From positions 15,754 to 79,753 of the forward strand of contig CAZEBA010000010.1 of the NCBI GenBank assembly GCA_964510615.1: a stretch of 64,000 nucleotides of DNA. Direction: 5' to 3'. Every line of letters starts with the position of its first letter. Within the stretch, counting starts at the first letter, position 1. A program made the translations under genes and the position numbers. The notes below the pieces were generated by a model. It did not search any database. It was not told where the DNA came from and saw only the letters and a list, made by a program, of their open reading frames with translations. The stretch comes from an uncultured Gemmatimonadota bacterium. Lineage in GTDB: Bacteria; Gemmatimonadota; Gemmatimonadetes; Palauibacterales; Palauibacteraceae. This document shows positions 1 to 64,000 of this stretch, piece by piece.

Positions 1-171
1 CAGCTCTGGGACACGACGATGAATCCCGAAAAGCGCACGCTGCTCAGGGTCACGATCGACGAGGCGACCGAGGCCTCCCTGCTGTTCGAGAGGCTCATGG
101 GCGAGGATGTGGAGCCGCGGCGCGAGTTCATCGAGAACAACGCGCGCTTCGTGCGAAACCTCGACGTCTGA
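1..171 (+). CDS. gyrB: DNA gyrase subunit B, C-terminal fragment (5' end outside window); parE not excluded
   Basis: Frame 1 translates to ...[55 protein letters not shown], matching the conserved GyrB/ParE C-terminus; TGA at 169-171. Confidence 0.7.
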
Positions 172-250
172 GTCGGAAGGGCCGGGTCCGGGCCTCGCCC
201 TCACCCAGGGAGCGGAGCCCCGGAGATCGGCCCGCCTTTCCGGGAAGGAA

Positions 251-2374
251 ATGGAGACCAAGCGACCGACGGTACCTGCCGCCGAGGAGATCCTCGGCCT
301 CTATCATCCGGTGCTCGATCACGGCTTCGTGGCGCTGATCGACTACATGGGCTGCGACGACAGCATCGAGCGGGCGGCGCGGGTCAGCTACGGATATGGC
401 ACTCGAAAGCGAAGCCAGACGCGGGGACTGATCCGGTACCTTCGCCGGCACCTGCACACGACGCCGAGCGAGATGGTGGAGTTCAAGTTCCACTGCGCGA
501 TGCCGATCTTCGTGGCCCGCCAGTGGATCCGACACCGTACGGCCTGTCTGGCTGAGGGTACCGACGTCTATTTCGACCTGCCGGGCGGCATTCGACGTCG
601 TGGCAACCAGCTCTACAAGCTGAAGATCGAAGAGATTTGGCACCGGTTTCAGCCTACCCGGAATCGAACCCGACCCGACAAGCAGAAGAATCCCCACGTG
701 CGGCGTGATCGCATACGGGCCATGCGGGTGCGGCAGGTGGACGAGCAGACCCTGATGATTCGACATACCCGGATACGCGACGTGTTTCGTAACGGCCCGA
801 AACCTGTCTTTCGAATGCTGCTGGAGGACGGGAAAGGGATCGAGGCCACCGCCGATCACAGGTTCATGTTCTCGGACGGTTGGCGGACGCTGAGGGAAGC
901 CGTCGGCCTCCATGAGAGGGCGGGGAGGGCCGTCTGGCTTGCCGGTGACTACTACGTGCACGTCAACGGAACGACGGTCGAGCCGGCGATTCAGCACCGG
1001 CACAAGGAGTGGCTCGCACGGCGCTACCACGACGATGGCGTGACGATCCGCGAAATGGCCGCGGAGGCCGGAGTATCCTACCACACGATCCGGAAGTGGC
1101 TTCGGTTCCACGGGCTACAGCGGCATCACAGGTGGGATCGTGGCCACAAACCATGGAATAAAGGGAGGAAATACAGGCTCGGACCACGGGAGCTGAGCGA
1201 GTCGTGGATTGATGCCAACAGGAAAGCGCGTTCGGGCCCCGCTTCGAACTTCTGGCGAGGTGGAGTGAGTTCGGAGCGCGAGGCTATCGGCCGCTGGACG
1301 ACCCAAGTCTCTGGCAAGGTACACCGCCGGAACGGCTGGACCTGCCAACTGTGCTTTGCGCACGGTGGTGAGCTTCACTGCCACCACGTCATTCCGGTTT
1401 GGGCCGACCCGACGTTAGCTCGCGATCCGCGTAATCTCCGCACGCTCTGTGCTCGATGTCATCGGGAGATCTCGGGACGGGAGCTGGAGTACGCGGAGCG
1501 TCTCGGTGCTACGCCCGTCAAGGCTCTCTCGAGGCCCCGGGTGAGGCGGGCCTGGAACCAGCTAAGGTTCGCGAAGCTCGTGAGGATCGTCGGCTTCGAA
1601 TACGTGGGCGTGAAGGAGACTTACGACCTCGAGGTCGAAGGCCCTGATCACAACTTCATCGCGAACGGGATCGTGACCCACAACTCCGTGAACGAGTACA
1701 GCGGTCGCTACAGCCTGATGCCGCTGCTCTTCTATCGACCCGGGCAGATGCAGGTGGCAGCGCAGAGCGAGGCCAACCGCCAGGGTCGCGCGGCCGAGGG
1801 AGTGGACGACGAGATCTACCGGCTCGCTCTCGAGCGGTGGGAGGAGGCGCGGGCGGCGGCGGCCGATGCCTACGAGTGGCTGTTGGCGGAGGATGTGGCC
1901 CGCGAGCTGGCGCGCATCGATCTTCCGCTCTCCACCTACACGCAGTGGTACTGGAAGATCGACCTGCACAACCTCGTTCATTTCCTCACCCTCCGCGTCG
2001 ATCCGCACGCACAGTGGGAGATCCGGGAGTACGGCAAGGTCATGGCCGGCATGCTGAAACGGGTCGCGCCACTGAGCTACGAGGCATGGATCGACTATCA
2101 GGTGTGCGGCGGCCGCCTGAGCCATGCGGAGCTTGAGGCGCTGAGGCGCCTGCTCGAGGTCCGAGACGGCGGCCTGGCCGCGCGAGCCGATGCACCGCCG
2201 TTGGGACCGGAGGCGCTGACGGCGCTCGGGCTCTCCAAGCGCGAGATCCGGGAGCTGCTCGAGAAGCTGGACCCGGTCGAGCGACCGGACTTCGAGCTCG
2301 AGCTGAACGACTTCCGGACGGCGGAGGAATTCGAGGAGCGGCTCGCTCGCGCGGTCCCCAGCCAGTACGAGTAG
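251..2374 (+). CDS. thyX: Flavin-dependent thymidylate synthase ThyX, interrupted by an in-frame intein (extein = 251-544 + 1685-2374)
   Basis: ATG at 251 follows a GGAAGGAA RBS (the ORF is open from 107, but the ThyX-like sequence starts at METKRP). The ThyX RHR motif (QWIRHRTA) is cut after Ala and resumes ...[10 protein letters not shown], completing the RHRxxxxxxxS signature; the C-terminal region is ThyX-like. Confidence 0.85.
545..1684 (+). mobile_element. Class-1 intein (380 aa) with embedded HNH homing-endonuclease domain, inserted in thyX
   Basis: Block [13 protein letters not shown] (Cys1), block [11 protein letters not shown] (TxxH), blocks [22 protein letters not shown], then Ser+1. 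HNH motif: [25 protein letters not shown]...[10 protein letters not shown]. Confidence 0.8.
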
Positions 2375-2414
2375 AAGTTGGAATCAGGCCTCCGGCGCTG
2401 CCGGAGTCCTGCGA

Positions 2415-3245
2415 TCAGCGATAGCAGCCCGGTGCAAGCTGGCGTGGCGTGAGGGAGCAGGTGTAGAGGTTCACCAGGAAAGCGACGGGCGCGGTTCTCG
2501 GCTCCGCGGCCATGCGCGGCACGTAATACCGGACGAGCCAATCGATCACGGCGCGGTCGCGTAGCTCGCGCTGCGCCGCCACTCCGCTGACTCCCATGCT
2601 AAAGCTGATCCGGGCATAGAAGCGGGTGGATTCCAGGACGCGGCGCGTGTCGGGTGAGACTACCACCCGGGAATCGACCTGCTGCGGGAGTCGCCCCGGG
2701 GGAACGAGGTCCGGCAGGAAGTACGTTACCCAGCGACCGTCGTTCTCGCGGAAGACGTGCGGGTAGAACGTGATGCGCGGTGGCTCGAACGCGTTCAGGG
2801 CGGTGATCAGGGCCATCGCCGCGCCGGAGACGAAATCATCCGCCGGCACGTCTTCCGGATGGCTGGTGACCACGAAGGTCTCGCTCTCCGGGGATTCCTG
2901 GGTCGCCTCGTACGCGACCATGAAGCGCTGGTTGGTGAAATCCAGCGAACCGAAGTATACGCGCCAGAGTCCGTCATCTCGGCGGTCGGTGATGTACAGC
3001 GTGACGCGGCTCGGCTCCGGGCTTACCCGCTCCAGCGCCTGAAGAGCCTGCCGGAGGGCGAAGTTCTGCTCCGCGATGCGCAGCCCCTCGGCCGCCGGTC
3101 GCTGCACGGTGGGAGGGGCAGCGACGTCATGGACTTCCTGGCCGACGCCGTGAGACGCCAGGAAGAAGATCCCGGCGATCGCCGGCGCCAACGCGGCGCG
3201 GCCCGGCGGACCGGCCCCGCACCTGCTCGACGACTCCGCGTTCAT
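2415..3245 (-). CDS. Hypothetical secreted protein (N-terminal signal peptide)
   Basis: 276-aa ORF; N-terminal hydrophobic stretch AALAPAIAGIFFLASHG; sits downstream of gyrA on the same strand; no recognisable motif. Confidence 0.45.
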   Translation of the reverse strand: MNAESSSRCGAGPPGRAALAPAIAGIFFLASHGVGQEVHDVAAPPTVQRPAAEGLRIAEQNFALRQALQALERVSPEPSRVTLYITDRRDDGLWRVYFGSLDFTNQRFMVAYEATQESPESETFVVTSHPEDVPADDFVSGAAMALITALNAFEPPRITFYPHVFRENDGRWVTYFLPDLVPPGRLPQQVDSRVVVSPDTRRVLESTRFYARISFSMGVSGVAAQRELRDRAVIDWLVRYYVPRMAAEPRTAPVAFLVNLYTCSLTPRQLAPGCYR

Positions 3246-3314
3246 GAAGCGCCCGACCGCTGCAAAGCTCGCGCCCAGCCCCCCTTACCTGCCAATCTCG
3301 CACAACCCGAACCC

Positions 3315-3370
3315 GGAGAAAGAATAGGCGACGACCCGTTGTCGGACAACGTTCGTCGGGCCGGTCGTCC
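3315..3370 (-). terminator. Putative intrinsic terminator downstream of gyrA
   Basis: Inverted repeat GGCGACGACCCGTTGTCGGACAACG..CGTCGGGCCGGTCGTCC immediately after the gyrA stop. Read on the minus strand it is followed by a T-rich run (TATTCTTTCTCC). Confidence 0.45.
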
Positions 3371-3374
3371 GGTG

Positions 3375-5912
3375 TCACTTCTCGGCCGTGAGCTCCAGCT
3401 GGGCTTGCCTCGGCCGGTCGGCATCGGCCGGCTCGCGCGCAGGCTCCCCGTCCCCTTCCGCCGCAGCCATCGGCGGCTGCTTCTCCTGCACCGGCGTCAC
3501 CGCGCCCGCCGCGGATGATACGGCACGAACTTTCACGCCATCCGTCCGTCCAAGGACCGGCACGCTCGCGGCACGCCTGGACCGGGCCTTGAGGCCGTCG
3601 CCATCGGTGAATACGAGCTCACCGGAGTCGAGCTCCCAGGCCAGCCGGTCCCTTCCGTGCATCTCCACCAACGACACCAGCTCACCGGCCGTGTCGATGT
3701 CCGGAAGCACGGAGACACCCTTGCCGGCGCGGGACTGGAGGCGAAGCTCGGTGACCGGCAGCCGCTTGGCGCGCCCGAGGCGGGTGGCGAGGCAGTAGCT
3801 GGCGTCTCGCCGCCCCACCGTGGCCCCTACCACCTCGTCGCCGGCCGCCAGATCGATGGCGCGCACTCCACGCGCGTTGCGTCCCATCGGCCGCACCTCC
3901 TGCTCCGCGAAACGGATCGCCTGGCCCCGGCGGCTGGCGAGGACCAGCTCTGCCGATCCGTCGGTGACCAGAACGGCGACCACCCTGTCACCCTTCGCGA
4001 GGCCGGCACCGAGGATCCCTCCGGCACGCGCGTTGGAGTAGTCCGCCAGTCGGGTGCGCTTGACCTGTCCCGCCCGCGTCACCGTCACCAGGTACCCTCT
4101 GTCCCAGTCGTCGACCAGCGTCACGGCCACCAACCGATCGCCCTCGCCCAGGTCCGCGAAGTCGGTGATCGTCCGCCCTCGCGAGCTCCGCGTATCGAGC
4201 GGGAGATCGGACACACGTAGGGCATGAGCGGACCCGCCGGCGGTCACGAGCAGGAGATGGTCGTTGCCGCGGCAGAGAAACGCCCGACGGGCGAAGTCGC
4301 CGACGCGGTCCTCCAGCGCTTCCGCACCGGACAGCCCCGCCCCCGCGCGGACCGGGAGCGCCTTCACGTAGCCCAGCCGGCTGACCAGGACGAGAACGGC
4401 ACCCGCACCGCCGCCGGAGGGGAGGGGGAACGTCCCGCCGTCGAGAATCTCCGTGCGGCGCGTATCGCCATAGAGCATGGAGAGCTCCGACAGCTCGCCG
4501 CGCAGGTGGAGCTTCCGCGCCTCTTCCACCTCGACGAGCTCGCGCAGCTCCACGATCAGCCGGGCCAGGTCCTCCAGCTCCGCGCCGAGCTTCTTGTGCT
4601 CCAGGGCCGTCAGCCTCGCGAGCCGCATGGCCAGGATGGCCTCCGCCTGCGGTTCCGTGAGCCTGAGTTCCCTCTGCAGCTTGTTGGACGCCGAGGCGGC
4701 GTTGCGAGACCCGCGGATGATCTCGACGACGCGCTCGATCTCATCCAGGGCGCTGAGCAGTCCCCGCACTACGTGGGCGCGCTCCTCGGACCTCTTCAGC
4801 TGGAAAGCAGCCCGCCGGCGAATCACGTCGAGCCGGAACTCCACGAACGCCTGTAGCGCCTCCTTCAGGTTCATCTCGCACGGACGACCGTCTCGAAGCG
4901 CCAGCATGATGACGCCGAACGTCGTCCGTAGCTGGGTCTTCTTGAACAGGGTCTCGATCACCCTGCGCGGGTCAGCATCCCGCTTGAGCTCGATCACCAA
5001 GCGGACGCCGTCCCTGTCCGACTCGTCGCGGAGGTCGCTGATCGCGTCGGAGCGTCCCTGTCGGACCATCTTCGTGATCTGCTCGATGACCCGGGTCTTG
5101 TTCACCTGGTACGGCAGCTCCGTGACGACGAGCAGGCGCTTTCCGTATCCGCCCTCCTCCACGTGCATGCGGGCCCGCATCTCCACCAACCCCCGGCCCG
5201 TCTCGTATGCCTGGCGGATTGCGGCCCGACCCCAGATGTAGCCCCCTGTCGGGAAATCGGGGCCATGCAGATGATCCACCAGGTCCTCCGTCGCACACTC
5301 CGGATGCGCCACCAGGTGGTCCGTGGCCGCCAGCAGCTCACGCAGGTTGTGGGGCGGGATCTTGGTCGCCATGCCGACGGCGATCCCGTCCGAGCCGTTG
5401 AGCAGCAGGTGCGGCAACCTGGCCGGAAGGGTGTCGGGCTCCTCCAGGCGGCCGTCGAAGTTGGGTCGCCAGTTGGCGGTGTCGAGCTGGATCTCGGCGA
5501 GAAGCTCCAGCGCGATGCGGGCGAGCCGGACCTCCGTGTACCGGTAGGCGGCCGGGCTGTCGCCGTCGATCGATCCGAAGTTCCCCTGGCCGTCCAGGAG
5601 CGGATAGCGAAGGGAGAACTCCTGAACCATGCGCACGATCGTGTCGTAGACGGCGGAGTCGCCGTGCGGGTGGTACTTGCCGAGCACGTCGCCGACGACC
5701 GTGGCGCTCTTCTTGTACGGCTTGTCGGGTCGAAGTCCCAGCTCGTGCATCGCGTAGAGGATGCGCCGATGGACCGGCTTCAACCCGTCGCGGGCGTCGG
5801 GAAGGGCGCGCTGGACGATCACGCTCATCGAGTAGTCGATGAAGGAGTCCCTCATCTCCTGCTCGATGAGACGGGGGAGGATTCGCTCCTGCTGCAGGGA
5901 CGGCTTGACCAC
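3375..5912 (-). CDS. gyrA: DNA gyrase subunit A
   Basis: 845 aa; N-terminus [28 protein letters not shown]; active-site region [11 protein letters not shown]; C-terminal beta-pinwheel repeats and acidic tail. Confidence 0.9.
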
Positions 5913-6027
5913 GGTGCTCAGCTCGGCGTGGGGGTCACGGGTTCCTTTCGGTTGCTATTCGGTATAGCGGAAGATCCCGACGGGCGCAAATCTTCTACGA
6001 CCTCGACCCGTGACAAGGAGAAGGTCC

Positions 6028-7113
6028 GTGGCCGACAGCTACGATCTGCCGCTGGTGTCGTCGGTTCTGCATCCGACCGATTGCTCCGAGGCCAGCGCCA
6101 AGGCGTTCGCGCACGCCTTGGCCATCGCGCTGATTCGCAAGACGAAGCTCACGATTCTGCATGCCGGCGGCGAGAAGTCCGCCCGCTGGGAGGAGTTTCC
6201 CTCCGTGCGGGGGACGCTGGAACGGTGGGGGCTGCTGGAGGCCGGGAGCTCCCGCTCCGCCGTCTTCGATCAGCTTTCGGTGCGCGTCAAGAAGGTCGTG
6301 TCGCGCCACAAGGATCCTGTCGAAGCCTGTCTTGTCTACCTGGCCGACCACCCCGCCGATCTCATCGTCCTGGCCTCGCGCAGCCGGCAGGGCCCGGTGA
6401 GGTGGATCAAGGGATCGGTGGCCGAGGACGTTGCCCGGCACTCCGATGCGATGTCGCTCTTCGTGCCGTCCGATGGTCGAGGCTTCGTCTCCCCGGCCAG
6501 CGGCACGCTCACGCTCCAGCGCCTGCTGGTTCCGATCGCCCATGTACCGAGCGCTCAGCCCGCCATCCTGTTCGCCGCTCGCGTGGCCCGAGTCGTCGGA
6601 GGGGAGGTGAGCGTAACCCTGCTGCACGTGGGCGATCCCGAGGACGTTCCGGACGTGGAAATCCCGGACGATTCGGCCATCCGGTGGACCGTGGAGGTTC
6701 GCAGCGGCGATCCGCCGAGTCGGATCGTGGAGGAGGCGGACCGCATCTCCGCCAACCTCATCGTGATGACGACGGATGGGCGTGACGTGCTGATCGATGC
6801 CCTGCGCGGCAGCCATACGGAGCGCGTGATCCGCCGCGGCGTCTGTCCCGTGCTCGCCCTGCCTGTCAGCTGGAGCGACGAGAAGCTGGCCGGTCGAGCG
6901 ATCGACGACGTCGTGCTCGAGCAGGAGCAAAGGGACGCCAGGGCGCTGAAGCAGGCCTTCCGGGACGCCGCCCTCGACCTCCACCCGGATCGCGTCGGCG
7001 AGGTCGAGAGGGAATACCACACGGACCTCATGGCGAGGGCGAACGAGGCTCACCGGGAAGGGGACATCGCGAAGCTCGAGAAGCTTCGGAAACGGTCCCG
7101 ACGGTCGGAGTAG
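6028..7113 (+). CDS. Tandem universal stress protein (UspA-family) domains with a short C-terminal J-domain-like tail (HPD)
   Basis: Two Usp-type C-terminal signatures (LIVLASRSRQGPVRWIKGSVAEDVARHS; LIVMTTDGRDVLIDALRGSHTERVIRRGVCPVLAL). Likely GTG start at 6028 after AAGGAGAAGG. The overlapping minus-strand ORF 5995-7134 is judged a shadow ORF. Confidence 0.75.
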   Translation: MADSYDLPLVSSVLHPTDCSEASAKAFAHALAIALIRKTKLTILHAGGEKSARWEEFPSVRGTLERWGLLEAGSSRSAVFDQLSVRVKKVVSRHKDPVEACLVYLADHPADLIVLASRSRQGPVRWIKGSVAEDVARHSDAMSLFVPSDGRGFVSPASGTLTLQRLLVPIAHVPSAQPAILFAARVARVVGGEVSVTLLHVGDPEDVPDVEIPDDSAIRWTVEVRSGDPPSRIVEEADRISANLIVMTTDGRDVLIDALRGSHTERVIRRGVCPVLALPVSWSDEKLAGRAIDDVVLEQEQRDARALKQAFRDAALDLHPDRVGEVEREYHTDLMARANEAHREGDIAKLEKLRKRSRRSE

Positions 7114-7146
7114 CGGGCCTCGAGCCTCGTCCACCGGCGGAGGGCC

Positions 7147-7212
7147 CGGATCAGCTCGCGCCGGGGCCCGGGTCAGCTCGCGCCGGGGCCCGGATCAGCT
7201 CGCGCCGTGGCC
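7147..7212. repeat. Three tandem copies of a ~22-bp direct repeat (CCCGGRTCAGCTCGCGCCGKGG)
   Basis: Seen directly at 7147-7212, in the convergent gap between the usp gene and the DinB-like gene (overlaps the last codons of the latter). Confidence 0.6.
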
Positions 7213-7800
7213 CGGGTCGTCGGTGGTCGGAAACGCCGGCTCCTCCCGAACGCGGGCGGCCTGCCAGAGGTGACGACGCTCGTGCGCGGCGTTGATGGCG
7301 AAGCAGTCACCGAGGCTGAAGCGAAGGACCGGTGCGACGGGTGAACGGAGCCGGATGCCTGCCAGGTCCAGACCATCGGCCTCCGCCGCGAGCTCGATCC
7401 ATCGATCCTGGAGCGTGAAGAAACCGGTGAGGGTCGCATCCGCATCCAGATCCGCCGGCGGGAGAAGCGCGCGCGACGTCTTGATGCGGAGTCGGGGCGG
7501 CGGCTCCATGGAACGGGCGAACCACCGTCCGATCAAGCCGTGGTGGAACGGACCGGTGCCCATCCTCCCGTTCGCTCGGGCGTCCCGAATCGCTTCGGCC
7601 ATCTTCGGATGGTAGAGTTCGCTCCCCGTCACCCGCAGGTGCTCGACGCACTCGAGGATCGACCACCGATCGGGTCGAGGGCGCCAGGCGAGCTGAGCCG
7701 GCGTCAGGCCATCGAGCAGGTCGTGCGCGGCATCGCGTATCGCCGCGAACTGTTCCTGCACTCCGCGAAGCTCCGGTTCGGCCGCCCACCGCATGGGCAC
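7195..7800 (-). CDS. DinB/YfiT-like (DinB_2 superfamily) putative metal-dependent hydrolase
   Basis: 201-aa ORF with a four-helix-bundle-like His pattern (CVEHLRV...HERRHLWQA); assigned by weak family resemblance only. Confidence 0.5.
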   Translation of the reverse strand: MPMRWAAEPELRGVQEQFAAIRDAAHDLLDGLTPAQLAWRPRPDRWSILECVEHLRVTGSELYHPKMAEAIRDARANGRMGTGPFHHGLIGRWFARSMEPPPRLRIKTSRALLPPADLDADATLTGFFTLQDRWIELAAEADGLDLAGIRLRSPVAPVLRFSLGDCFAINAAHERRHLWQAARVREEPAFPTTDDPGHGAS

Positions 7801-7842
7801 CGAAGTTATGCTCCTGGTCGCTCGCGCAACACGTGGTTACCG

Positions 7843-9705
7843 GTGGTGGCCTTCGTTCTTGCCTTCGTTCCTGCCTTCGTTCCGCAGGCTGGCGCCTCGC
7901 GAGAACCCCCGAATTCGGGAGCCGCCTTCCCGGTTCCCGCGTCGCAGAGCTGCGCGGACAGCGAGGGCTTTCGACAGGGGGTGCGGTACTCGATCGAGGC
8001 CATCCTGGACGAGGATGCCGACATTCTCCGGTCCGCGGCCATCCTGGAGTACGCCAACCGCTCGCCGGACACGCTTCGCGTGCTCTACCTGCACCTCCAT
8101 CTGAACGCCTTTCGGCCGAACAGTCTGTGGGCCCGAACCGAGCGACGTCCCGCCTATGACTTCCAGGCCCTGCTGGAGCCTGATACGGGCTTCGAGCGCC
8201 TGCTCTCCGCCAGGCTGGACGGCCGCCCACTGGCGGCGCAGTATCCGTACGCCCCCGACTCGACGGTCGTCCGCCTTACGCTGCCCGCGCCGCTCCTTCC
8301 CGGAGACAGCCTCACCCTGTCGCTCGAGTGGGAAGCGAGACCGTCCACCCTCTGCCGTCGGCAGTGTCGGTCGGGCCGCCACTACGACTTCGCTCAGTGG
8401 TATCCGCGCATCGCGGTCTACGATCGTGATGGCTGGCGACCCCACCCGCTTCTTCCTCAGGGCGAGTTCTACGGCGAGTTCGCCACCTACGATGTGACCC
8501 TCGAGCTGGCGGCCGACCAGGTCGTCGGCGCGACCGGCGTGCCGCTGTCGGGTGATCCGGGGTGGCGACTGCCGGCCGGGAGCTCCGGCATGCCCGTGTA
8601 CCGTCGGGACGCCTACGGCCACGTTCCACGCGGCCGCTCGCCGGGGCTGCTGCCGTCCCGGCTTCCCGCGGGCCGCAAGCGGGTGCGCTTCTACGCCGAG
8701 GAGGTCCACCACTTTGCATGGAGCGTCGATCCGGACTACCGCTACGAGGGCGCCGTGCTCGAACGAGCCGGCTCCGATCGGTCGGGTGACGTTGCGATCC
8801 GCGTCCTCTATCGGCCGGGGGAGGAAGCGAGCTGGGGGGGTGGAGTGGTGGTGGACCGAACGATCGCCGCCCTCGGTTGGGTGGAGGAGATCTTCGGTCG
8901 CTACCCCTATCCACAACTCACCAACCTGAGTCGCCTGGAGGCAGGCGGAACCGAATTCCCGATGCTGGTGATGAACGGCTCTGCCGGCGAGGGCTTGATC
9001 TTCCATGAGGTCGCGCACCAGTTCGCCCACGGCATCCTGGCCAACAACGAGTGGCTCGAGGCGTGGCTGGACGAGGGCATGGCCGATTTCCTGACCACCT
9101 GGCACCGCGAGCGGTCGGAGGGTCCGGAGGCGTGGCGGAGCACGGTACTCGGATTGGCGCAACTCGAGCGGCTCGGGTTAGCGCAGCCGGTGAGCACGCC
9201 CGCCGAGGAGTTCGCGAGCTTCGAGCTGTACGGCGCGATGACGTACGCCAAGGCGTCGGTGATCTACCGCATGCTGAGGGAGCTGATGGGCGAGGCTCGA
9301 TTCCGCCGATTCCTCGAGGAGTACTATGGACGCTGCCGGTTCCACCACGTGAGCGAATCGGATGTGCGTCGGATCGCGGAGGAGGTGCACGGTGGCCCGC
9401 TCGGCTGGTTCTTCGACGCCTGGCTCCACGGTACCGGCGTCCTCGACTACGCGGTCGAGGACGTCAGCTTGGAGAGGCGGCTCGACGGCAGCTGGAGCAC
9501 GACCGTGGAGATCGGACGCCGCGGCGAGATCTGGATGCCGATCGTTCTCCGGGTCGATGACGTCCTGGCCGTGGCCGAATCCCCCGATCGACGTCAGCTG
9601 CTGGAGATCGTGACGCCCCACCGCCCGAGGGTGGTCGAGCTCGACCCGGAGTTCGTGCTTCTGGACGCCGACCGCGCCAACAACCGCGTCGAGCTCCCGC
9701 CGTGA
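7843..9705 (+). CDS. M1-family zinc metallopeptidase (aminopeptidase N-like), secreted
   Basis: HEXXH-X18-E motif FHEVAHQF...WLDEGMADF. Signal-peptide-like VVAFVLAFVPAFVPQAGAS. Start is uncertain (in-frame GTG at 7843/7846; the ORF is open from 7540 but overlaps the divergent DinB-like gene). Confidence 0.7.
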   Translation: MVAFVLAFVPAFVPQAGASREPPNSGAAFPVPASQSCADSEGFRQGVRYSIEAILDEDADILRSAAILEYANRSPDTLRVLYLHLHLNAFRPNSLWARTERRPAYDFQALLEPDTGFERLLSARLDGRPLAAQYPYAPDSTVVRLTLPAPLLPGDSLTLSLEWEARPSTLCRRQCRSGRHYDFAQWYPRIAVYDRDGWRPHPLLPQGEFYGEFATYDVTLELAADQVVGATGVPLSGDPGWRLPAGSSGMPVYRRDAYGHVPRGRSPGLLPSRLPAGRKRVRFYAEEVHHFAWSVDPDYRYEGAVLERAGSDRSGDVAIRVLYRPGEEASWGGGVVVDRTIAALGWVEEIFGRYPYPQLTNLSRLEAGGTEFPMLVMNGSAGEGLIFHEVAHQFAHGILANNEWLEAWLDEGMADFLTTWHRERSEGPEAWRSTVLGLAQLERLGLAQPVSTPAEEFASFELYGAMTYAKASVIYRMLRELMGEARFRRFLEEYYGRCRFHHVSESDVRRIAEEVHGGPLGWFFDAWLHGTGVLDYAVEDVSLERRLDGSWSTTVEIGRRGEIWMPIVLRVDDVLAVAESPDRRQLLEIVTPHRPRVVELDPEFVLLDADRANNRVELPP

Positions 9706-9718
9706 CGCGAACCGATTC

Positions 9719-10147
9719 CTAGCCGCAGAGCAGCTGCCGCGTCGCCTGCTGGGCGGCGCTCGGCTCGACCGGCTCGGCGATCGGGATGCCCGCCGCCCCC
9801 TTTTCTTCGGGAAGGAACAGGAGCAGAGGCCCGAGCGGGGGTGGTCCCACGGCGGTGCGGGCCCTTCCCTCCCCGTCGATCGCCACCAGCCTTCCGGCTG
9901 CCAGTCGACCGGCCAGCCAGGTCCCGTACTCGATCCAGCGAAGCAGCGGGTCGGAACCCGGGTCGTCGGGGGCGCTCACATCCGTCCGGTAGCGCTCGAC
10001 GGCCTCGTCGTAGGCGTCGGGATCGTCGGCCTTGAGGCGACGAAGGAGCTGTCGGTAGGTCGGCTGCACGTCGCGAACGGCGTGACGGTCGAGCGCCGCC
10101 TGGTACGCCTCGGCGTCGGGATCGAGGTTCTCGTCGGGCGTCATCAC
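9719..10147 (-). CDS. Hypothetical protein
   Basis: 142-aa ORF immediately downstream of rho on the same strand; no motif recognised. Confidence 0.35.
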   Translation of the reverse strand: MMTPDENLDPDAEAYQAALDRHAVRDVQPTYRQLLRRLKADDPDAYDEAVERYRTDVSAPDDPGSDPLLRWIEYGTWLAGRLAAGRLVAIDGEGRARTAVGPPPLGPLLLFLPEEKGAAGIPIAEPVEPSAAQQATRQLLCG

Positions 10148-10177
10148 GATCCGCCTGTCGTCACCCTTCGCCTGCGA

Positions 10178-11431
10178 CTAGGCGCCCGCCGTCATCGAAT
10201 CGAGGAACTCCTGGTTGGTCTTGGTGCGGTTCAAACGCTCGATCAGGAACTGGACGGCCTCCGCCGGCGGCATGTCGGAGAGGAAATTCCGGAGCAGGTA
10301 CATCCGGTTCAGCTCCGTCTCGGTCAGCAACAGTTCCTCCTTACGCGTGCTCGAGCGGTTGAGGTCGAGGGCGGGGTAGATGCGCTTGTCGGCGATCTGG
10401 CGGTCCAGAATCACTTCGCTGTTCCCGGTGCCCTTGAACTCCTCGAAGATCACCTCGTCCATCCGGCTGCCGGTGTCGACGAGCGCGGTGGCGCAGATGG
10501 TGAGGCTGCCCCCCTCCTCGATGTTCCGCGCCGCCCCGAAGAATCGCTTCGGTTTGTGGAGCGCGTTGGCGTCCACGCCCCCGGAGAGGATCTTGCCCGA
10601 ATGCGGCACGGTGGTGTTGTATGCTCGCGCGAGCCGGGTGATCGAGTCGAGCAGGATCACCACATCCTGCTGATACTCCACCAACCGCTTCGCCTTTTCG
10701 AGCACCATCTCGGCCACCTGCGTATGCCGGTCCGCCGGCTCGTCGAACGTCGAGGCGATGATCTCGGCCGCCACGTTCTCCTCCATGTCCGTGACCTCCT
10801 CCGGTCGTTCATCGATCAGGAGAACGATGAGCTTGCATTCCGGGTGATTGGCCAGGATGGAGTTCGCGATCTTCTGGAGCAGGATCGTCTTGCCGGCCTT
10901 CGGCGGAGACACGATGAGGCTCCGTTGTCCCTTGCCGATGGGCGCGATCAGATCGAGGATCCGCATCGAGATGTCCCCCGTGTCCCGCTCCAGTCGCAGC
11001 CGCTCCTCGGGATAGCGGGGGCGGAGATTGTCGAAGCCGATCCGGTGCTTGGCCTTCTCCGGATCCGCGCCGTTGACCGCCTCGACCTTCAGCAGGGCGA
11101 GGTACTTCTCACCCTCCTTCGGCGGGCGTACCTGGCCGAGCACCGTGTCACCGGTGCGCATGTCGAATCGTTTGATCTGCGACGGGGAGACGTAGATGTC
11201 GTCGGGGCCGTACAGGTAGTTCCAATCCTGACTTCGCAGGAAGCCGTAGCCTTCGGGAAGGATCTCGAGCACGCCCTCCCCGCGGAGAACCACGTCCGAG
11301 TCGAGCAGGTTCTGCTCGATACGGAAGATGAGATCCTGTTTCCGCAGGCCCGAGTAGTTGTGGATGCTCAACTCTTCCGCCATCTCGTGAAGATCGGCGA
11401 TGGACTTGGACTTCAGCTCGGCAATGTCCAC
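10178..11431 (-). CDS. rho: Transcription termination factor Rho
   Basis: N-terminus [21 protein letters not shown]; RNA-binding OB domain; Walker A PPKAGKT; full Rho architecture (417 aa). Confidence 0.95.
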
Positions 11432-11580
11432 GGAATGAACTCCGACTCGCAGTGAAGGCCCGTCACGGGCTCAGGTTCGCGTCAGGATTTCCAGGATTGT
11501 ATCAAGAGGTCGCGGGAGCGGGGTGGATTCGAGAGAATGAATAACTGCGGTCGAGAAACGGGTCAAGCCGGGAGGAGCAG

Positions 11581-11937
11581 ATGGCGCGCCACAATCGCGA
11601 AGCTCGCGGGGTCGACCAGCGCGGCGAGCTGTGGATCATTGGTTACCAGCCGGACTGGTTGAGCCGGGTCAAGATCTCCCGCAAGCTACCGCGAGGACGC
11701 CGTCGCTCGCGCCTCACCATCTTCCGGAATCCGTCGCGGCAGGCGCAGGCGAAGCCCGGAAAGGTGGTGCGGACGCGAATCGCGGCCGCGGACGGCTCGG
11801 CCGAGTTCACCGTCGCGCTGGAGGACCGCAAGGGAGTCGTCGAGTCGATCATCGTCACGACGCGCCGTGGCAAGCAGCAGAAGGAGCGGGTGGATTTCGT
11901 GCTGCAGGGCCGCATGCCGCCGCCGACCCCACGGTAG
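11581..11937 (+). CDS. Hypothetical small basic protein
   Basis: 118-aa ORF with GGGAGGAG RBS, divergent from rho; Arg/Lys-rich; no recognisable family. Confidence 0.35.
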   Translation: MARHNREARGVDQRGELWIIGYQPDWLSRVKISRKLPRGRRRSRLTIFRNPSRQAQAKPGKVVRTRIAAADGSAEFTVALEDRKGVVESIIVTTRRGKQQKERVDFVLQGRMPPPTPR

Positions 11938-11964
11938 GGTGGCCCGTCCGCCTCGACGGGTTCG

Positions 11965-12900
11965 CTAGAACAGCCGCACGCGCAACCAGCGGAAGGGAGT
12001 CGAGGCCAGCTCCGCCCGTACGGTGTCGGCGCGGGCGCGAAACAGCCGAACCTGGTTCTCGATCTCACGGTCGTGCAGGGCCCGGCCGGCGCTTCCACGA
12101 GCGGCGGAAAGGTGGTCCTGCAGCGACTCCACGCTCGCCGCCAGCGCCTCGAACCGGGATCCGAGGCGCACCCGGAGCCGCTCCGAGGCGCGTGACTCCA
12201 GCACCGACAGTTGCTCACGCGTGCGTCGGAGCCGAGAGGCCAGCGCGGTGTCGGTCAGGAGCTTGCCCAGAGTGCCGGAGCGTGCGTTGAGCCGATTGAG
12301 CTCCGAGAAGCCGGCAAGCACCTCCCGGAGCTCAAGGCCGGAGCGCGAGAGCCCGGCGATCGGCCCCTCCGCCTCGTGCAGGCTTTCCGCCAGGCGCGAG
12401 GCGATCGGCCGCAGTTCGTCGGCCACGATCCGGAGGCTGTCGGCGAACTTCTCGACTTCTCGCATCGTCACCGACAGCCGAGCGGTCAGGGTGTCGCCAA
12501 AGTCGTACGGAGGCGCGCCGGCTCCGCCGGGCTCGATGTCGACCACGAACGGGGCCAGCAGACCCGATGGCTTGATGGTCGCCCGCGCATCGCGCCGCAG
12601 CGCTCGGGCCGGCACCCGATCGAGCACGGCCCGGATCTCGAGGCTGGGGGACCGCGACTCGGCGCCGACGAAACGGATGTCGGTGATTCTGCCGGCCTTC
12701 ACCCCGGCCACCCAGACATCGCCCCCTGGTCGGAGCTCGCCCGCCTCCGCCGCCACCAGCACGAGAACGGCCCCGCTCTCGACCGCCAGGCGGGCCTCGT
12801 CCATGAAGAAGATGGCCGCGGCGGCGCCTGCGAGAACGCCCAGTTGCAGGACGCCTCTCCGCAGATCGAGCCACCTACGCGGTCTCCGATCCGAGCGCAT
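11965..12900 (-). CDS. MCE/MlaD-family protein (membrane-anchored, C-terminal coiled coil)
   Basis: Start ATG (cat at 12898-12900). N-terminal TM LQLGVLAGAAAAIFF; Mce motif GGDVWVAGVKAGRITDIRFV. The longer ORF to 13569 would overlap ssb and is rejected. Confidence 0.65.
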   Translation of the reverse strand: MRSDRRPRRWLDLRRGVLQLGVLAGAAAAIFFMDEARLAVESGAVLVLVAAEAGELRPGGDVWVAGVKAGRITDIRFVGAESRSPSLEIRAVLDRVPARALRRDARATIKPSGLLAPFVVDIEPGGAGAPPYDFGDTLTARLSVTMREVEKFADSLRIVADELRPIASRLAESLHEAEGPIAGLSRSGLELREVLAGFSELNRLNARSGTLGKLLTDTALASRLRRTREQLSVLESRASERLRVRLGSRFEALAASVESLQDHLSAARGSAGRALHDREIENQVRLFRARADTVRAELASTPFRWLRVRLF

Positions 12901-13071
12901 GCCGGATCTTGAGGAGAGCGGAAGCTCGAGGCAAATGCGCACGACCGCTCGTGTGCCAAACCGAGATCTGGCACATGCCCCGTTGGAGATCGCCTTCGGA
13001 AGGACATACTGGGTTCGGCGCCGCTGCGCTCGCCGATGGTCCGTCCGCAGGATTCCAACGAGGAGACTCCC

Positions 13072-13449
13072 ATGGCCCGATCGATCAACCGCGTCATTCT
13101 GGTAGGCAACGCCGGCTCGGACCCCGACGTCCGCGAGACGAAGGATGGTACGCCGGTGGCTCACCTCTCGCTTGCCACCGACCGCCGCTTTCGGCAGAAC
13201 GGGGAGGAGCAGCGGCGGACGGAGTGGCACCGCCTGACCTTCTGGGGCAAGGCCTCCGATATCGTCGCGCGCTTCGTCCGCCGGGGCAGTCGCCTGTACG
13301 TCGAGGGGCGCCTGGAGTACGGGTCGTACGAACGTGACGGTGTGGCGATTCCGACCGTGGATGTCATCGTCCAGGACTTCGTCCTGCTGGACGGCTCGGC
13401 CGCCGGCGCGATCTCCGAAGCGGACGCGGAGGCATCGATGCTGGCCTGA
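13072..13449 (+). CDS. ssb: Single-stranded DNA-binding protein
   Basis: MARSINRVILVGNAGSDPDVRETKDGTPVAHLSLATDRRF...WHRLTFWGKASDIVARFVRRGSRLYVEGRLEY; ATG at 13072 after AGGAGA. Ends ...EADAEASMLA without the usual DDDIPF tip. Confidence 0.85.
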   Translation: MARSINRVILVGNAGSDPDVRETKDGTPVAHLSLATDRRFRQNGEEQRRTEWHRLTFWGKASDIVARFVRRGSRLYVEGRLEYGSYERDGVAIPTVDVIVQDFVLLDGSAAGAISEADAEASMLA

Positions 13450-13451
13450 CC

Positions 13452-13479
13452 GCGGGCGGCGGGATCCAGCCGCCGCCCC
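13452..13479 (+). terminator. GC-rich hairpin downstream of ssb (possible terminator)
   Basis: GCGGGCGGCGGgatccaGCCGCCGCCCC, a perfect 11-bp stem, followed by TTGGTT. Confidence 0.35.
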
Positions 13480-13520
13480 TTGGTTGCATCCCCCCCGGGA
13501 GCCCGAGATCTTCCCCCTTC

Positions 13521-14525
13521 GTGACTTGCGAGCCGAACGCGGGTCCTCTGACCGGCCCGCTCTTCGCATGGGGTCCCGTCTCGACGCAGGAGCCGCGGGT
13601 GAAGGCGGCCCCTGATCCGCTACTGGCGGGTCCTGACCGGGCCCTCCGCGTCCTGGTGACCGGAGCGACCGGCTTCGTCGGCCGCCATCTGATCCCCCGG
13701 CTGCTACGCCGCGGCCACTCCCTGCGAGCCGTGGCGCGGCGATCCTTGCCGGAGGACTGGAAGGGTGGGGTGGAGTGGTTCCCGTCGGATGTGACCGACG
13801 CCACCACCCTGCGACATGCGGCGGATGCGTGCGACGTGGTCGTCCACCTGGTAGGGATCGGAGGACCGGACCCGGAACGCAGGTACCGTGAGATCCATGT
13901 CGGCGGCACGAGCAACCTGCTGGCCGCGGCCGGACGGGCCGGCGTGGACCGGTTCGTCTACATCAGCACCGTCGGGGCTTCGACGGCCGGAGGGCCCTAT
14001 TTTCGGACGAAGCACGCGGCGGAGCGGCTCGTGCGCGACTCTGGACTGGATTTCGTGATCTTCCGACCATCGATCATCTACGGACCCGGAGATCACTTCA
14101 CGACGGCCCTCGTGCAGCTGCTCACCCGACTGCCGGTGTTTCCGGTCCTCGATCTCCGTCGCTCGAGGCTCCAGCCAGTAGCGATCGAGGACGTCGCCGA
14201 CGCTCTGGTTCAGGCGGTCGAGCGCCCCGACGTTACCGGACAGACGTTCGAGATCGCCGGCCCGGAGCGACTCGAGTTCGCCAAGATCGTGAGGATCGTG
14301 GCGCGGGCTGCCGGAGTGATGCGGCCGGTGGTGAAGCTGCCCCGCGCACTGAGCCGCCCGGCCCTCTCGATGGCCGCGCGTCTCGGCCTTCCGCAGCCGA
14401 TCACGCCGGATCAGCTCGAGATGTTTCGGGGAGCCAGCGTCCTGCGCCGGCGGTCGAACCCGCTGCGGACCGTCTTCCGGCTCGAGCCGCTGACCTTCGC
14501 GGCCACCGTGCGGGACTACCTTTGA
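13521..14525 (+). CDS. NAD(P)-binding atypical SDR / NAD-dependent epimerase-dehydratase family protein (NmrA/NDUFA9-like)
   Basis: Rossmann motif VLVTGATGFVGRHLIPRLL; exact start uncertain. Confidence 0.7.
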   Translation: MTCEPNAGPLTGPLFAWGPVSTQEPRVKAAPDPLLAGPDRALRVLVTGATGFVGRHLIPRLLRRGHSLRAVARRSLPEDWKGGVEWFPSDVTDATTLRHAADACDVVVHLVGIGGPDPERRYREIHVGGTSNLLAAAGRAGVDRFVYISTVGASTAGGPYFRTKHAAERLVRDSGLDFVIFRPSIIYGPGDHFTTALVQLLTRLPVFPVLDLRRSRLQPVAIEDVADALVQAVERPDVTGQTFEIAGPERLEFAKIVRIVARAAGVMRPVVKLPRALSRPALSMAARLGLPQPITPDQLEMFRGASVLRRRSNPLRTVFRLEPLTFAATVRDYL

Positions 14526-15079
14526 TCGATCCGGCCGCGGGGCACGGGCACCGCCACGACCCGGGGTTCCTCACCGTATCCAATCTGCTCTCGCTGGGGA
14601 GAATCCCCCTCGGCGTCATGTTCCTGGTCACGAACGATCCGAGAACGCTCGCGCTGATCGTCTTCGGCGGCGCCCTGACGGACCTGCTGGATGGCCTGAT
14701 CGCCAGGATCAGCGGCACCACCTCGGAGGTCGGGATCCTGCTGGATCCGTTCTGCGACAAGCTCTTCGTGCTGCTGGGATTGGTCTCGTTCCTACCATCG
14801 GGTCGTCTGGGCTGGGCCGGGTTCGTGATCCTGATCCTGCGGGATGTCTTCACGGGCGGCTCCTACCTGGTCAGTCGACTCGTCGGGCGCGACATGCATC
14901 CCCGCTCGCGCATGGGCGGCAAGGTGACCACGTTCTTTCAGCTGTTGACGCTCCTCGCGCTCATCTTCTGGCCGGTCGCCGTCCCGGTGCTCATCCTGGT
15001 GGTCGGCATCGCTTCCGTGTACGCCATCATCGACTACGGCGTGTTCCTCATCCGGCAGGAGCAGCTCGCCAGATCGTGA
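14522..15079 (+). CDS. CDP-alcohol phosphatidyltransferase family protein (PgsA-like)
   Basis: TTG start overlapping the upstream stop (TTGA); motif DLLDGLIARISGTTSEVGILLDPFCDK; polytopic membrane protein. Confidence 0.75.
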   Translation: MIDPAAGHGHRHDPGFLTVSNLLSLGRIPLGVMFLVTNDPRTLALIVFGGALTDLLDGLIARISGTTSEVGILLDPFCDKLFVLLGLVSFLPSGRLGWAGFVILILRDVFTGGSYLVSRLVGRDMHPRSRMGGKVTTFFQLLTLLALIFWPVAVPVLILVVGIASVYAIIDYGVFLIRQEQLARS

Positions 15080-16197
15080 TTCGCCTCCTCCACCTCGCCG
15101 ATGCACACCTCGGGGCTGCCTACTCGGGCTTCGAGCCGGTGGCCGAGGCACGCCGAGACGAAGTGGTCGGCGCCTTCCGGGGGCTGCCCGACGCGGCCGA
15201 GAAGGCGGGGGCGCACGCCGTGGTGCTCTGTGGCGACCTGTTCGATGGACCCCGACCTGGGGAACGCTTGCTGGCGGCCGTTCGGGAGGTGTCGCGTCGC
15301 CTGCAGGAGTCAGGTCGGCCGGTGCTCGCGATTCCGGGCAACCACGACGCGATCTCGCTCAACCCGTCACTGTACGCGGACGCTCTGCCGGAGGCCCACC
15401 TTTTCCTCGAGCCGAGCTTCGGACCGGCTCGCCGGGTCGAGACCGTCGCGGGCAGCCTCAACGCCTACGGCATAGCCTATGACCGCACGCGCGACGAGAA
15501 TCCGCTCTCCTCGTTCCGGAGGTCCCAGGAGCCGGGCGTACACGTCGTGCTGCTGCACGGCGCCGTTCCCGATGCGCCGCACTGGAGCGAGCCGGCATCG
15601 CTCAGCCTGCCGCCGGAACGGTTGGCCGAGCTGGAGGCCGATTACGTAGCGCTCGGGGACTATCACCGGTTCCGCCCGCCGGACGCGTTCGGATCCGCGA
15701 GCCGGGCCTGCTACGCGGGTTCTTTCGCCGCGGTCGACATCGCCGAAGACGGACCCCGCGGGTACGTGATCGCGGACGTCGGGGAGGGGGAGCCGCCGCG
15801 GGTGCGGCACGTGTCGTCCGGCGTGCGCGAGGTCGCACGACTGGGCGACGTCGATGTCGGCGCCGTCCCGAACGAGCTCGCGGTGGCGGAGCTGCTGAGG
15901 AGCCGGATTCCGCCGGATACGGTGCCTGTGGTTCGCCTGGTCGGAGAGCCCGCCTTTCCGCTCGATGCGGAGAAGGTCCGGCTCGACCTGCAGGAGCGGT
16001 ACGGCTGTGTTCGTCTCGAGGATGCGACCCGATTCTACGCCTCGGCCCGGCTAGCGGAGATCGCTCGGGAGAGGACCGTCGCCGGCCACGTAGCCCGGCT
16101 CGGCCTGTGTCGGGCGGAGGCGGCGGAGGACCCCGAGGGGCGTCTGGATGCGGAACGGGCGCTGCGGATCGTGCTTCGGAGCCTCGGGGTCCAATGA
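15076..16197 (+). CDS. SbcD/Mre11-like (YhaO-like) calcineurin-type phosphoesterase, DNA repair nuclease
   Basis: Motifs LHLADAHLG, GDLFD, GNHD, LLHG and GDYH in order; GTGA overlap with the upstream gene. Confidence 0.75.
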   Translation: MIRLLHLADAHLGAAYSGFEPVAEARRDEVVGAFRGLPDAAEKAGAHAVVLCGDLFDGPRPGERLLAAVREVSRRLQESGRPVLAIPGNHDAISLNPSLYADALPEAHLFLEPSFGPARRVETVAGSLNAYGIAYDRTRDENPLSSFRRSQEPGVHVVLLHGAVPDAPHWSEPASLSLPPERLAELEADYVALGDYHRFRPPDAFGSASRACYAGSFAAVDIAEDGPRGYVIADVGEGEPPRVRHVSSGVREVARLGDVDVGAVPNELAVAELLRSRIPPDTVPVVRLVGEPAFPLDAEKVRLDLQERYGCVRLEDATRFYASARLAEIARERTVAGHVARLGLCRAEAAEDPEGRLDAERALRIVLRSLGVQ

Positions 16198-18587
16198 GCA
16201 AGCTGCGCTTCGAGTCTCTGGAGCTCGATTACGGCTGTCTCCACGGCCGCTATCGGTTTCCGTCCAAGGGCGAACCGATCGTGGTGGTGGGATCCAACGG
16301 GTCGGGAAAGTCGACGCTCGTCGACGGGCTGGTGCGCACCCTGTTCGGGTTCAATCGCCGGGAGCCCGATGCCCGCCAGCAGCAGGAGCACCGGCGGCCC
16401 TGGAAGGGAGGAGCGTTTCGGGCCGTTCTGGAGCTGGCCGATGCCGCTGGCCGACTGTCGATCACGCGCGACTTCGAGACCCACGAGGTCATCGTCTCTC
16501 GACCCGCCACCGGAGAGGAGTTGCTGCGCGGCGAGGCGAACCCGGCGGCTCCGACGAGCTCGAACCAGCGAGAGTACCGGCAGCTGCTGGAGACCGTGGT
16601 CGGGCTCGTCGAGCTGTCGGACTACGAGCGAACGGCGTGCATTCACCAGGGCCGGCTTCTCGAGACCGCCCTCGCCCAGGACCTGCTGCGAATCGCGGCG
16701 GGGGGACACGCCGACGTCGAGGCGGCTCGGGTGGCGATTCGCGGTCGCTATCACGAGTTGACCCTGGCGCCGATCGAGCCCGGGGGCAGCCGCCGGCGCA
16801 AGGCCGGCGCGCTCGAGCGGCTCGAAGCCGAGCTCGAGAAGCTCGACTCGCGGCTCGAGGCGACCCGGCGGGCGGAGGACGAGCGGGCGCCGCTCCTCCA
16901 CGCGGGCGCGGCGCTCGCCGCCGACCTGGATCGCCTTCGCGAGGACGTGCGGCGGCTCGAAGAGAGGCATGCGGCCCTGGCCCGGCTGCGCGTGCTACAG
17001 GGGCGTGAGGAGACATCGCTACAGCGCATCCAGCACCTGGAGGAGGCGGAGAAGGAGCTCCGGGAGACGATCTGGAAGGTGGAGGCCGCCGACGACCGGT
17101 CGGACGTCCGCGCGTTCCCGCCCGACTACCTGGAGAGACTGGCCTCGCTCGAGGAGCTGTGGCCACGGCTCGATGAGGTACGAGCTGCGCAGGCGATCGC
17201 TGAACGGGAGCCGGTGCAGACGGAAGCTGCCACGGGTCGGGCGGCGAGCGGCCGTCTTGCCGCAGGAGCCGTGCTGGTGGCGGTGGGGGCGGTCCTTGTC
17301 GGACTGGGGGAGGGATGGGTGAGGGCGTGGGGAGCGGCGCTTGCTCTCGCGGGGGTTGGCCTCGTGGGGCTCGCGCTCCGGTCGCGCGCCGTCGACCAGC
17401 CGCCCGGCGACAGGGTGGTGGTCGAGCGGGGGAGAGGGGACCTGAACATCGAGGCCATCGAAAGCCGCATCGAGAGCAGGTTGGAGGGACTCCCCGGGAG
17501 AGAGGAGCTCACGCCGGAGACGCTGGCGGATCGGCGCCGCGAGTTCGCGGCCTGGCGATCGAACCGGGATCGGCTGGAAGAGACGGAGCGGCGGCTGCGG
17601 GAGGCGACTGGCCGGGCGATCCGAACCCTGGGCTCCGGGCGCCCGAACGGGCCGGCCGAGCTTCCGGATCCTTCGGCCTCCGGGCGCGCGGACGAGCCGG
17701 CCGAGCTTCCGGAGCCTTCGCCTTCCGCGCCGGACGGGAGCCGCGAGGGAGCCATCGCAGCCGGGAGAAGACTCCTGTCGCAGCTGGAGGCCACGCTTTC
17801 GTGCGAGCGAAACGACGTGCTGGCGCCCACCCGGATCGAGCTCGAGCGCGAGCGCTCGGCAGTCGGAGAGACGGAGACGGATGCCCGGGAGGCCTTTGGA
17901 CTGGCCGACAGAGAGCTGCAGGAGCGGCGCCTGCAGCTGACGGCCAAGGTGGAGGACGAGCGGGATATACAGCGTCGGCTGTTGGACCTCGGGCGGCCCG
18001 AGGAGAGTTCGGTGGCGCTGATGGGAGCGCGACGGGCCGTCGAGTCGTCGCTCATCGAGGCTCGGCGCGAAGCGGCGGCGTATGCGGGCGCCTGGGCGCT
18101 GCTGGAAGAGGCCTACGAGGAGTTCCGCGAGACCGATCAGGAGCGCCTGGTAGGCCATATCGACGCCCATCTCGCCGTTCTGGGCGGTGGCAGGCTGGGG
18201 CCGCTCGTCGTGCCGGGCGATCTCGACTCGGCGAGCCTCCTGTATGCCGGACGGCCGGTGGCGCTCAGCTCCCCGCCGCTGAGCTACGGAGAGCTGCACG
18301 TCGTCCTGTTCGCTGTGCGCATCGGAGCGGCCGATTTCCTCGCCGGCCTCGGGGTGGGGCTACCGCTCCTGGTGGACGATCCCTTCGTTCACCTGGACGT
18401 CCCGAGGGCAGGGCAGGTCTGGCAGCTGCTGCGGACGATCGCTCGCGATCGGCAGGTGCTGGTGACCACGCAGGATCGCCTGGTCGTCGAGCACCTCGGG
18501 ATCCGGCCGGACCACGATCTCGACGGGCCGCGGCGGCCTCTCTCGACCCAGATGGAGCTTCCGGTCGACGGCGGGGACTCTGATTGA
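16194..18587 (+). CDS. SbcC/YhaN-like SMC-type ATPase with a central double transmembrane segment
   Basis: ATGA overlap with the sbcD-like gene. N-terminal LRFESLELDYG...VVVGSNGSGKSTLVDGLVRTLFGF (YhaN/SbcC Walker A); C-terminal LLVDDPFVHLD (Walker B/D-loop). Mid-protein hydrophobic pair AGAVLVAVGAVLVGLG...WGAALALAGVGLVGLAL. Confidence 0.7.
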   Translation: MSKLRFESLELDYGCLHGRYRFPSKGEPIVVVGSNGSGKSTLVDGLVRTLFGFNRREPDARQQQEHRRPWKGGAFRAVLELADAAGRLSITRDFETHEVIVSRPATGEELLRGEANPAAPTSSNQREYRQLLETVVGLVELSDYERTACIHQGRLLETALAQDLLRIAAGGHADVEAARVAIRGRYHELTLAPIEPGGSRRRKAGALERLEAELEKLDSRLEATRRAEDERAPLLHAGAALAADLDRLREDVRRLEERHAALARLRVLQGREETSLQRIQHLEEAEKELRETIWKVEAADDRSDVRAFPPDYLERLASLEELWPRLDEVRAAQAIAEREPVQTEAATGRAASGRLAAGAVLVAVGAVLVGLGEGWVRAWGAALALAGVGLVGLALRSRAVDQPPGDRVVVERGRGDLNIEAIESRIESRLEGLPGREELTPETLADRRREFAAWRSNRDRLEETERRLREATGRAIRTLGSGRPNGPAELPDPSASGRADEPAELPEPSPSAPDGSREGAIAAGRRLLSQLEATLSCERNDVLAPTRIELERERSAVGETETDAREAFGLADRELQERRLQLTAKVEDERDIQRRLLDLGRPEESSVALMGARRAVESSLIEARREAAAYAGAWALLEEAYEEFRETDQERLVGHIDAHLAVLGGGRLGPLVVPGDLDSASLLYAGRPVALSSPPLSYGELHVVLFAVRIGAADFLAGLGVGLPLLVDDPFVHLDVPRAGQVWQLLRTIARDRQVLVTTQDRLVVEHLGIRPDHDLDGPRRPLSTQMELPVDGGDSD

Positions 18588-18610
18588 CTCCGCGGGTCGG
18601 CGGGGTCGAC

Positions 18611-19141
18611 CTATGCCGAGCCGCCGGGCAGCAGCTGCGCGTGCCAGCTCTCGCCGGCTGGCAGCTCCCAGCGGCCGGAGCGCAGCTCGGCCAGGCTCTG
18701 TACGCCGAGGTCGAAGACGATGCTCTCGCGCGACACTTCGCCCCGCTTCGCGCGCTCGTGGAACTCGGTTCGCCCGACGCAGCGGATCGCTCCGTCGCCA
18801 CGATACCAGACGCGGGATCCGTCCAGCAGCTCGATACGGAACGCTCGCTCCAGCTCGCGGACGTGGTGCGTGAGAGCGTCGATCGAGCAACCCGACGCGG
18901 CCGCGCGACGTTCGTCGACCGCGATGAGAAGGAACCGGTCGTAGCGCCACTCGAAGCTCGCGGTCAATCCTTCTCCATGCGCGGCCCAATCTCGGACGAA
19001 GGTCTCGGTCGCATCGGCCAGTCGCCTCGCTTCCGGACCCACGAGCGTACGGTTCGAGCCGAAGATCCAGAGACGGGCATCATCGGACAGGTCCTGCAGC
19101 GACGGTCGGTCCTCCGGCCGGGCCGGACGGGCTAGGGTCAT
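18611..19141 (-). CDS. Hypothetical protein
   Basis: 177 aa from ATG at 19141 (MTLARPARPEDRP...); directly downstream of the FtsX permease gene; no Walker motif or other signature. Confidence 0.4.
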   Translation of the reverse strand: MTLARPARPEDRPSLQDLSDDARLWIFGSNRTLVGPEARRLADATETFVRDWAAHGEGLTASFEWRYDRFLLIAVDERRAAASGCSIDALTHHVRELERAFRIELLDGSRVWYRGDGAIRCVGRTEFHERAKRGEVSRESIVFDLGVQSLAELRSGRWELPAGESWHAQLLPGGSA

Positions 19142-19148
19142 GGTGCGC

Positions 19149-20360
19149 CTACTCGTACCGAAGGGCGACGATCGGATCGAGCTTCGCCGCGCGGCGGGCC
19201 GGCCACATGCCGAAGAAGAGGCCAACGGAAGCGGAGAAGAGGACGGCGAGCAGGATCGCCTCGCCGGACACGGCCGTGTTCCAGTTGGCCAGCCGCGACA
19301 GGACGCTGGAGCCGGTCACGCCGACGGCGATGCCCAGCGCGCCCCCCACGAGGCAGAGCACCAGCGCCTCCAGCAGAAACTGCATGAGCACGACTCGTCG
19401 GGTGGCGCCCATGGCCTTTCGGACACCGATCTCTCGGGTTCGCTCGGTCACCGAAACGAGCATGATGTTCATGATGCCGATGCCGCCGACGAGCAGACTC
19501 ACCGCCGCGATGCCGGCAAGCAGAATGGAGAACGTCCGCGTCGTCTCCTCCTGGGTGCCCATGAGCTCGGCCCGATCCTGGATCCAGAAGTCGTTCTCAT
19601 CGCCCACGCGCAGCCGGTGCTGCCGGCGCAGGATCTCCTCGACCTGGCTCATGGCGACGGACTGTGCGGTGCCCGCCGCCATCTGGATGTTGAACGATGA
19701 GAGCTCATCCGTGCCCATGAGGCGGAAGCGGGCGGTCTGGAGAGGAACGTAGATCTGCTCGTCGTAGTTGAACCAGCTGAAGCTTCCCTTCTCCTCCAGC
19801 ACGCCCACCACTTCGAAGGTGATGTTTCGGATCCGGATCTGTCGGCCCACGAGCTGCTCGGCGGATACGCCGAGGGTCGCGGGCACCGCGCCGCCCAGCA
19901 CCGCCACCCGTCGCCTTCCCTCGTTCTCCTCCTGGCCGAAGAAGCGACCTAGCGCGACGGCGTACCCGTTGATCTCTGCGTACTCGGGGCTCGTGCCTAC
20001 GACCCGCATGTTCGCGTTCGTGGCTCCGGCCTCGACCTGGAGGCTCGAGCGCATCTCCGGGGCGACCGCGACGACGGACGGAGCGTCACGCAGCACGGTT
20101 TCGGCGTCCTCGGGCGTCAGTTCGGCTGAGGCCCCCGATCTCACGCCGTGGAACCAGAGCTGGCCCGGGCGGACGGTGAGTACGTTCGTTCCCAGCCGGG
20201 CGATCTGCGCCTGGACGGCGCGCTGCGCTCCCTCGCCGAGCGCGACCATCGCGATCACGGCCGCCACGCCGATCACGATCCCGAGCATGGTCAGGAGGGA
20301 TCGGAGCTTGTGGGCTCGGATCGCCGTGAGCGCGACCCGCATCGTCTCGAGAAGCAGCAT
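19149..20360 (-). CDS. ABC transporter permease, FtsX/MacB-type (no ATPase domain)
   Basis: N-terminal TM, then a large periplasmic domain, then the C-terminal FtsX 3-TM bundle (…ILLAGIAAVSLLVGGIGIMNIMLVSVTERTREIGVRKAMGA…). Confidence 0.8.
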   Translation of the reverse strand: MLLLETMRVALTAIRAHKLRSLLTMLGIVIGVAAVIAMVALGEGAQRAVQAQIARLGTNVLTVRPGQLWFHGVRSGASAELTPEDAETVLRDAPSVVAVAPEMRSSLQVEAGATNANMRVVGTSPEYAEINGYAVALGRFFGQEENEGRRRVAVLGGAVPATLGVSAEQLVGRQIRIRNITFEVVGVLEEKGSFSWFNYDEQIYVPLQTARFRLMGTDELSSFNIQMAAGTAQSVAMSQVEEILRRQHRLRVGDENDFWIQDRAELMGTQEETTRTFSILLAGIAAVSLLVGGIGIMNIMLVSVTERTREIGVRKAMGATRRVVLMQFLLEALVLCLVGGALGIAVGVTGSSVLSRLANWNTAVSGEAILLAVLFSASVGLFFGMWPARRAAKLDPIVALRYE

Positions 20361-20381
20361 GCGATCGTCCCCTTCTACCGT

Positions 20382-21794
20382 CTACTGCCGTTGCACGCCG
20401 GGCAGGGCGGATCGTGACCGGACCCTCTCCAGCAACTGGCGCTGCTGGATCAGGGAGAGGGGCACCTGGAGCACCTCGTCCCCTTCCTCCAGGCCGGCCA
20501 GGACCTCGGTGTACTCCCAGCTGCTCAGTCCGATCATCACCGGCCTGAGGGTGAGGGCGCCCGCCCGATCTTCCTGGAACACGAACGCGGGCTTCGGCCG
20601 CGCCGGGTTGGCGCGATCGGCCTGTTCCTGCTGCTCTCGCGCGGCGTGCATCGCCTGGAAGAGCCGCTGTCGCTCCGCCGGGTCGAGGCCCTGGAAGTAG
20701 GCCCGCCGCTCGTCCTCGGACATCGAACGGATCTGCTCCAGCGCCACGTCGTCGCTCCCGACCTCCGCTCCTTCCGGCCCGGCGGCTCCCTCCTCCCGGG
20801 CGACCTCCACCCGCGCCTCGAGCAGGGAAGGATCGAGGCCCAGAGCCTCGACGAGCTGCCGGGCCTCGTCCGGCGTCTTGACCGCTCCGTTGTCGAGCGT
20901 CAGCGCCGCGTCCCGTCTTCCGATCACGATCTGCACGTCGGCGTTCATTCCGGGCCGGAGCAGGTCGCCCTCGTTCACGATCCGCGTCAGGACCGCGAAC
21001 ATCGTCACGCTCTGCTCGACGACCGCTTGCGGCTCCACCTTGAGCACGCTTCCGCGAAACGTCCGGTCCGGGTAAGCCTCGACCGTGATCTCCGCCGGCA
21101 GGCCCGTCTCGATGCTTCCGATGTCGGTCTCATCGACCATGGTGCGCACCTGCACCTCGCTCAGGTCCGCCATCCGCATCAGCAGCGTGCCGCCGGTGAC
21201 CTCCCGGGTGGAGGTGACGATCTGCCCCTCCTCGATCTCGCGCTCCACCACCGTGCCCGAGATCGGGGACCGCACGACGACGTCGTTCAGCCGATCCGTG
21301 GCCAGCTCGAGGCTCGCTTCCGCCCGCACCAAGGCGGCGCGGGCGTTCGCATGCTCCAGCATCTCGTTCTCGAGCTCTTCCGAGGTCACGACCGATGAGT
21401 CGTACAGCGTCTGGGTCCTCGCCAGCCGACGCTCGGCCACCTGAAAGCGGGCCCTCGCCACCTCGAGATCCGCCTCGGCCTGCTCGAAGTCGTTTCGGAC
21501 ATCCCGGGGGTCGATACGCACGAGCACCACTCCGCGCTCGACGTAGTCCCCGAGCTCGGCGTTGATCTCGAGGATTTCACCGGACGCCTGCGATTTGACG
21601 TCGACGACCCGTATCGGCTCGATCGTTCCGGTCGCCACCACGCTGGAGACCAGACTCCGCACCTCGACCACCGCCGTCTCGAAGTTCGGCACCGACTCGC
21701 TCGCGGGGCTACGGCCGCACGACGCGGCCACCACGGAGAGGACGGCCGTGGCGGAGGGTGCAATCTGCCTCAGGACCCGCGTGCTGTTCGGCAT
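20382..21794 (-). CDS. Efflux periplasmic adaptor subunit (MacA/HlyD family lipoprotein)
   Basis: Lipobox LSVVAASC; biotinyl-lipoyl and beta-barrel MFP segments (VATGTIEPIRVVDVKSQASGEILEI...; VVRSPISGTVVEREIEEGQIV). Confidence 0.8.
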   Translation of the reverse strand: MPNSTRVLRQIAPSATAVLSVVAASCGRSPASESVPNFETAVVEVRSLVSSVVATGTIEPIRVVDVKSQASGEILEINAELGDYVERGVVLVRIDPRDVRNDFEQAEADLEVARARFQVAERRLARTQTLYDSSVVTSEELENEMLEHANARAALVRAEASLELATDRLNDVVVRSPISGTVVEREIEEGQIVTSTREVTGGTLLMRMADLSEVQVRTMVDETDIGSIETGLPAEITVEAYPDRTFRGSVLKVEPQAVVEQSVTMFAVLTRIVNEGDLLRPGMNADVQIVIGRRDAALTLDNGAVKTPDEARQLVEALGLDPSLLEARVEVAREEGAAGPEGAEVGSDDVALEQIRSMSEDERRAYFQGLDPAERQRLFQAMHAAREQQEQADRANPARPKPAFVFQEDRAGALTLRPVMIGLSSWEYTEVLAGLEEGDEVLQVPLSLIQQRQLLERVRSRSALPGVQRQ

Positions 21795-21922
21795 GGGTCT
21801 GATGGTACCATTCCCGTTAACGGAGGTTCAACCCCGACGCGTGGGTACGACGAGCCGTGTCTTGGACAAGCCGGCCCGGGAGTTCATTCCCTCCGGGGAC
21901 AGCGAGAGGTCGGCTACGGTCG

Positions 21923-21955
21923 CGCTGAACGGTTGCTGAACGGCTGCTGAACGGC
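21923..21955. repeat. Three tandem copies of an 11-bp direct repeat (GCTGAACGGYT)
   Basis: Seen at 21923-21955, at the 3' end of the tolC-like gene, just upstream of the macA-like start on the minus strand. Confidence 0.55.
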
Positions 21956-23293
21956 TTAGGGTGCCGAGGACTCCAGCTCCGCCAGCGTGCCTCCAAGCAG
22001 GGACTCCAGCGACGCCAGGCCGATCTGGTACTCGACCCGCCGGCGGATGAGGTCCACCTCGGCCTGCGAGACCGCGATCTGGGCCGACTGGAGGTCCAGG
22101 ATGGTGGCGAGCCCCAGCCGGTAGCGCTCCGAGCTCACCCGCAGATCCTCGCGGCTCAGCTCCACGCTCTGCTCCGCCAGCGCGGTGGAGGCCGTGGCGA
22201 CCTGGATGGTGTTGTAGGCCGCGTCGAGATCGACCACCAGCTGAAGCTCGGCGGCCCGCTGCTCCGAGGCCGCCGCGTCGGCTGCCGCCTGGGCACGGTA
22301 GACGGTGCTTTCGCGCTGGAAGCCGTTGAAGAGCGGGTAGGATCCGGTGATCGCCAGGCTCCAGCTCCGGCTCTGCGGAGGAAACTCGGCGTTCGCCCAC
22401 GCCCAGCCGCCCGCGAAGCTCAGGGTCGGGAGGTAGGCCGATTTGGCCGTCGACACCCGGGACGCGGCTGCCTCCGCGGCCGCCTCCGCGCTCACGACCG
22501 CCGGGGCGCTGCGGAGCCCGATCCGGTACACCTCGTCCCGACCGAGCTGCAGCGGCGCACCCTCCAGCGTCGCCTCGGGCGCCGGTTCTACTCGTCCTTG
22601 CAGGCCGAGCGTCCGGCCGAGATTGAAGGTGGCGGCGCGCAGGTCGTTCTCGGCGTTCAGAAGCGCGATCTTGGCGTTGTTCAGGTCGACCTGCGACCGG
22701 AGCACGTCGGAGCGGGTCGATCGCCCCAGCTCGAGCTGCTGGGTCACGAATTCGAGCTGGAGCTCCTGGCGCCTCACTCGATCCTGCTCCACCGAGACGA
22801 GGTCGCGAAAGGCCAGGGCGTCGTAGAACGCCTGCTTGACGGCGAGGACGAGCTGGAATTCATCCTGCCGGTACTGGGCCTGTCGGGAGGCGAGGTCGAG
22901 CTGGGCGCTGTTGAGCTCCGTGAACTTCCGAAATCCCTGAAACAGGTCGTACCGTCCGGTGAGTTGGAAGAAATAGCTCGTCGTGGTGATCGCCTGGCCG
23001 GTCTGGTCGAGCCGGCCCGTGCTCGAGTTCGAGTAGCCGAAGCCCGCGTCGAAGCGGGGGAGGAAGTTGCCCCAGGCGTCGAGCCGATTGTACTCGGCGA
23101 CGTCGACGCCAGTCTCCGAGATTCGCAGCTCGGGGTTGAGAGCTCGCGCGATCCGTATCGCGTCGTCGAGGGTCACCTGGCGAACGGAATCCGCACCGGC
23201 CGGAGTCAACCCGGCCTCCTGGCCGCGGGCGGTGGCCGTCCATACCAGGGACACGAGGCAGAGGACGACGGCTGGTAGCCACTCGCGTTTCAT
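21956..23293 (-). CDS. TolC-family outer membrane efflux protein
   Basis: Start ATG (cat at 23291-23293): MKREWLPAVVLCLVSLVWTATARGQ signal peptide; two TolC repeats (LTLDDAIRIARALNPELR...; coiled-coil QAQYRQDEF...). The longer ORF to 23467 is rejected. Confidence 0.8.
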   Translation of the reverse strand: MKREWLPAVVLCLVSLVWTATARGQEAGLTPAGADSVRQVTLDDAIRIARALNPELRISETGVDVAEYNRLDAWGNFLPRFDAGFGYSNSSTGRLDQTGQAITTTSYFFQLTGRYDLFQGFRKFTELNSAQLDLASRQAQYRQDEFQLVLAVKQAFYDALAFRDLVSVEQDRVRRQELQLEFVTQQLELGRSTRSDVLRSQVDLNNAKIALLNAENDLRAATFNLGRTLGLQGRVEPAPEATLEGAPLQLGRDEVYRIGLRSAPAVVSAEAAAEAAASRVSTAKSAYLPTLSFAGGWAWANAEFPPQSRSWSLAITGSYPLFNGFQRESTVYRAQAAADAAASEQRAAELQLVVDLDAAYNTIQVATASTALAEQSVELSREDLRVSSERYRLGLATILDLQSAQIAVSQAEVDLIRRRVEYQIGLASLESLLGGTLAELESSAP

Positions 23294-23304
23294 CGTTTCT
23301 CCCT

Positions 23305-23344
23305 TGCTCTTTCGCGATGTCCGGTGCTCTTTCGCGATGTCCGG
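23305..23344. repeat. Perfect tandem duplication of the 20-mer TGCTCTTTCGCGATGTCCGG
   Basis: Seen at 23305-23344 in the divergent intergenic region between the tolC-like start and the ECF sigma start. Confidence 0.6.
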
Positions 23345-23465
23345 CCCATCGGGCGCTGGACGACACCGTATTGCGACGGCAACCTTGGTTAACGTTTCCG
23401 CGCGCCGCGCCGTCCATACGATCGACGGAAAGGGCGGTTTCGGCCGCCCGGGCGCCGTCCAGGTC

Positions 23466-24071
23466 ATGAACTGGCTGCGACAGATGCTAGACGAGCGGCA
23501 AGCGGTCGAGCAAGCACGCCGCGGTCACGAAGTGGCCTGGCGGTATCTTTACGAGGGCCATGCGGATTTTGTTTTCCGGTTGGCGGTGCGGACTACTGGC
23601 GAGCGGGCGGCGGCGCTCGACATCGTGCAGGAGACGTTCGCCAAGGCCGCGGCCGGCATCGATCGGTTCCGCGGCGAGTCCACATTCCGCAGCTGGCTCG
23701 CGCGCATCGCCATCAACGAGACGACCAACTGGATACGCCGCCGGGCACGGCGCCGGGAGTCGACGCTCGAAGCCGCAGGTCAGCTCGCCGGCGATCATCG
23801 GCCGGACGAGGAAGCCGCGCGCCTCGACCTCGCACGGCGTGCGCTCGCGTTCGCGCGCACGCTTCCGCCGCAACAGCGGGACGTGCTGATCCTTCGAGCG
23901 ACCGAAGGGTTTACGTACGGAGAGATCGCCAGGGCGCTGCGCACGAGCGAGGGCTCTGTCCGGGTGAGTTACCATCACGCGATCAGGAAGCTGCGGGAGC
24001 ACTTCGGGGTGGGCGCAACGGCGTCGAGCGGCGTCTCGGAACGTGCCGGGGGGACGAATGAGCCTGGATGA
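23466..24071 (+). CDS. ECF (sigma-70 family group 4) RNA polymerase sigma factor
   Basis: ATG at 23466. Region 2 (FRLAVRTTGERAAALDIVQETFAKA) and region 4 (QQRDVLILRATEGFTYGEIARALRTSEGSVRVSYHHAIRKLRE). Confidence 0.85.
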   Translation: MNWLRQMLDERQAVEQARRGHEVAWRYLYEGHADFVFRLAVRTTGERAAALDIVQETFAKAAAGIDRFRGESTFRSWLARIAINETTNWIRRRARRRESTLEAAGQLAGDHRPDEEAARLDLARRALAFARTLPPQQRDVLILRATEGFTYGEIARALRTSEGSVRVSYHHAIRKLREHFGVGATASSGVSERAGGTNEPG

Positions 24072-24576
24072 TCGAAGCGGCGGCGGGCTGCATCCGACGG
24101 ACCGGCTGCCCGATTACATCGGCGGCGGGCTTTCCGAGCAGGAGCGGGTGGCTGTGGAGGGCCACGTCGCGACCTGTCCGTCTTGCCGCGCGGAGCTGGA
24201 GTTGCTCGACGCGCTTCGGGGCGGCCCTGCGCCACGCCTGGAGCCCGGAGAGGCGGAGCGCCTCTATACGCCGCTCCCGCGCCGTCGTGGCGCCTGGAAG
24301 GTCGGTGTGTGGCGCGCCGCGGCCGGGGTGGTGATCGTGCTCACGAGCTACGGCATCTGGCTGACGACACGGGCCGGTAGCGGGAGCGAAGAGACCTGGT
24401 CCGCGGACGATGCGCTGGCCGGCTGGGACTCGGATCTGATGGAGCTTCAGCCCGGTGTCCTGGATCTTCGAGTCGCGCTGGGGGGCAACGGCGATCCCGT
24501 CTGGCCCGAGCTCGCGAGCGACGATCTGGTCGAGGTCGACGCTCCGGCCGACCTATGGGAGGATCAGGAGCGATGA
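24058..24576 (+). CDS. Zinc-binding (ZAS-type) anti-sigma factor, single-pass membrane protein
   Basis: Overlaps the sigma stop; H-x3-C-x2-C motif VEGHVATCPSCRAE; TM GVWRAAAGVVIVLTSYGIWL. Confidence 0.7.
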   Translation: MSLDDRSGGGLHPTDRLPDYIGGGLSEQERVAVEGHVATCPSCRAELELLDALRGGPAPRLEPGEAERLYTPLPRRRGAWKVGVWRAAAGVVIVLTSYGIWLTTRAGSGSEETWSADDALAGWDSDLMELQPGVLDLRVALGGNGDPVWPELASDDLVEVDAPADLWEDQER

Positions 24577-25166
24577 CGATCGATGGCGCGAGACGGTGCC
24601 GGATGGTGTCGGCGGCCGTCATGGTGTCGGCAGCCGTCACGGTATCGGCATTCGTCGGGAGGGCGACACCTGCCTCCGCCCAGGACCTGGGAGCCGGCGA
24701 GCGAGCGGTCGAGCTTACCGACCGCTTCTCGCAGCGGGTGGCGCAGGCCCTCCGGCTCGACGCCGACCGGACGCGCAGACTGCGTGAGGAGCTCCAGACG
24801 AGCCGCGAGCTGCGGCAGGAGCTCGCCGCTCGTCGTCGCTCTCTCATGGTCGAGCTGAACGAATTGGCGCATCGGGAGCGCGTCGACCAAGCACGCGTGG
24901 CGCAGCTTCTGGACGAGCTCCTCGGCATGCAGGTGCGAGAGGCCGAGATCAACGTGGACGAGCAGCGGAGGCTCTCCGAGTTCATGGCCCCGCTTGAAAG
25001 AGCGCGATTCCTCTGGCTCAGGCAGCGCTTCCTGCAGCAGGCACGGCAGCGCGGCGGACAGCCGCCGGGGAGCGATTTCGATCGGGGCAACCAGATGCCG
25101 CAGGACCGACGCCCGCCGCCGGCCGAGCAGCGGAGCGTTCCCGACCGGCCGCCTAACCGACCGTAG
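24573..25166 (+). CDS. Periplasmic protein, possibly Spy/CpxP-like (LTxxQ-type helical repeats)
   Basis: ATGA overlap with the anti-sigma stop. Signal peptide with repeated MVSAAV hexapeptide; Arg/Glu/Leu-rich helical body (LTDRFSQRVAQALRLDADRTRRLREELQ...). Confidence 0.45.
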   Translation: MTIDGARRCRMVSAAVMVSAAVTVSAFVGRATPASAQDLGAGERAVELTDRFSQRVAQALRLDADRTRRLREELQTSRELRQELAARRRSLMVELNELAHRERVDQARVAQLLDELLGMQVREAEINVDEQRRLSEFMAPLERARFLWLRQRFLQQARQRGGQPPGSDFDRGNQMPQDRRPPPAEQRSVPDRPPNRP

Positions 25167-25192
25167 GGCGTCAGCCGCTCGCCGAGCGCGCC

Positions 25193-26047
25193 GTGCTTCC
25201 GCCGCTCGGGGCGCACGTTTCCACGGCTGGAGGGGTGCAGCTGGCGCCAGCCCGAGCCGCCGAGCTCGGAGCCGACGCCCTCCAGCTGTTCACGAAACCG
25301 CCGCGCCGCTGGGCGGAGGGCGAGATCACCGACGAGGCGGCAGTCGCGTTCCGCCGGGCCCGAGAGTCGGCCGGGATCCGAATCGCGGCCGCTCACGACA
25401 GCTACCTGATCAACCTCGCGACCCGCGACCGACGACTTCTGACCAGGTCGGCTCGGGCCTTCCGGTCCGAGCTCGAGCGCTGCGAGCGGCTGGGCCTGGA
25501 GTTCCTGGTCACGCACCCCGGACACGCGACTGGAGGCGACCGTGAGCGCGCCCTGCGGCGAAACGCGGAGCAGCTCGGGATGGCCCTGGAGGCGGTGCCG
25601 GGGCGCACCCGCGTCCTGATCGAGACGACGGCAGGCGGCGGCTCGGCTCTCGGAGGGTCGTTCGAGGAGATCGCGGCGCTGATCGAGGGGCAGTCGGCGG
25701 CGAGCCGCGCCCGTCTCGCCGTCTGTCTGGACACGGCGCACGTGTTCGCGGCCGGCCATGATCTACGGGACGAGTACGACGCGGTGATGCGTGCGTTCGA
25801 CGAGGTGATTGGCCTCGACCTCCTGGCAATGATCCACTGCAACGATTCGGCCGCACCCCTGGGGAGCCATCGTGACCGGCACGCCGGGATCGGCATGGGG
25901 GAATTGGGCGAGGGGGCGTTCGCAACGTTGATGCGGGACCGCCGGCTTCGAGCGGTCCCCCGCGTGCTGGAGACGCCGAAGGGCGACGATGCGGCGGCGG
26001 CCGATCGAAGGAACCTCGCCACGTTACGCCGTCTGGCCCTCCACTGA
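25193..26047 (+). CDS. nfo: Endonuclease IV (deoxyribonuclease IV)
   Basis: LGAHVSTAGG...; TIM-barrel AP-endonuclease family-2 signatures (…VTHPG…, …LDTAHVFAAGHD…, …IHCNDS…). Confidence 0.85.
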   Translation: MLPPLGAHVSTAGGVQLAPARAAELGADALQLFTKPPRRWAEGEITDEAAVAFRRARESAGIRIAAAHDSYLINLATRDRRLLTRSARAFRSELERCERLGLEFLVTHPGHATGGDRERALRRNAEQLGMALEAVPGRTRVLIETTAGGGSALGGSFEEIAALIEGQSAASRARLAVCLDTAHVFAAGHDLRDEYDAVMRAFDEVIGLDLLAMIHCNDSAAPLGSHRDRHAGIGMGELGEGAFATLMRDRRLRAVPRVLETPKGDDAAAADRRNLATLRRLALH

Positions 26048-26118
26048 GAGCTTGTTCTCTCGCGATGTCAACCTCATTATCCTCCCAACGGTTCATCGAG
26101 GCGAACAGGAGAGGTCAG

Positions 26119-26670
26119 ATGTCGGACGACGCGCAGCTTTCCGCGCCCCGCGAGGCTGTCTTGCCGGAGGGCGGGATGCGGATCGCGGCCGAGACCCTGG
26201 TGCTCGAGCGGCTCAGGGCCCTCCGGCGGGCGTTGGGTCGGAACGTCGGCCCGCGGGACGTCGTCGTCCGTCGGACGAATCCGGCGGCCCGCAAGCACCT
26301 GTTCGAGGAGGCGTGCGAGCTGTACTGGAACGAGTTGAGCTGGGAGGAGACGACCGACGAGGAGATGATCGGCGATCGTGAGCTCACCGAGATGGTCTTC
26401 CCCGGCCTGCTCGCCTTCATGAACGCGCTTCTGCCCAGCGGAGAGGGCGGCGAGCCGGACCGCAAACGGGAGCATCGCGACGTGGCGCACGACTTCCTGC
26501 TCTGGCTGGCCGCCCGCCTCGTCGAGCTGCGCAACGCGAGGGCGTCGGAGAACGGTCACCACTCGCGCATTCGCCGAGAGGTCCAGGTCACCGATGAGTT
26601 GATCGACCTGGTCGCCTACCGCCTCTACTCGCTGACCTCCGAAGAGATCGAGGATCTGCAGATCCGCTGA
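26119..26670 (+). CDS. Hypothetical protein
   Basis: ATG at 26119 after GGAGAGG; 183 aa; no recognisable motif. Confidence 0.4.
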   Translation: MSDDAQLSAPREAVLPEGGMRIAAETLVLERLRALRRALGRNVGPRDVVVRRTNPAARKHLFEEACELYWNELSWEETTDEEMIGDRELTEMVFPGLLAFMNALLPSGEGGEPDRKREHRDVAHDFLLWLAARLVELRNARASENGHHSRIRREVQVTDELIDLVAYRLYSLTSEEIEDLQIR

Positions 26671-26716
26671 TCCGTCGGGCACCGGTCCGGACACCACCAG
26701 AAAGAGCGCTCGAAAC

Positions 26717-27463
26717 GTGAAGTCGATCGTCTGCATCAAACGCGTCCCGGACTCGGAGACCCGGATTCGTATCGCCAGTGACCGAGGCAGCATCGATCCG
26801 GCCGGGGTCAAGTACGTCATGAACCCCTACGACGAGTTCGCCCTGGAGGAGGCACTGCGGCTCAAGGAGTCGGCGGGTGATGGGCGCGTGACCGTCCTCT
26901 CCGTGGGGCCCGAGGAGACGAAGGAGATCCTGAGGACGGCGCTCGCCATGGGAGCGGACGAGGCCGTGCTGCTCAAGTCGGCGGACACCGGCGACGGACT
27001 CTCGGTAGCCAGGGCCCTGGCAGCAGAGATCGCGGGCCGCGAGTACGACATCGTCATCTGTGGCAAGCAGGCGATCGACGTCGACGACATGCAGGTTCCC
27101 GCCATGCTGGCCGAGCTGCTCGGCGTGCCATGCGCCACCGTCGTCGTTCGGCTGGAGATCGATGAACGGCGGGCCGCGGCGCACCGCGAGGTAGAGGGCG
27201 GGCACGAGATCGTGGAGTTCGACCTGCCGGCCGTGGTGGCGGCGCAAAAGGGGCTGAACGAGCCGCGGTACCCCAGCCTGAAGGGCATCATGGCGGCGAA
27301 GAAGAAGCCGCTGGAGGAAAAGGAGATTCGGCTCGGCGAGGCGAAGGTTCGGATCGTGGCGCTGAGCGAGCCGCAGCAGAGGGCCGGCGGCGAAATCGTC
27401 GGGGAGGGGCCGGAGGCCGTGCCGGACCTCGTCCGTCGGCTGCGAGAGCGAGCCCTGCTCTGA
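26717..27463 (+). CDS. etfB: Electron transfer flavoprotein subunit beta
   Basis: MKSIVCIKRVPDSETRIRI...; typical EtfB sequence, GTG start. Confidence 0.85.
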   Translation: MKSIVCIKRVPDSETRIRIASDRGSIDPAGVKYVMNPYDEFALEEALRLKESAGDGRVTVLSVGPEETKEILRTALAMGADEAVLLKSADTGDGLSVARALAAEIAGREYDIVICGKQAIDVDDMQVPAMLAELLGVPCATVVVRLEIDERRAAAHREVEGGHEIVEFDLPAVVAAQKGLNEPRYPSLKGIMAAKKKPLEEKEIRLGEAKVRIVALSEPQQRAGGEIVGEGPEAVPDLVRRLRERALL

Positions 27464-27508
27464 ACGGACCGGCTCGACCCGACTCGGGCCGTGCCGAGGT
27501 GAGATAAG

Positions 27509-28492
27509 ATGCGAAACGTACTCGTCTTTGCAGAGACCCGGGACGGTGAGCTTCGTCCCGTGGCCCGCGAGGCCGTGACGGCGGGCCGGGAGCTCGCCGA
27601 TGCCCTTGGCGGCACGGTGGACGCCTTCCTGCTCGGTCCCCCCGGAACCGGCGAGAAGGCCGCGGACCTGGGCACGGTCGGTGCGGACCGCGTATTCGTG
27701 GCGGAGGACCCGGGTTTCGCGCTCTATGCCCCCGAGGCGACCGTTCGCATGTGCGAGGACCTGGCCGGCCGCGAGGAGTACGCGGCCATCGTCTTCCCCG
27801 CCTCCGCCCAGGGCAAGGACCTGGCGCCCCGGGTAGCCGCCCGGCTGGACCGCGGCCTGGCGACCGAGGTGATCTCGGTCGCCGTCGAGGGAGATCGTCC
27901 GGTCGCGACCCGGCCGATGTACGCCGGCAAGGCGATCGCCACCGTGACGTTCTCGGAGCTGCCGGCGCTGATCAGCGTACGCCCCAACGTCTTCCGGCCC
28001 GCGGAGCGGCACGCGGCGGGCACGGTCGAGCCTGTCGAGATCGCCGCCGAGCACGCGAGGCAGCGGGTGGTTCGAATGGAGACCGGCGACCGGACGGCCC
28101 TCGACGTTTCGGAGGCGAGCATCGTCGTGTCGGGTGGGCGCGGGATGAAGGATCCGGCGAACTGGGCGATCCTCCAGGAGCTGGTGGACGCGCTCGGGGA
28201 ACAGGCGACGCTCGGTGCGAGCCGGGCGGTCGTCGACGCTGGCTGGCGGCCTCATGCGGAGCAGGTGGGGCAGACCGGGAAGGTGGTCTCGCCGGACCTC
28301 TACTTCGCGGTCGGGATCAGCGGTGCCATCCAGCATCTCGCCGGCATGCGCACCGCCAAGACGATCGTGGCGATCAACCGCGATGCCGAGGCGCCGATCT
28401 TCAACGTCGCGGACTTCGGGCTCGTCGGCGATCTGTTCGACGTCGTGCCGGCCCTGAGCGCGGAGATTCGCCGGGTTCGCGACGAAGCGTGA
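27509..28492 (+). CDS. etfA: Electron transfer flavoprotein subunit alpha
   Basis: [15 protein letters not shown]...; C-terminal FAD-binding region …[37 protein letters not shown]. Confidence 0.85.
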
Positions 28493-28510
28493 CCGGCTGC
28501 CGGACATCTT

Positions 28511-29566
28511 ATGAGCCGGATGAGCCTGCGCGAGGTACTCGAGCCCCTGGCCCGCTGGAGTCGGGAGGGAAAGGCCGCAGGCCTGGCTACGCTGATCCGG
28601 GCCGAGCGCTCGGCTCCCCGGCGGCCGGGGGCCCGCTTCGCCGTGAGCGACGCCGGCGACCTGGCCGGTTCCGTCTCCTCCGGCTGCATCGAGGCTGATC
28701 TCCACGAGCATCTCCTGCAGATTCTGGCCGGAGGCGACGCCCGGCAGCTGAGCTACGGGATCACCGACGAGATGGCGGCCGAGGTCGGCCTGGCGTGCGG
28801 CGGCGAGATCGAGGTGTTCGCGGAGCGGTACGACCCGGACGACCCCGCTTGGACCGCGACGCGTCAGGCCGTGGAGGAAGGCCGGCCGGCGCTCCTGCTC
28901 ACGGGAGTTTCCGGCACCGTTCGCGGCCGGCGAATGCTGGCCCCCGAGGACGGGAAACCCATCGGTTCGCTCGGCTCTCCACGGATGGACGCGCGGCTGC
29001 TCGAGCGTCTGCGGCCGATCCTGGACACGGGCTCGAACGAGCTGGTGGAAGCGGGCCCGGAGCCGGAGGCCGGAGCGGTGTTTGCCGAGACCCTCCTTCC
29101 TCCGCCGCAGGTCGCGATCGTCGGGGCGACGCCGGTCGGCGCCGCGCTGTGCGAGCTGGCGGCTCTGCTCGGCTTCGAGGTCCACGTCGTCGACCCGCGC
29201 CCGGCTTTCCTGTCGCGGGAGCGGTTTCCGGCAGCCACCCGCCTGGTGGGCGAGTGGCCCGACGAAGGCCTCGCCGCGGTGGGCATCGATCGCCACTCTA
29301 GCGTCGTCGTGCTCGCCCACGACCGCAAGCTGGACGTTCCGGCTCTCTCCTCGGCGCTGCGCGCCGGCTGCCGCTACGTGGGCCAAATCGGGGGAGGGCG
29401 GACGCAGAGGCTGCGCCGCGAGGCGCTGGCCGAGCTGGGGCACGAGACCTCCGAGATCTCGGCCATCCGGGGCCCGGTCGGCCTCGACATCGGCTCCGAG
29501 ACGCCGGAAGAGATCGCCCTGTCGATTCTGGCCGAGATCGTCGCCGTCCGGCATGGGCGCGCATGA
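28511..29566 (+). CDS. xdhC: XdhC/CoxI-family molybdoenzyme maturation factor
   Basis: N-terminal XdhC_CoxI region (…[12 protein letters not shown]…) plus C-terminal Rossmann-like XdhC_C (…[28 protein letters not shown]…). Confidence 0.75.
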
Positions 29567-30188
29567 GCGGAAGGCCGGCCCGTTCGCCGGCCTCGTGCTC
29601 GCGGCCGGAGGCTCCCTCAGGTACGGACGCGAATCCAAGCTCCTCTTGCCGTTCGGAGACCTGACCGTGGTCGGCGCCTCGGTCAGGGCCGCCGTTACGG
29701 CAGGTCTGGAGCCCGTCGTGGTCGTGGTCGGCGATGACGCCGAGGAGGTACGGGCGGCCGTGAGTCGGGCCGTGGGCGAGCGGGCGGCTCGAGTGGTGGA
29801 GAACCGGCGCTGGCCCGAGGGGATCGGCACATCTCTGGCCGTCGGGGCCACGGAGCTGGCCGCCGATCCCGTTCCCGCAGCGATCGCGATCCTGCTCGCG
29901 GACGAGCCGGACGTGTCGCCCTCGATCATCCGCGCCGTAACGCGGGCGTGGGCGGCCGCCCGGCTCCCGGTGGCCGCGGCCGTCTATCGCGACCGTCCCG
30001 GACACCCCGTCGTAGCGGACCGCTCGCTCCTGCCCCTGCTCGAGCGCGCCGCCGGGGATTTCGGTTTGCGCACCGTCCTGGCGACGGAGAAGATCGCCAT
30101 CCACGCGGTCGCGATCGACCGTCCGGCGCCCACGGACATCGATGAGCCGGACGACTACGAGCGCGCCCTTCGCCGGTTCGGCGAGTGA
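29553..30188 (+). CDS. MobA-like NTP transferase domain protein (molybdenum cofactor cytidylyltransferase MocA-like)
   Basis: ATG at 29553 overlapping the xdhC end; GLVLAAGGSLRYG... nucleotidyltransferase N-terminus. Confidence 0.65.
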   Translation: MGAHERKAGPFAGLVLAAGGSLRYGRESKLLLPFGDLTVVGASVRAAVTAGLEPVVVVVGDDAEEVRAAVSRAVGERAARVVENRRWPEGIGTSLAVGATELAADPVPAAIAILLADEPDVSPSIIRAVTRAWAAARLPVAAAVYRDRPGHPVVADRSLLPLLERAAGDFGLRTVLATEKIAIHAVAIDRPAPTDIDEPDDYERALRRFGE

Positions 30189-31180
30189 CCCCCGGCGATG
30201 AGGGAGGAGCGCGACGGCGGCCGGTCGCCGGAGTCGCGATCGCCCCGTCGGTGCTTTGCGCCGCCCTGTGGACGGCGGGCCTTGCGGGTTGCCGACAGGT
30301 GGCCTCCGAGAACGATCCGGTGGACACCATCTTCGCCGCGTCGCTCACGGCCACCATGGGACGGCTCGAGGCGCGGTTCAGCCAGCTGGGTGGCAGGGCG
30401 GTTCGAGGAGACCCACGGGGCTCGGTGGCGGGCGCCCACCTCATCCGTGAGGGCGTCTGGCGACCGGACGCCTACATCACCGCGGACATCGCCACCGTTC
30501 CCCTGCTCGGACCGAACGATCCGGGCTGGGCCGTGGCCTTCGCCCGCAGCGAGGTCGTTCTCGCCTACGCGGACGGGAGCGCGTTCAAGGCGGCCCTGGA
30601 CAGCGCGAGTCGCGGCGAGCTGGCCTGGGAGGATGTCGTCCTGCGCTCCGGCTTCCGCCTCGGACGGACCGATCCGGGACTCGATCCGAAAGGATACCGG
30701 GCGATCTTTGCGTTTCGGCTCGTCGAGGAGCAGGGTGGCCGGCCGGGGTTGGCGGAGAGTCTCCTCTCCGGGCCGGCCGATGCGGAGAGCGTGTTCCCGG
30801 AGGAGCAGCTGGGTACCCGGCTGCACACGGGAAATCTGGACGCGGGCGTATTCTATCTGGCCGAGGCCAAAGCTCAGGGATTCCACACCATCCGGCTGCC
30901 GCGCCTGGCCGGCCAGGGCGATCCGCGTGACGCCGGCCGCCTTGCCCGCATGCAGTACCGGGCGGCGGACGGCCGCACCTTCCGAGGAGCACCTATCCTG
31001 TACGCCGCCACCATTCCCGTCAACAGCCGCGACACCGCCGCCGGGGCGGAGTTCATCGCGTTTCTCTTGAGCGAGGAGGGAAGGGTGATACTGGAGGCCG
31101 ATGGGTTCTGGTCGGAGAGGATTCCGATGGGCGACGCGAAACGGATTCCGGGTTCGCTCCGGGCCCTGCTGGAGCGCTAG
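30185..31180 (+). CDS. Molybdate/tungstate ABC transporter substrate-binding lipoprotein (ModA/WtpA-like)
   Basis: GTGA overlap with the upstream gene; signal plus lipobox LWTAGLAGC; type-II SBP fold resembling molybdate/tungstate binders. Confidence 0.6.
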   Translation: MTPGDEGGARRRPVAGVAIAPSVLCAALWTAGLAGCRQVASENDPVDTIFAASLTATMGRLEARFSQLGGRAVRGDPRGSVAGAHLIREGVWRPDAYITADIATVPLLGPNDPGWAVAFARSEVVLAYADGSAFKAALDSASRGELAWEDVVLRSGFRLGRTDPGLDPKGYRAIFAFRLVEEQGGRPGLAESLLSGPADAESVFPEEQLGTRLHTGNLDAGVFYLAEAKAQGFHTIRLPRLAGQGDPRDAGRLARMQYRAADGRTFRGAPILYAATIPVNSRDTAAGAEFIAFLLSEEGRVILEADGFWSERIPMGDAKRIPGSLRALLER

Positions 31181-31812
31181 AGGGCGGCCCGCGCAGCAGC
31201 CTGGCGGCGGAACGTCTCCAGGCGTGTCCGCGCGCTCTGGATCTCCTCCTCGGTGAACAGCCCGGCCTGCTGGACGGCAAGCAGCTCGTCCAGCTGCTCC
31301 TCCGTGATGTAGCTGAGCTCGATCGCGATCTCGCCGAAGCGCTTCTTGGGGAACTTTCGCTGCTCCTCCAGCACTCGCGCCACCTGGGCCGGGTCGAGCG
31401 CGCGGCGAATGATCGCGACCGTCCCCAGTGCGAACTTGCGAGGAATCGGCAATTCGGGTACCCCTTTCTGGCCCGCCTCGTCGAGCTGGGCTCTGTCGCT
31501 TTCGACCGGCAGAAACTCCGGCTCGTCCTCCGGATCGGAGAGTCGCACCATCCAGCTGGAGTCGTCCGTCGCCGGCCTCGGTCTCTCGGCAGGGGCCGGG
31601 CTCTCCGGGGCCCGTGGCGACACGGCGTTCGCGGACGGACCGAAACGCGTAAGCGCCCGCAGACTCAGCAGATGGAGGATGTACAGACCCAGTACGGCCG
31701 TGGCCATCGTGACCATGCTGTCCCGCCGTACGATCGCCGTAATGCCCACGATGCCCGTTACGGCCGCGAACACCAGAGTATAGGGTCCGCTGTACATCGC
31801 GCTTTTTTGCAT
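31177..31812 (-). CDS. Membrane protein with C-terminal GspE-N/MshEN-like domain(s) (possible c-di-GMP-binding)
   Basis: Two N-terminal TM helices; C-terminal KKRFGEIAIELSYITEEQLDELLAVQQ and an upstream half-repeat RKFALGTVAIIRRALDPAQVARVLEEQRK. Start is ambiguous (ATGs at 31812, 31878, 31935). Confidence 0.45.
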   Translation of the reverse strand: MQKSAMYSGPYTLVFAAVTGIVGITAIVRRDSMVTMATAVLGLYILHLLSLRALTRFGPSANAVSPRAPESPAPAERPRPATDDSSWMVRLSDPEDEPEFLPVESDRAQLDEAGQKGVPELPIPRKFALGTVAIIRRALDPAQVARVLEEQRKFPKKRFGEIAIELSYITEEQLDELLAVQQAGLFTEEEIQSARTRLETFRRQAAARAAL

Positions 31813-31992
31813 ACTGCCGTCCGCACCGTCGGCCTGCCACGCCCACGGCGCACCCCGTGCCATCGGCGAAGCCCGCATGGTACCTCGGTCGATGTCACCG
31901 GACGCGGCGTCGAGGGCTTCGATCAGGCTGTGCAAGCAGCAAGCGGTGTGCCTGTCCGCGGTGCAGCGGGCGATCCGGGGGCAGGCGGCGCG

Positions 31993-33135
31993 CTACGCGT
32001 CCTCCGGGCACGAGGAGACCGACTTCCCCTGCTCATCGGTCGCGATGTCGCGACCCGACCAGATCGGCCAGCGATCCACCACACGATCCCCGTCGGTGAC
32101 CCAGTAACTGCCAAAATTCGCGACAGTTAAGCAGGAGTGGTTCGGCAAGACCCGCAGGCGCGTGCCCAAAGGGTATCGCCGGTCGACCATACCGTGCTCC
32201 TGCGAGAGGGCGGTGAGACGGGCCTCGGAAGCCAGACGGCCTTCCCGGTAGTTCTCGTAGATCCCGCCCATGGCTGGCGGGGCCGACCCGGGCCCCCGGT
32301 CGGCGGAAAGCGCCAGGGCTCCCGCATCGACCACACAGTGCGACGCCCCCGGCTGGCTGGAAACGACGCTGGTGAGAACCGTCGCGGCGCAGTCACGGTA
32401 GTCACAGGATCCGAGCCAGGCCTGCGTACGGTCATAGAGAGCGTAGTTTCCGGGGCGTGCCTCTGTAACGCCCGTCAGATTCCGTACTTGCGACATCGTC
32501 GGTGTCGAGCCGACGCTCACCCCCGGCACATCGACCCCGGCCGCCCGCAGCCGCTCGGCCAGGGCGACCATGAGCCGGCGTTCCTCCTCGCTGACGGCCC
32601 GAATCTCCTGCGGGGATGCGGCAGAGTAGGCGTGCCCGGAGTGGGACAGGATACCGGCAAACGTCAATCCTGGAACGGCTTGTATCGCTCGGATCACCTC
32701 TCCTGCCACCGGCCCGTTCGGATCCACACCGGCTCGATGATAGCCGCAGTCCACCTTCAGCCAGACGGGTGCTCGGATCCCGTGCCCTTCGAGCGTCCCG
32801 ACCGCCTCCGCCGAATCCACCACCACGCCGAGCCGGATCCGGTCGCAGATCGCCGCCAGCTGGCGCATCCGGCTCGGGATGATCGGAAACGCCCAGGTTT
32901 GGTCCGAGAAGCCCGCGTCCGCGAATCGCTCGGCCTCATGAAGGGTGGAGACCGTGATTCCGCGAGCTCCGAGCGCCCGCTGGCGCTCGGCGATCGGCGC
33001 GCACTTGTGGGTCTTGACGTGGGGACGGAGTGCGACCCCCAGCGAGCGCGCACGCGCCGCCATCCGGGAGAGGTTCGACTCCAGTACGGAGAGCTCCAGC
33101 AACAGGGCCGGGGTCGGAAGGTCCTCCAAGCGCAC
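31993..33135 (-). CDS. Fold-type III PLP enzyme, D-serine dehydratase-like / alanine-racemase-N-domain family
   Basis: PLP-lysine context LRPHVKTHKC; alanine racemase N-terminal TIM barrel plus C-terminal domain; 380 aa. Confidence 0.7.
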   Translation of the reverse strand: MRLEDLPTPALLLELSVLESNLSRMAARARSLGVALRPHVKTHKCAPIAERQRALGARGITVSTLHEAERFADAGFSDQTWAFPIIPSRMRQLAAICDRIRLGVVVDSAEAVGTLEGHGIRAPVWLKVDCGYHRAGVDPNGPVAGEVIRAIQAVPGLTFAGILSHSGHAYSAASPQEIRAVSEEERRLMVALAERLRAAGVDVPGVSVGSTPTMSQVRNLTGVTEARPGNYALYDRTQAWLGSCDYRDCAATVLTSVVSSQPGASHCVVDAGALALSADRGPGSAPPAMGGIYENYREGRLASEARLTALSQEHGMVDRRYPLGTRLRVLPNHSCLTVANFGSYWVTDGDRVVDRWPIWSGRDIATDEQGKSVSSCPEDA

Positions 33136-33289
33136 GTCATCCTCCGGATCGCCGTCTGCCGAGGTCCGACTGCTGAGAGCCGGATCCGCCGAGCAGCTTG
33201 CTCGAGGCCGGTGCGCACCGCAATCCGCCGGCCGGCATCCGCTGCGCCTCAGGGTAGCTGCGGGCGACGCTCCGCCGCATCGTCAGAGC

Positions 33290-35401
33290 ATGTCACGAGC
33301 ACCATCGGGCCGCAGGCCACCGGATCCCAGCAGGCCGTCCGATCGCACGAGCCCGTCCGATCGCAGGACCTGGCCGTCTCTGCCGGCGGTCTTCGGCCTG
33401 CTCGCCGGCGTGCTCCTGCTGACGTTCCTGCTTCCCCTGCTCGCCTTTCTTCCGGACGTGGACGCGAACGAACTGGTGCGGCAAGTGGAGAGCGCGGGGC
33501 TGGTTCGAGCCGTGTCGATTTCGGCCGTGAGCGCCTCCGTCGCCACCCTGTTCGCTGCGCTCGGCGGTGTGCCGCTGGGGTACCTTCTGGCCAGGGACAG
33601 GGTCCCGTACCCGGGGCTCGCCCGAACGCTCGTCCTGCTGCCGCTCGTGCTGCCTCCCGTGGCCGCCGGCGTGCTTCTTCTCAACGTGTATGGCCCGGGT
33701 GGATGGGTGGGCGGGTGGCTGGAAGCGGCGGGTTGGACGGTCGCGAACGCCCTGGGCGGCATCGTCATCGCCCAGGTGTTCATCATATCGCCGTTCGTCA
33801 TCCTGACGGCCGAGGCGGCGTTTCGAGGCGTGGATCCCCGGCTGGAGGCGGTGGCCGCCACTCTGGGCCGCCCTCCGGTCATCGTGTTCCGACGGGTCTC
33901 GCTGCCGCTGGCGCGCTACGGCCTGCTCGCCGGTCTGGCGCTGGCGTGGATGCGGGCGGTCGGCGAGTTCGGCGCCACCGTCGTCCTGGCGTACCATCCC
34001 AGGTCGCTCCCGGTCCACCTCTGGGTGGAGCTCACCGGACGGGGCCTACGAGCCGCGCTGCCGGTGGCGTTGGTAGCGCTGGCCCTCGCCGCCGGGATTC
34101 TGCTGCTGGCGCAGCGCTTCGCCTCACGGACCCGCCAGCCGGTGTCGGAAACCGGACTCCGCGGTCCGGCGCGCGAGGCGACCGATGAGCCGGATCTCGC
34201 CCTCGATGGCTCGGTATCGTCTCCGGCCGGGCCCGGCCCGGTGATCGAGGCGGATTTTCGCCTCGGCCTGGGCGGATTCCGGCTCGAGGTCCGCTTGGAG
34301 GCCCGCCGCGAGATCCTCTCCCTCTTCGGTCCCTCGGGCGCGGGCAAGAGCACTCTTCTGCGGGCGATCGCCGGGCTGGTGGATCCCGATGCAGGCCTGC
34401 TGCGCCTGGCCGGCGCTACCGTGTTCGGCGACGGAGTCCGCGTTCCGCCCGAGTCGCGGTCGGTGGGTCTCGTGCTCCAGGGGCCCAGTCTGTTTCCGCA
34501 CCTGACCGTCCGGGACAACGTGCGGTTCGCGGCCGATGGAGCCGAGGCGGAGGACCGCTTCCGTCGGCTGCTGGCGGTGACGCGGCTGCAGGGACTGGAG
34601 GGCCGATACCCGGCCGAGCTGTCCGGCGGACAGCAGCAACGCGTCGCTTTGGCCCGGGCCCTCATGCAGCAACCTCGCATCCTGCTGCTGGACGAGCCGT
34701 TCTCCTCCCTTGACACCAACATGCGGGAGCGGCTTCATCGGGACGTCAAGCGAATCCGGGCGACGTTCGGGCTCTGCGTGATCTACGTGACCCACGAGCT
34801 GCGGGACGCATGCGCGATGGGCGATCGCCTGGCGGTGATCGTGGACGGTCGCATCGAACAGGTCGGCGAGCCGCTGGCCGTGATCCGTCATCCGGCCACG
34901 TTCGACGTGGCTCGTTTCGTAGGGGTGAGAAACCTGTACCGGGGCATCGTGCGGCGCTCGGCAGGGAAGGAGTTGGAGATCGGCATCGGCGGCTTCACGC
35001 TGCAGGCGGCGCCGGTTCCCGGTGTCGCCGACGGGAGCTCGGTGTACGCCTGTGTTCGACCCGAGGACTTCGAGCTGACCCATGTCGGCTCGGAGCGAGG
35101 AGCGATCGGAGCCAACTCCGTTCCGGTGACGATTCTCGACCGACAGCTGCGCGGACCGACGGTGACCCTGGAGGCGGCCGTGCGGGGAGCAAATCCGGAA
35201 CTCCGGCTCGAGATCGAGATTCCGGTCCGGACGTACGAGACCCTCGGATTGGGGATCGGCGACGAGGCCGAGGTGACGGTGGCGCCGGATGCGATCCACT
35301 TGATCGCGGTCCAGCGCCCGCAACCTCCGCTGGCGAGCACCGAAGGGTGTGACGACGATGCGTCACGCGTCGTCTTACGAGCGGAACGGAGAGCCACATA
35401 G
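33290..35401 (+). CDS. Fused ABC transporter permease-ATPase (ModB/WtpB-like permease + ModC/WtpC-like ATPase)
   Basis: ATG at 33290. N-terminal 5-6 TM permease with EAA-like loop (…EAAFRGVDPRLEAVAATLG…); then Walker A GPSGAGKST, signature LSGGQQQRVALARAL, Walker B ILLLDEPFSSLD; C-terminal TOBE-like region. Confidence 0.75.
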   Translation: MSRAPSGRRPPDPSRPSDRTSPSDRRTWPSLPAVFGLLAGVLLLTFLLPLLAFLPDVDANELVRQVESAGLVRAVSISAVSASVATLFAALGGVPLGYLLARDRVPYPGLARTLVLLPLVLPPVAAGVLLLNVYGPGGWVGGWLEAAGWTVANALGGIVIAQVFIISPFVILTAEAAFRGVDPRLEAVAATLGRPPVIVFRRVSLPLARYGLLAGLALAWMRAVGEFGATVVLAYHPRSLPVHLWVELTGRGLRAALPVALVALALAAGILLLAQRFASRTRQPVSETGLRGPAREATDEPDLALDGSVSSPAGPGPVIEADFRLGLGGFRLEVRLEARREILSLFGPSGAGKSTLLRAIAGLVDPDAGLLRLAGATVFGDGVRVPPESRSVGLVLQGPSLFPHLTVRDNVRFAADGAEAEDRFRRLLAVTRLQGLEGRYPAELSGGQQQRVALARALMQQPRILLLDEPFSSLDTNMRERLHRDVKRIRATFGLCVIYVTHELRDACAMGDRLAVIVDGRIEQVGEPLAVIRHPATFDVARFVGVRNLYRGIVRRSAGKELEIGIGGFTLQAAPVPGVADGSSVYACVRPEDFELTHVGSERGAIGANSVPVTILDRQLRGPTVTLEAAVRGANPELRLEIEIPVRTYETLGLGIGDEAEVTVAPDAIHLIAVQRPQPPLASTEGCDDDASRVVLRAERRAT

Positions 35402-35538
35402 ACCGACACGGCGAGGAGCGCTCGGTTGGCGGTTCGCAGCGTTCCCAAGGTGGTTTTCCCCATCGACCGGAGGGCGGGAGCCCGGGCGACGAAGAGGTTG
35501 TCCGGGCCGTCCTGGACGGCCGGGCGGAGCAGTATGCC

Positions 35539-36021
35539 GTGCTGGTGCGGCGATACCAGGATGTCCTGTATCGCTACGCCGAGCGGATGACCGGACGGCC
35601 CGACGAAGCCGAGGACATCGTGCAGCAGACCTTCGTCCGTGGCTACCGGCGCCTCGCGAGCTGCCGTGATCCGCACCGGGTGGGCGGCTGGCTGTTCCGG
35701 ATCGCCGCGAACCTGTGCAAGGATCAGGTGAAGGGCCGCCGGCGCCGCGAGCGTCCGCTGGAGGAAGCTCGCGAGGTCAGCACGGCGGGACCGGTGACGC
35801 ACGACGCAGCGGAGCGAGGGGAGATCCGGGACCGTATCGAGGGGGCGCTGCACCAGCTTCCGGTCGAGCAGCGGGAGGCGTTCCTTCTGAAGCACGTGGA
35901 GGGGTGGTCCTACCAGGAGATGGCCGAACGACTCGACGTCTCGGTGCCCGCGCTCAAGATGCGGGTCTACCGGGCGCGTGAGGCGTTGCAGCATCTGCTG
36001 GCCGGCTACTACGCGGAGTGA
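35539..36021 (+). CDS. ECF RNA polymerase sigma factor
   Basis: Region 2 YQDVLYRYAERMTGRPDEAEDIVQQTFVRGYRRL; region 4 QREAFLLKHVEGWSYQEMAERLDVSVPALKMRVYRAREAL. The conserved N-terminal residues (DEEVVRAVLDGRAEQYAVL) lie in-frame upstream of the GTG at 35539 with no ATG/GTG/TTG before them, so the start is uncertain. Confidence 0.75.
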   Translation: MLVRRYQDVLYRYAERMTGRPDEAEDIVQQTFVRGYRRLASCRDPHRVGGWLFRIAANLCKDQVKGRRRRERPLEEAREVSTAGPVTHDAAERGEIRDRIEGALHQLPVEQREAFLLKHVEGWSYQEMAERLDVSVPALKMRVYRAREALQHLLAGYYAE

Positions 36022-36059
36022 GCGAGGGACGAGTGGAGTCCCCGGTTGCGAGGTAAGTC

Positions 36060-36686
36060 GTGGACGAGACGGGATCGCGCGAGATGCGAGAAGAGTTACA
36101 GCGGTACCTGGATGGCGAGCTGCCCCCGGCGGAGTTGACGCCGGAGCTTCGGCGAGAGGCCGCCGCCTGGGAGGCGCTGCTCGAGGATGTGCGGAGCACG
36201 GCGGTTGTCGGCGCTCCATCGTGGCTGGAAGGCCGCGTCATGTCCACGGTCCAGGCCGCACGCCCGGCCTGGCGCAGGTGGCTGGAGTGGCTCCTGCGGC
36301 CGCGCACGGTCCGGATCGCGCCGGCGCCCGCGTTTGCCGGTCTGGTGCTGTTGGTGGCGCTCGCCGTCCTCCCCCGGATGGGGGAGTTCGCGGGCTCCGC
36401 CGAGGATGGTCGCGTCTACGTCCAGCTTTTCCTGGAGGCTCCGGCCGCTTCTTCGGTGGCGATCGCGGGCGACTTCAACCGCTGGGACCCGATCGAGCTG
36501 GAGGATCCGGACGGAGACGGAGTCTGGTCGGCTCGACTGGCGGTCCAACCGGGCGTTTACGAGTATATGTTCCTGCTGGACGGCTCCCGCTGGGTGACCG
36601 ATCCCCATGCCGAGCGGTATTCGGATGACGGGTTCGGGAATCGGAACGCGGTACTCGCCATCCTTCCGGAGGGAACGGGCACCTGA
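36060..36686 (+). CDS. Anti-sigma factor (single TM) fused to a periplasmic CBM48/AMPK-beta glycogen-binding-like domain
   Basis: N-terminal anti-sigma helix REELQRYLDGELPPAE; TM FAGLVLLVALAVL; C-terminal VAIAGDFNRWDP...DGDGVWSARLAVQPGVYEYMFLLDGSRWVTDP. Confidence 0.6.
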   Translation: MDETGSREMREELQRYLDGELPPAELTPELRREAAAWEALLEDVRSTAVVGAPSWLEGRVMSTVQAARPAWRRWLEWLLRPRTVRIAPAPAFAGLVLLVALAVLPRMGEFAGSAEDGRVYVQLFLEAPAASSVAIAGDFNRWDPIELEDPDGDGVWSARLAVQPGVYEYMFLLDGSRWVTDPHAERYSDDGFGNRNAVLAILPEGTGT

Positions 36687-36703
36687 GGTCAGGAGCACGG
36701 GCG

Positions 36704-37435
36704 ATGCTTGCCACCAGGGAGAGGATTCTGGTCGACGCCCGCGAGGCCTACGGGCGTGGTCCTTCTCCGTGGCGAAGCCGGTCTCCGCTTGCGGCCCTGG
36801 TCCTTCTCCTGCTTGCGTCGGCAGCGCCCCTCCGCGCTCAGACCGATCTCCGGCGGGTACTGTCCGCGTACCCTCCAGCCGAGGCCGCCCGCCTGGAGGC
36901 CGTGATCCTGCAGCCCCGCTGGGATGGGTTCCCGACGGACCTCCTCGTGGAACACACGGCCGAGGGGATGGCCAAGGGCGTGAGCCTGGAGCGTTTGCTT
37001 TCTTCGCTCGAGGGATACGCTCGGCGCCTCGGACGGGCGCACGAGATCCTGGGCAAGCGCGCGACGGCGACGTCTCTGAAGGCCACGGCCGATGTCCTCT
37101 CCCGCGATGCCCCGGACGACGTGGTCCGTACGATCGCCGGCGTGAACCCGAGGGACGACCAGCTGACGGCCGCGATGGTCGCATTGGGCGACCTGTTGGA
37201 GGCGGGCGTGCCCGCGAACGAGGCCGAGAACCTGCTGCTCGACGCAGCCTACCAGCGCCAGAACAACGATGACGTGCTCCAGATCCCGGCCCGCGTGCGC
37301 CGCTGGATTCGGCAGGGGTACCAGCCGATCGATGCGGCGGCGGAGGTCAAGCGCACGATGGAGCCGCCCCTCCAACCCGGTGGCGGCCTGATCGACCGCT
37401 ACACGAAGCCGCCGCCCGACCGCCCCTACGACTGA
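36704..37435 (+). CDS. Hypothetical secreted protein
   Basis: Signal peptide PLAALVLLLLASAAPLRAQ; co-directional with the sigma/anti-sigma pair; antisense ORFs in this region rejected. Confidence 0.45.
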   Translation: MLATRERILVDAREAYGRGPSPWRSRSPLAALVLLLLASAAPLRAQTDLRRVLSAYPPAEAARLEAVILQPRWDGFPTDLLVEHTAEGMAKGVSLERLLSSLEGYARRLGRAHEILGKRATATSLKATADVLSRDAPDDVVRTIAGVNPRDDQLTAAMVALGDLLEAGVPANEAENLLLDAAYQRQNNDDVLQIPARVRRWIRQGYQPIDAAAEVKRTMEPPLQPGGGLIDRYTKPPPDRPYD

Positions 37436-37613
37436 AGAGCGGCCATCCGGCCCGCGCTCCGGCACCGGCGGGCGGGTGATCGCGGCGAGCGCCGTTCATT
37501 GAGCCGCTCCGGCTCCCTCCCTATGTTCGCACGGATTCCGTGGCGCCGGATCGGGTGGCGGCGCCATCTCATCCCGGGCAAAGGCAGGCAGCACCCCTGG
37601 ACAAGGAGCGCGA

Positions 37614-38708
37614 GTGACCAGCTCACCGTCGGCGGTAAGGGTCGTCGGCACGGGCAGCTACCTGCCCGATAACGTCCTCGACAACTTCGCGCTCTACGAG
37701 CAGGAGGGCATCCGCACGGCCTTCGACGTCGAGCGGGCACGCGGGGCGCTTCGCGACGTGGACGATCCGTCCTCGCTGTCGCCCGCCGAGGTGTTTCACG
37801 CCTGGTCTCTCCAGGTGACCGGCATCAGCGAGCGCAGAATCATTCCCTGGGATCAGGACGCGACCACCGAGGTCCTGAGCACGGAGGCCTGCCGGAGGGC
37901 GCTCGCGGACGCCGGCATGCAGGTCGAGGAGGTCGATCTCCTGATCGCGTCCTCCGTATCGCCGTCCGACACGGTGCCGAACATGGCCTGCACGATCGCG
38001 GCGCAGCTCGGGATCCCCAAGGTAGCCGGCTACACGGTGAACGCGGCCTGCGCCGGGTTCGTGTATCTGATCGCCAACGCGTACGCGATGATCCTGAGCA
38101 GGCTGGCTCGCAACGTGCTCGTCGTCTCCGGCGATGCGCTCTCGCGGGTGACGGACTACGATGATCCGAAGACCGCCGTGCTGTTCGCCGACGGAGCCGG
38201 TGCGGCCGTGCTCACCCCGGGATCCGAGAAGGACAACGGCCTCATCGTCGCCGCTCCGTACCTGGACGCCGACTACTCCTACGAGCACCTGAACATGCGG
38301 AGCGGCGGCTGGGAGTGGGATTGGGAGGGCAGCCCGAAGCTCCGCATGGGCGGCGGTCCTCACGTTCTCCGGGCCGCGATCAACGCGATGTCCAACGCGG
38401 CGAAGCAGGCAGTGGCGCGAAGCGGCTTGGGCTGGGATCAGATTCACTACGTGATCCCCCACCAGGCGAACGAGCGCATCACACGCGGCCTGGAGAGACA
38501 GCTGGACCTGCCGAACGGGCGGGTGGTGCACACGATCGACCGGTACGGCAACAACTCGGCGGGGTCGGTCGGGATCGGCTTCGACGAGGTGCTGCGGGGA
38601 ATGCACGGTCCGCTCCCGGACCCCACCTACGTGCTGCTTACCGCGGTGGGAGGGGGCTACACGAGCGGAGCCACCATCGTCCGCTGGCACCCGGCGGATC
38701 GCGGCTAG
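37614..38708 (+). CDS. fabH: 3-oxoacyl-ACP synthase III (KAS III, FabH-like)
   Basis: Catalytic triad contexts NAACAGF (Cys), HQAN (His), GNNSAGS (Asn). Confidence 0.8.
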   Translation: MTSSPSAVRVVGTGSYLPDNVLDNFALYEQEGIRTAFDVERARGALRDVDDPSSLSPAEVFHAWSLQVTGISERRIIPWDQDATTEVLSTEACRRALADAGMQVEEVDLLIASSVSPSDTVPNMACTIAAQLGIPKVAGYTVNAACAGFVYLIANAYAMILSRLARNVLVVSGDALSRVTDYDDPKTAVLFADGAGAAVLTPGSEKDNGLIVAAPYLDADYSYEHLNMRSGGWEWDWEGSPKLRMGGGPHVLRAAINAMSNAAKQAVARSGLGWDQIHYVIPHQANERITRGLERQLDLPNGRVVHTIDRYGNNSAGSVGIGFDEVLRGMHGPLPDPTYVLLTAVGGGYTSGATIVRWHPADRG

Positions 38709-38741
38709 GGCGGACACCCCACCGTAGGGCGGACACCCACC
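38705..38741. repeat. Two tandem copies (plus a degenerate third) of an ~18-bp direct repeat TAGGGCGGACACCC(C)ACCG
   Basis: Seen directly after the fabH stop, in the convergent gap before the BNR-protein gene. Confidence 0.55.
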
Positions 38742-38805
38742 GTCCGGGCGGGGCGACCGACGATGCTGGCGGGCGACGATGCCCGGCTCGAGGGCCGTGG
38801 GCGCC

Positions 38806-39891
38806 TCAGGCGATCCGCGCCGCCGTCACCGACAGGATCTTGGGAAGGTGGGTCGCGATCGGCGTCCAGCTCCGCCCCTCGCGGCTGGCATAGAGGTGGC
38901 CCGTGGAAGTCCCGAAGTAGACGCCGCACGGATCACAGCCGTCCGTGTCCAGGGCCTCCCGGAGGATCGAGACGTACGCGTGTTCCTGCGGCAGGCCCGA
39001 TGATCGGGCCGTCCACGACCGCCCCGCATCCGACGTCTCGTAGACCCGCAGCCTGGCATCGCAGACCGATCTCATGTGGCTGCTGGCCTCCGGGATGACC
39101 CAGGCGCGGTCCGGGTCCGCCGGATCGATCCCGATCACATACCCGAAGTCGCTCGGAAGCCCGCCGCTGATCTCCTCCCAGGCGTCCCCCCGGTCATCGC
39201 TCCGGTACGTGCCGCAGTGGTTCTGCTGGTAGAGTCGGTCCGGCCGGGCAGGGTGGAGCCGGACGCTGTGCACGCACTGGCCCGCCTCCGGGACTGACTC
39301 CGGGAGGAAGTCCGCGCGGACGCCGCGGTTGGCCGTGGTCCACGAGGCGCCCGCGTCGTCCGTGCGGTAGCAGCCGCCGGCCGAGAGCGCGACGTAGATC
39401 CGGCGGCGCTCCCGAGGATCGACGAGGATGGAGTGGAGCGCGAGCCCGCCCTTGGCGGGCTGCCAGCTCGACCTCGCGGGATGAGCCTCCAGCGCCGTGT
39501 TCCACTCCCAGGTCTCGCCGCGGTCGGGGCTGACGAACAGCGCTCCAGGCTGTACGCCGGCATAGAGCACATCCGGGGTCGAGGCGTGTGCCGGGGCCAG
39601 GTGCCAGATCGCCTTCAGCTCCTGCCCGCTCTCCGGCGGAAAGGCAGGTCGGCCGCCCGCAGGTCCCCAGCTCGAGCCGCCATCCTCGCTGCGATAGAGG
39701 TGGCTTCCCCAGACGACGTGCGTGGCGGCCGCGAACCCGAGAGACGGCTCCCGCGGATCCAGAAGGGCGTGATAGACCTCGTGGCCTTCGATGAACGGAC
39801 CCTCCAGGCGCCACCGGTCGCGCCCCGGGCTCGAGAGAGCCCGGAAGAGGCCTTTCCTCGTCCCGACCAGCAGGCAGACACGCTCCGTCAA
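38806..39891 (-). CDS. BNR/Asp-box repeat beta-propeller protein (sialidase/Sortilin-Vps10-like fold)
   Basis: Six Asp-box-like SxDxGxxW motifs (SEDGGSSWG, SPDRGETWE, TDDAGASWT, SDDRGDAWE, TSDAGRSWT, SREGRSWT). Confidence 0.65.
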   Translation of the reverse strand: MTERVCLLVGTRKGLFRALSSPGRDRWRLEGPFIEGHEVYHALLDPREPSLGFAAATHVVWGSHLYRSEDGGSSWGPAGGRPAFPPESGQELKAIWHLAPAHASTPDVLYAGVQPGALFVSPDRGETWEWNTALEAHPARSSWQPAKGGLALHSILVDPRERRRIYVALSAGGCYRTDDAGASWTTANRGVRADFLPESVPEAGQCVHSVRLHPARPDRLYQQNHCGTYRSDDRGDAWEEISGGLPSDFGYVIGIDPADPDRAWVIPEASSHMRSVCDARLRVYETSDAGRSWTARSSGLPQEHAYVSILREALDTDGCDPCGVYFGTSTGHLYASREGRSWTPIATHLPKILSVTAARIA

Positions 39892-41180
39892 CCGGTCGTC
39901 TCCCCGGCACGAGCGGCAGGAGCCACGCTCGCCGCCGGGCCGAGCTCGATCGTCTCCGCCACCGCGCCTGGATCCAGGCGGTCGACGCCCTCGGGTACGA
40001 TGAGGAGCGCATCCGCCGTCGCCATCGAGGTCAGGATGCCCGAGCCCTGGGGGCCGGTGAGGTGGGCGGCCGGCAGGTCATCGACCGAGCCTTCCAGCCG
40101 AACGCGCAGGAAGTGGGTGAACTCGGCCGTCGAGTGGATCGGCTCGGCGACTCGAGCCGCCGATCTGGCTTCCAGTCGGGCGTGGCCGGCGAGCTTTCGA
40201 ACTCCCGGCCGGACGAACGCCTCGAACGTCACCATCGCCGAAACGGGGTTGCCGGGAAGGGCCCAGAACGGCTTGCCGGCCAGGAGGCCGAACGCGATCG
40301 GACTCCCGGGGCGGATCCTGGCACGCCAGAAAACGCGCTCGAGCCCGAGCTCCGCCAGCGCCTGCCTCACCCTGTCATGTTCGCCGACGCTCACGCCGGC
40401 TGTCGACACGATCCCGTCGCACGCCAGCCCGCGCCGGAGTCGCCTGACGATCTCGGCCTGATCGTCCCGCGCGATGCCGAGCGCAACGGGCTCCGCCCCG
40501 GCGGTACGCAACTGGGCGGCCAGGGCGTGGCTGTTCGAGTTCATGATCTTCCGGCCGGCAACGACCTCGTCGATCCCATCGAGGTCGGCGAGCTCGTCTC
40601 CGGTCGCCAGCACCGCGATCCGGGGCTGCCGTCCCACCAGGACACTCGCATGTCCGGCGAGTGCCAGCAGCCCGATCGCCGCGGGCGTGATCTCCTCTCC
40701 CTGGCGCAGGACGACGGCGCCGCCCCGAACGTCTTCGCCCCGTCGTCGAATGTTCCTCCGCGCGTCGGACGCGTCTCGGATCTCGACGAATCCGCCGCTT
40801 CCCCCGATCCCTCCGTCCGTGTGCTCGATCCGGATCACGCCCGTCGCTCCGGCAGGGACGGGTGCGCCGGTCATCACCCTGACGGCGGTGCCGGCTCGGA
40901 GCGGTCCCGCCGGGAACGAGCCGGCCGGCACGTCATCCGAGATGGGCAGGGTCACGGGATGGCCGGCCGACAGGTCCTGCAGGTCGTCGAAAAGGACGGC
41001 AAACCCGTCCATGGCGCTGTTGTCCCACGGAGGATGGTCGACCCGGCTGTGCACGTCCGCGGCGAGGGCGAGCCCGAGCGCGTCGTCGACCGGAAGCGAC
41101 CGGGAGCCCAGGAACTCGCAGCGCTCGAGCATCCGTCCGAGGGCGTCGCGGTAGGAGAGCCAGTCGGCTGCGTCGGCCAT
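39888..41180 (-). CDS. moeA: Molybdopterin molybdotransferase
   Basis: MoeA N-terminal, MoCF-binding (…VAVLATGDELADLDG…) and C-terminal domains; ATGA overlap with the downstream gene. Confidence 0.85.
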   Translation of the reverse strand: MADAADWLSYRDALGRMLERCEFLGSRSLPVDDALGLALAADVHSRVDHPPWDNSAMDGFAVLFDDLQDLSAGHPVTLPISDDVPAGSFPAGPLRAGTAVRVMTGAPVPAGATGVIRIEHTDGGIGGSGGFVEIRDASDARRNIRRRGEDVRGGAVVLRQGEEITPAAIGLLALAGHASVLVGRQPRIAVLATGDELADLDGIDEVVAGRKIMNSNSHALAAQLRTAGAEPVALGIARDDQAEIVRRLRRGLACDGIVSTAGVSVGEHDRVRQALAELGLERVFWRARIRPGSPIAFGLLAGKPFWALPGNPVSAMVTFEAFVRPGVRKLAGHARLEARSAARVAEPIHSTAEFTHFLRVRLEGSVDDLPAAHLTGPQGSGILTSMATADALLIVPEGVDRLDPGAVAETIELGPAASVAPAARAGETTG

Positions 41181-41181
41181 T

Positions 41182-42696
41182 TCAGTCGTCGTCCCGGCGA
41201 AAGAGCGCCAGCTGCTCGACCACGAGATCCTCTATCGCCCGGGCAGCCGAATCCGCGGCGTCGTAGTGATTCGCCAGGAAGGTGAAGATCAGGGTCTCAC
41301 CGTCACGGCTGTCGACGTAACCCGACAGGGCGCGCACGGCCTCCAGGGATCCGGTCTTCGCTCTCGCGTTGTTCTCGGCGGCCGTGCCGCGCATCCGCCA
41401 CTGGAGGGTCCCATCCACGCCGGCGATCGGTAGGGCGTCGAGGAAGATCTCGCGCGACGGGTGGGTCCACATCGCGGACAGGATGCGGTTGAGCGCGGCC
41501 GGCGTGAGCTGGTTGTAGCGGGAGAGGCCGGATCCATCGGCCAGGATCGCCGCCTCTGGCCGGACTCCCCAGCGGGAGAGCAGCCGGGCCTCCACCTCCA
41601 GCCCCGCCTCGGCAGACCCTTCGCCCGCGCCCTCTCGGCCCACCGTGCGGAGGATCGACTCGGCGATCTGGTTGTCGCTCGGCTTGAGGAATTCGCGCAG
41701 GATAAGTCCCAGAGAGTCGGAGCGGATCTCTCCGAGGAGCGAGCCCCGTGCCGGTGTCCTCTCATCCGGCTCGGCGCGCCTGAGCTGACCGCCGACGGTC
41801 ACGCCCGAGTCGGCCAACACGGCGCCGAAGTAGGAGAGGACGTAGAGCGTCGGATGGGCCGGCGCCAGCGAGAGCTGGAACGAGCGCCCGCGCGGCAGCC
41901 GCCCGACGATCCGCCGCTCGCTGCCCCCGGGAAGCGGCAGCACCTGGAGCTCGACCTTCGATCCGGTCGGGCCGGTTCGCACATCGACCAGGATGGGCAG
42001 AGCCGGTCCAGGCTCCATGTACCGCAGACGGACCGGCGCTCCCACCGCCGCTCCGGCCACCAGGGTCGCCGGCACGCGCCCCGGGCTGAGCTGCAGCCCG
42101 CTGACCCCGCCGGCGAAGCCGATGTGCAGCTCATCCCACATCCAGCCGCGCCCCCACGGAGCCTCCTCGAAGGCCCGATCGTCCCCGACGACGTCCCCGT
42201 CGATCTCCCGGATCCCGTGGAGCCTCAGCATGGGGATGATGCCCCGCAGCTCGTCGCGTGTCAGGCTCGGATCGCCACTGCCGATCAGCCACAGGTTGCC
42301 CTCGAGGCGTCCATCCGCCACGGGTCCGACCGCCACCACTCGGGTCGTCCAGCGGTAGGATGGTCCCAGCACCTGGAGTCCGACCACCGCCGTCGCCAGC
42401 TTCACGGTGCTGCCCGGCGTAAAGCGCTTTTCGGCCGTGCGTTCGTACAGGATCTCTCCGCTCCCGGCGGCCTGCACGATCAGGCCGACGTGCGCGCGCC
42501 GGAAGGTCGGCCGCGCCAGCAGGTCATCCAGCCGGCTGCCGAGTCGGAGAACGCTGGCCGATGCCACCGACTGCGCCGGATTGCGCTCTTCCACCGAGGT
42601 GGGCTGGGCCGCCAGGACGGAGGTGCCTCCGACGGCGATCGTCGCGGCGAAGCACGACGCACGGGCCAAACCGGAGCTCGGACCGAGCCGGGCCAT
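41182..42696 (-). CDS. dacB: D-alanyl-D-alanine carboxypeptidase/endopeptidase (PBP4, peptidase S13)
   Basis: ATG at 42696 (cat at 42694-42696). Signal peptide; SxxK GSTVKL, SDN (KPSDNQIAE), KTG (AKTGSL). The long upstream ORF extension is rejected. Confidence 0.8.
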   Translation of the reverse strand: MARLGPSSGLARASCFAATIAVGGTSVLAAQPTSVEERNPAQSVASASVLRLGSRLDDLLARPTFRRAHVGLIVQAAGSGEILYERTAEKRFTPGSTVKLATAVVGLQVLGPSYRWTTRVVAVGPVADGRLEGNLWLIGSGDPSLTRDELRGIIPMLRLHGIREIDGDVVGDDRAFEEAPWGRGWMWDELHIGFAGGVSGLQLSPGRVPATLVAGAAVGAPVRLRYMEPGPALPILVDVRTGPTGSKVELQVLPLPGGSERRIVGRLPRGRSFQLSLAPAHPTLYVLSYFGAVLADSGVTVGGQLRRAEPDERTPARGSLLGEIRSDSLGLILREFLKPSDNQIAESILRTVGREGAGEGSAEAGLEVEARLLSRWGVRPEAAILADGSGLSRYNQLTPAALNRILSAMWTHPSREIFLDALPIAGVDGTLQWRMRGTAAENNARAKTGSLEAVRALSGYVDSRDGETLIFTFLANHYDAADSAARAIEDLVVEQLALFRRDDD

Positions 42697-43382
42697 CAGT
42701 GCCCTTCCCGCACGGCGGCCCCGGCGGCCGCCAACACCGCCTCGGCGCGCTCCCGGTCCGCCCGCCGATTGACGTTGAGGAAAAGGATGGCCGGGTCTCC
42801 GTAGGTCGCGACCGACTCCAGCGGCAGGATGGAACGGGCCACGCCGGCGAGGGCCGATACCACCGTCCGCTCTCCACGCACCAGCGCCCGCTCGAACTCG
42901 CCCAGGCATTCGACGCCGTAGGCCGCGCACAGGGGCTCGAATCCCCGTGGCCCCTCGCTCGCCGGCAGGCACACGGCAGCTGGCGTGGCACCCGCCGCCA
43001 GCTCGCGCAGGAGCGCCGGGCTCAGGAACGGCATGTCGCAGGCGACGACGAGGGCAGCGCGACATCCCCGCTCGGCCGCCCAGGCCATCGCGGTGAAGAT
43101 CCCCCCCAGCACCCCGCAACCCGGTACCAGGTCGGAGCGCAGCTCGAGGCCGAGCGCCCCGTAACGCTCCCGGTCGTTCGCGACGATCACCACCTCCTCG
43201 ACAGCCTCCTTCAGCGCGCCGATGACATGGTCGACGATCCGCCGGTTCCCGAGGCGGGCCAGCGCCTTGTGGTCTCCGTAGCGGCGGTTCTCCCCTCCCG
43301 CCAGGACCACCCCGAGGACGCCGCTCTCGCCGAGCACGCCCTTCCCAAGCACGCGGCTCTCGCCGGTCGGCTCAGCGGGCAT
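42696..43382 (-). CDS. mobA: Molybdenum cofactor guanylyltransferase
   Basis: GVVLAGGENRRYG... NTP-transferase N-terminus; stop overlaps the dacB start (TGATG). Confidence 0.7.
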   Translation of the reverse strand: MPAEPTGESRVLGKGVLGESGVLGVVLAGGENRRYGDHKALARLGNRRIVDHVIGALKEAVEEVVIVANDRERYGALGLELRSDLVPGCGVLGGIFTAMAWAAERGCRAALVVACDMPFLSPALLRELAAGATPAAVCLPASEGPRGFEPLCAAYGVECLGEFERALVRGERTVVSALAGVARSILPLESVATYGDPAILFLNVNRRADRERAEAVLAAAGAAVREGH

Positions 43383-44112
43383 CGTCTCCCCCCGGCTCGT
43401 AGACGAACGGTGAGCCCCGCAGCGAGCGACCGATGAGCCAGAGGCCCGCCCGGGAGGCGACCTGGCGAGCGAGCGACGTGGGGACGGAGAGGGTGGCGAT
43501 GCCTCCGAGCCCGGCCCGCCACGCCTTGACGGCGATCTCGGCCGACACCCTTCCCGTGATCAGCGCCACGACGTCGTCCAGCGGTATCTCCGCCAGCGCC
43601 GCCGCGCCGATGAGCTTGTCCAGCAGGTTGTGCCGCCCGACATCCTCCGTCACGTGCACGACCCCGGTGTCGCAGAGCAGGGCCCCGGAGTGCACGCCTC
43701 CGCCCGCGGCACGCAGCGGGCAACCCTGAAACATCTCCTGAAAGGCGGCTCGCAGGTTGCCGGAGTCGATGAGCCGGCGTGGGTCGGGGATCGCCTTCGC
43801 CGGTACCGCCGGAATCCGGTCGGCCGCGAACCCGGCCTCGCCCGGTCCGGCGGAGAGCGAACCCGGCCCCGTGGCCGCGCCCGCCGCCTCGCCCGTGGCC
43901 GTCCGGACCCGAACGAACCCTTCACGCCGGCGGACCTCCAACAGCAGCACGTCGTGGCGATCGCGGATGCGGCCGGTCCCGATCAACCAACCGCAGGCGA
44001 GGGCATCCAGGTCGGCCGGCGTGCAGAGCCAGGTGCAGGCCCGGCGCCCGTTCAGCTCGAGCCAGACCGGTGCCTCGGCCGGCGAGGGGAGATCTGCAGT
44101 CGTCACGAGCAC
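43372..44112 (-). CDS. fdhD: Formate dehydrogenase accessory sulfurtransferase FdhD
   Basis: Signature VHVTEDVGRHNLLDKLIGAAAL (GRHN..DK). Confidence 0.8.
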   Translation of the reverse strand: MLVTTADLPSPAEAPVWLELNGRRACTWLCTPADLDALACGWLIGTGRIRDRHDVLLLEVRRREGFVRVRTATGEAAGAATGPGSLSAGPGEAGFAADRIPAVPAKAIPDPRRLIDSGNLRAAFQEMFQGCPLRAAGGGVHSGALLCDTGVVHVTEDVGRHNLLDKLIGAAALAEIPLDDVVALITGRVSAEIAVKAWRAGLGGIATLSVPTSLARQVASRAGLWLIGRSLRGSPFVYEPGGDDAR

Positions 44113-44170
44113 GGCGCGGCGGCCGCGCGCCGCCGGATGGCGGTTTCCGCCGGAGATGCCGCCGGCGGGC

Positions 44171-44883
44171 TCAGGGGTAGTACCAGAAAGTGACGCTCAG
44201 CTCGAGGTTGTTCGTCCATTCGCTCTCGCTCGGGGCGGCGCCACCGCTATCGATGATGATCTCCAGGACCTCGGGGAGGAAGAACCCCTCGGGTGCCGTG
44301 AGACGCCAGATGTGGTCCCGGGCCTCGAAGCTCAACCCCACGGAACGGGAGATCAGCCATTCGAAGCCGGCGGCGGCGAGGAAGTCCGGAGCGCTTCCCA
44401 TCTCGTAGATGAAGTCCTGCAGCTCCAACTCGTCCACCACCGAGCTGACCTCCTCGCTCAGAGCGAAGACCCCGCCGCCGCCGAACACCAGGTAGGGCTG
44501 GATTCCATGCCAGGTACGGGAACCGGTGAAGGTGAACTGGACGGCGGCCTCCGCCAGTAGCCAGCTGGAGCTGACCGTGTCCACGATCGCAGGGCCGCCG
44601 GCGGCGTACGGATTCACGATGTGTCGTTTGGAGCGCCCGTAGGTCGTGCTGATCTCGAAGCTGAGCGGGTTGCTCACGCGAATTCGGAAGCGACCAGCCC
44701 CCGTAAAGGTGGAGCCGGGGCCGAGGTCCAGGCTGCCGGTGTGAGTGAGGACGTAGCCCGGCGAGACGCCGAAGCGAAGTCCCTTCTCGATCCACCGGTA
44801 CGGCGTGTCGATCGTCGGCTGCTGCGCTGTCAGAGCCGCGGTCGTGCCGACGAGCAGCCATGGCAGGATGAAGGCGACTCGCA
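44171..44883 (-). CDS. Putative outer-membrane beta-barrel protein
   Basis: Start at internal ATG (MRVAFILPWLLVGTTAALTAQ signal peptide); alternating amphipathic strands; C-terminal ...SVTFWYYP. Coordinates +/-1. Confidence 0.5.
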
Positions 44884-45047
44884 TCCCGACGTGCGCCGGA
44901 GCGCCGCGTTGGCCTGTTTTCAACCAGGTGCCTTTCAGAATCGGCCGCCGGCCGTGGCGGCGCGAGGGTCGCACGGTCGATAGTATACGTGAAGATACGC
45001 GCGGTTCTTGCGCTTCTTATTGTCGAGACCACAGCAGGTTCCGGGAG

Positions 45048-46142
45048 ATGAATACTCCAGCGGTGCGAGCCGGGCCAGCGCGTCGGCGCACGGGATCGCT
45101 CCGTTGTCGGCCGCGTTTCCCCGGCCGGGCGGCTCCGGTCCTGATGGTTCTGGCGGGGGTGGCATCCCCCTGGGCCGGGCCGTCGCTGCACGCGCAGCCG
45201 GCGAGCGTGACGTCGACCGCCAACTTTCTCCAGACTGCGAGTGGCCGGCGTCTGGGCGTGCTCCGTCCAGGTGCCACCGTGCAGCGAACGGGGAACGTCT
45301 CCGGCAGCTGGAGCGAAGTCGTCCTGGAGGGGTGGATCTGGACGGGCTCGGTCGTGCGTACGAATCGTGACGGCTTCGACCTGTCGGTCTCGGTCGCAGG
45401 GGGAGAGAACTTCCGCGATGCCCCGAGCACCGACGGCATGGTCCAGGCCCGCCTGCTCCGCGGGTTCCTTCTCGAGCGGCTCGGGGAATCGGGTCGGTGG
45501 ACCCGTGCGCGGCGTACCGGGTGGGTGTCGACGGCGGCGCTGTCGGAGATCGTGGCCGGCGACCAGGGAGAGCGGCCGAGTCCCACAGCGGAATCCGCCG
45601 CCAAGGCCCCCGCGACCGTGGCTCCTGGAACGACCGGCGACGAGCGGCTGGTGGTCGCCGGCCGCTCGGCGCGACTCTACCTGTCGCCCGATGGGGACAC
45701 CATCGGGGTGGTGCGGCCGGGCGTCGATCTGTCGGTCGTCGCACGCGATGGGGCGTGGGCCCGGGTGCGCCTGAACGGCTGGGTTCGGGTCGCGGACCTC
45801 CTGCCCGCGGATTCGGCGGGCGGCGGGACCGCTGTCTCGGCCGAGGACCTGCGAGCCAATCCGGATGAGTTTCGCGGTCGTCAGGTTCGCTGGAGCGTCC
45901 AGTTCGTCTCGCTGGAACGAGCGGAGGCCGTGCGCACGGACTTCTACGAGGGCGAGCCGTTCATCCTTGCCCGGGCGCCGGATCCCGCGCACGGCTTCGT
46001 CTATCTCGCTGTCCCTCCCGAGCTTCTGTCGGCGGCCGAGGAGCTGAAGCCGCTCGAGATGATCGAGGTCCTGGCGCGGGTTCGAACGGGTCGTTCGGCC
46101 ATCATGGGCGCGCCGGTCCTCGATCTGCTGGCTTTCTATTAG
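45048..46142 (+). CDS. Hypothetical secreted protein with SH3b-like repeats
   Basis: ATG at 45048; signal peptide APVLMVLAGVASPWAGPSLHAQ; repeated ...W(S/A)xV...GWI/VR.. segments typical of bacterial SH3-like domains. Confidence 0.45.
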   Translation: MNTPAVRAGPARRRTGSLRCRPRFPGRAAPVLMVLAGVASPWAGPSLHAQPASVTSTANFLQTASGRRLGVLRPGATVQRTGNVSGSWSEVVLEGWIWTGSVVRTNRDGFDLSVSVAGGENFRDAPSTDGMVQARLLRGFLLERLGESGRWTRARRTGWVSTAALSEIVAGDQGERPSPTAESAAKAPATVAPGTTGDERLVVAGRSARLYLSPDGDTIGVVRPGVDLSVVARDGAWARVRLNGWVRVADLLPADSAGGGTAVSAEDLRANPDEFRGRQVRWSVQFVSLERAEAVRTDFYEGEPFILARAPDPAHGFVYLAVPPELLSAAEELKPLEMIEVLARVRTGRSAIMGAPVLDLLAFY

Positions 46143-46267
46143 GTTGCGGCTCCCCGCCGGGCCGATCGGCGAGGCCCGGTCCCCGTCTTGCGTCGGACCT
46201 TTTCTTTGCCCACTCCGGTACCACGCACGCGTCGGCCCGAACAGAGACGGAACGAACCAGGCGAACG

Positions 46268-48187
46268 ATGGCGAAGTGGCGACTGCCTGAGTTGCTCAGC
46301 AGCCTCTCCGCCCGGGTCCCCTCATCCGAGGCGGCGGCGGGCAAGGACGAGCCGGAAGTTGCGGCGGCGGAGGAGTCGAGCCGTTTCGCCGAGCGACCGG
46401 TGGACCGGTCGGTGCTCTGGCTGCCCGGTGGTTGGGGGGAGCACGACAGCTCCCGACCGTACCCCTACGAGCTCTTCGTCGAGCAGGATCTGCTCCGGGC
46501 CGTCGCGGCTCATGCGCAGGAGGAGGTCGACGGGAGCTATGGCCTTCTGACCGGCCGCCTGCTCACCTGCCGGCGTACCCGAATCCCGTTCGTCCACGTC
46601 GAGGCTGCCCATCGCTCGGAAAACCCGCTTCCGACCGACGAAGACGTCGCGAGCTTTCGGGAGTTCTTTTGGTCGGTGCGCGAGAAGGCCGGTCGGCGCG
46701 GGCGAGTGCTGGTCGGCTGGTATCATACCCACTCCCTGCTTGGCCTCCAGCTCTCCGAGCGCGACCGGCAGCTCCACGTGACCCACTTCCACGACGACTG
46801 GTGCTGCGCGCTCGTCGTGGTGACCCGCCACGGAAGAGCCGAAGGCGGCTTCTTTCAACGTGACCGCGGCGACATCCTGTTTCGCCGATCCACTCGTCCG
46901 TTCCACGAGGTCGTCAACCAGAAGGTCCGGGCAGGCGGCGGCCCGTACGTGACGACCGTCTCGTGGGAGAATTACTGGACTCACGAGCCCGTACTGTTCG
47001 CGAGAAAGCCGGGTGAGCCGGAATCCCGCGGCGGCCGGTGGTACTGGCGCCGACGCGATCCGTCCAGCCGGACGACCACGCACCTGCCGGGGCTGGGTTC
47101 CGGGACCATCGCAAGCGAGAAACTGGACGGCCTTCGCGATCAACCTGCCCCACCCGACGAGGCCACGAGCCGGAAGCCGGAGAAGCCGAGCTACCAGCCG
47201 GCGCTGGGTCGTCCGCGGCGGGCCGAGGACGACGCCGCCTTACCGGAACAGGCCAGGCACCAGGGTCCGCCGTCGGCCGACGCGTGGGCCCAGTGGGAGC
47301 AGGGACGGGAAGTCCGCCGAGCTCGCACAGAGAAGCGACTGAAGCCGGACAGGCAGCAGGCGGCCGCCGACGCGACTCAGACTGAGGCCGATGCGGATCG
47401 GCGTGCGCGGGCGAGGCTGGCCGCGCGGGCGGCGGCGGAAGCGGCAGCTCGGGCGGCGGCGGAGGCGCTGGGCATCGAGAGCGAGACCGATGCGGTCACT
47501 GCGGAGGCCGTGTCGCGGGCAGAGAGGGAGGCGGCCGCCCTGGCATCGAGGCGGCGCCCTCCGCCCGAAGTCGAGCCCGCGCACGAGGTGTCGGAAGCCG
47601 TCGAGGCGGATGTTGCGGGCACGGCTGTCTCGGCGACCGAGGTGGACACGACCCGGGCGGCCGAGGTGGCGGCGGAAGTCGAGGTGGCGGAAGTCGAGGT
47701 GGCGGAAGTCGAGGTGGCGGATGGGTCCGAGGTGGCGGACGAGTCCGAGGCACCGACCGAGGTAGAGGCAGTCCCCGAAGCCGAAGGCGTGCCAGAGAGC
47801 CAGATCGCAGCTGCCGAGTCTCCGCCGGGCGAGACGGTTCGGAGGCCGTCCGGTGACCAGGAGACTCGCGCGGCGCAGCTCGAGCTGAAGGAGCCGACGG
47901 AGCCTACGGAGGTCGCCCGCGTGCCTGCCGAGCCGGACGGCGTTGCGGAGGCCGAGGTAGCCGAAGTCGAGTCTCGCGCCGAGCCGGCTCCGGCCGGGAA
48001 GCTCGCGATTCCGGGGCGCAAAGCAGACGTTGAAGCCGCCGACAAGCGGTCACCGAGCGAAGCCGACTTCGTGATGCCGCCGATGATCATTCCTGATCCT
48101 CCTTCGCGCGTGTCGTCACGGAAGTACGCGCTTTTGATCGGAATTGCGGTGCCGATTGCCGCCCTGCTGTGGTGGCTCTTGGTTTGA
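46268..48187 (+). CDS. JAMM/MPN+ metalloprotease-domain protein with long Ala/Glu-rich repetitive region and C-terminal TM anchor
   Basis: JAMM motif EVDGSYGLLTG...VGWYHTHSLLGLQLSERD (E...HxHx7SxxD). Tandem VAEVE repeats from a 15-bp DNA repeat near 47690-47740. C-terminal YALLIGIAVPIAALLWWLLV. Confidence 0.6.
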   Translation: MAKWRLPELLSSLSARVPSSEAAAGKDEPEVAAAEESSRFAERPVDRSVLWLPGGWGEHDSSRPYPYELFVEQDLLRAVAAHAQEEVDGSYGLLTGRLLTCRRTRIPFVHVEAAHRSENPLPTDEDVASFREFFWSVREKAGRRGRVLVGWYHTHSLLGLQLSERDRQLHVTHFHDDWCCALVVVTRHGRAEGGFFQRDRGDILFRRSTRPFHEVVNQKVRAGGGPYVTTVSWENYWTHEPVLFARKPGEPESRGGRWYWRRRDPSSRTTTHLPGLGSGTIASEKLDGLRDQPAPPDEATSRKPEKPSYQPALGRPRRAEDDAALPEQARHQGPPSADAWAQWEQGREVRRARTEKRLKPDRQQAAADATQTEADADRRARARLAARAAAEAAARAAAEALGIESETDAVTAEAVSRAEREAAALASRRRPPPEVEPAHEVSEAVEADVAGTAVSATEVDTTRAAEVAAEVEVAEVEVAEVEVADGSEVADESEAPTEVEAVPEAEGVPESQIAAAESPPGETVRRPSGDQETRAAQLELKEPTEPTEVARVPAEPDGVAEAEVAEVESRAEPAPAGKLAIPGRKADVEAADKRSPSEADFVMPPMIIPDPPSRVSSRKYALLIGIAVPIAALLWWLLV

Positions 48188-48355
48188 TCCACTGAGCGGA
48201 TTCGTCGACGCCCGTCGGGGCTTTGTCCGTGTACCAACCGGCCGCGATGCGATGACCTGCTCCCCCACCTGTTGCTGGAATTCCGTTCCCGAAGGGACCC
48301 GCGAACACGGCGGTGCTTCTGTTGCCGATACTCTTCCCCCCAAAGCCAGGGCGCC

Positions 48356-49384
48356 ATGACGAATCAGATCCGGAGCGTGGATAGGAGAGGGGACGCTGCG
48401 CGACCACAGGTTTCCGTTGTGGTTCCCATGCACAACGAGGCGGCCAACATACCGATCTTCTACGAGCGGTGCTCCGGCTCGCTCGAGCAGCTGGCGGTCG
48501 ATTGGGAGATGATCTGCATCAACGATGGGAGCACGGACGGCACGGTCGAGTGCGTCCTCCGACTACGAGAATCCGATTCTCGCGTGAAGCTCGTCGATCT
48601 GACGAAAAACTTCGGCAAGGAAGTGGCGCTGGCGGCCGGCCTCGATCACGCCCTCGGCGATGCCGTGATCGAGATCGACGCAGACCTCGAGCATCCGCCC
48701 GAAGTGATCGAGGACATGTTGCGAGTCTGGGGCGACGGTGCGGAGATAGTCTTCGCCGTCCGTCGGAACCGGCGTTCCGAAACGAGGACGAAGCGTTTCC
48801 TGGCAAACAGCTTTTATCGGGTGTTTGGAAAGCTGACGAGAATGGAAAAGGCCGAGGAGCTGAGCGATTTCTGCCTCCTGGATCGGAAGGCAGTCGATGC
48901 CCTCCGCCAGGTTCGCGAGCGCAGCCGGTTTACGAAGGGTCTGGTGGCTTGGATGGGCTATCGCCGCGGACTCGTCTATTACGACCTCGGAGCGAGGCAG
49001 GCGGGAGGTTCCAATTGGAGCTACTGGCGGCTTTGGAATCACGCGATCGATGGCATCACCGCGTTTAGCAGTGCCCCCCTCAAGTCCTGGACGTACGTGG
49101 GTACCTCGATCGCCGTGCTCTGCCTGTTTTACGCGGCTTTTATTGTCATGCGTACACTCATTCTGGGGATCGCGGTACCGGGATACGCCTCGTTGATGGT
49201 GGGTGTTCTCTTCATGGGCGGGGTGCAGTTGATCAGCCTCGGCGTGCTTGGAGAGTACATGAGCCGAGTCTACAGCGAGGTCAAGCAACGGCCTCTCTAC
49301 CTGGTCCGAGAGCGTTACGGGATCGCTGTGAGCGGCGAAGAGTCCCAGGAGCGGCAGCCGGTTGCGAGCCCCCGCATCCATTGA
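48356..49384 (+). CDS. Family-2 glycosyltransferase (polyprenol-phosphate sugar transferase, GtrB/DPM1/ArnC-like) with C-terminal TM helices
   Basis: ATG at 48356. VSVVVPMHNEAANI...CINDGSTDGT...; DxD-type motif EIDADLEHPP; two C-terminal TM helices. Confidence 0.8.
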   Translation: MTNQIRSVDRRGDAARPQVSVVVPMHNEAANIPIFYERCSGSLEQLAVDWEMICINDGSTDGTVECVLRLRESDSRVKLVDLTKNFGKEVALAAGLDHALGDAVIEIDADLEHPPEVIEDMLRVWGDGAEIVFAVRRNRRSETRTKRFLANSFYRVFGKLTRMEKAEELSDFCLLDRKAVDALRQVRERSRFTKGLVAWMGYRRGLVYYDLGARQAGGSNWSYWRLWNHAIDGITAFSSAPLKSWTYVGTSIAVLCLFYAAFIVMRTLILGIAVPGYASLMVGVLFMGGVQLISLGVLGEYMSRVYSEVKQRPLYLVRERYGIAVSGEESQERQPVASPRIH

Positions 49385-49411
49385 TCCAGTAGGCAGCCCG
49401 GCAACCGCGCC

Positions 49412-50302
49412 ATGCGTCTGGACTTTCAAGCGGATGATTTCGGCGCCACGTCAACCGTAACGTCCAACATCGCAGCAGCTTGGCGGGAGGGCGTACTGAC
49501 TGGCTGTAGCGTCCTGGCGAACGGTGAGGCACTGGAAGAGGCGGCTCGGGTGGCCAAGTCTTCACCGGCCGGATATCCTCGCATTGCAGTACATCTCAAT
49601 CTGTCGGAGGGAGCTCCGTTGCTCGATCCGGCGGAGGTGTCCGCCCTGGTGGACTCTGCGGGCCGGTTTCACCTTGGGTTCCTCGGTCTTTGGGGGCTTT
49701 GGTTCCGATCGCGTCGTCGCGAGAGACAGGCCCTTCTCCGCCAGGTAGAAGACGAATGGCGAGCACAGATTCAGCGGGTGTGCGACGTCTTCTCGCCATG
49801 TCCGGTGATCGGCATCGACGGACACATCCACGTCCACATGCTGCCATTCCTCTTTCCTATCGCCGCCGAGCTGGCACGGGTTTTCAACATCTCGGAGATC
49901 CGCGTCTCGCACGAGGTGCTGGACCTCAGATACGCGCGCACGCTCCACCCTGGACTGGCCGGGAACCTCGTCAAGCATCTCCTCCTGGCTTTCCTCTCGC
50001 GCCAGGCGCGGCGAACGGCGCAAGATGCCGGACTGGGCGGCTCAGAGAGAATCGCCGGCATCCTGCATGTGGGGCGCTTGGAGGTAGACACGCTCCAGGC
50101 GGCTATCGGCGCAGCGCGTCGCCGGCACGTGAGCTGGCTGGAGATCGTTTGCCACCCGGGGCGCGCCGCGCCAAGCGAGGCGGGGCGATGGAAGCGACAA
50201 CCATGGCTTCTACGCTTTTACCTGGATCAGCGACGAGATGTGGAGCGGGATGCGCTGATCCGCTTGCGCTCCCTTCTCGACGAGGAAGCACGCGACCGAT
50301 GA
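49412..50302 (+). CDS. YdjC/ChbG/HpnK-family carbohydrate deacetylase
   Basis: N-terminal MRLDFQADDFGATSTVTSNI (ADDFG signature) and conserved His cluster IDGHIHVHMLP. Confidence 0.75.
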   Translation: MRLDFQADDFGATSTVTSNIAAAWREGVLTGCSVLANGEALEEAARVAKSSPAGYPRIAVHLNLSEGAPLLDPAEVSALVDSAGRFHLGFLGLWGLWFRSRRRERQALLRQVEDEWRAQIQRVCDVFSPCPVIGIDGHIHVHMLPFLFPIAAELARVFNISEIRVSHEVLDLRYARTLHPGLAGNLVKHLLLAFLSRQARRTAQDAGLGGSERIAGILHVGRLEVDTLQAAIGAARRRHVSWLEIVCHPGRAAPSEAGRWKRQPWLLRFYLDQRRDVERDALIRLRSLLDEEARDR

Positions 50303-50559
50303 GCCGCACCCGCCATCTTGGGTGCTGCCAGCCGCCGGCACGCGGTCAACCAATGCTTGCTTGCACCGGACAGTGTGCTCAAACTCACAACTCCGCAACG
50401 CCGTTCGGCTGGCGAAAAAGCTGGAACGGCGGCTGCGGGAGCTCCGGCAAACTTGACTGGTTGCTCAGGACCCAGTGCTATGTGGTCGACAGGTAGATCA
50501 GCTCGGAGGTGGACCAAGCATCATGACGGTCCCTCTGCCGCCGCGACCGGGCTCCCAGC

Positions 50560-51828
50560 TTGACTCTCGCCAGGCTTCCCCACATACGATGGCCGCAAGT
50601 GCTATCTGTCCTGTTGGTGCTGATCCTCCTGTTTTTCTACGCTGTTCCGTTCTCGCGCCCCCCGGGAGGCTGGCCGCTAGGTGAGCTGCTGGTCAACTAT
50701 CAGGGAGGCTTTGTTCGCCGAGGTTTGTTGGGCGAAGTCGTTTTTCGTATCTCGCTGGCTCTAGACCTTTCTCCGCTCTTCCTGCTCCGCTGGCTGTTTG
50801 TTGCCCTGTCGGTCGTCAACATCCTCGTGTTTGTTTCTCTAAGCGCCGTCGAAGAGCGGCTGCTGAAGCGGGCCACCCTCCTTCTCGCCCCCGTATTGCT
50901 GCTATTCCCAGTGTATGACTTGGCCGCCTACGGTCGGAAGGACCTCATCACCACTGCGCTCCTCGGCGTCCATGCATTGATTGCGCAGCAAACGTTCCGT
51001 CGCCGATTGAGCTTCGGCACGTACGGTACATTACTCGCAGCTCTCATCGCTCCCCTCTTGATGGTGCAAATCCTGACTCACGACGTACAGATCTTTTTCA
51101 TTCCCTTCCACCTCGCCATCACTGTTGCCGTGCTGCAAGATTGTGATGACGCCACCCCACGTCGGGTGCTCTGGCCGTATGTGCCGGTAGCCGCTGTTTC
51201 GGTTCTACCCGTCCTGTTCAACGGTACGAAGGAGACGGCGATTGCAGTCTGCAATTCATGGCATGCCCTGATCGATCAGTTCGGGTATTGTCGTGTCAAC
51301 AGCGATAGCTTCAGCGACCTGGTGCACAGCGGAATGAAGGCGCTGGGGTGGGATTTGCGGAAGCCGATCGGGTACACTCTTCGAACCGTTCGGAATCGCG
51401 AGGCGGCAAGCCTGTTCTTCGTCGCAGCAGCGCTCAGTCTGGTTCCGTATTTCATTTTCTACAGGATGTCCGATGTTTGCCGTGCCGGCGCACCGGTTCC
51501 AGATCGGCTACAGCGGCTGTTGCGGTTCTCCCTGCTGGCGCCGCTGGCGCTGTTCATCATCGGCGGATGGGACTTCGGGAGGTGGCTGCACCTGATTACC
51601 AGTGGCCTGTTCGCGTTGACGTACTGCAGACCGCGACTCGTGCAGAGCCGCGTGCGGTTCGACTCGGTGCTGGAGGGAGCCGGATTCCGGGGGCTGCTTC
51701 CGTACCTACTATTGATCGGTTTGTACGTCGGTTTCTGGTACGTCCCGCATTGCTGCGAGCCGAGCAGCCTGCAGGGTGGGATGTTCGAGGCCGCCAGTGC
51801 CTCATTCCGACTTCTGTTCGGTGGTTAG
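50560..51828 (+). CDS. Hypothetical polytopic membrane protein
   Basis: 422 aa with ~10 predicted TM segments; lower local GC than the flanks (by eye). Confidence 0.5.
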   Translation: MTLARLPHIRWPQVLSVLLVLILLFFYAVPFSRPPGGWPLGELLVNYQGGFVRRGLLGEVVFRISLALDLSPLFLLRWLFVALSVVNILVFVSLSAVEERLLKRATLLLAPVLLLFPVYDLAAYGRKDLITTALLGVHALIAQQTFRRRLSFGTYGTLLAALIAPLLMVQILTHDVQIFFIPFHLAITVAVLQDCDDATPRRVLWPYVPVAAVSVLPVLFNGTKETAIAVCNSWHALIDQFGYCRVNSDSFSDLVHSGMKALGWDLRKPIGYTLRTVRNREAASLFFVAAALSLVPYFIFYRMSDVCRAGAPVPDRLQRLLRFSLLAPLALFIIGGWDFGRWLHLITSGLFALTYCRPRLVQSRVRFDSVLEGAGFRGLLPYLLLIGLYVGFWYVPHCCEPSSLQGGMFEAASASFRLLFGG

Positions 51829-53321
51829 TTGGGTACACAGGCGTCGAGTCGATAGATCAAGTAATAGGCGCTCGCCGCGATCCGATCGCACTCGGCCTCG
51901 ACGAATGCCAGAAGGTCGTCGTGGCGGCGCTTGAACTCTTCGAGGTCCGTGACGACCAGGTAGTCGGCCTCCGAGTCGAGGGCGGCGAACCGAAGGAACA
52001 GGTCCGGCGGACCCGCGTCAGGTTGCGGATCACGACCTCGGGACGACGCGCGCCGCCAGAAGTCCCCGGCCAGCTCGCCGTAGTATGAGAGCGGCACGCC
52101 GTAATAGGGGGAGATGAACACGACGTCCGTGCTGTGATCTACGATCTCTCCGATTTCTCGAGCCAGTTCTGGTGATTCGATCGTGCCGCCCCTCTCGCGA
52201 TGCTCCCGGACTTCGCCGAGGACGGCACGCAGCCCTATGCCCGAGGTAGCTACGAGAAGGGCCACGACGATTCGGCGATCTACTCGGTCCGCAAGGTAGG
52301 TGGCGATGACTTCCAGCACGGGGGTCGTGGCAATGCCAATCGCCGGGAGTAGCACCAGGTGGTAGTAACCAGCGAACCGAACGTGATAGGCGAACACCGC
52401 CAGGAACATGGCGTAGCCGGCGATGAGGCCGTATACGAGTTCCCTCGGCTGCTCCTTCCGAAGCCCGGGCAAACCGATAAGGGCGAGCAGGCAGGGCACG
52501 ACACCGAGAGCGTGTATGGCGGTCGAGGGCCACGACCGCCAGAAGCCGCTCGTAAGCAGGAGGTGGGGGAAGAAGGTCTTACTCGCCTTTTGGGCGAGCA
52601 TGTCGGAAAGGAAGATGCCGTACACGTAGTACGTCGTCCCGACGGCGAGGGCGGTCGATAGGAAAAGCGCGGCGTCGGCATAGCGGGGCGTGCGGGTCCG
52701 TAGTGCCCGCGCCAGCCAGAGGGCGAGGAAAGCGGCCAAGAGGCCGAAAAGGCACAGGGGCTTCACCAGTATGGCGACGCCTGACACGAAGGCGGCGAGC
52801 AACAGGCGCGCCGTCGTGGGCTGCTCGTGATGGCGAAGGATCAGGAGCAAACCGGCCATGAACACCAACATCATGAGGGGCTCGGGAACGAAGACGGCAC
52901 TGATCTCGATGCCCAGCGGCAAGAACAGGTAATAGGCGGTCACCGCCAAGGCGACGCCTGCCCGCGCGAAGCGGCGCAGGATCTGAAAGAATAGGATGCC
53001 CCCGACGAGCCAGAAGCCGGTCGACAGCGTGCTCGGAATCCTGAGTTGCTCCCGTCCGACAAGCCCGTAGACTCGGGCGACCAGCGCCTCGAAGATCGGA
53101 GGTTCCAAGACATCCTGGCGGGCCACGGCCGCCGCCGCTGCTCGAGTCCGCCACTGCGGCACGGGACGGTCGGCGAAGAAATAGCTCCTGGCGATCAATG
53201 CCGAGCGATACTGCCGCTCGGCGATGATGGTGGGCCGTTCGATGTCCAACCTCGCGCCGAGCGCCGCCGCGAGGAGCGCAACGAGAAAGATGGTCGAGAT
53301 CTTCTCCGACGAGACTGGCAT
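51825..53321 (-). CDS. GT-C fold glycosyltransferase, family 39/ArnT-like (PMT_2)
   Basis: Multi-TM N-terminal region with ArnT/PMT-like loops, plus a soluble C-terminal domain. Start taken at MPVSSEKISTIFLV. Confidence 0.6.
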   Translation of the reverse strand: MPVSSEKISTIFLVALLAAALGARLDIERPTIIAERQYRSALIARSYFFADRPVPQWRTRAAAAAVARQDVLEPPIFEALVARVYGLVGREQLRIPSTLSTGFWLVGGILFFQILRRFARAGVALAVTAYYLFLPLGIEISAVFVPEPLMMLVFMAGLLLILRHHEQPTTARLLLAAFVSGVAILVKPLCLFGLLAAFLALWLARALRTRTPRYADAALFLSTALAVGTTYYVYGIFLSDMLAQKASKTFFPHLLLTSGFWRSWPSTAIHALGVVPCLLALIGLPGLRKEQPRELVYGLIAGYAMFLAVFAYHVRFAGYYHLVLLPAIGIATTPVLEVIATYLADRVDRRIVVALLVATSGIGLRAVLGEVREHRERGGTIESPELAREIGEIVDHSTDVVFISPYYGVPLSYYGELAGDFWRRASSRGRDPQPDAGPPDLFLRFAALDSEADYLVVTDLEEFKRRHDDLLAFVEAECDRIAASAYYLIYRLDACVPN

Positions 53322-53401
53322 GGCAGAATGGTACAACATGAGGGTCGGCCGCGCGTGCGCCGCCGGCGCGTTGCGGCACCATGGGTACGTCCAGCGACCG
53401 G

Positions 53402-54667
53402 ATGAAGAGTCTGCGGCCGTCTAACGCGGCGGTTCTGATCGTCGCAACGGTCCTCTCTCTCGCCCTGGTCGAGCTCACCGCCCGGCTGCTCGTGGAGCCA
53501 TCCGATGTGTCGGCAGGGCGACTGCTCGGAGTGGAGCTTCCTCCGCTCGAGGCATTTGCGAAATCGCCGACGGCCTGGGACACGTCGGGAGAGAGAGCCG
53601 AGCGACTCGTCGATGACGGTCCGCTCACGTACGGCGATCTATACGGTATCCAGCGGGAGGATTCGCTGCTCGGATATACGGCTCTCGAGGGTACGCGCTC
53701 CCGAAATGGCTGGTGGGAGTCCAACGAGATCGGCGCGCGAGCCAGGGTCTCTTCAGCCCACGCCGAGCGAGGCCGTCTCCTCGTGTTTGGCGAGTCGTTC
53801 GCCCAGGGAAGCCGCGTCAAGCAGGAGGATGCCTGGGCCTCGGTACTGGACTCCCTGTGCGCCGAGTACGAGGTCATGAACTTCGGCGTTGACGGCTACA
53901 GCATGGGGCAGGCATACCTTCGCTACCGTGTCGTGGCATCGCGCATCGAACACGAGGCTGTACTTCTGATGTTCACCCCGAGCGTGGATCTGTGGCGCGA
54001 TCTGAATTCTCTCAGAGCCCTTCGTGGATGGATAGGCGTCCCGCTGGTGCCGCGCTTCGTGCTCGACGGCGAGGGCCTCAGGGTAGCAGAAAGGCCCTAC
54101 CCGAACCTGGCGACCGCCCTCGAAGCGAACCAGGGGGCGATCTCGCCGCCCCTGCACGCTTATCTACTTCGATACGACCGGTTCTATTGTGTACCGTTGT
54201 ACAAGGTGCCGCCCGTGGTGGGTGACTTCATGCTCTACAAGATCGCGGCGGCTGGATGGTGTCGCATTCGACTGATCCGCTTGAAGTCGGAGCTTCTCGA
54301 GCCGAAGGGGGAAGCCGTGCGGCTCGTGCAGGAGATCTTCGCGGCTGCGCGTCGCGAGGCAGAAGAGAACGGGGCGCGCTTCGTCCTGGCGATCCTGCCG
54401 GCACCGAACGACTTGAGTACTCGTGTGGCCAGCAAAGCGTACGCCAAGCAGCTCGACGAACTGGGGCAGCTCTTCTGCTCGGAGACTCCATGTATCGACC
54501 TGACCGAGGATCTGTCCTCGCTCCCGCCCGGGCAGCTTGATTTCGGTGCCGACGGGACGCACTACGGCCCCCTGGCGAATCGGCGGATCGCGGAGAGCAT
54601 AGCCGCGAGGTTCGGCTGTCACCAAGCGATTGGCGGGCGGCCAGCGCATGAGCCGGTCGAGGAGTGA
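53402..54667 (+). CDS. Membrane-anchored SGNH/GDSL-like hydrolase (putative)
   Basis: N-terminal signal anchor VLIVATVLSLALVEL; GDS-like block LLVFGESFAQG; distal DGTHY (DxxH-like). Tentative family assignment. Confidence 0.45.
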   Translation: MKSLRPSNAAVLIVATVLSLALVELTARLLVEPSDVSAGRLLGVELPPLEAFAKSPTAWDTSGERAERLVDDGPLTYGDLYGIQREDSLLGYTALEGTRSRNGWWESNEIGARARVSSAHAERGRLLVFGESFAQGSRVKQEDAWASVLDSLCAEYEVMNFGVDGYSMGQAYLRYRVVASRIEHEAVLLMFTPSVDLWRDLNSLRALRGWIGVPLVPRFVLDGEGLRVAERPYPNLATALEANQGAISPPLHAYLLRYDRFYCVPLYKVPPVVGDFMLYKIAAAGWCRIRLIRLKSELLEPKGEAVRLVQEIFAAARREAEENGARFVLAILPAPNDLSTRVASKAYAKQLDELGQLFCSETPCIDLTEDLSSLPPGQLDFGADGTHYGPLANRRIAESIAARFGCHQAIGGRPAHEPVEE

Positions 54668-56010
54668 TGCCACGTCACGCTGGTCGAACCGCCCAATGGC
54701 TGCACGCGGTGGTCATCGTCGTGGTCATGAACGCGATCTTCGCCGTCGTCGGCATGTTGGTGGCCACGGTGCAACGCGGGCCCCTAAGAGATCGAGTCAG
54801 GGACGCTTTTGAATCCGGCGATCTGATTCAAGCGGACTGGTCATCGTTCGACATCCGGAGAGGCTCGAATCAGTACGTTGAGTGCATCGTCCTCCAGATG
54901 GTCACCAATCCCGTCGACTCTCCGCTTCGATATGTCGCGGGGCCGATCGTGCGTTCGGTCGATCTGAGCGGGGCCGATCAGTGCCGGACGCTCTACCGAT
55001 TGACCGTGCGGGCGGAACCACCAGACGAGTTCCGGAGCTTTCGTTACACGCGCTACTGGCACGGATACAACGTATTCGCCGCTCTCTACCTGAGAGTCGC
55101 CAGCCTTCGAAGCGCCAGGCTCATGCTTGGAATCGGGCTGTTTGGCAGCCTGGTTCTGCTTGTTCTGGTGTCCATCAGGCAGCAAAACTCTCGATTACGT
55201 TCACTTGGCCTGGCAATAGGTATCTTCGGCCTCTTCTGCTGGGCCATCCCGTACTTCGGCCAGGCCTTCAGTCACGGTCCCGGCGACACGATCGTCGTCA
55301 TGGGGCTGGCCGGTCTCATTGCGTTCCCCGGTATTTGCTCGAACCCGCGGCGGCTGACCCTCTTCTGCGCACTCTACGGAACGCTGGTCGTCTACCTCGA
55401 GTTCATGACGGGACCGTTGCCAACGGCTGCCGGGTTCCTCTTTCCAGCGGTCTACGCTGCAAGGGGAACTGCGGTAGGCATCGATTCGAAGGAACAGTGG
55501 CTCACGTCGATCCGAGCCTTGACGGCGTTCGGGCTCGGAGCGGGCCTTACGGTGGTCCTCAAGCTCTTGCTCTCGGTCGCGGTCTTCGGTCCCGGCGCTC
55601 TCGATTCGTTTGTCAGCAACTTCGTTTACTATGCAAGACCGGCAAGCTCAGACGCGCCGCTGCCGACGTTCTTGTTGCCTTTCGGCCGACTGTATCGGAA
55701 GGGCACCACACTGACCTACGGCAGCGAGGTGGGTGCCCAGCTCTTGTTTGCCTCGGCTGTTGGATCGTGGGTGGCGTCGGCCCTGCTCGTCGCCCTAAGG
55801 AGAAGGCCGAGGAGTACCGACGATCTGCTCGCGCCCCTGACCGGTGTCCTGATCGTGATCATCTGGATCATGCTCTTCCAGACACACACCTTCGGCCACG
55901 CCGTGTTCATGGTTCGCATGATGATCGTGCCGATATCTCTCGGTTGGACAGCCGTGGCCTGGCAGCTCGGTCGAGAGCATCCCCCCTTGCCTCCTTCCCG
56001 TCCCGCGTAG
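54664..56010 (+). CDS. Hypothetical polytopic membrane protein
   Basis: 448 aa with ~10 TM helices; ATGA overlap with the upstream gene; no recognisable motif. Confidence 0.5.
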   Translation: MMPRHAGRTAQWLHAVVIVVVMNAIFAVVGMLVATVQRGPLRDRVRDAFESGDLIQADWSSFDIRRGSNQYVECIVLQMVTNPVDSPLRYVAGPIVRSVDLSGADQCRTLYRLTVRAEPPDEFRSFRYTRYWHGYNVFAALYLRVASLRSARLMLGIGLFGSLVLLVLVSIRQQNSRLRSLGLAIGIFGLFCWAIPYFGQAFSHGPGDTIVVMGLAGLIAFPGICSNPRRLTLFCALYGTLVVYLEFMTGPLPTAAGFLFPAVYAARGTAVGIDSKEQWLTSIRALTAFGLGAGLTVVLKLLLSVAVFGPGALDSFVSNFVYYARPASSDAPLPTFLLPFGRLYRKGTTLTYGSEVGAQLLFASAVGSWVASALLVALRRRPRSTDDLLAPLTGVLIVIIWIMLFQTHTFGHAVFMVRMMIVPISLGWTAVAWQLGREHPPLPPSRPA

Positions 56011-56045
56011 TACGTTTCGGTTACTTTCGGGTTTTATTCGGTTTC
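56009..56045 (+). promoter_or_regulatory. Candidate operator/promoter upstream of imuA: near-palindrome AGTACGTTTCGGTTACT plus TTTCGG(G)TT direct repeats
   Basis: Unusually AT-rich stretch (…AGTACGTTTCGGTTACTTTCGGGTTTTATTCGGTTTCAGT…) about 50-85 nt upstream of the imuA start; SOS cassettes are normally LexA-controlled. Confidence 0.25.
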
Positions 56046-56092
56046 AGTCCGGGACCGGGGTTTTCTGACCGTCGGGTGCTCAGGAGGGGAAG

Positions 56093-56803
56093 GTGTCTCG
56101 CGCGGTCGCGCTCCAGGAGCTCGAGCGGAGGATCGAGGGGGTAGAGGGCCGCCCGGCGGCCGGGGTGGATACGGTGCCGACGGGCCTGGTCCCGCTGGAC
56201 GCGTTGCTGCCGGAGGGAGGGCTGCCGCGCGGGCGGGCGACGGAGTGGTCCGGTCCGCGCTCCTGCGGGAAGCTGGCCCTTCTCCGCCGTGCCTTGAGCG
56301 GGTTTCACGCGCTCGGGGAGCCGGTGGTGCTGATCGATGCCCTCCATCTGGCCCACGCGCCGGATTGGCTGGAGCTGTCGGAGCGCGGCCCGGCGTTCTG
56401 GGTCATCCGCCCGCCTCCCGGAGAGGCAGCCTGGTGTGCCGATCTGGTGCTTCGCAGCGGGGCGTTCGGGGCGGTCGTTCTCGACGTGGTCGATGGTCCG
56501 CCGTCGGGAGTCGAGGTGCGTCGGAGCGTGGGCGTGCGGCTCCAGCGACTGGCCGAGGAGGCGGGCTCCGTCCTGATCCTGCTCGCGGAGCTTCCCGTGG
56601 CCGGCCTCCGGCTCCGTTTCCGGCCGGGCCAGGTCCGACCCGATGACGGCTCTCCCTTCGGCCCGTTCCTCCCGTCGAGCCGTCCCGTGCGGGTGCAGGT
56701 GGGCAGGGGAAGGTGGGTGGAGCTTCCCGTGGCGTGCCCGCCACCGGCCCTGCGGAGCTCGGAAACCGTGGACCTCGGCCGGGATCGGAAAGGGCCGTTG
56801 TGA
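56093..56803 (+). CDS. imuA: ImuA (SOS-mutagenesis cassette protein, RecA/SulA-like)
   Basis: GTG start after AGGAGGGGAAGG; conserved LERRIEGVEG...VPTGLVPLDALLPEGGLPRGRATEW...VLIDA... pattern of ImuA. Confidence 0.7.
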   Translation: MSRAVALQELERRIEGVEGRPAAGVDTVPTGLVPLDALLPEGGLPRGRATEWSGPRSCGKLALLRRALSGFHALGEPVVLIDALHLAHAPDWLELSERGPAFWVIRPPPGEAAWCADLVLRSGAFGAVVLDVVDGPPSGVEVRRSVGVRLQRLAEEAGSVLILLAELPVAGLRLRFRPGQVRPDDGSPFGPFLPSSRPVRVQVGRGRWVELPVACPPPALRSSETVDLGRDRKGPL

Positions 56804-58215
56804 GCCGGATCGCCTCGGTACGGGTGGAGCGTTCCGGGGCCGGGGCACGGGATCTCATGGGGCCGCTGCTGCGGGGGAGCCCCCGTGTCATGCTCGTGGG
56901 ACCGGAGTCCGGTCGGGTCGATGCGCGCGGGTGGGAGCGTCTGGGCGGCGAGCCGGCGCTCGGCCGGGTTCTCATCGAGGCGCTCGAGGAAGCCGGGATG
57001 CGCGGCATCGGCGTCGGGATCGGGGATGTGGCGGTGGTGGCCGATGCCGCGGCCCGGCTGGCTGCTCCGGGTCCGATCATCGTTCCATCCGGCGGGGGGC
57101 GGGAGTTCCTCGCCCCGCTGCCCCTTGGGATCCTGCCGATCTCCGAGGAGCTGTGCGAGGAATTTCGAGCCCTCGGGTGGGTGCGGATCGGCCAGCTGGC
57201 CGAGCGGGAGCGGAGTGAGCTGGAAGCGCGCTTCGGTCCGGCCGGACTCGAGGCGCACCGGTGGGCGTGTGGGGAGGACGAGCGCGCCTTCCGTCCCCTC
57301 CCGCCGCCGGAGCGACCGGAGGTGTCGCTGGAGCTGGAAGGCGCGGTGACGGCCCTGGAGCCGTTGCTGTTCGCACTTCGCCATCTGCTGGCCAGGCTCT
57401 GCGCCGGCCTGACCGGAGGGTCGTGCGTCTCCGAGCTCCGACTTCGCCTGGAGCTGGATGGAGGTGGCCGTCGCGAGGCGACGGTCGTGCCGGCGCGGCC
57501 GACCCGTCGGGAGCCGTTGCTGTTCGATCTCTGCCGAGCGGCGCTGGAGCGCTCGGAGGAGGGGGGAAGGCTGGCAGCCCCGGTGGTCGGCCTCGCGCTG
57601 GAGCTCCGCGAGACCGCGCCCGCGGAGGCCCGGCAGGGAGACCTGTTCCGGCGTGACTGGCGGGTGGGGGGAGGATGGGACGACCCGCTCGGGGCGGCGA
57701 TCGCGCTCGCGCGACTTCAGGCACGGTTGGGGGAGAACGTGGTCGTCACGCCCGGCGTCCGCGCGGATCACCGACCCGAGAGCCGTAGCGCCTGGATCTC
57801 CGTGACGCCAGAGGTTCTCGGAGCCCGGAACGGCGCGTCCGGAGCCCGGGTCGGTCCGTCCGGAGCCCGGGTCGGTCCGTCCGGGGCGCATGCCGGCATG
57901 CCCGAAGCCGCCACGGCTGCCCTGCCCGAAGCCGCCACAGCCGGCCTGCCCGCCGTCCTCCGGCTGCTGCCCGAGCCCGAGCCCGTTCGCGTGCGGTCGG
58001 AGGCGGACCGGCCCATCGAGCTGTGGGACGACCGGGGCCGGCACGAGGTGGTCGCGGCCGAGGGACCGGAGCGGCTGTCGGGGGACTGGTGGAAGGATCC
58101 GTACCGGCGCGAGTACTTCCGCGTCTGCACCTCGGGGGGAGAGCTGCTCTGGCTCTTCCGCGAGTACCGCCGCAGCGGGGAGCTGCGATGGTGGCTGCAC
58201 GGATGGTGGGACTGA
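56800..58215 (+). CDS. imuB: ImuB (inactive Y-family polymerase-like protein); appears N-terminally short
   Basis: GTGA overlap with imuA. Y-family thumb/HhH region LPLGILPISEELCEEFRALGWVRIGQLAERERSELEARFGPAGLEAHRWACGED. The proline/alanine-rich C-terminal part contains 24-nt tandem repeats (ARVGPSG x2). Confidence 0.7.
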   Translation: MSRIASVRVERSGAGARDLMGPLLRGSPRVMLVGPESGRVDARGWERLGGEPALGRVLIEALEEAGMRGIGVGIGDVAVVADAAARLAAPGPIIVPSGGGREFLAPLPLGILPISEELCEEFRALGWVRIGQLAERERSELEARFGPAGLEAHRWACGEDERAFRPLPPPERPEVSLELEGAVTALEPLLFALRHLLARLCAGLTGGSCVSELRLRLELDGGGRREATVVPARPTRREPLLFDLCRAALERSEEGGRLAAPVVGLALELRETAPAEARQGDLFRRDWRVGGGWDDPLGAAIALARLQARLGENVVVTPGVRADHRPESRSAWISVTPEVLGARNGASGARVGPSGARVGPSGAHAGMPEAATAALPEAATAGLPAVLRLLPEPEPVRVRSEADRPIELWDDRGRHEVVAAEGPERLSGDWWKDPYRREYFRVCTSGGELLWLFREYRRSGELRWWLHGWWD

Positions 58216-61200
58216 GGGCGCAGTTCACCCGCGTGGAGGCACCCACCTACGTGGAGTTGGCCGCACGCTCGGCGTTCTCGCTCCTCATCGGGGCGTCCAC
58301 GCCCGAGGCCCTGGCCGAGCGAGCGGCCGAGCTGGGAATGCCGGCGCTGGCGCTGGCCGACCTGTTCGATCTCGGGGGGATCGTCCGCTTCACCCGCTGC
58401 TGCGACCGGGTCGGCGTCCGCCCGATCATCGGCGCCACGGTCCGGGTCGTCCCGCCCCCTGCGGTCATCCCGCCTTCGGCGGGCGGGCCGCACACCGCCA
58501 CACTGGCCCGGCTTCACCTCGTTCTGCTGTGCAGGAATCGAGGGGGATACCACAACCTCTGCGGGCTGATCACGCGGGCGCGGCTCTCGAACCCGCGCGG
58601 CCACCCGCGGCTCGGCCTCGGGGATCTAGAGGGACGGACGGACGGGCTGATCTGTCTGTTCGGGACGACGGATCTTCCGGATCCGCACCCGCAGGCTGCG
58701 ATTCTTGCCCGCATCGGGAGCGCCTTTCCGGGCCGGTTCCACCCGGTTCTCGAGCACCACGGTCTGCCGGAGGACGCGCGCCGCTGCGCGGCGTGGATCG
58801 CCTACTCGCGAGCGACGGGCCTTCCCTGGCTCCCCGCGAACGCTCCGCGGTACGCGCGGCCATCCGACCGGATCGTGCACGACGTGCTCACCTGCATCCG
58901 CTACGACACCACCCTGGACGAGGCCGGCGACCGCCTCCTGCCGAACGGCGAGTGGTATCTGAAGTCGGCCGTGCAGATGAAGCGTCGCTGGTGTCAGGCA
59001 CAGGGCGTCTCCCTCCGTGAAGGGCGACGAGGTCCTCTTCCGCAAGCTGGCGGACGGCTGGTCTTCGGAGCCTCCGACGGGAGTCTCCTCAGGCCGTCCA
59101 AGGCTTGCTCCGGAGGATCTCGCTCGCCACTTGCGGAGACACCCTCGGGTCCTCGGTCCGGCGATGGTCCGCCGCCAGCTCGCGAAGCGGGTTTCCCGCT
59201 ACCGGCCGAGTGCGACTGTCTCGGCTGCGAGGGGTTGCGGCGAACGGCCGAGGTCGCGGCGCGCTGCCGCTTCCGGGTCGAGGGACTCAAGCCGCCACTC
59301 CCGGTCTTCCGGGGCTTCGGCGAGCGGCAGCCGATGCCCGGGGACGGCCGGTCCGGTTCCCGCGACTCCCACGCCCTGCTGCGGGGGCTGGTGGAGGAGG
59401 GGGCGCGAAGACGGTACGGTGACCGCTTCGGGCCCGAGCACCGGCGCCAGATCGACCACGAGCTCGGCATCATCGGCCGCCTCGGCCTCAGCGACTACTT
59501 CCTGATCATCCACGACATCGTCCGCTTCGCCAACCAGCGGGACATCCTTGTCCAGGGGCGTGGCTCGGCCGCCAACTCGGCGGTCTGCTACTGCCTGGGC
59601 ATCACGGCCGTGGACCCGGTGGGGCTGGACCTCCTGTTCGAGCGCTTCCTCTCGGAGGAGCGGGACGAGGCGCCGGACATCGACCTGGATATCGCCCACA
59701 ACGACCGGGAGGAGGTGCTCCAGTACGTCTACCGGAAGTACGGCCGCGAGCACGCGGCGATGGTATGCGAGGCGATCACCTACCGGGGACGGATGGCCGT
59801 ACGGGACGCGGCCCGGGTGCTGGGCTTCTCGACGACCCAGGCGGACCGTCTGGCAGCGGAAGCCGACCGGAGCGAAGCGGCCGACGCGGCCGACCGCCTG
59901 GCCGACGGAGGCGTGGTCCGGGCCGGGCTCGATCCTCGGCACCCCCGCGTGCCGGCGCTGATCCGGGCCGTACGAGGCCTGAACGAGCTCCCCCGCCACC
60001 GCTCGATCCACGTCGGAGGCTTCGTCCTCTCGGGGCGGCCGATCGGCGAGGTGGTGCCGGTGGAGGCCGCCTCGATGCCCGGCCGCACCGTGATCCAGTG
60101 GGACAAGGACGACCTGGACCTTCCGGGCCTCATCAAGGTCGACCTCCTGGGCCTCGGCATGCTCACCGTCCTCCAGGCGGCGATCCGTCACATTCGGGAG
60201 ACGCGCGGGGTGGAGCTCGACCTGGCCCGGCTTCCTCCCGATGATCCGGTCGTCTACGACATGATCTGCGAGGCCGACACCATCGGCGTGTTCCAGATCG
60301 AGTCGCGCGCCCAGATGAACACCCTGCCGCGTGTCCGCCCGCGCTGCTTCTACGACCTGGTCATCGAGGTGGCGCTCATCCGGCCCGGTCCGATCCAGGG
60401 TGACATGGTGCACCCTTACCTGCGGCGCCGGAACGGCGAGGAGCCGGTCGCCTACCTGGATCCGCGGCTGGAACCGGTGCTGAAGCGAACGCTCGGCGTC
60501 CCGCTCTTTCAGGAGCAGGGGATGAAGGTGGCCGTGGTGCTGGCCGGCTTCACCCCCGCGCAGGCGGACAAGCTCCGGCGGGCGATGGGGTTCAAGCGCT
60601 CGCACCAGGCGATGACCGAGGTGGGCGAGGAGCTGGCCGCGGGGCTGGCGAGGAACGGCGTCCGGCCGGACGTTGCCGCCCAGATCTTCAAGCAGCTCAC
60701 GGCGTTCGCCAACTACGGCTTCCCCGAGAGCCACTCCGCCAGCTTCGCCCTGCTCGTGTACGCCTCCGCCTGGCTGAAGCGCTACTACGCGCCGGAGTTC
60801 TTCGCCGCGATGCTGAACGCCCAGCCGATGGGCTTTTACGCGCCCGCCACCCTGATCCGGGACGCCCAGCGGCACGGGGTTCGGGTGCTCCCCGTCGATC
60901 TGGCCTGTTCGGCCTGGGACTGCACGTTGGAGCCTGCGTCCGGCAGCGAGGGGCAAGCGCCCGCCCTGCGGCTCGGGCTCCGGCTCGTTCGGGGTCTGGG
61001 CGCGCGGGCGCGCGACCGGCTGCAGCGAGCGACCGAAGAGGAGCCCTTCTCCTCGGTAGAGGATGTGGTGCGCCGGAGCGGCCTCGAGCGGGCGGCCCTC
61101 CGTCTGCTGGCCGAGGCGGGTGCGTTCCGGACTCTGTGGCCAGGACGTCGCGAAGCTCTCTGGGAGCTGCTGCGCCAGTTTCGGGGCGATGCGGGTCCGC

Positions 61201-61667
61201 TGGCCCCCCATCGCGCTCCCCGCCGCAGAGGCCGCCGACTTCCACGCATGAGCCGATTCGAGCGGGTGCTCGCTGACTACCGCACCCTCGGGCTCTCGAC
61301 CGAGGGGCATCCGATGGAGTTCGTGCGGCCGATGCTGCGCACACGGGGCGTGCTGAGCGCCGCGGAGGTGCGAAAGTGCTCGGCCGGCACCGAGGTGACC
61401 GTGGCGGGACTTGCCATCACCCGGCAGAGGCCGAGCACCGCGAAGGGCATCATGTTCCTCACGCTGGAGGATGAGACAGGGCTGGCGAACTTCGTCGTGA
61501 TGCCGGATGTGCAGGCTCGCTACCGAGACGCCCTGCTGGCGCACGTTCCGATCCTGCGGGGGGTGGTGGAGAGCGAGAGCGGCGTCGTGAACGTGCTCGT
61601 CACCCGCGCAGGGGTCCTGCCGTTGGGCGACCGCACACCGGTCGTGCGAAGCCGAGACTTCCGGTAG
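58203..61667 (+). CDS. dnaE2: Error-prone DNA polymerase III alpha-type (DnaE2/ImuC)
   Basis: PHP N-terminus; Pol III alpha palm/fingers (…RGSAANSAVCYCLGIT…PDIDLDI…; …GVFQIESR…; …VALIRPGPIQGD…); OB fold at the C-terminus. The overlap with the imuB end matches the usual cassette order. Confidence 0.9.
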   Translation: MVGLRAQFTRVEAPTYVELAARSAFSLLIGASTPEALAERAAELGMPALALADLFDLGGIVRFTRCCDRVGVRPIIGATVRVVPPPAVIPPSAGGPHTATLARLHLVLLCRNRGGYHNLCGLITRARLSNPRGHPRLGLGDLEGRTDGLICLFGTTDLPDPHPQAAILARIGSAFPGRFHPVLEHHGLPEDARRCAAWIAYSRATGLPWLPANAPRYARPSDRIVHDVLTCIRYDTTLDEAGDRLLPNGEWYLKSAVQMKRRWCQAQGVSLREGRRGPLPQAGGRLVFGASDGSLLRPSKACSGGSRSPLAETPSGPRSGDGPPPAREAGFPLPAECDCLGCEGLRRTAEVAARCRFRVEGLKPPLPVFRGFGERQPMPGDGRSGSRDSHALLRGLVEEGARRRYGDRFGPEHRRQIDHELGIIGRLGLSDYFLIIHDIVRFANQRDILVQGRGSAANSAVCYCLGITAVDPVGLDLLFERFLSEERDEAPDIDLDIAHNDREEVLQYVYRKYGREHAAMVCEAITYRGRMAVRDAARVLGFSTTQADRLAAEADRSEAADAADRLADGGVVRAGLDPRHPRVPALIRAVRGLNELPRHRSIHVGGFVLSGRPIGEVVPVEAASMPGRTVIQWDKDDLDLPGLIKVDLLGLGMLTVLQAAIRHIRETRGVELDLARLPPDDPVVYDMICEADTIGVFQIESRAQMNTLPRVRPRCFYDLVIEVALIRPGPIQGDMVHPYLRRRNGEEPVAYLDPRLEPVLKRTLGVPLFQEQGMKVAVVLAGFTPAQADKLRRAMGFKRSHQAMTEVGEELAAGLARNGVRPDVAAQIFKQLTAFANYGFPESHSASFALLVYASAWLKRYYAPEFFAAMLNAQPMGFYAPATLIRDAQRHGVRVLPVDLACSAWDCTLEPASGSEGQAPALRLGLRLVRGLGARARDRLQRATEEEPFSSVEDVVRRSGLERAALRLLAEAGAFRTLWPGRREALWELLRQFRGDAGPLAPHRAPRRRGRRLPRMSRFERVLADYRTLGLSTEGHPMEFVRPMLRTRGVLSAAEVRKCSAGTEVTVAGLAITRQRPSTAKGIMFLTLEDETGLANFVVMPDVQARYRDALLAHVPILRGVVESESGVVNVLVTRAGVLPLGDRTPVVRSRDFR

Positions 61668-61705
61668 CCGCGATGCCCGAGTGAGTCGCCTCGCGGCGAG
61701 GGATT

Positions 61706-61921
61706 CTATGGGCTCGAGTCGAGACTACCCTGCTCAGCGCTTCGCGTGTGGCGAGATCGCAGGACGAACGCCGCAACCACCAGGAGAATGCCCACCACGG
61801 CACCCGCTATTTGCCGAATGCCGATTCCGGGCCACCTCCCGAGGCCAAGATAGTCAGCCAGGATCGAGATACCGAACAGCACGACTCCGAGGACTATGAG
61901 TACCCTGCTCGTGACTGGCAT
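61706..61921 (-). CDS. Hypothetical small membrane protein (2 TM)
   Basis: 71 aa, two hydrophobic helices; convergent with dnaE2; could be spurious. Confidence 0.3.
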   Translation of the reverse strand: MPVTSRVLIVLGVVLFGISILADYLGLGRWPGIGIRQIAGAVVGILLVVAAFVLRSRHTRSAEQGSLDSSP

Positions 61922-62077
61922 CTCCCATCTCCTTGTCTGACTGTGGAGGCTATGGAATCCTCAACCAAGCTATCGATCAGGAATCGTGGACTACAAGCGG
62001 CGCGCTTGCCATGGTTGACCCAGAGGACCTTGCCGCTCTGCCGTTCCGCCTCTATTCAACAGCGGGACGGAAGGCGA

Positions 62078-62419
62078 ATGGACACCAGCGAACCCAAGAT
62101 CGTCGACAAGCCGTGGGGGCGCGAGATCTGGTACGCCCACACGGACCGTTACGCCGGTAAGGTGCTCGAGGTCGACCGCGGGCACGTGCTCTCGCTCCAG
62201 AAGCACCAGGTGAAGCACGAGACGCTGTACCTGCAGAGCGGCCGCATGCGGTTTACCCTCGGGGAGAGGGTATTCGAATGGCTCCCGGGCCAGTGCGTCG
62301 AGATCCCGCCCGGCACGATCCACCGCATGGAGGCGCTCGAGGACAGCGTGATCCTGGAAACGAGCACGCCAGAGCTGGATGACGTGGTCCGGCTGGAGGA
62401 CAGGTACGGTCGTGTCTGA
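62078..62419 (+). CDS. Cupin-domain protein
   Basis: ATG at 62078 after GGAAGG; KPWGREIWYAHTD...LSLQKHQVKHETLYLQSG...PGTIHR (cupin_2 motifs). Confidence 0.65.
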   Translation: MDTSEPKIVDKPWGREIWYAHTDRYAGKVLEVDRGHVLSLQKHQVKHETLYLQSGRMRFTLGERVFEWLPGQCVEIPPGTIHRMEALEDSVILETSTPELDDVVRLEDRYGRV

Positions 62420-62452
62420 CCGCGTCGCCTCGCCCTCATTGGGCTCGCCCTC

Positions 62453-62971
62453 ATGATGCCGGGGCCGGAGGCCGCCCTGATCGGGACGCGCGCCTACCCG
62501 CAGACCTGGTTCCTGCTCGACGTCGTCGGGCGCCAGCCGCGGCTACTGGGCCACGAGGTGGTCGACCTCTCGCCCGGTGCCATCGAACTCCGCTCGGTCA
62601 CCCGGACGTTGAGGGAGCATGCGGAAGCCAGGGAGCGCTGGATCCCGTTTCGTGACGGAAGGACGCTCGAACGTCTGAGGAGAGAGTACCAGGCCCGGCT
62701 CTCCTTCGGGCCGGAGATCGGCTACTGCATCGAGCACGATGAGTCCCGGGGGGTCCACGAAGGCCGTCCCGTGCGTCACCTGGCGGTTCGGTTTTCGTCG
62801 CGAGTGCTCACTCCCGCGACCGCGGCCGAGATCGGTCTCTATTTCTACGGCCGACGCGCGGCCACGTTCGCCTTCACGGCCCCGGACGAGGCGCACGGTT
62901 TCATCGGCGTGGAATGGGAGCCGATCGGGATGAGCGATCTGCACGTGCTGCTCTCGCGAGAGCTCGGCTGA
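62453..62971 (+). CDS. Hypothetical protein
   Basis: 172-aa ORF downstream of the cupin gene; no motif recognised. Confidence 0.4.
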   Translation: MMPGPEAALIGTRAYPQTWFLLDVVGRQPRLLGHEVVDLSPGAIELRSVTRTLREHAEARERWIPFRDGRTLERLRREYQARLSFGPEIGYCIEHDESRGVHEGRPVRHLAVRFSSRVLTPATAAEIGLYFYGRRAATFAFTAPDEAHGFIGVEWEPIGMSDLHVLLSRELG

Positions 62972-63271
62972 CCTCGGGTCGCGCCGCCGGAGGGAGCCGT
63001 CGGCAATCCGCCGCGCCCCGGAGCCGAGCAGGCGGTGAAACCGGTGAATCGGCGCGATGAGAGAACCCCCTTAGCCACGGGCTGACTGCGGGGATAGGAT
63101 CCGAAGGTAGGATTACCGTGGCTTCGGGGGTCGTCTCACCCTCTAAAACGCGCCGGCAGCCCATCGGGTTTCCGGCTGCGCACGAAGGTCGGGACCGGCG
63201 GCCGAAGGCTCGACCGAACGGTGGAGCCCGATCGGGCAGGGCAGAGCGCAATCGGAAGGAGCAGAGAGCCC

Positions 63272-63718
63272 ATGAGCCGCCATGGCAACGGAGAGGTCGA
63301 GCAGGCCGGACCGTCGAGCCCACGGGAGGCCGGCACAGCCGATTCGCGCAGGATCCTCACCACGATCTACGTGGCGCTCGCGCTCGGCGTGGCGATGCTG
63401 GCGATCGTGTTCTATGCCGTCGGCCCCGCCGCAGGCGTGACCGGTAGCTCCCTGTTGCGCTGGATCTGGCTCGCGGCCGCGGTCGTCTGCTCGGTCGGAG
63501 CGGGGTTCCTGAGGGGTCGATCGAGAGTCGCCTCGTCCGACCTCCGCTCCGTGCTGCCGGCGGCGGTGGTCGCCTGGTCGCTCGCCGAGGCGCAAGCCCT
63601 GCTGGCGGCGATCGGCTTCTTCCTCACCGGCGACCTGCTTCTGCTCGCCGCCGGCCTGGTGCTCTTCGTGTTCCTGATGGCGCGCCACCGGCCCGGCGTC
63701 TTCCTGGATCGGAGCTGA
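63272..63718 (+). CDS. Hypothetical membrane protein (4 TM)
   Basis: ATG at 63272 after GGAAGGAGCAGAG; four hydrophobic helices. Confidence 0.45.
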   Translation: MSRHGNGEVEQAGPSSPREAGTADSRRILTTIYVALALGVAMLAIVFYAVGPAAGVTGSSLLRWIWLAAAVVCSVGAGFLRGRSRVASSDLRSVLPAAVVAWSLAEAQALLAAIGFFLTGDLLLLAAGLVLFVFLMARHRPGVFLDRS

Positions 63719-64000
63719 GTGGGGCAGTCCGGCACGCCCTCGGGCAACGATCGAGCAGTTCCCACCGACGCGCTCGTGCGGGTGCTCTGCGCATCGGCAC
63801 GGCGTGACCCGGACCATCGATCGGAGATGGTGACCCAGTGGATGTGCGGCGAGCCGGTCCGGCTCCTCGACCGACGCGAGGGTTGGGCGCGTGCGGTGGG
63901 GGAGGATGGCTACGCCGCCTGGGCGCCATCGGCGGCCGTCATGCCGACCCGAGCGGAGGGTCCGGTCGATTCTGTCTGGGTGCCCGTCCGGTCGCTCGGT
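63719..64000 (+). CDS. Partial CDS (3' end outside window), SH3b-like N-terminus (possibly NlpC/P60-type)
   Basis: GTG right after the upstream stop; ...GEPVRLLDRREGWARAVGEDGYAAWAPSAAV... resembles a bacterial SH3-like domain. Confidence 0.3.
   Translation, partial: MGQSGTPSGNDRAVPTDALVRVLCASARRDPDHRSEMVTQWMCGEPVRLLDRREGWARAVGEDGYAAWAPSAAVMPTRAEGPVDSVWVPVRSLG

Follow-up and report, generated by a model that had tools for sequence, protein, structure and literature searches.

The gene thyX in the window, a 64,000-nucleotide stretch of DNA from an uncultured Gemmatimonadota bacterium, contains an in-frame, stop-free segment of 1140 nucleotides (380 codons, positions 545-1684, forward strand) inside the region encoding the dUMP-binding loop of its product, which raises the question of what this segment is and how a gene so interrupted could give rise to a thymidylate synthase. 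We propose that it encodes a full-length class 1 intein at the ThyX-a (TdS-a) site that would be excised by protein splicing and would propagate by homing, a statement that we regard as probable when taken as a whole.

The host gene and the insertion site

The interrupted gene spans positions 251-2374 (+) and lies downstream of gyrB, whose 3' end (1-171, +) is recognized from its translation; in the metagenome scaffold L082 and in the outgroup L083 a full GyrB (Pfam DNA_gyraseB_C) is encoded directly upstream of thyX. Judged by its sequence, thyX most likely starts at ATG 251 (METKRPT) and not at position 107; the METKRPT start is common to the homologues P0007, P0033 and P0122. The intein would therefore comprise residues 99-478 of a 707-aa precursor. 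A preliminary description of this DNA had placed the 380-aa element exactly to the base, and its residue numbers 147-526 reflect counting from the open reading frame start at 107.

The N-extein consists of 98 codons (251-544, +) and is 97% identical in nucleotide sequence to L082 up to base 543; the C-extein (1685-2374, +) starts with Ser+1 (TCC, 1685-1687) and ends with a stop codon at 2372-2374, and the alignment to L082 resumes exactly at 1685. The Pfam Thy1 match (1.3e-47) is broken into two stretches by the insert, the TIGR02170 match (162.6 bits; cut-off 87.9) is likewise split around it, and the RHRX7S-x-R-Y signature is present once the segment is spliced out. The insert was thought to divide the RHR motif itself; it does fall inside the RHRX7S signature, but the RHR triplet is intact and the insertion point follows two residues later (RHRTA/S, the slash marking the junction), so that R94 and R96 lie on one side of it and the S-x-R-Y part of the dUMP loop on the other. 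The seamless join anticipated for the exteins is borne out, as the spliced ThyX aligns gap-free over the junction (RHRTASVNE) to the intein-free proteins 6j61 and T. maritima ThyX 1kq4.

The G+C content at third codon positions (GC3) is 74.7% in the intein, and 69% in its HNH part, against 85-87% in the exteins; it is 80-87.5% in eight other genes checked and 75.6% in one unannotated ORF. No further intein was found in the window by a family HMM run over all six frames, and GyrA and DnaE, frequent intein hosts that are also encoded there, have none.

The splicing domain

The insert begins with Cys1 (TGT, 545-547) and ends with Asn380 (AAC, 1682-1684) immediately before Ser+1, and it contains the motifs CLAEGT, ATADHRF (T102 and H105) and GIVTHN together with an HNH string, CQLC...HCHH...N...CARCH. 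Its N-terminal 145 residues (545-979, +) form the first half of a Hint fold, with Cys1 in block A and T102-A-D-H105 (848-859) in block B; this half is modelled by AF2 as beta strands with pLDDT mostly above 90, and an alignment with the Ssp DnaB intein (1mi8) covers residues 61-119. The second half, residues 338-380 (1556-1684, +; pLDDT 93-98), carries block F and block G (NGIVTHN). The AF2 model of the complete intein (mean pLDDT 85) shows a split Hint fold around a three-helix HTH unit and a beta-beta-alpha HNH unit, with pLDDT above 90 over most of residues 31-140 and 341-380, and the top Foldseek matches in the PDB are DnaB, RecA and DnaE inteins (probability 1.00; TM at most 0.85 relative to target).

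Profile searches of the insert agree with this fold well beyond chance: Pfam Intein_splicing is found at 41.7 bits (cut-off 35.8), and of the NCBIfam models intein_Cterm (TIGR01443) reaches 29.9 bits against a threshold of 15.6 and intein_Nterm equals its threshold of 24.5. Among 56 aligned relatives H105 is invariant, T102 is conserved in at least 90%, and D361, H369, H379, N380 and Ser+1 are each conserved in at least 90%; CL(A/T/S)... was found at the junction in all examined relatives spanning it. The residues earlier named as those of class 1 splicing (Cys, TxxH, GIVTHN and Ser+1) are thus all there, and invariant or nearly so in these relatives.

A basic insertion of about 48 residues (aa 13-60; 581-724, +) stands after block A and before the remainder of the N-terminal Hint lobe. 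It contains 15 Lys and Arg residues (pI 11.9), adds about 30 residues relative to the solved DnaB mini-intein (residue 61 of the query corresponds to residue 31 of the chain), and is modelled by AF2 as short helices and a strand with pLDDT 87-96, except for aa 11-20 (67). It is retained in mini versions without the HNH module; a role in DNA contact may be considered for it.

Bacterial intein-like (BIL) domains are Hint domains in variable, non-conserved proteins, typically without the pair of a C-terminal Asn and a +1 nucleophile. The insert has both Asn380 and Ser+1 and interrupts the best-conserved motif of an enzyme of essential type, and we reject this assignment. A class 3 intein, which would carry a Trp-Cys-Thr triplet (Trp in block B, Cys in block F) and usually lack a Cys1 or Ser1 nucleophile, was rejected as well: Cys1 is present and, with block positions in our own numbering, D361 stands in place of Cys at position 4 of block F and F107 in place of Trp at position 12 of block B. 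All features of a class 1 intein, namely Cys1, TxxH, the terminal His-Asn, Ser+1, the Hint fold and clean restoration of the host protein, are present, and the segment 545-1684 is very likely a splicing-competent intein; we infer from its sequence and model that the ThyX precursor of the window is spliced.

The endonuclease region

Between the two Hint halves lie three further parts. An HTH-like three-helix module (aa 149-190; 989-1114, +; helices 154-163, 168-175 and 179-188 in the AF2 model) matches many Pfam HTH families at E values of about 1e-3 (MerR_1, HTH_28 and HTH_23), each under its cut-off, so that the HTH-like stretch noticed earlier beside the nuclease is supported as a modelled three-helix unit with sub-threshold family matches. 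It is followed by a basic linker (aa 191-244; 1115-1276, +; pI 11.5) with PWNKG and SNFWxGG motifs that are conserved in the family consensus; the linker is poorly modelled (pLDDT 43-75), and its assignment to a NUMOD-type DNA-binding module of phage nucleases on the basis of the PWNKG and SNFW motifs was dropped, no Pfam match being found at E values up to 1.

The third part is the HNH endonuclease module (aa 245-320; 1277-1504, +), in which the Pfam HNH core (PF01844; 31.6 bits, cut-off 21.4) covers aa 267-309 (1343-1471). The residues C267, C270, H280, H281, N297, C302, C305 and H306, which supply the His...Asn...His set and the Cys4 zinc site of a beta-beta-alpha-metal core, are present, each of them shared by 38-40 of the 40 relatives with an HNH module, and the AF2 model places a beta-beta-alpha arrangement at 277-309 (strands 277-281 and 298-302, helix 303-309). 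The choice of HNH over LAGLIDADG in the preliminary description proved right, since PF01844 exceeds its cut-off; a LAGLIDADG-type intein, which would have two LAGLIDADG motifs (blocks C and E) between its splicing halves, is rejected, as the Pfam and NCBIfam matches at E values up to 1 include no such family and the HTH and HNH modules fill the region. The sequence and model lead us to lean, with some reserve, towards a nuclease that is still active, and both its activity and the position of its cut are treated here as predictions. Neither the sequence matches nor the top 50 fold matches include a solved structure of an HNH intein, and a biochemical cleavage assay of any HNH-type intein was not found in the searchable literature; the cleavage assays in PMC5050341 concerned LAGLIDADG inteins of TerL.

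Relatives at the same site and known ThyX inteins

A search for relatives of the intein returned 483 sequences; the best 120 listed, and 36 sequences that were read, are all ThyX. In every relative sequence spanning the junction the insert sits at RHRxx/C...HN/S(V/I)NE, two or three residues after RHR (RHRTA/S in the window, RHRSGF/S in Gizmo and RHRVG/S in the Actinomycetota protein P0088). The HNH module is kept in 41 of the best 120 matches (of 483) and lost in 79. Relatives at this site occur in Gemmatimonadota, Planctomycetota, Actinomycetota, Thermoplasmata archaea and large phages, the last comprising mycobacteriophages of cluster C1 and viral contigs of 204-360 kb. The bacterial and archaeal inteins at this site are 42-67% identical to that of the window; the nearest full-length relative among the matches listed is 63-67% identical and a mini version 75%, and no recent or near-identical donor copy is present among the database relatives found.

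The closest known counterparts are the TdS-a inteins in ThyX of the cluster C1 mycobacteriophages Gizmo (gp97) and ZygoTaiga and of Streptomyces (PMC5050341), which share the host protein and a homologous insertion point with the window. The junctions read RHRSGF/C...VVHN/SYNEESGRY in Gizmo and RHRTA/C...VTHN/SVNEYSGRY in the window, and both inteins are of class 1 (Cys1, terminal His-Asn and Ser+1) with an in-frame HNH module. By sequence the window intein belongs to the ThyX-a / TdS-a allele group (Kelley 2016), the Gizmo site being equated with the 'a' site of PMC5050341 from the text of that paper rather than from its figure. By tblastn, the Gizmo and Cane17 inteins are 40% identical to the window intein over its residues 245-380 (E 2e-12), and for Gizmo detectable similarity is confined to the HNH module and the C-terminal segment of the splicing domain. 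The intein of Gizmo is the shorter of the two, and nothing in it matches the HTH-plus-linker region of the window. The hosts differ too: the window intein resides on a Gram-negative-type Gemmatimonadota chromosome, whereas the TdS-a inteins were described from actinobacteria and their phages. The GenBank record of Gizmo gp97 is already annotated 'ThyX-like, putative intein'.

In-frame HNH inteins go back to Dalgaard et al. 1997, as cited in PMC5050341, and according to a 2025 survey of actinobacteriophages thymidylate synthase is one of the proteins that host inteins whose endonuclease architecture is non-canonical, the in-frame HNH type being one such architecture (bioRxiv 10.1101/2025.01.02.630785). 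The published in-frame HNH inteins and that of the window have the same order of Hint N-half, HNH and Hint C-half in one reading frame. Such inteins have been reported as rare and phage-centred, whereas that of the window lies on a chromosome and is one of a large family found in many bacterial phyla and in Thermoplasmata archaea.

Two other groups are more distant. The Ter ThyX mini-intein of Trichodesmium erythraeum showed approximately 100% cis-splicing in E. coli (PMC3620165), and ThyX inteins can thus splice efficiently. The cyanobacterial ThyX inteins that were retrieved, Ter not being among them, are 30-40% identical to that of the window and are inserted six residues further on, immediately before the Ser of SxRY (THRVGVSFDVQ/C...HN/SFRY). 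The DnaB mini-inteins of Ssp and Npu (1mi8 and 4o1r) are the best match to the splicing domain among solved structures, both by sequence (E 2.9e-12) and by fold (TM 0.82-0.85 relative to target); they come from another host protein and lack both the endonuclease and the basic insertion of about 30-48 residues after block A.

An intein-free allele of the same locus

The metagenome scaffold L082 is syntenic with the window, is 96-97% identical to it in DNA sequence and is missing precisely the 1140 bp of the intein, the alignment breaking at 543/1685. Its ThyX contains no intein and is 98% identical in amino acids to the exteins of the window. Because exactly 1140 bases are absent, L082 represents a natural empty site. 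This site, CGACACCGCACGGCG/TCGGTCAACGAGTAC with the junction around 6294/6295 of the scaffold, is a candidate substrate of the nuclease; within positions 6250-6340 it reads ...ATCCGACACCGCACGGCG/TCGGTCAACGAGTACAGCGGC....

The window and L082 differ at eight positions in 49 bp of junction flanks, all of them synonymous; 0.8% of 50-bp intervals reach eight differences. When these were polarized with the outgroup L083, three were derived in the window, four in L082 and one was unclear. Since this polarity is mixed, we claim neither a gain in the window lineage nor a loss in L082, nor do we postulate a co-conversion tract at the junction.

The preliminary description had named an equivalent insertion of about 380 aa in intein-free ThyX homologues as evidence against its reading; the nearest ThyX relatives, with exteins 98%, 87% and 81-84% identical to those of the window, lack any insertion. 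Among relatives with at least 81% extein identity the site is found with a full intein, with a mini-intein of 164-221 aa or empty: the mini-intein of P0033, from a sister lineage, has 221 aa and is 75% identical to the window intein, and P0033 shares 96% extein identity with P0122, which is empty. Presence and absence are therefore sporadic among close relatives, as expected for a mobile element.

Proposed pathway and alternative explanations

We propose that thyX is translated into an 82-kDa precursor (82.3 kDa by calculation) in which the dUMP-binding loop (RHR...SxRY) is split by 380 residues, for which reason the unspliced ThyX should be inactive. The two Hint halves would associate, Cys1 would undergo an N-S acyl shift and Ser+1 would attack the resulting thioester; cyclization of Asn380 with the help of His379 would release the intein, and an O-N shift would rebuild the peptide bond. 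The expected products are ThyX of 37.7 kDa and a free intein of 44.6 kDa, calculated masses somewhat above the approximate 36 and 42 kDa first put forward. The free intein would then act as a selfish homing element, its HNH domain positioned by the HTH module and the basic segments so as to nick or cut an intein-free thyX near the insertion point, and repair off the intein-bearing allele would copy the 1140 bp into the cut gene.

The most serious alternative is that the intein splices but its HNH module no longer promotes homing, so that the element is in early decay and is inherited vertically, and that L082 lost it through recombination with an intein-free allele. The loss of HNH from 79 of the best 120 relatives (of 483) is consistent with such decay, and the 75% identical 221-aa mini-intein of P0033 in a sister lineage suggests that this clade may have carried the intein lineage for a long time; the failure to find a near-identical donor copy among the database relatives and the mixed polarity of the junction substitutions point the same way. 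Against this, the eight catalytic and zinc residues of HNH are intact, HTH and HNH are modelled confidently and the 380 codons contain neither stop nor frameshift. Apart from P0033, the six closest extein relatives are all empty, and a single vertical origin would require several independent precise losses; moreover, a GC3 of 69% in the HNH part fits foreign DNA that is still short of the base composition of its host. On this evidence we consider the decay of homing possible but unlikely, and prefer an element that both splices and homes.

That the segment is a non-splicing remnant or a permanently inserted domain, which would make thyX a pseudogene or the gene of a two-domain protein, is very improbable. 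This explanation can appeal to the splicing of the window copy having been inferred, but Cys1, T102, H105, D361, H369, H379, N380 and Ser+1 are all present and conserved, a protein with R94/R96 cut off from S-x-R-Y should be inactive if unspliced, and the exteins are strongly conserved (98% identical in amino acids to L082, with all eight flanking DNA differences synonymous). A chimera of the metagenome assembly, in which reads from a foreign intein-bearing thyX were joined into the contig, has even less to commend it: the window is most likely metagenome-assembled, its exact precursor protein (P0240) is recorded once, on a single 83.7-kb NCBI contig, the GC3 of the insert is unlike that of its flanks and the same species has an intein-free allele, but the junctions lie exactly on codon boundaries, in frame and at the canonical site, both exteins match L082 at 96-97% identity as far as the junctions, so that two precise switches in conserved sequence would be needed, and intein-bearing relatives occur on long contigs or chromosomes from independent assemblies.

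Significance

The kind of element described here is already known, since inteins in ThyX, inteins of the HNH type and the combination of the two at the very same ThyX site are all on record (PMC5050341; bioRxiv 10.1101/2025.01.02.630785; the annotation of Gizmo gp97), and the value of this locus is therefore practical and comparative. Such an intein lies in hundreds of database proteins (500-660 aa) annotated only as 'FAD-dependent thymidylate synthase'. The window and L082 form a matched natural pair, an apparently intact HNH intein and its empty target, for testing whether, and where, the nuclease of an HNH intein cuts its homing site.

The location in the dUMP loop, with ThyX inactive until splicing, leads to a further, quite speculative idea that we think improbable, namely that splicing serves as a conditional post-translational switch on the supply of dTMP, for example through the redox state of Cys1; a more modest variant, held at the same low confidence, is an active HNH element spreading in wild Gemmatimonadota. 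If the switch were real, it could explain the survival in many phyla of nuclease-less, splicing-competent mini-inteins at this site; if the element is spreading, its natural target in L082 would make it a tractable case in which to demonstrate the homing of an HNH intein. Full, nuclease-deleted and empty alleles coexist in one narrow clade and the family extends over bacteria, archaea and large phages, which suits it well to the study of the cycle of invasion, decay and loss and of transfer across domains.

Identification and limits of the intein in thyX

The long ORF at 107-2374 holds thyX, and since its homologues begin METKRPT the start of the gene is placed at ATG 251; the gyrB reading frame upstream ends at 171. 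Inside thyX, 380 codons run in frame from a Cys codon (TGT, 545-547) to CAC AAC (His-Asn, 1679-1684), directly followed by TCC (1685-1687), the codon for Ser+1, the first C-extein residue. This codon reading of 545-1687 agrees with the preliminary description, which from the sequence had placed an HNH-type class 1 intein at 545-1684 and whose coordinates and quoted motifs are right. The Pfam match to Thy1 (1.3e-47) is broken into two stretches flanking the insert, and Intein_splicing (41.7 bits, cut-off 35.8) and HNH (31.6 bits, cut-off 21.4) are also matched; NCBIfam returns TIGR02170 thyX (162.6 bits, cut-off 87.9), intein_Cterm (29.9, cut-off 15.6) and intein_Nterm, which scores exactly at its cut-off of 24.5. 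The ThyX, intein and HNH components are thus all backed by profiles. A group of helix-turn-helix (HTH) families matches in Pfam at E about 1e-3, every one under its cut-off.

Without 545-1684 ThyX has 327 aa, and this spliced form aligns to Thermus ThyX (6j61, E 3.7e-69) and likewise to Thermotoga maritima ThyX (1kq4) gap-free at the junction, bearing out the seamless extein join predicted earlier. In T. maritima numbering, obtained by alignment offset on the assumption that chain 1kq4 has a 12-residue tag, the insertion point falls between A82 and S83, two residues past R78-H79-R80 and five before S88-G-R90. The intein had been described as splitting the RHR motif; it does sit inside RHRX7S, but the RHR triplet itself is left unsplit. 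The dUMP site of ThyX is formed by the RHRX7S and SxR residues, and because the intein interrupts them the unspliced precursor should be inactive.

Architecture and class of the intein

An AlphaFold2 model made from 56 aligned relatives (mean pLDDT 85) presents a Hint fold in two beta-rich halves (intein residues 1-145 and 338-380, pLDDT mostly above 90). The first half includes a basic insertion (residues 13-60; 15 K+R, pI 11.9) that adds about 30 residues relative to the DnaB mini-intein and is present even in relatives lacking a nuclease. Then follow an HTH-like three-helix unit (residues 154-188; helices 154-163, 168-175 and 179-188), a basic linker that is modelled poorly and bears the conserved motifs PWNKG and SNFWxGG (residues 191-244, pLDDT 43-75) and the HNH module with its beta-beta-alpha core (residues 245-320), which carries the Pfam HNH match. 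The top PDB fold matches in Foldseek are DnaB, RecA and DnaE inteins (probability 1.00, TM at most 0.85 relative to the target), and the PDB sequence search is concordant (1mi8, E 2.9e-12).

Residues T102, H105, D361, H369, H379, N380 and Ser+1 are invariant or at least 90% conserved among relatives, supporting the proposed class 1 splicing; class 3 features, in our own block numbering, are absent. The Pfam and NCBIfam profile searches detected no LAGLIDADG features and HNH exceeds its Pfam cut-off, so the nuclease is of the HNH rather than the LAGLIDADG type, as first described. Its residues C267, C270, H280, H281, N297, C302, C305 and H306 are all present, each kept in 38-40 of 40 HNH-bearing relatives. 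We propose that class 1 protein splicing would restore ThyX and that the HNH nuclease would serve homing at the DNA level. Judged by sequence, 545-1684 is very probably a splicing-competent intein, and its nuclease is rather likely to be still active. The literature searched yielded no cleavage assay of any HNH-type intein.

Relatives at the ThyX site

The architecture, host protein and insertion site of this intein are already on record. Mycobacteriophage Gizmo gp97, annotated 'ThyX-like, putative intein', contains an intein of the HNH type at the corresponding point (RHRSGF/CVAGD...WVVHN/SYNEESGRY, slashes marking junctions) that is 40% identical across residues 245-380. In Kelley et al. 2016 (PMC5050341), these TdS inteins of Gizmo, ZygoTaiga and Streptomyces are placed at insertion site 'a', and a case is made for horizontal transfer. 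A 2025 survey (bioRxiv 10.1101/2025.01.02.630785) counts in-frame HNH endonucleases as one of the non-canonical architectures of inteins and includes thymidylate synthase in the hosts it names, and a Trichodesmium ThyX mini-intein splices at about 100% in E. coli (PMC3620165).

An intein-only query matches 483 proteins at E<=1e-3. The best 120 of these, and 36 sequences that were read, are all ThyX, and every examined sequence that spans the junction has the insertion at RHRxx/C...HN/S(V/I)NE. The HNH Pfam domain is kept in 41 of the best 120; in the remainder the nuclease region is internally deleted, leaving inteins of about 165-265 aa, a series that is the decay expected of a homing cycle. 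Among species-representative genomes, same-site relatives occur in Gemmatimonadota/Longimicrobiales (at most 67% identity), and the site is confirmed in Calditrichaceae, Krumholzibacteriota, Planctomycetota, Elusimicrobiota and Akkermansiaceae; Actinomycetota matches cover the C-terminal part only, ending ...HN/SFNE. Same-site relatives in Thermoplasmata archaea (seven loci, L020-L024, L027 and L028; protein P0006) are about 52% identical, which implies transfer between Bacteria and Archaea. They are enlarged to about 465 aa, and the extra length looks like a second HTH-containing repeat. The best full-length identity in these genomes is 67%, and no close donor was found among them.

In divergent types of ThyX, more remote relatives (30-45% identity) are inserted elsewhere in the same motif (loci L034, L037 and L073; viral L086, L087, L090, L092 and L094). 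In cyanobacteria (L026, L038, L076 and L080) the insertion immediately precedes the Ser of SxRY (THRVGVSFDVQ/.../SFRY); a third position is RHRAGFGY/.../SQLSQRY. Where viral contigs carry the cyanobacterial type of ThyX, relatives occur at the 'a' site as well as at the SxRY site, and one intein lineage is suggested to have shifted between adjacent sites. On the IMG/VR contigs L084 and L085 (204 and 360 kb, a size seen in jumbo phages), thyX contains an HNH intein of 38% identity at the site used in the window (RHRTF/CLSGD...MIVHN/SINEYSARYS); contigs of this kind are possible vectors between phyla.

A family-HMM scan of the 64-kb window found no member besides the thyX copy. The frequent intein hosts gyrA (3375-5912, minus strand) and dnaE (58023-61667, plus strand) are intein-free here.

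Possible foreign origin and the empty allele

Third-position GC is 74.7% in the intein (69% in the HNH part), below that of the exteins (85-87%), which fits a foreign origin with base composition yet to drift to that of the host. Eight other window genes range over 80-87.5%, and one unannotated 1113-aa ORF has 75.6%. The latter (26588-29929, minus) is among the long ORFs without a Pfam family at E<=1e-5, as are a 639-aa ORF (46268-48187, plus) and a 683-aa ORF (32137-34188, plus) that overlaps an ABC-transporter ORF and may be spurious.

An intein-free ThyX of 321 aa (P0121), 97% identical to the spliced protein by BLASTP and 98% by global alignment, is encoded on metagenome scaffold L082 (ENA ERZ28654224), which shares with the window the order gyrB, thyX, 276-aa ORF (minus strand) and gyrA. 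BLASTN aligns window 1-543 (97.1% identity) and 1685-5424 (96.4%) to L082 with a gap there of one base, the mismatched last base of an Ala codon; at this point the two genomes, about 3.5% apart, thus differ by exactly the 1140 bp of the intein, present in one and absent from the other. In L082 the empty site has the sequence ...CGACACCGCACGGCG/TCGGTCAACGAGTAC... The L082 gene (6001-6966, against window 251-2374) also lacks 18 bp, in frame, in the ThyX C-terminal extension, where it reads SKREKLDP. The 276-aa ORF (2415-3245, minus) is unannotated and matches no Pfam family at E<=1e-5; its position is conserved, with an ORF called there in L082 (276 aa) and in the syntenic outgroup L083 (265 aa).

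The junction flanks differ between window and L082 by eight synonymous changes within 49 bp, a count attained by just 0.8% of 50-bp windows over the 6.7 kb compared. The intein may have been gained in the window lineage, or lost from L082, or the empty site may have been selected for resistance; polarised against L083, the changes are divided between both lineages and so do not tell the three apart. The sole other spot with at least seven differences per 50 bp (up to 13) lies after gyrA at about 6265-6340 (5125-5200 in the spliced alignment), where the alignment also has indels.

When relatives with extein identity of 81% or more are compared, the intein is full-length in the window, absent from P0121, P0122 and P0123-P0126, and reduced to a mini of 164-221 aa in P0033 and P0127-P0129; a narrow clade therefore holds the three homing-cycle stages side by side. 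The P0033 mini shares 75% identity with the window intein, and between the exteins of P0033 and of the empty P0122 identity is 96%. A specialist would not find this intein surprising, but the matched intein-plus/intein-minus pair together with the broad family makes a convenient experimental and evolutionary system.

Follow-up and report, generated by a model that had tools for sequence, protein, structure and literature searches.

A tail-anchored JAMM/MPN protein of the Gemmatimonadota and the membrane-anchored family to which it belongs

The gene at positions 46268..48187 (+ strand) of the window, the 64-kb stretch of DNA which was analysed here as a whole, encodes a tail-anchored MPN/JAMM protein of 639 aa. 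It stands at the tail-anchored end of a sizeable family whose members as a rule combine an MPN domain, a long low-complexity linker and a transmembrane (TM) helix. The protein represents neither a new fold nor a new chemistry. With regard to its function, we infer that it is best read as an orphan, tail-anchored offshoot of a family of membrane-anchored Ubl peptidases, and that it would serve as a membrane-localised zinc (iso)peptidase or as a zinc-binding scaffold.

The open reading frame, taken from the ORF list, starts with ATG and has a codon-position GC of 0.76/0.54/0.80, like the adjoining genes. The N-terminal start MAKWRLPE is kept in the orthologues, and the segment MAKWRLPELLSSLS (aa 1-14, 46268..46309, +) is conserved in six aligned orthologues; the structure models show a short helix there (6-14 or 8-13) at low pLDDT. 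Orthologues with an identical full-length architecture were found (L004, L005, L006 and P0076), and the ORF is a genuine, vertically inherited and conserved protein of the Gemmatimonadota. A promoter and terminator scan revealed no sigma-70-like promoter in the region 44.9-48.5 kb; the only terminator-like matches near the gene fall in the part that encodes its TM helix (48156-48176) and are no more than chance would give.

The sequence-only reading had assigned the N-terminal part to the JAMM metalloproteases. Profile search and structure prediction agree on a JAMM/MPN fold, and neither led to a different one. The MPN core (aa 68-197, 46469..46858, +) shows the MPN alpha/beta fold in the structure models with a pLDDT mostly >85. 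It is part of an extended MPN domain (aa 41-236, 46388..46975, +), delimited by the match to profile A2, which covers the family members across positions ~4-209, by invariant residues and by AF2 strands (48-51, 212-221 and 225-233). This domain possesses a family-specific N-terminal strand, 'RSVLWxP' (aa 47-53), and is closed by a C-terminal hairpin with 'WxNY' (aa 233-236); R47, S48, W51, P53, W233, N235 and Y236 are invariant in 14 homologues.

The window protein by itself does not reach the Pfam gathering thresholds (JAB 16.8 bits, cut-off 22.5; Prok-JAB 15.2 bits, cut-off 25, E=0.021), and the NCBIfam scan gave no match. A single-sequence search of the PDB sequences yielded only matches with E~1, to Rpn11 around the motif, so that a family profile was needed; this aligned 134 residues with PDB Rpn11 (E=2.8e-5). 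Furthermore, hhalign of the family to the Pfam-positive JAB group gave 99.0% with E=3.1e-18, and the family members P0109, P0085 and P0106 pass the Pfam JAB cut-off. The N-domain of the window protein has a JAMM/MPN fold, and at the profile level it is homologous to genuine JAMM proteins.

The metal-binding motif H153-T-H155-SLLGLQL-S163-ER-D166 (46724..46765, +) aligns, as H153-T-H155-x7-S163-x2-D166, to the 'GWYHSHPGFGCWLSSVD' motif of Rpn11. H153, H155, S163 and D166 are invariant in 14 homologues and in the aligned orthologues, so that the proposed motif residues are indeed conserved, and a column tabulation showed the His/His/Asp ligands retained in 202 of 227 family domains. Zinc is presumably bound by the MPN domain of the window protein.

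The JAMM signature was earlier called complete, which does not hold for the catalytic Glu. Its position was assigned to D88-G89 (46529..46534, +) by HMMER alignment to Rpn11, by the columns of the 227 domains and by hhalign versus the canonical group. The canonical column is occupied by Gly89, and Asp88 lies one residue upstream, at -4 from G92, whereas the canonical position is -3; at the beginning of beta2, no catalytic Glu was found in the register E-x-x-G-h-h-x-G. Most close relatives have Glu at the position of Asp88, and an acidic residue beside the canonical column is kept throughout the window clade. One possible reading would be a one-residue insertion between the ancestral Glu and G92. 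Among the 202 ligand-intact relatives, 70 have no acid at -3 or -4, often Gln instead, and catalysis may therefore not be the conserved function of the family. A further acidic residue is the invariant Glu of F212-H-E214 ([FW]xE; 46901..46909, +), which was recognised in the family alignment. Its column contains Glu in 192/193 ungapped family sequences and aligns with the invariant 'WRE' of the operon-type group in hhalign. Because the alignment places E214 in the Ins-2-equivalent region, it is more likely to act as a binding determinant than as a relocated catalytic residue.

The linker of the window protein comprises 372 aa. The long acidic, repetitive spacer described from the sequence is present and conserved in the full-length orthologues, but it is not merely flexible, as it contains a confident helix and four conserved motifs. 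Residues 251-616 consist of 20% A, 14% E, 10% R, 10% P and 8% V, with a net charge of -28. The linker begins with a Pro/Arg/Ser-rich disordered part (aa 237-335, 46976..47272, +; pLDDT <50), in which the orthologue alignment revealed a conserved island, Y-x-x-A-h-G-R-P (aa ~309-316). It is followed by a conserved, long alpha-helical segment (aa 339-400 and 408-428, 47282..47551, +; AF2 pLDDT 81-88 and ~75), a confident helix of 62+21 residues within ~90 residues, with the conserved motifs AWxxW..VRR and AARAAAEAAARAAAEALGIxSExDA. In orthologues, inserted repeats of the AEAEAKARAEEEAR type add as much as ~300 aa at this segment.

The third part is an acidic, Ala/Glu/Val/Pro-rich region (aa 437-612, 47576..48103, +), disordered according to its composition and a pLDDT <50; the net charge of aa 421-600 is -31. 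It contains a 15-bp tandem repeat, GGCGGAAGTCGAGGT, detected by TRF and visible in the sequence (x4.4, 47671..47739, +), which encodes (AEVEV)n. This array shows 92% matches and consists of three perfect copies with diverged flanking copies; the repeat reported earlier as a perfect fourfold VAEVE is real, but 'perfect x4' was slightly generous. Orthologue L006 carries the same 15-bp unit x3.6-5.3 at the corresponding site. Directly before the membrane, the conserved juxtamembrane motif FVMPPMIIPDPPSR (aa 601-614, 48068..48109, +) aligns with MVVPPLVMPDPLPR in L004-L006 and resembles 'VTLVLPDNRAER', which precedes the TM helix of the bitopic clade.

Hydropathy, AF2 and the orthologues all confirm the single C-terminal TM helix that had been proposed (48113..48184, +), which is preceded by R/K (SSRKY). 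The Kyte-Doolittle maximum is 2.53 at aa 621, the sole strongly hydrophobic segment comprises aa 620-639 of 639, and AF2 places a helix at 616-638 (pLDDT ~88-90). The helix is kept in L004-L006 and P0076, and the orthologues end 0-5 residues past it. Having no signal peptide and a single TM helix at its very end, the window protein is tail-anchored. The positive-inside rule and the missing signal peptide suggest a cytoplasmic (N-in) topology of the MPN domain. No remnant of the periplasmic domain of the relatives was found downstream of the gene in any frame, and tblastn with six C-terminal domains detected nothing in the window or the orthologous loci.

The membrane-anchored extended-MPN family was defined in this analysis; its extended MPN domain occurs in 126 cluster representatives (E<=1e-30). 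Against the family profile, whose underlying alignment includes the window sequence, the window protein (P0075) reaches 323 bits, and it shows all hallmarks of the family: the RxxxWxP strand, the MPN core, [FW]xE, WxNY, the low-complexity linker and the TM helix. In the 108 representatives whose domain is complete and followed further on by a TM helix, linker length has a median of 128 aa and a maximum of 514 aa, which puts the 372 aa of the window protein within the top ~5%. Most members carry a ~120-aa, two-Cys helical periplasmic domain ('GRIxC...HFDASGCPRP') after the TM helix, whereas the window clade stops at the membrane; only 4/108 representatives are tail-anchored. Tail-anchored variants recur in the operon-linked relatives P0031 and P0041. 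The examples P0008, P0083, P0084 and P0106 carry no annotation more specific than 'proteasome lid subunit RPN8/RPN11' or 'hypothetical'. The architecture had been regarded as undescribed. No description of it, or of a membrane-anchored bacterial JAMM protein, was found in the literature searched, which does not prove its absence, but the architecture is not unique, as the 126 representatives show. The window protein shares with this uncharacterised family the domain, the long low-complexity cytoplasmic linker and the single TM helix.

Acidobacteriota relatives with the canonical Glu are encoded in clusters of ThiF(E1), YukD-like Ubl, E2-like, JAB, FHA and VWA genes. Because canonical-Glu relatives sit in such E1/Ubl/E2-like clusters, the ancestral role would most likely have been to process or remove ubiquitin-like tags at the membrane. 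The family is built of an MPN domain, a low-complexity linker, a TM helix and a small two-Cys periplasmic domain, and the window protein is a derived branch of it, in which the periplasmic domain, the operon partners and the canonical Glu register have been lost (Asp88 at -4). Its extended MPN domain, with the His-His-Asp(+Ser) zinc site intact, would lie in the cytoplasm, tethered by the TM helix to the inner face of the membrane. The tether of ~370 residues, predicted to be first disordered, then a long helix and finally acidic and disordered, evolves through tandem-repeat expansion and may set the reach of a putative zinc-dependent (iso)peptidase towards a cytoplasmic or membrane-proximal substrate.

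The best explanation, to which we give about even chances, is that the tethered MPN protein has remained a zinc-dependent (iso)peptidase at the membrane. Against it stand Gly89 in the Glu column with Asp at -4 rather than Glu, and scores below the Pfam JAB and Prok-JAB cut-offs. The missing partners and the missing defence-JAB match also speak against it. As had been stated for the adjacent genes, no Ubl or E1 partner was found: the scanned ORFs of the 64-kb window contain no gene for E1, E2, Ubl or MoeB, and Pfam scans detected no ThiF, UQ_con, YukD, ThiS or MoaD among ~48 ORFs. The scanned ORFs also include no coding-like, GG-ending small ORF; a MoaD/ThiS-like candidate ending in GG (53992-54225) was rejected because of its non-coding codon-position GC (GC3 0.47).

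Rpn8, CSN6, Abraxas and EMC8/9 are MPN proteins which function as binding platforms. Tentatively, the window protein might likewise be a pseudo-enzyme with a structural zinc site and without hydrolysis, that is, a membrane-anchored platform with linker motifs and a helix recruiting partners. However, MPN- proteins such as Rpn8 and CSN6 normally lack zinc ligands, and it is unusual for such proteins that the window clade and its sister clade show no variation at His, His, Ser or Asp. The acid adjoining the canonical column, kept across the whole window clade, likewise argues against a scaffold.

Directly upstream of the MPN gene, a putatively secreted SH3b-domain protein is encoded (45066..46142, +; Pfam SH3_3, E=1.2e-10; start codon uncertain), in which a hydrophobic N-terminal segment was read by eye. 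It is rather improbable that the MPN protein is the cytoplasmic arm of an envelope signalling or quality-control module with this protein, with the MPN domain as the output and, in the sister clades, a periplasmic TPR/Big_1 protein as a further partner. Such a module would agree with the SH3b gene being directly upstream and co-oriented in 17/17 Gemmatimonadota loci examined, the two genes being just 10 bp apart in L001, and with the genes for an OMP beta-barrel and a PBP4-type DD-carboxypeptidase which flank it. The bitopic clade has a TPR/Big_1 gene within 12 bp after the MPN gene, and the window clade lacks both this gene and the periplasmic domain, a joint absence that also fits. However, synteny extends over the whole block PBP4-MobA-FdhD-OMP-SH3b-MPN, plainly unrelated genes among them, and the adjacency may be phylogenetic inertia. 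Moreover, no part of the window protein projects beyond the membrane to contact a periplasmic partner, and the Gemmatimonadales relatives P0123 and P0135 occur in a different context with neither SH3b nor Mo genes.

Mo genes are abundant in the window (XdhC, ModA, ModBC, MoeA, MobA and FdhD, the last ending ~2 kb upstream). In addition, there is a precedent in HvJAMM1, which is reported to regulate MPT synthase via SAMP1 (PMC4443979). Nevertheless, a JAMM protein that processes MoaD/ThiS-type sulfur carriers for Mo-cofactor biosynthesis, like HvJAMM1 or Mec+, is very unlikely. The Mo genes are located on the opposite strand with the OMP and SH3b genes in between, the scanned ORFs of the window include no MoaD, ThiS or MoeB gene and no coding-like GG-ending small ORF, the Gemmatimonadales relatives have no Mo context, and membrane anchoring has no rationale in this pathway. 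Finally, long false ORFs arise in high-GC genomes and three overlapping ORFs >100 aa lie on other frames, but a spurious or shadow frame with a fortuitous HxHx7SxxD in this 70% GC genome is ruled out by conservation, since homologues of 60-77% identity hold the frame over ~2 kb up to the conserved C-terminal TM helix, the GC3 coding signature is present, the MPN fold is predicted confidently and the exact protein sequence is contained in a public collection.

Compared to known systems, the identity to the JAMM/MPN+ isopeptidases (MEROPS M67, PF01398) Rpn11, CSN5 and BRCC36 and to the archaeal Rpn11 homologue of Caldiarchaeum is only 17-21%; unlike Rpn11, CSN5 and BRCC36, the window protein has Asp, shifted by one residue, in place of the catalytic Glu, is membrane-anchored and stands outside a lid-type complex. 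The metal motif is shared with Mec+/CysO and HvJAMM1/SAMP1 (Prok-JAB, PF14464), to which the Prok-JAB match is weak; Mec+ and HvJAMM1 are small, soluble and encoded with, or acting on, MoaD/ThiS-type proteins, and their Glu register differs. In contrast to CBASS Cap3, BilC and BubC of the Bil, Bub and CBASS systems (PMC11601596), the window protein lacks neighbouring genes for E1, E2 or Ubl and occurs in a housekeeping, syntenic chromosomal context instead of a defence island; these peptidases are soluble, whereas it has a ~370-aa linker and a TM anchor. E1/E2/Ubl adjacency, the trait of Bil, Bub/6E and CBASS Cap3, is found in its distant relatives. The PADLOC JAB/BilC defence models gave 0 matches to the window N-domain, and the reading as a defence-system JAB was rejected or given less weight; P0106 (2e-11) and P0060 (7.5e-10) match PADLOC JAB models.

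Bacterial Ubl conjugation (Bil, Bub and CBASS Cap2/Cap3) is a young field, and to our knowledge all its characterised JAB peptidases are soluble. Speculatively, the extended-MPN/linker/TM proteins could be an undescribed membrane branch of bacterial Ubl signalling. In Acidobacteriota, they might be the peptidase of an E1/YukD-like Ubl/E2-like system wired to FHA, VWA and T6SS-like (TssK, TagJ and TssA-like) parts. In Gemmatimonadota, they might be a core, operon-independent membrane protein whose target would be either a Ubl from another locus, in trans, or, via a shifted or alternative acid (D/E at -4 or the invariant E214), membrane-proximal substrates of a new class.

The window gene leads to a sizeable family with a membrane-anchored JAMM domain, some members of which are encoded beside E1, YukD-type Ubl and E2-like genes. 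With its zinc ligands kept and the Glu displaced, the protein is a natural case for the limits of active-site drift in JAMM proteins, and the tether, fast-evolving by repeat expansion, is a case for linker length tuning the reach of a membrane-tethered enzyme. If Ubl conjugation by these systems occurs at the membrane, this would be a new setting for prokaryotic Ubl signalling.

The MPN/JAMM gene (46268-48187, + strand) starts with ATG and encodes a protein of 639 amino acids. Its codon-position GC (0.76/0.54/0.80) is the same as that of the neighbouring genes in the window, the G+C content of which is about 69%, and the overlapping ORFs in other frames are ordinary high-GC shadows; a spurious ORF was excluded. 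The sequence-only reading had described this ORF, the metal motif H153-T-H155-SLLGLQL-S163-ER-D166 (HxHx7SxxD), an acidic region with a repeat and a C-terminal transmembrane (TM) helix, and all of these were found again.

With the single sequence, Pfam scores stayed below threshold (JAB 16.8 bits, cut-off 22.5; Prok-JAB 15.2 bits, cut-off 25), and an NCBIfam scan gave no match. Homologue searches yielded close Gemmatimonadota relatives (63-65% identity), a sister clade of proteins of about 425 aa (30-35% identity) and, with a profile, Pfam-positive JAB proteins. Since the profile of the N-terminal domain (A2) matches Rpn11 chains in the PDB (E=2.8e-5, ~134 residues) and hhalign against the alignment of the Pfam-positive relatives gave 99.0% probability (E=3.1e-18), a fold other than JAMM is not indicated. 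By its fold and its metal motif the protein belongs to the JAMM/MPN+ superfamily, from which it departs in two respects, the single-sequence Pfam cut-off and the register of the canonical Glu.

The motif residues are conserved among homologues, as the reading presupposed. H153, H155, S163 and D166 are invariant in an alignment of 14 sequences and also in six full-length or near-full-length orthologues. Among 227 related domains pooled from all searches, the H153 and H155 columns hold His in 215 and 209 domains, respectively, the S163 column Ser, Thr or Ala in 216, and the D166 column Asp in 218; all three of the His/His/Asp ligands are retained in 202. The canonical JAMM Glu lies in the pattern E-x-x-G-h-h-x-G. 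The respective region of the window protein is E85-E-V-D88-G89-S-Y-G92-L-L-T-G96, and HMMER and hhalign agree that G89 occupies the canonical Glu column (position -3, counted back from G92) and D88 the position before it. The "complete JAMM signature" was therefore an overstatement, and the catalytic site is questionable. At position -4, close relatives possess Glu, the window protein and the family representative P0076 Asp. Glu or Asp at -3 occurs in 83 of the 202 ligand-intact domains, an acid solely at -4 in 49, and no acid at either position in 70 (typically Q-G-x-L-G). One reading of these sequences is that a one-residue insertion may lie between an ancestral catalytic Glu and G92.

Glu214, in the motif [FW]-x-E, is another hallmark of the family: of 193 ungapped sequences, 192 have Glu here, and hhalign pairs the residue with the invariant 'WRE' found in the operon-type group. 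The alignment with Rpn11 suggests that it may lie in the Ins-2-equivalent segment. Within this motif (aa 212-214, 46901-46909), Glu214 is invariant family-wide, operon-type members included, and exceeds the canonical catalytic Glu in conservation.

The MPN domain is followed by a long tether (aa 251-616: Ala 20%, Glu 14%, Arg 10%, Pro 10%, net charge -28; aa 421-600: net charge -31). Full-length orthologues from Gemmatimonadota MAGs in GTDB (L004, L005 and L006; N-domain identity 75-77%) show the same plan of MPN domain, E/A-rich region of ~380-400 aa and C-terminal TM helix, as does P0076. The spacer had been regarded as acidic and of low complexity; it is indeed long and E/A-rich, also in orthologues, but it is not featureless. 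The orthologue alignment revealed four conserved islands, namely Y-x-x-A-h-G-R-P (aa ~309-316), GPPxxxAWxxW..VRR (aa 333-352), AARAAAEAAARAAAEALGIxSExDA (aa 385-410) and the juxtamembrane hVhPPhhhPDPxxR (aa 601-614). In the full-length AF2 model, disordered stretches (aa 236-332 and 437-612) flank a predicted 62-residue helix (aa 339-400, pLDDT 81-88) and a second helix (aa 408-428). The VAEVE tandem repeat is real as a 15-bp unit (GGCGGAAGTCGAGGT, x4.4 at 47671-47739, 92% matches in TRF, coding for (AEVEV)n), but inspection showed only three perfect copies with diverged flanking copies. The unit recurs at the equivalent place in L006 (x3.6-5.3). Linker length is hypervariable; two loci (L008 and L009) insert ~300 aa of AEAEAKARAEEEAR-type repeats, in L009 as 84-bp units x5.7. 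Judging from these sequences, the tether evolves by repeat slippage.

The sole strongly hydrophobic segment is the extreme C-terminus (aa 620-639; TM helix at aa 616-638 in AF2, pLDDT ~88-90), with Arg/Lys just before it. The periplasmic domain of the relatives was sought downstream of the gene in all frames, and as no trace of it was detected, the tail anchor is genuine. The positive-inside residues, the lack of a signal peptide and the two-Cys domain beyond the TM helix of relatives point to an N-in topology.

An exhaustive profile search over 1.84 billion cluster representatives matched 3,823 proteins at E<=1e-3, 857 at E<=1e-10 and 126 at E<=1e-30. The top matches span almost the whole extended MPN domain, and one hit, P0075, has exactly the window protein's sequence and stems from an NCBI contig of 83.7 kb. 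Named members belong to Gemmatimonadota and Acidobacteriota. Typically, an N-terminal MPN domain is joined by a low-complexity linker to a single TM helix, beyond which lies a C-terminal two-Cys domain of ~120 aa ('GRIxC...HFDASGCPRP'). Several members (P0074, P0085, P0086, P0088, P0094, P0099 and P0106) have two extended MPN domains in tandem ahead of the TM helix, each with its HxH..D ligands preserved; the arrangement recalls MPN+/MPN- heterodimers in eukaryotic complexes, here within a single chain. Linker lengths were compared in the 108 representatives in which a complete domain is followed by a TM helix: the median is 128 aa (range 37-514), with at least 150 aa in 46 and at least 300 aa in 14. 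Only four of the 108 are tail-anchored. A long, acidic tether rich in Ala and Pro is a family trait; the window protein, whose linker has 372 aa, represents the upper tail of the lengths and has in addition lost the periplasmic domain. The architecture had been called undescribed, and no published account of a membrane-anchored bacterial JAMM was found in a literature search of incomplete coverage, but it is not unique, since MPN-linker-TM is family-wide.

For the function of the gene, we infer an enzyme at the membrane: there is about an even chance that the protein is a membrane-tethered zinc-dependent (iso)peptidase. The MPN domain would bind zinc, be held at the membrane and act on a cytoplasmic or membrane-proximal substrate, and the helix-plus-disordered tether would set its reach. 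The main rival, a zinc-binding but non-catalytic scaffold, gains from the Glu being displaced or absent in a third of the family; we consider it rather unlikely.

The MPN gene lies in a conserved neighbourhood. In 17 of 17 Gemmatimonadota loci, the minus strand carries a PBP4-type peptidase S13, MobA (42696-43382 in the window), FdhD (43372-44112) and an OMP beta-barrel (44171-44974), and after the OMP gene the plus strand carries divergently a secreted SH3b-domain protein (45066-46142) and then the MPN gene. The long SH3b ORF begins at 44805 and overlaps the 5' end of the OMP ORF by ~170 bp, so its start is probably later, at ~45066. The SH3b and MPN genes are 10 bp apart in L001, a sister-clade locus, and 125 bp apart in the window. 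The MPN protein might be coupled to the SH3b/envelope genes, but the case is weakened by the lack of any part of the window protein on the periplasmic side.

In the bitopic sister clade, which retains the periplasmic domain, the next gene, starting within 12 bp, encodes a 795-aa TPR/Big_1 protein (L001 9293-11680; L002 2264-4654; also L010, L015 and L016), and imuA-imuB-dnaE2 come after it. The window clade has neither this gene nor the periplasmic domain, and the joint loss suggests that the two interact in the periplasm. In L004 the MPN gene abuts imuA (236 bp from its stop). In the window the two are separated by a 7.9-kb block of 61% GC (48200-56000; genome ~70%), with a GT2 (48356-49384), YdjC (49412-50302), a 422-aa membrane protein, a PMT_2-like glycosyltransferase (51825-53339, - strand) and two further ORFs without family assignment. 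It is missing from the orthologous loci and is probably a laterally acquired glycosylation island. The mutagenesis cassette behind it (imuA 56093-56803, imuB 56713-58215, dnaE2 58023-61667; in all 56093-61667) is syntenic with L002, L004, L006, L010 and L015. Gemmatimonadales relatives of the Q-G clade (P0123 and P0135) have a different housekeeping context, with an aminotransferase on one side and, for P0123, dnaX-ybaB-recR on the other.

Among the ~48 window ORFs scanned with Pfam were housekeeping genes (ThyX, GyrA, Rho, ETF), a group of molybdenum genes and efflux genes, and no ThiF/MoeB, ThiS/MoaD or UBC was detected, in agreement with the earlier remark that no Ubl/E1 partner is adjacent. 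No coding-like GG-ending small ORF was found in the window either. A Moco/MoaD link is unlikely; MoaD, MoaE and MoeB are absent from the window. The ThyX (Thy1) gene (107-2374) is split by an intein that carries an HNH endonuclease domain (Thy1 1.5e-47, Intein_splicing 8e-10, HNH 5e-7). The molybdenum genes are concentrated at 28511-44112 and further comprise XdhC (28511-29566), a ModA-like SBP (30185-31180), a fused ModB-ModC-TOBE of 818 aa (32945-35401) and MoeA (39888-41180, - strand). The window clade is an orphan without nearby partners in a vertically inherited housekeeping neighbourhood. Defence-system JAB models did not match the protein, and because it has neither partner genes nor a profile match, it does not belong to the operon peptidases of Bil, Bub or CBASS.

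Acidobacteriota members with the canonical Glu sit in clusters (L018 4254-13968; L021 2616-12531; L022 2041-11326; L024 4415-12808) in the order ThiF (E1), [YukD-like], UQ_con-like, JAB, FHA and VWA. The YukD-like beta-grasp protein after ThiF in L024 scores 45.5 bits, above the Pfam cut-off, and its L018 counterpart is without assignment; the UQ_con-like protein matches weakly (E 5e-5 to 1.5e-4). The JAB protein is membrane-anchored in P0106 and P0041, and P0036 and P0060, read by eye, have no obvious TM segment. L018 and L021 add TssK/VasE-like, ImpE and ImpA_N/VasJ proteins after FHA and VWA, and L018 has a Ser/Thr kinase, PP2C and FHA upstream. By gene content, the cluster resembles a ubiquitin-like conjugation system connected to T6SS-like components; no description of it was found in the literature searched. 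Because P0106, from such an E1/Ubl-type cluster, matches the window family profile across the whole extended domain (E=3e-41), the ancestral role of the MPN family was most plausibly to process or remove a ubiquitin-like protein at the membrane.

Fold and chemistry were already known; new here is the family-wide membrane-anchored architecture, of which the window protein is a derived orphan. This architecture, together with the operon-linked relatives, is of interest to the field of bacterial ubiquitin-like systems.

Follow-up and report, generated by a model that had tools for sequence, protein, structure and literature searches.

The block at positions 48,272–56,010 of the window (the whole 64,000-nt stretch analysed here) is probably a chromosomal accessory locus for envelope-glycan decoration that works via sugars linked to a lipid carrier. 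Its most likely purpose is the amino sugar decoration of the cell surface. By analogy, the best reading is a pathway like those of NaxD and Lgm, in which a lipid-linked amino sugar would be made and then transferred in the periplasm. The GC content of the block is 0.623 (62.3%) versus 0.694 (69.4%) in the rest of the window, and each of the 408 windows of equal length outside the block had a higher value (0.672–0.710). The edges are sharp in GC, at ~48,000 and ~56,050–56,100. The sequence-only reading, made by eye before this analysis, had proposed a lower-GC block of ~8 kb with 58–62% GC; the drop was borne out, and the range lies a little below the value of the block as a whole, within which 200-nt sub-windows span 0.55 to 0.71. 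GC1/GC2/GC3 of the six island genes were 0.66/0.46/0.74, compared with 0.74/0.51/0.82 in the 39 other ORFs (Mann-Whitney p = 0.001, 0.013 and 0.002, respectively). As all three codon positions share the deficit, the amino acid composition of membrane proteins is not its sole cause. The six genes (G1–G6) tile the whole block, so it has room for only two further polytopic proteins, G3 and G6, and not for the three unknown ones counted earlier.

G1 (48,356–49,384, + strand) codes for a polyprenyl-phosphate glycosyltransferase of the GT2 family (GtrB/ArnC/PgfS type). Its likely start is ATG 48,356; the mechanical ORF start is TTG 48,272. In the protein, C-terminal transmembrane helices follow a catalytic domain that lies in the cytoplasm and bears the motif IDADLEHPPE (DAD motif). 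It matched Pfam PF00535 (4.4e-30) and, over the full length, the NCBIfam models PgfS (7.8e-79, the best) and ArnC (9.4e-47), both below the equivalog cutoffs (159 against 529 bits for ArnC). The PDB search returned GtrB sll0501 (5EKP) as a full-length homologue with E = 2e-108, and ArnC with 4e-44. G2 (49,412–50,302, + strand), located 27 bp downstream, codes for a YdjC-family metal-dependent deacetylase (PF04794, 1.5e-41). Its catalytic motifs ADDFG and DGHIHVH are intact, and ADDFG and DxHxHVH are aligned with those of a chitooligosaccharide deacetylase (PDB 7VI8, 4.9e-14). The scores with HpnK (1.4e-30) and ChbG (5.4e-24) are below the equivalog cutoffs, and Und-P-HexNAc is the presumed substrate. 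Neither a signal peptide nor a transmembrane segment was found in G2, so the enzyme is predicted to be cytoplasmic. Downstream lies the remnant of a decayed SAM-dependent methyltransferase gene (50,355–50,487, + strand), which was recognized by blastn against the methyltransferase gene of the related locus L051 (47 nt, 85%, E = 4e-10; 84 nt, 77%, E = 5e-15). In tblastn, the methyltransferase pieces fell in differing frames. Loci L049, L050, L051, L056 and L057 still carry an intact copy between YdjC and G3.

Three mutually unrelated GT-C families are represented in the block. G3 (50,599–51,828, + strand) is a membrane protein of 409 aa from an uncharacterised family (precomputed PF27463) and has no large soluble domain. 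Its first periplasmic loop contains the invariant motif NYQGGFVRRGLLGE; position 29 is E or D in 46 of 49 family members (E29 in G3), and D325 and R328 are invariant. The loop lacks an invariant Asp, which counts against the pathway proposed below. The best structural matches of G3 were the mycobacterial AftB and AftD, and ALG3/ALG12. G4 (51,825–53,321, − strand; 498 aa, the same protein as P0001) is transcribed convergently with G3 and divergently from G5. At the family level it qualifies as a GT-C glycosyltransferase of the PMT_2 type: all 14 family members examined matched PMT_2 (best 7.6e-19), and G4 alone scored 24.1 bits, below the cutoff of 26.1. E73 and E78 (LEPPIxE) are conserved in its loop 1, and a homologue with 38% identity is located in a GtrA-GT2-GT-C operon. 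No PDB chain, ArnT included, was matched by the sequence of G4 or by its family profile. G6 (54,664–56,010, + strand), whose start overlaps the G5 stop (GTGA), belongs to a family without a Pfam or NCBIfam model. Its large first periplasmic loop carries two invariant Cys residues, D58, E/D73 and the motif RYTRYWHG. A Foldseek search with the predicted structure of G6 gave no significant match. Structure prediction assigned the GT-C fold to both G3 and G6, which suggests that these two proteins, described earlier as unknown, are probably glycosyltransferases.

G5 (53,381–54,667, + strand) codes for a protein of the SGNH/GDSL fold that is anchored in the membrane near its N-terminus (a single transmembrane segment, residues 16–34) and has a predicted periplasmic location. 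Conserved residues are Ser139 in block I (G-E-S), Gly172, and His394 in block V (DGTH). The protein matched the NCBIfam LA_2490 GDSL model (2e-6). In its family, for which 2,815 representatives were collected, Lipase_GDSL_2 was matched by 30 of 44 members and ALGX by 4 of 44; the best PDB match of the family profile was AlgJ (4e-5). Taken together, the profile and PDB searches agree with the earlier calls of an ArnC/GtrB-like GT2, a YdjC/HpnK deacetylase with the ADDFG motif, a PMT-like GT-C protein and an anchored SGNH-like protein, the last two at the family level.

The site of the island is fixed, between a conserved membrane-protein gene (up639) and imuA-imuB-dnaE2. The up639 gene (46,268–48,187, + strand) is conserved beside a gene for an SH3-domain protein, and the island begins just 3′ of it. 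In its product, a weakly JAB/MPN-like N-terminal part and a region of acidic repeats are joined to a transmembrane anchor at the C-terminus. On the right, the border is formed by the conserved region upstream of imuA (55,985–56,092, + strand), as seen in an alignment of seven loci covering all site states. It contains a tandem motif, TTTCGG...TTTCGGGTTTTATTCGGTT, that is unique in the window. The cassette of imuA (RecA-like), imuB and dnaE2 follows (56,093–61,667, + strand), with ImuA matching PF00154 (9.7e-10) and dnaE2 matching the error-prone polymerase model NF004225 (1195 bits). It had been taken for a mobile-type SOS cassette; this is contradicted by its synteny with the SH3 and up639 genes in at least 12 species representatives across Gemmatimonadota.

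Among relatives ~90% identical in the backbone, the island is full, partial or absent. It is absent from L008 and L010, although their ImuA/ImuB are 91–96% identical to those of the island-bearing L049, and from 12 species representatives that kept the backbone. L001 largely lacks it, although the flanking genes are 89–94% identical to those of the window; only a G4 homologue and G5 are present there, without GT2 or YdjC. GT2, YdjC and G3, with the methyltransferase gene, form a conserved unit in L049, L050, L051, L056 and L057. L049 and L051 have no G4, and G6 sits in the slot held by G4 in the window. In L044, G6, G4 and G5 occur together. No integrase, transposase, tRNA or flanking repeat was found at the block, and island genes are 62–76% identical between two clades, much like backbone genes (56–76%). 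On these grounds the block looks like an old, hypervariable and mosaic accessory locus rather than a mobile element or the recent horizontal acquisition that had been suggested.

In the proposed pathway, G1 would move a sugar, most likely HexNAc, from a UDP-sugar onto undecaprenyl phosphate at the cytoplasmic face, and G2 would remove the N-acetyl group to give undecaprenyl-P-hexosamine, like NaxD and LgmC. According to PMC11279074, which cites Llewellyn 2012, NaxD deacetylates Und-P-GalNAc before the transfer to lipid A, and Bordetella depends on lgmA/B/C for the GlcN of its lipid A (PMC4993483). The sugar transferred by GtrB, the closest solved relative of G1, is glucose, which is not N-acetylated (PMC4728340, PMC12698845). 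This counts against HexNAc, and the sequence of G1 does not reveal its sugar specificity. In relatives, the methyltransferase would next modify the sugar. The lipid-linked sugar would then be flipped by a flippase encoded outside the island. It counts against the model that the island lacks flippase genes of the GtrA or ArnE/F type and that the window contains no homologue of GtrA. In the periplasm, G3 may pass the sugar to an envelope acceptor. We propose G3 as the candidate transferase for the G1/G2 product, and it is a more likely partner of the donor pathway than the ArnT-like G4, because GT2, YdjC and G3 always occur together and G4 is optional. Distant G3 homologues adjoin a different donor pathway (UbiA, HAD, SDR and FAD oxidase; DprE1/E2-like), which fits G3 as a consumer of a lipid-linked donor. 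G4 and G6 would be further periplasmic transferases in an exchangeable slot, acting at other positions or on other acceptors, and G5 might put O-acyl groups on the same glycan, or take them off, on the periplasmic side. LPS or some other polysaccharide of the cell surface is the probable acceptor. The host is a diderm with an outer membrane, as indicated by the TolC-like OEP, MlaD and MacB/HlyD encoded in the window. A single donor synthase alongside three GT-C proteins exceeds what this simple model requires.

In a rival account, the hot spot holds two functionally independent modules, G1-G2-G3 for a lipid-linked sugar and G4/G6 with G5 for glycosylation and O-acylation using donors from elsewhere in the genome. 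This account is plausible without being probable. It agrees with the G4-G5 and G6-G4-G5 arrangements of L001 and L044, with the divergent transcription of G4/G5, with the overlap of G5 and G6, with the occurrence of G6 homologues in polysaccharide clusters that lack YdjC, and with the position of G5 beside imuA in every imuA-flanked variant seen (window, L001, L049, L050). However, the modules are always adjacent wherever both occur, and no second donor synthase was seen in the window. The account largely overlaps the single-locus explanation, the sharing of donors being the only difference. The lipid A modification raised in the sequence-only reading appears unlikely. There, G1 would correspond to FlmF2/LgmA/ArnC, G2 to NaxD/LgmC and G4 to FlmK/LgmB/ArnT, and GalN or GlcN would be added to lipid A phosphates, lowering the susceptibility to cationic peptides. 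All three enzyme classes are found, the host is a diderm, some G4 homologues carry the JGI label 'Ara4N transferase-like', and the precedents for NaxD and Lgm cited above exist. The analogy with lipid-linked amino-sugar modification is reasonable, but the ArnT-like partner is not favoured: G4 is unlinked to G1 and G2 (L049/L051 against L001), it matches neither ArnT nor any other PDB chain by sequence, and such a system has no need of an SGNH protein or of a second and third GT-C-fold protein. Protein O-glycosylation of Ser/Thr-rich extracytoplasmic regions of envelope proteins, as by GtrB/PgtC2 and PgfS/PgfM1 in streptococci (PMC11092751) or PMT in actinobacteria, is improbable; the best NCBIfam match of G1 is PgfS and G4 falls in PMT_2, but the island has no Ser/Thr-rich target gene, the adjoining up639 protein is Ala/Glu-rich, and known pathways of this kind include neither a deacetylase nor an SGNH enzyme. 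Hardly any weight can be given to an ordinary, vertically inherited core block whose low GC is a by-product of hydrophobic proteins: five of six products are membrane proteins, GC2 is low and the two-clade divergences are about equal, but GC3 is lowered too, most in the soluble YdjC gene (0.70), and the block is missing, or in L001 largely missing, from the backbone-bearing relatives listed above.

The envelope-glycan locus favoured here can be compared with several known systems. G5 resembles the periplasmic SGNH O-acetyltransferases AlgJ/AlgX, and those of the PatB/OatA type, in its N-terminal anchor, periplasmic SGNH domain and conserved Ser and His; the match is weak, the neighbouring genes code for no MBOAT or AT3 partner as acyl donor, and G5 may be described as a putative SGNH transferase or acetyl-esterase-like enzyme. 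The GT-C arabinofuranosyltransferases AftB and AftD, and ALG3/ALG12, are closest to G3 by structure, and the DprE1/DprE2/UbiA-like neighbours of distant G3 homologues are akin to the makers of the Aft donor. G3 is much smaller than these enzymes, has no detectable sequence similarity to them and is linked to donor synthesis of the GT2/YdjC kind. The Arn system for Ara4N (PmrF/ArnC-ArnD-ArnT) shares the order of steps, from a GT2-made lipid-linked sugar through carrier-bound deacylation to GT-C transfer. However, ArnD is a deformylase of the polysaccharide-deacetylase (NodB) fold whereas G2 is of the YdjC type, the island has no equivalents of ArnA/B or ArnE/F, and G1 is far below the ArnC cutoff. 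In O-antigen glucosylation by Gtr (the flippase GtrA, GtrB and the serotype-specific GT-C protein GtrC), a donor synthase closely homologous to G1 is likewise combined with variable, interchangeable GT-C enzymes in an accessory, lower-GC, strain-variable surface determinant. The island differs by its SGNH enzyme and its set of three GT-C proteins and has neither GtrA nor a prophage context, and its deacetylase implies an amino sugar, not glucose. Finally, the systems for hexosamine modification of lipid A, FlmF2-NaxD-FlmK of Francisella and LgmA-LgmC-LgmB of Bordetella, are like the island in enzyme classes and in the biochemical logic proposed for it: Und-P-HexNAc is made by a GT2 synthase, deacetylated on the carrier lipid by an enzyme of the YdjC superfamily and used by a GT-C transferase at the periplasmic face. 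In contrast to them, the linked GT-C protein of the island is G3, whose family appears unrelated in sequence to ArnT, FlmK and LgmB, and the Gemmatimonadota locus adds two extra GT-C-fold proteins, an SGNH enzyme and, in relatives, a methyltransferase.

The GC content of the island (48272-56010) is 62.3%, compared with 69.4% in the rest of the window, and none of the 408 windows of equal length placed elsewhere fell below 67.2%. The transitions are sharp and lie at ~48,000 and 56,050-56,100; the lower-GC block noticed by eye in the sequence-only reading was thus borne out by the windowed profile. The GC1/GC2/GC3 values are 0.66/0.46/0.74 for the six island genes versus 0.74/0.51/0.82 for the 39 other ORFs (p = 0.002 for GC3). 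Since the deficit appears at all codon positions, and the lowest GC3 among the island genes (0.70) was found in G2, which encodes a soluble YdjC protein, the drop is real and the content of hydrophobic residues explains only part of it. Low GC is shared by two homologous loci, L049 and L051. The six genes (G1 to G6) cover the block completely, with no space for more. A scan for sigma-70 promoters gave zero sites, and a terminator scan did not rise above background.

The loci nearest to the window all belong to Gemmatimonadota MAGs. Five states were seen of the site between up639, a backbone gene on the left flank, and imuA on the right. In the window's orientation, state A (L008 and L010) contains a GSDH-type gene only, and state B (L001) contains the GSDH gene with homologues of G4 (54%) and G5 (66%). 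The window represents state C, with G1 and G2 forward, a methyltransferase remnant, G3 forward, G4 reversed, and G5 and G6 forward. State D (L049, L050, L051, L056 and L057) has G1, G2, a SAM-dependent methyltransferase gene and G3, all forward, then G6 reversed and G5 forward, and state E, a fragment (L044), has G6 and G4 reversed and G5 forward. The GSDH/DUF7133-type gene, coding for a soluble glucose/sorbosone dehydrogenase-like protein, fills the site in relatives without G1-G3 (7872-9035 in L008, 11569-12711 in L001, and also in L010), and no such gene was found in the whole 64 kb window.

With conserved flanks and differing content in close relatives, the island is an accessory, variable locus at a fixed site. 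ImuA and ImuB identities separate two clades, one with the window and L001 and the other with L008, L010 and L049; they amount to 89-96% within a clade (91-96% for ImuB alone) and about 69-78% between clades. By this membership, each clade has a close relative without most or all of the island. The order of the SH3-protein gene, up639, imuA, imuB and dnaE2 is kept in 12 or more species representatives, all of which lack G1-G6; absence of the island in relatives was thus confirmed in these as well as in L008 and L010. The conserved order also identifies the SOS cassette as syntenic backbone and not, as had been supposed, a mobile-type module.

The block had been described as a horizontally acquired module. 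A mobile-element island was rejected because no tRNA (in the whole window), integrase, transposase or convincing flanking repeats were found, and all six genes are those of envelope enzymes. The between-clade identity of the island genes is 62-76% (G1 76, G2 71, G3 65, G5 67, G6 62), and that of the backbone is alike (ImuB 75-76, ImuA 68-69, SH3 protein 74-76, up639 56). In the spacer between G2 and G3 of the window (50355-50487), fragments of 47 nt and 84 nt are 85% and 77% identical, respectively, to the state-D methyltransferase gene. Judged by this similarity, they are the pseudogene remnant of a gene that is intact in all five state-D loci, which indicates a common ancestor for states C and D. 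Taken together, the lack of mobility features, the similar divergence of island and backbone, and the shared methyltransferase gene speak for an accessory locus that is old and undergoes recombination, comparable to O-antigen or gtr-type loci. The site therefore reads as hypervariable, and a recent mobile-element insertion is unlikely.

The ~110 bp upstream of imuA are conserved in all states of the site and set the right border of the island at ~55,985. This region (55985-56092) is conserved in seven Gemmatimonadota loci regardless of island content, and the last codons of G6 extend into it. It contains tandem TTCGG-containing repeats (TTTCGG..TTTCGGGTTTTATTCGGTT; motif at 56025-56043), unique in the window, which are a candidate SOS/LexA-type operator of imuA-imuB-dnaE2 in Gemmatimonadota. 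In L001, a GT2 gene for a protein of 257 aa (5530-6303) is inserted between imuB and dnaE2, and gaps of 1.4-1.9 kb occur at the same position in four further Gemmatimonadota loci (L013, L015, L024 and L037), which indicates a second small variable site within the cassette. On the other flank, up639 (46268-48187, forward strand) codes for a protein with a weak JAB/MPN-like N-terminus and a C-terminal TM anchor, and adjoins the SH3-domain gene across the phylum. Its long acidic Ala/Glu-rich region (EVAEV...) derives from 15-nt tandem repeats located at 47584-47739. Elsewhere, the window carries chromosomal genes for GyrA, Rho, intein-containing ThyX, MoeA and a PBP4-type peptidase, and the diderm markers TolC-like OEP, MlaD and MacB/HlyD. 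The gene for ThyX, a flavin-dependent thymidylate synthase (107-2374, forward strand), is split by an intein with an HNH endonuclease domain; the ORF of 755 aa matches PF02511, PF14890 and PF01844 together.

We next consider the proposal that G1 and G2 make a lipid-linked amino sugar, which a GT-C protein transfers in the periplasm. G1 (48356-49384, forward strand) is full-length and matches PF00535 (4.4e-30), and its best NCBIfam matches include PgfS (7.8e-79) and ArnC (9.4e-47), although every NCBIfam equivalog cutoff was missed. Among solved structures, it resembles Synechocystis GtrB (5EKP) at 2e-108 over residues 16-324 and ArnC at 4e-44. It carries an IDADLEHPPE (DAD) motif and C-terminal TM segments at ~252-298. 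On this evidence, G1 is assigned to the GT2 polyisoprenyl-phosphate glycosyltransferases of the GtrB/ArnC/DPMS type. GtrB transfers glucose (PMC4728340, PMC12698845) and PgfS uses GalNAc (PMC11092751), and as judged from the likeness of G1 to both, its sugar is the main uncertainty of the model.

G2 (49412-50302, forward strand) starts 27 bp after G1, with GT-C genes adjoining, which is the gene context expected of a NaxD/LgmC-type deacetylase acting on Und-P-HexNAc. It matches PF04794 at 1.5e-41 (143.5 bits, cutoff 29.7), and its ADDFG and DGHIHVH motifs align with the YdjC structures 7VI8 and 2I5I, which places it by sequence in the YdjC deacetylase family; neither a signal peptide nor a TM segment was found in it. 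In NCBIfam, it falls below the equivalog cutoffs of HpnK and ChbG. The hopanoid HpnI-HpnK-HpnJ glucosamine pathway was dismissed, as G2 scores 106.5 bits against HpnK (cutoff 232.6) and G1 16.9 against HpnI (cutoff 310), and the block holds neither a radical-SAM gene nor a hopanoid gene. Precedents for YdjC enzymes acting on lipid-linked HexNAc are NaxD of Francisella and Acinetobacter, according to a passage in PMC11279074 that cites Llewellyn et al. 2012, and LgmC of Bordetella (PMC4993483). The island encodes no flippase, and a GtrA-type protein was sought across the window and not found. Exact-sequence look-ups of the G2 protein and of G4 (P0001) returned no contig on record, and our literature search yielded nothing on lipid A structure in Gemmatimonadota.

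Of the three polytopic proteins of no recognized family counted in the sequence-only reading, two exist, G3 (50599-51828) and G6 (54664-56010), both on the forward strand; a third has no place in a block filled by six genes. G3 has a precomputed PF27463 match and G6 has no family model. Neither gave a match in the Pfam searched, with the relaxed threshold of E <= 10 included, or in NCBIfam. AlphaFold models built from family alignments are confident (pLDDT 92.9 and pTM 0.92 for G6; pLDDT 88.2 and pTM 0.90 for G3). In the models, G3 displays the GT-C membrane architecture, that is TM1, a first periplasmic loop with short helices and a conserved TM core, and G6 is predicted to share it; a Foldseek search of the PDB with the G6 model gave no significant match. 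In the first periplasmic loop of G3, position 29 is E/D in 46 of 49 members (E29) and position 46 is E in 37 of 49 (E46). Residues G37, F38, R40, R41 and G42 of this loop are invariant, as is D325 elsewhere. The corresponding loop of G6 has conserved acidic residues in D58 (47/47 members) and E/D73 (48/48), and two invariant Cys, which fit a periplasmic location. Both proteins are thus probably glycosyltransferases, as far as the models can tell. Profile-profile comparison of the G3, G4 and G6 families detected no relationship (probability below 1%), so they are not paralogues. The G6 family comprises ~50 clusters, and hundreds of metagenomic sequences, cyanobacterial ones among them, belong to that of G3.

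The earlier partner for the GT2 and the deacetylase was an ArnT-like G4 (51825-53321, reverse strand). G4 itself reaches 24.1 bits on PMT_2, just under the cutoff of 26.1; each of the 14 family members has a PMT_2 match at E <= 0.01 (best 7.6e-19), and the loop-1 acidic residues E73 and E78 are conserved. The profile searches thus supported the GT2 and YdjC calls and, at family level, the SGNH call; a PMT_2 assignment of G4 is probable through its relatives. A classic GtrA-GT2-GT-C operon includes a 38% homologue of G4. No match to G4 was found in NCBIfam, or by phmmer of the single sequence against the PDB at E <= 1, ArnT included; the family profile found only two PIG-M (GPI mannosyltransferase 1) chains in the PDB (E = 0.35) and none of ArnT. 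G4 is missing from loci that keep GT2-YdjC, and L001 has a G4 homologue without either gene. With no sequence relation to ArnT found and no linkage to the donor genes, a role as an ArnT/FlmK/LgmB-type lipid A aminosugar transferase is not supported. Among the loci compared, G1, G2, the methyltransferase gene where present, and G3 always occur together and in that order. State D lacks G4, whereas state B has it but neither G1 nor G2, so this linkage probably makes G3, rather than G4, the user of the donor, and G3 is the best candidate transferase for the G1/G2 product.

Distant cyanobacterial homologues of G3 lie directly after genes for a UbiA prenyltransferase, a HAD phosphatase, an SDR and an FAD oxidase. 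G3-family genes beside UbiA, HAD/LPG_synthase_TM, SDR and FAD oxidase genes were seen in L052-L055 (cyanobacterial MAGs) and in L062, L064, L082, L107 and L112-L114. In gene content, this operon resembles the DprE1/DprE2 route to a polyprenyl-phosphate pentose, known from the mycobacterial decaprenyl-phosphoryl-arabinose pathway. By analogy, the operon may belong to a system, so far uncharacterised, that glycosylates with lipid-linked pentoses outside Actinobacteria. In metagenomic G3 loci, UbiA-type neighbours occur in ~12 and GtrB-like GT2 in ~10; the contigs are mostly short and low-identity GT2 matches are unspecific. The presence of G3 homologues beside another donor pathway fits G3 as a user of lipid-linked donors.

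G5 (53381-54667, forward strand) has a single N-terminal TM segment and gave no Pfam match on its own, even at the relaxed E <= 10. Its family has 2,815 representatives; among 44 sampled members, Lipase_GDSL_2 (PF13472) was matched in 30 and ALGX in four, and the family profile found AlgJ as the best match in the PDB. Ser139, Asn167 and His394 are invariant and Gly172 nearly so, and a DGTH motif is present. From these signatures (block I Ser, II Gly, III Asn, V DxxH), G5 is placed in the SGNH/GDSL hydrolase-acyltransferase superfamily. No island variant seen lacks G5; it adjoins imuA wherever that flank is visible, and co-occurs with G4 or G6 in all of the states B to E. Homologues of G4 and G6 were also observed inside large polysaccharide-synthesis clusters (L003, a JGI 3300042731 contig and L045/L046), together with a Polysacc_synt flippase, several GT2 and GT4, methyltransferases, Polysacc_deac_1, a sulfotransferase and PIG-L, a setting consistent with polysaccharides as the acceptors of both GT-C families.

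From the sequence-only reading, the GC block and the gene classes are retained; the number of membrane proteins, the partner GT-C, the mobile SOS cassette and horizontal acquisition in the sense of a recent mobile insertion are not. A broader model can be offered only tentatively. G3 (PF27463) and G6 may represent two uncharacterised small bacterial GT-C families. On this view, members of the G3 family would be general consumers of the lipid-linked donors that their neighbours make. In Gemmatimonadota the neighbours would be GtrB and YdjC, with or without the methyltransferase, and in cyanobacteria the DprE1/DprE2/UbiA-like enzymes of a polyprenyl-P-pentose pathway. Placed beside an SOS mutagenesis cassette, the locus would serve as a serotype-like hot spot at which the decoration of the outer membrane with cationic amino sugars (free-amine or N-methylated) is diversified. 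If the model of a lipid-linked amino-sugar pathway in the island is right, two families that currently lack annotation gain a fold and a function open to testing. A fixed chromosomal site whose surface-glycan genes differ from one close relative to the next is what would be expected of traits under phage or predator selection. The hot-spot principle itself is not new; the most useful outcomes are the fold and function assignments of the G3 and G6 families and the description of the surface-glycan site in Gemmatimonadota. Lipid-linked amino-sugar modification of the NaxD/Lgm type, known so far from a few pathogens, affects antimicrobial peptide resistance and innate immune recognition, and under the same model it would reach the Gemmatimonadota, a poorly cultured and environmentally abundant phylum.
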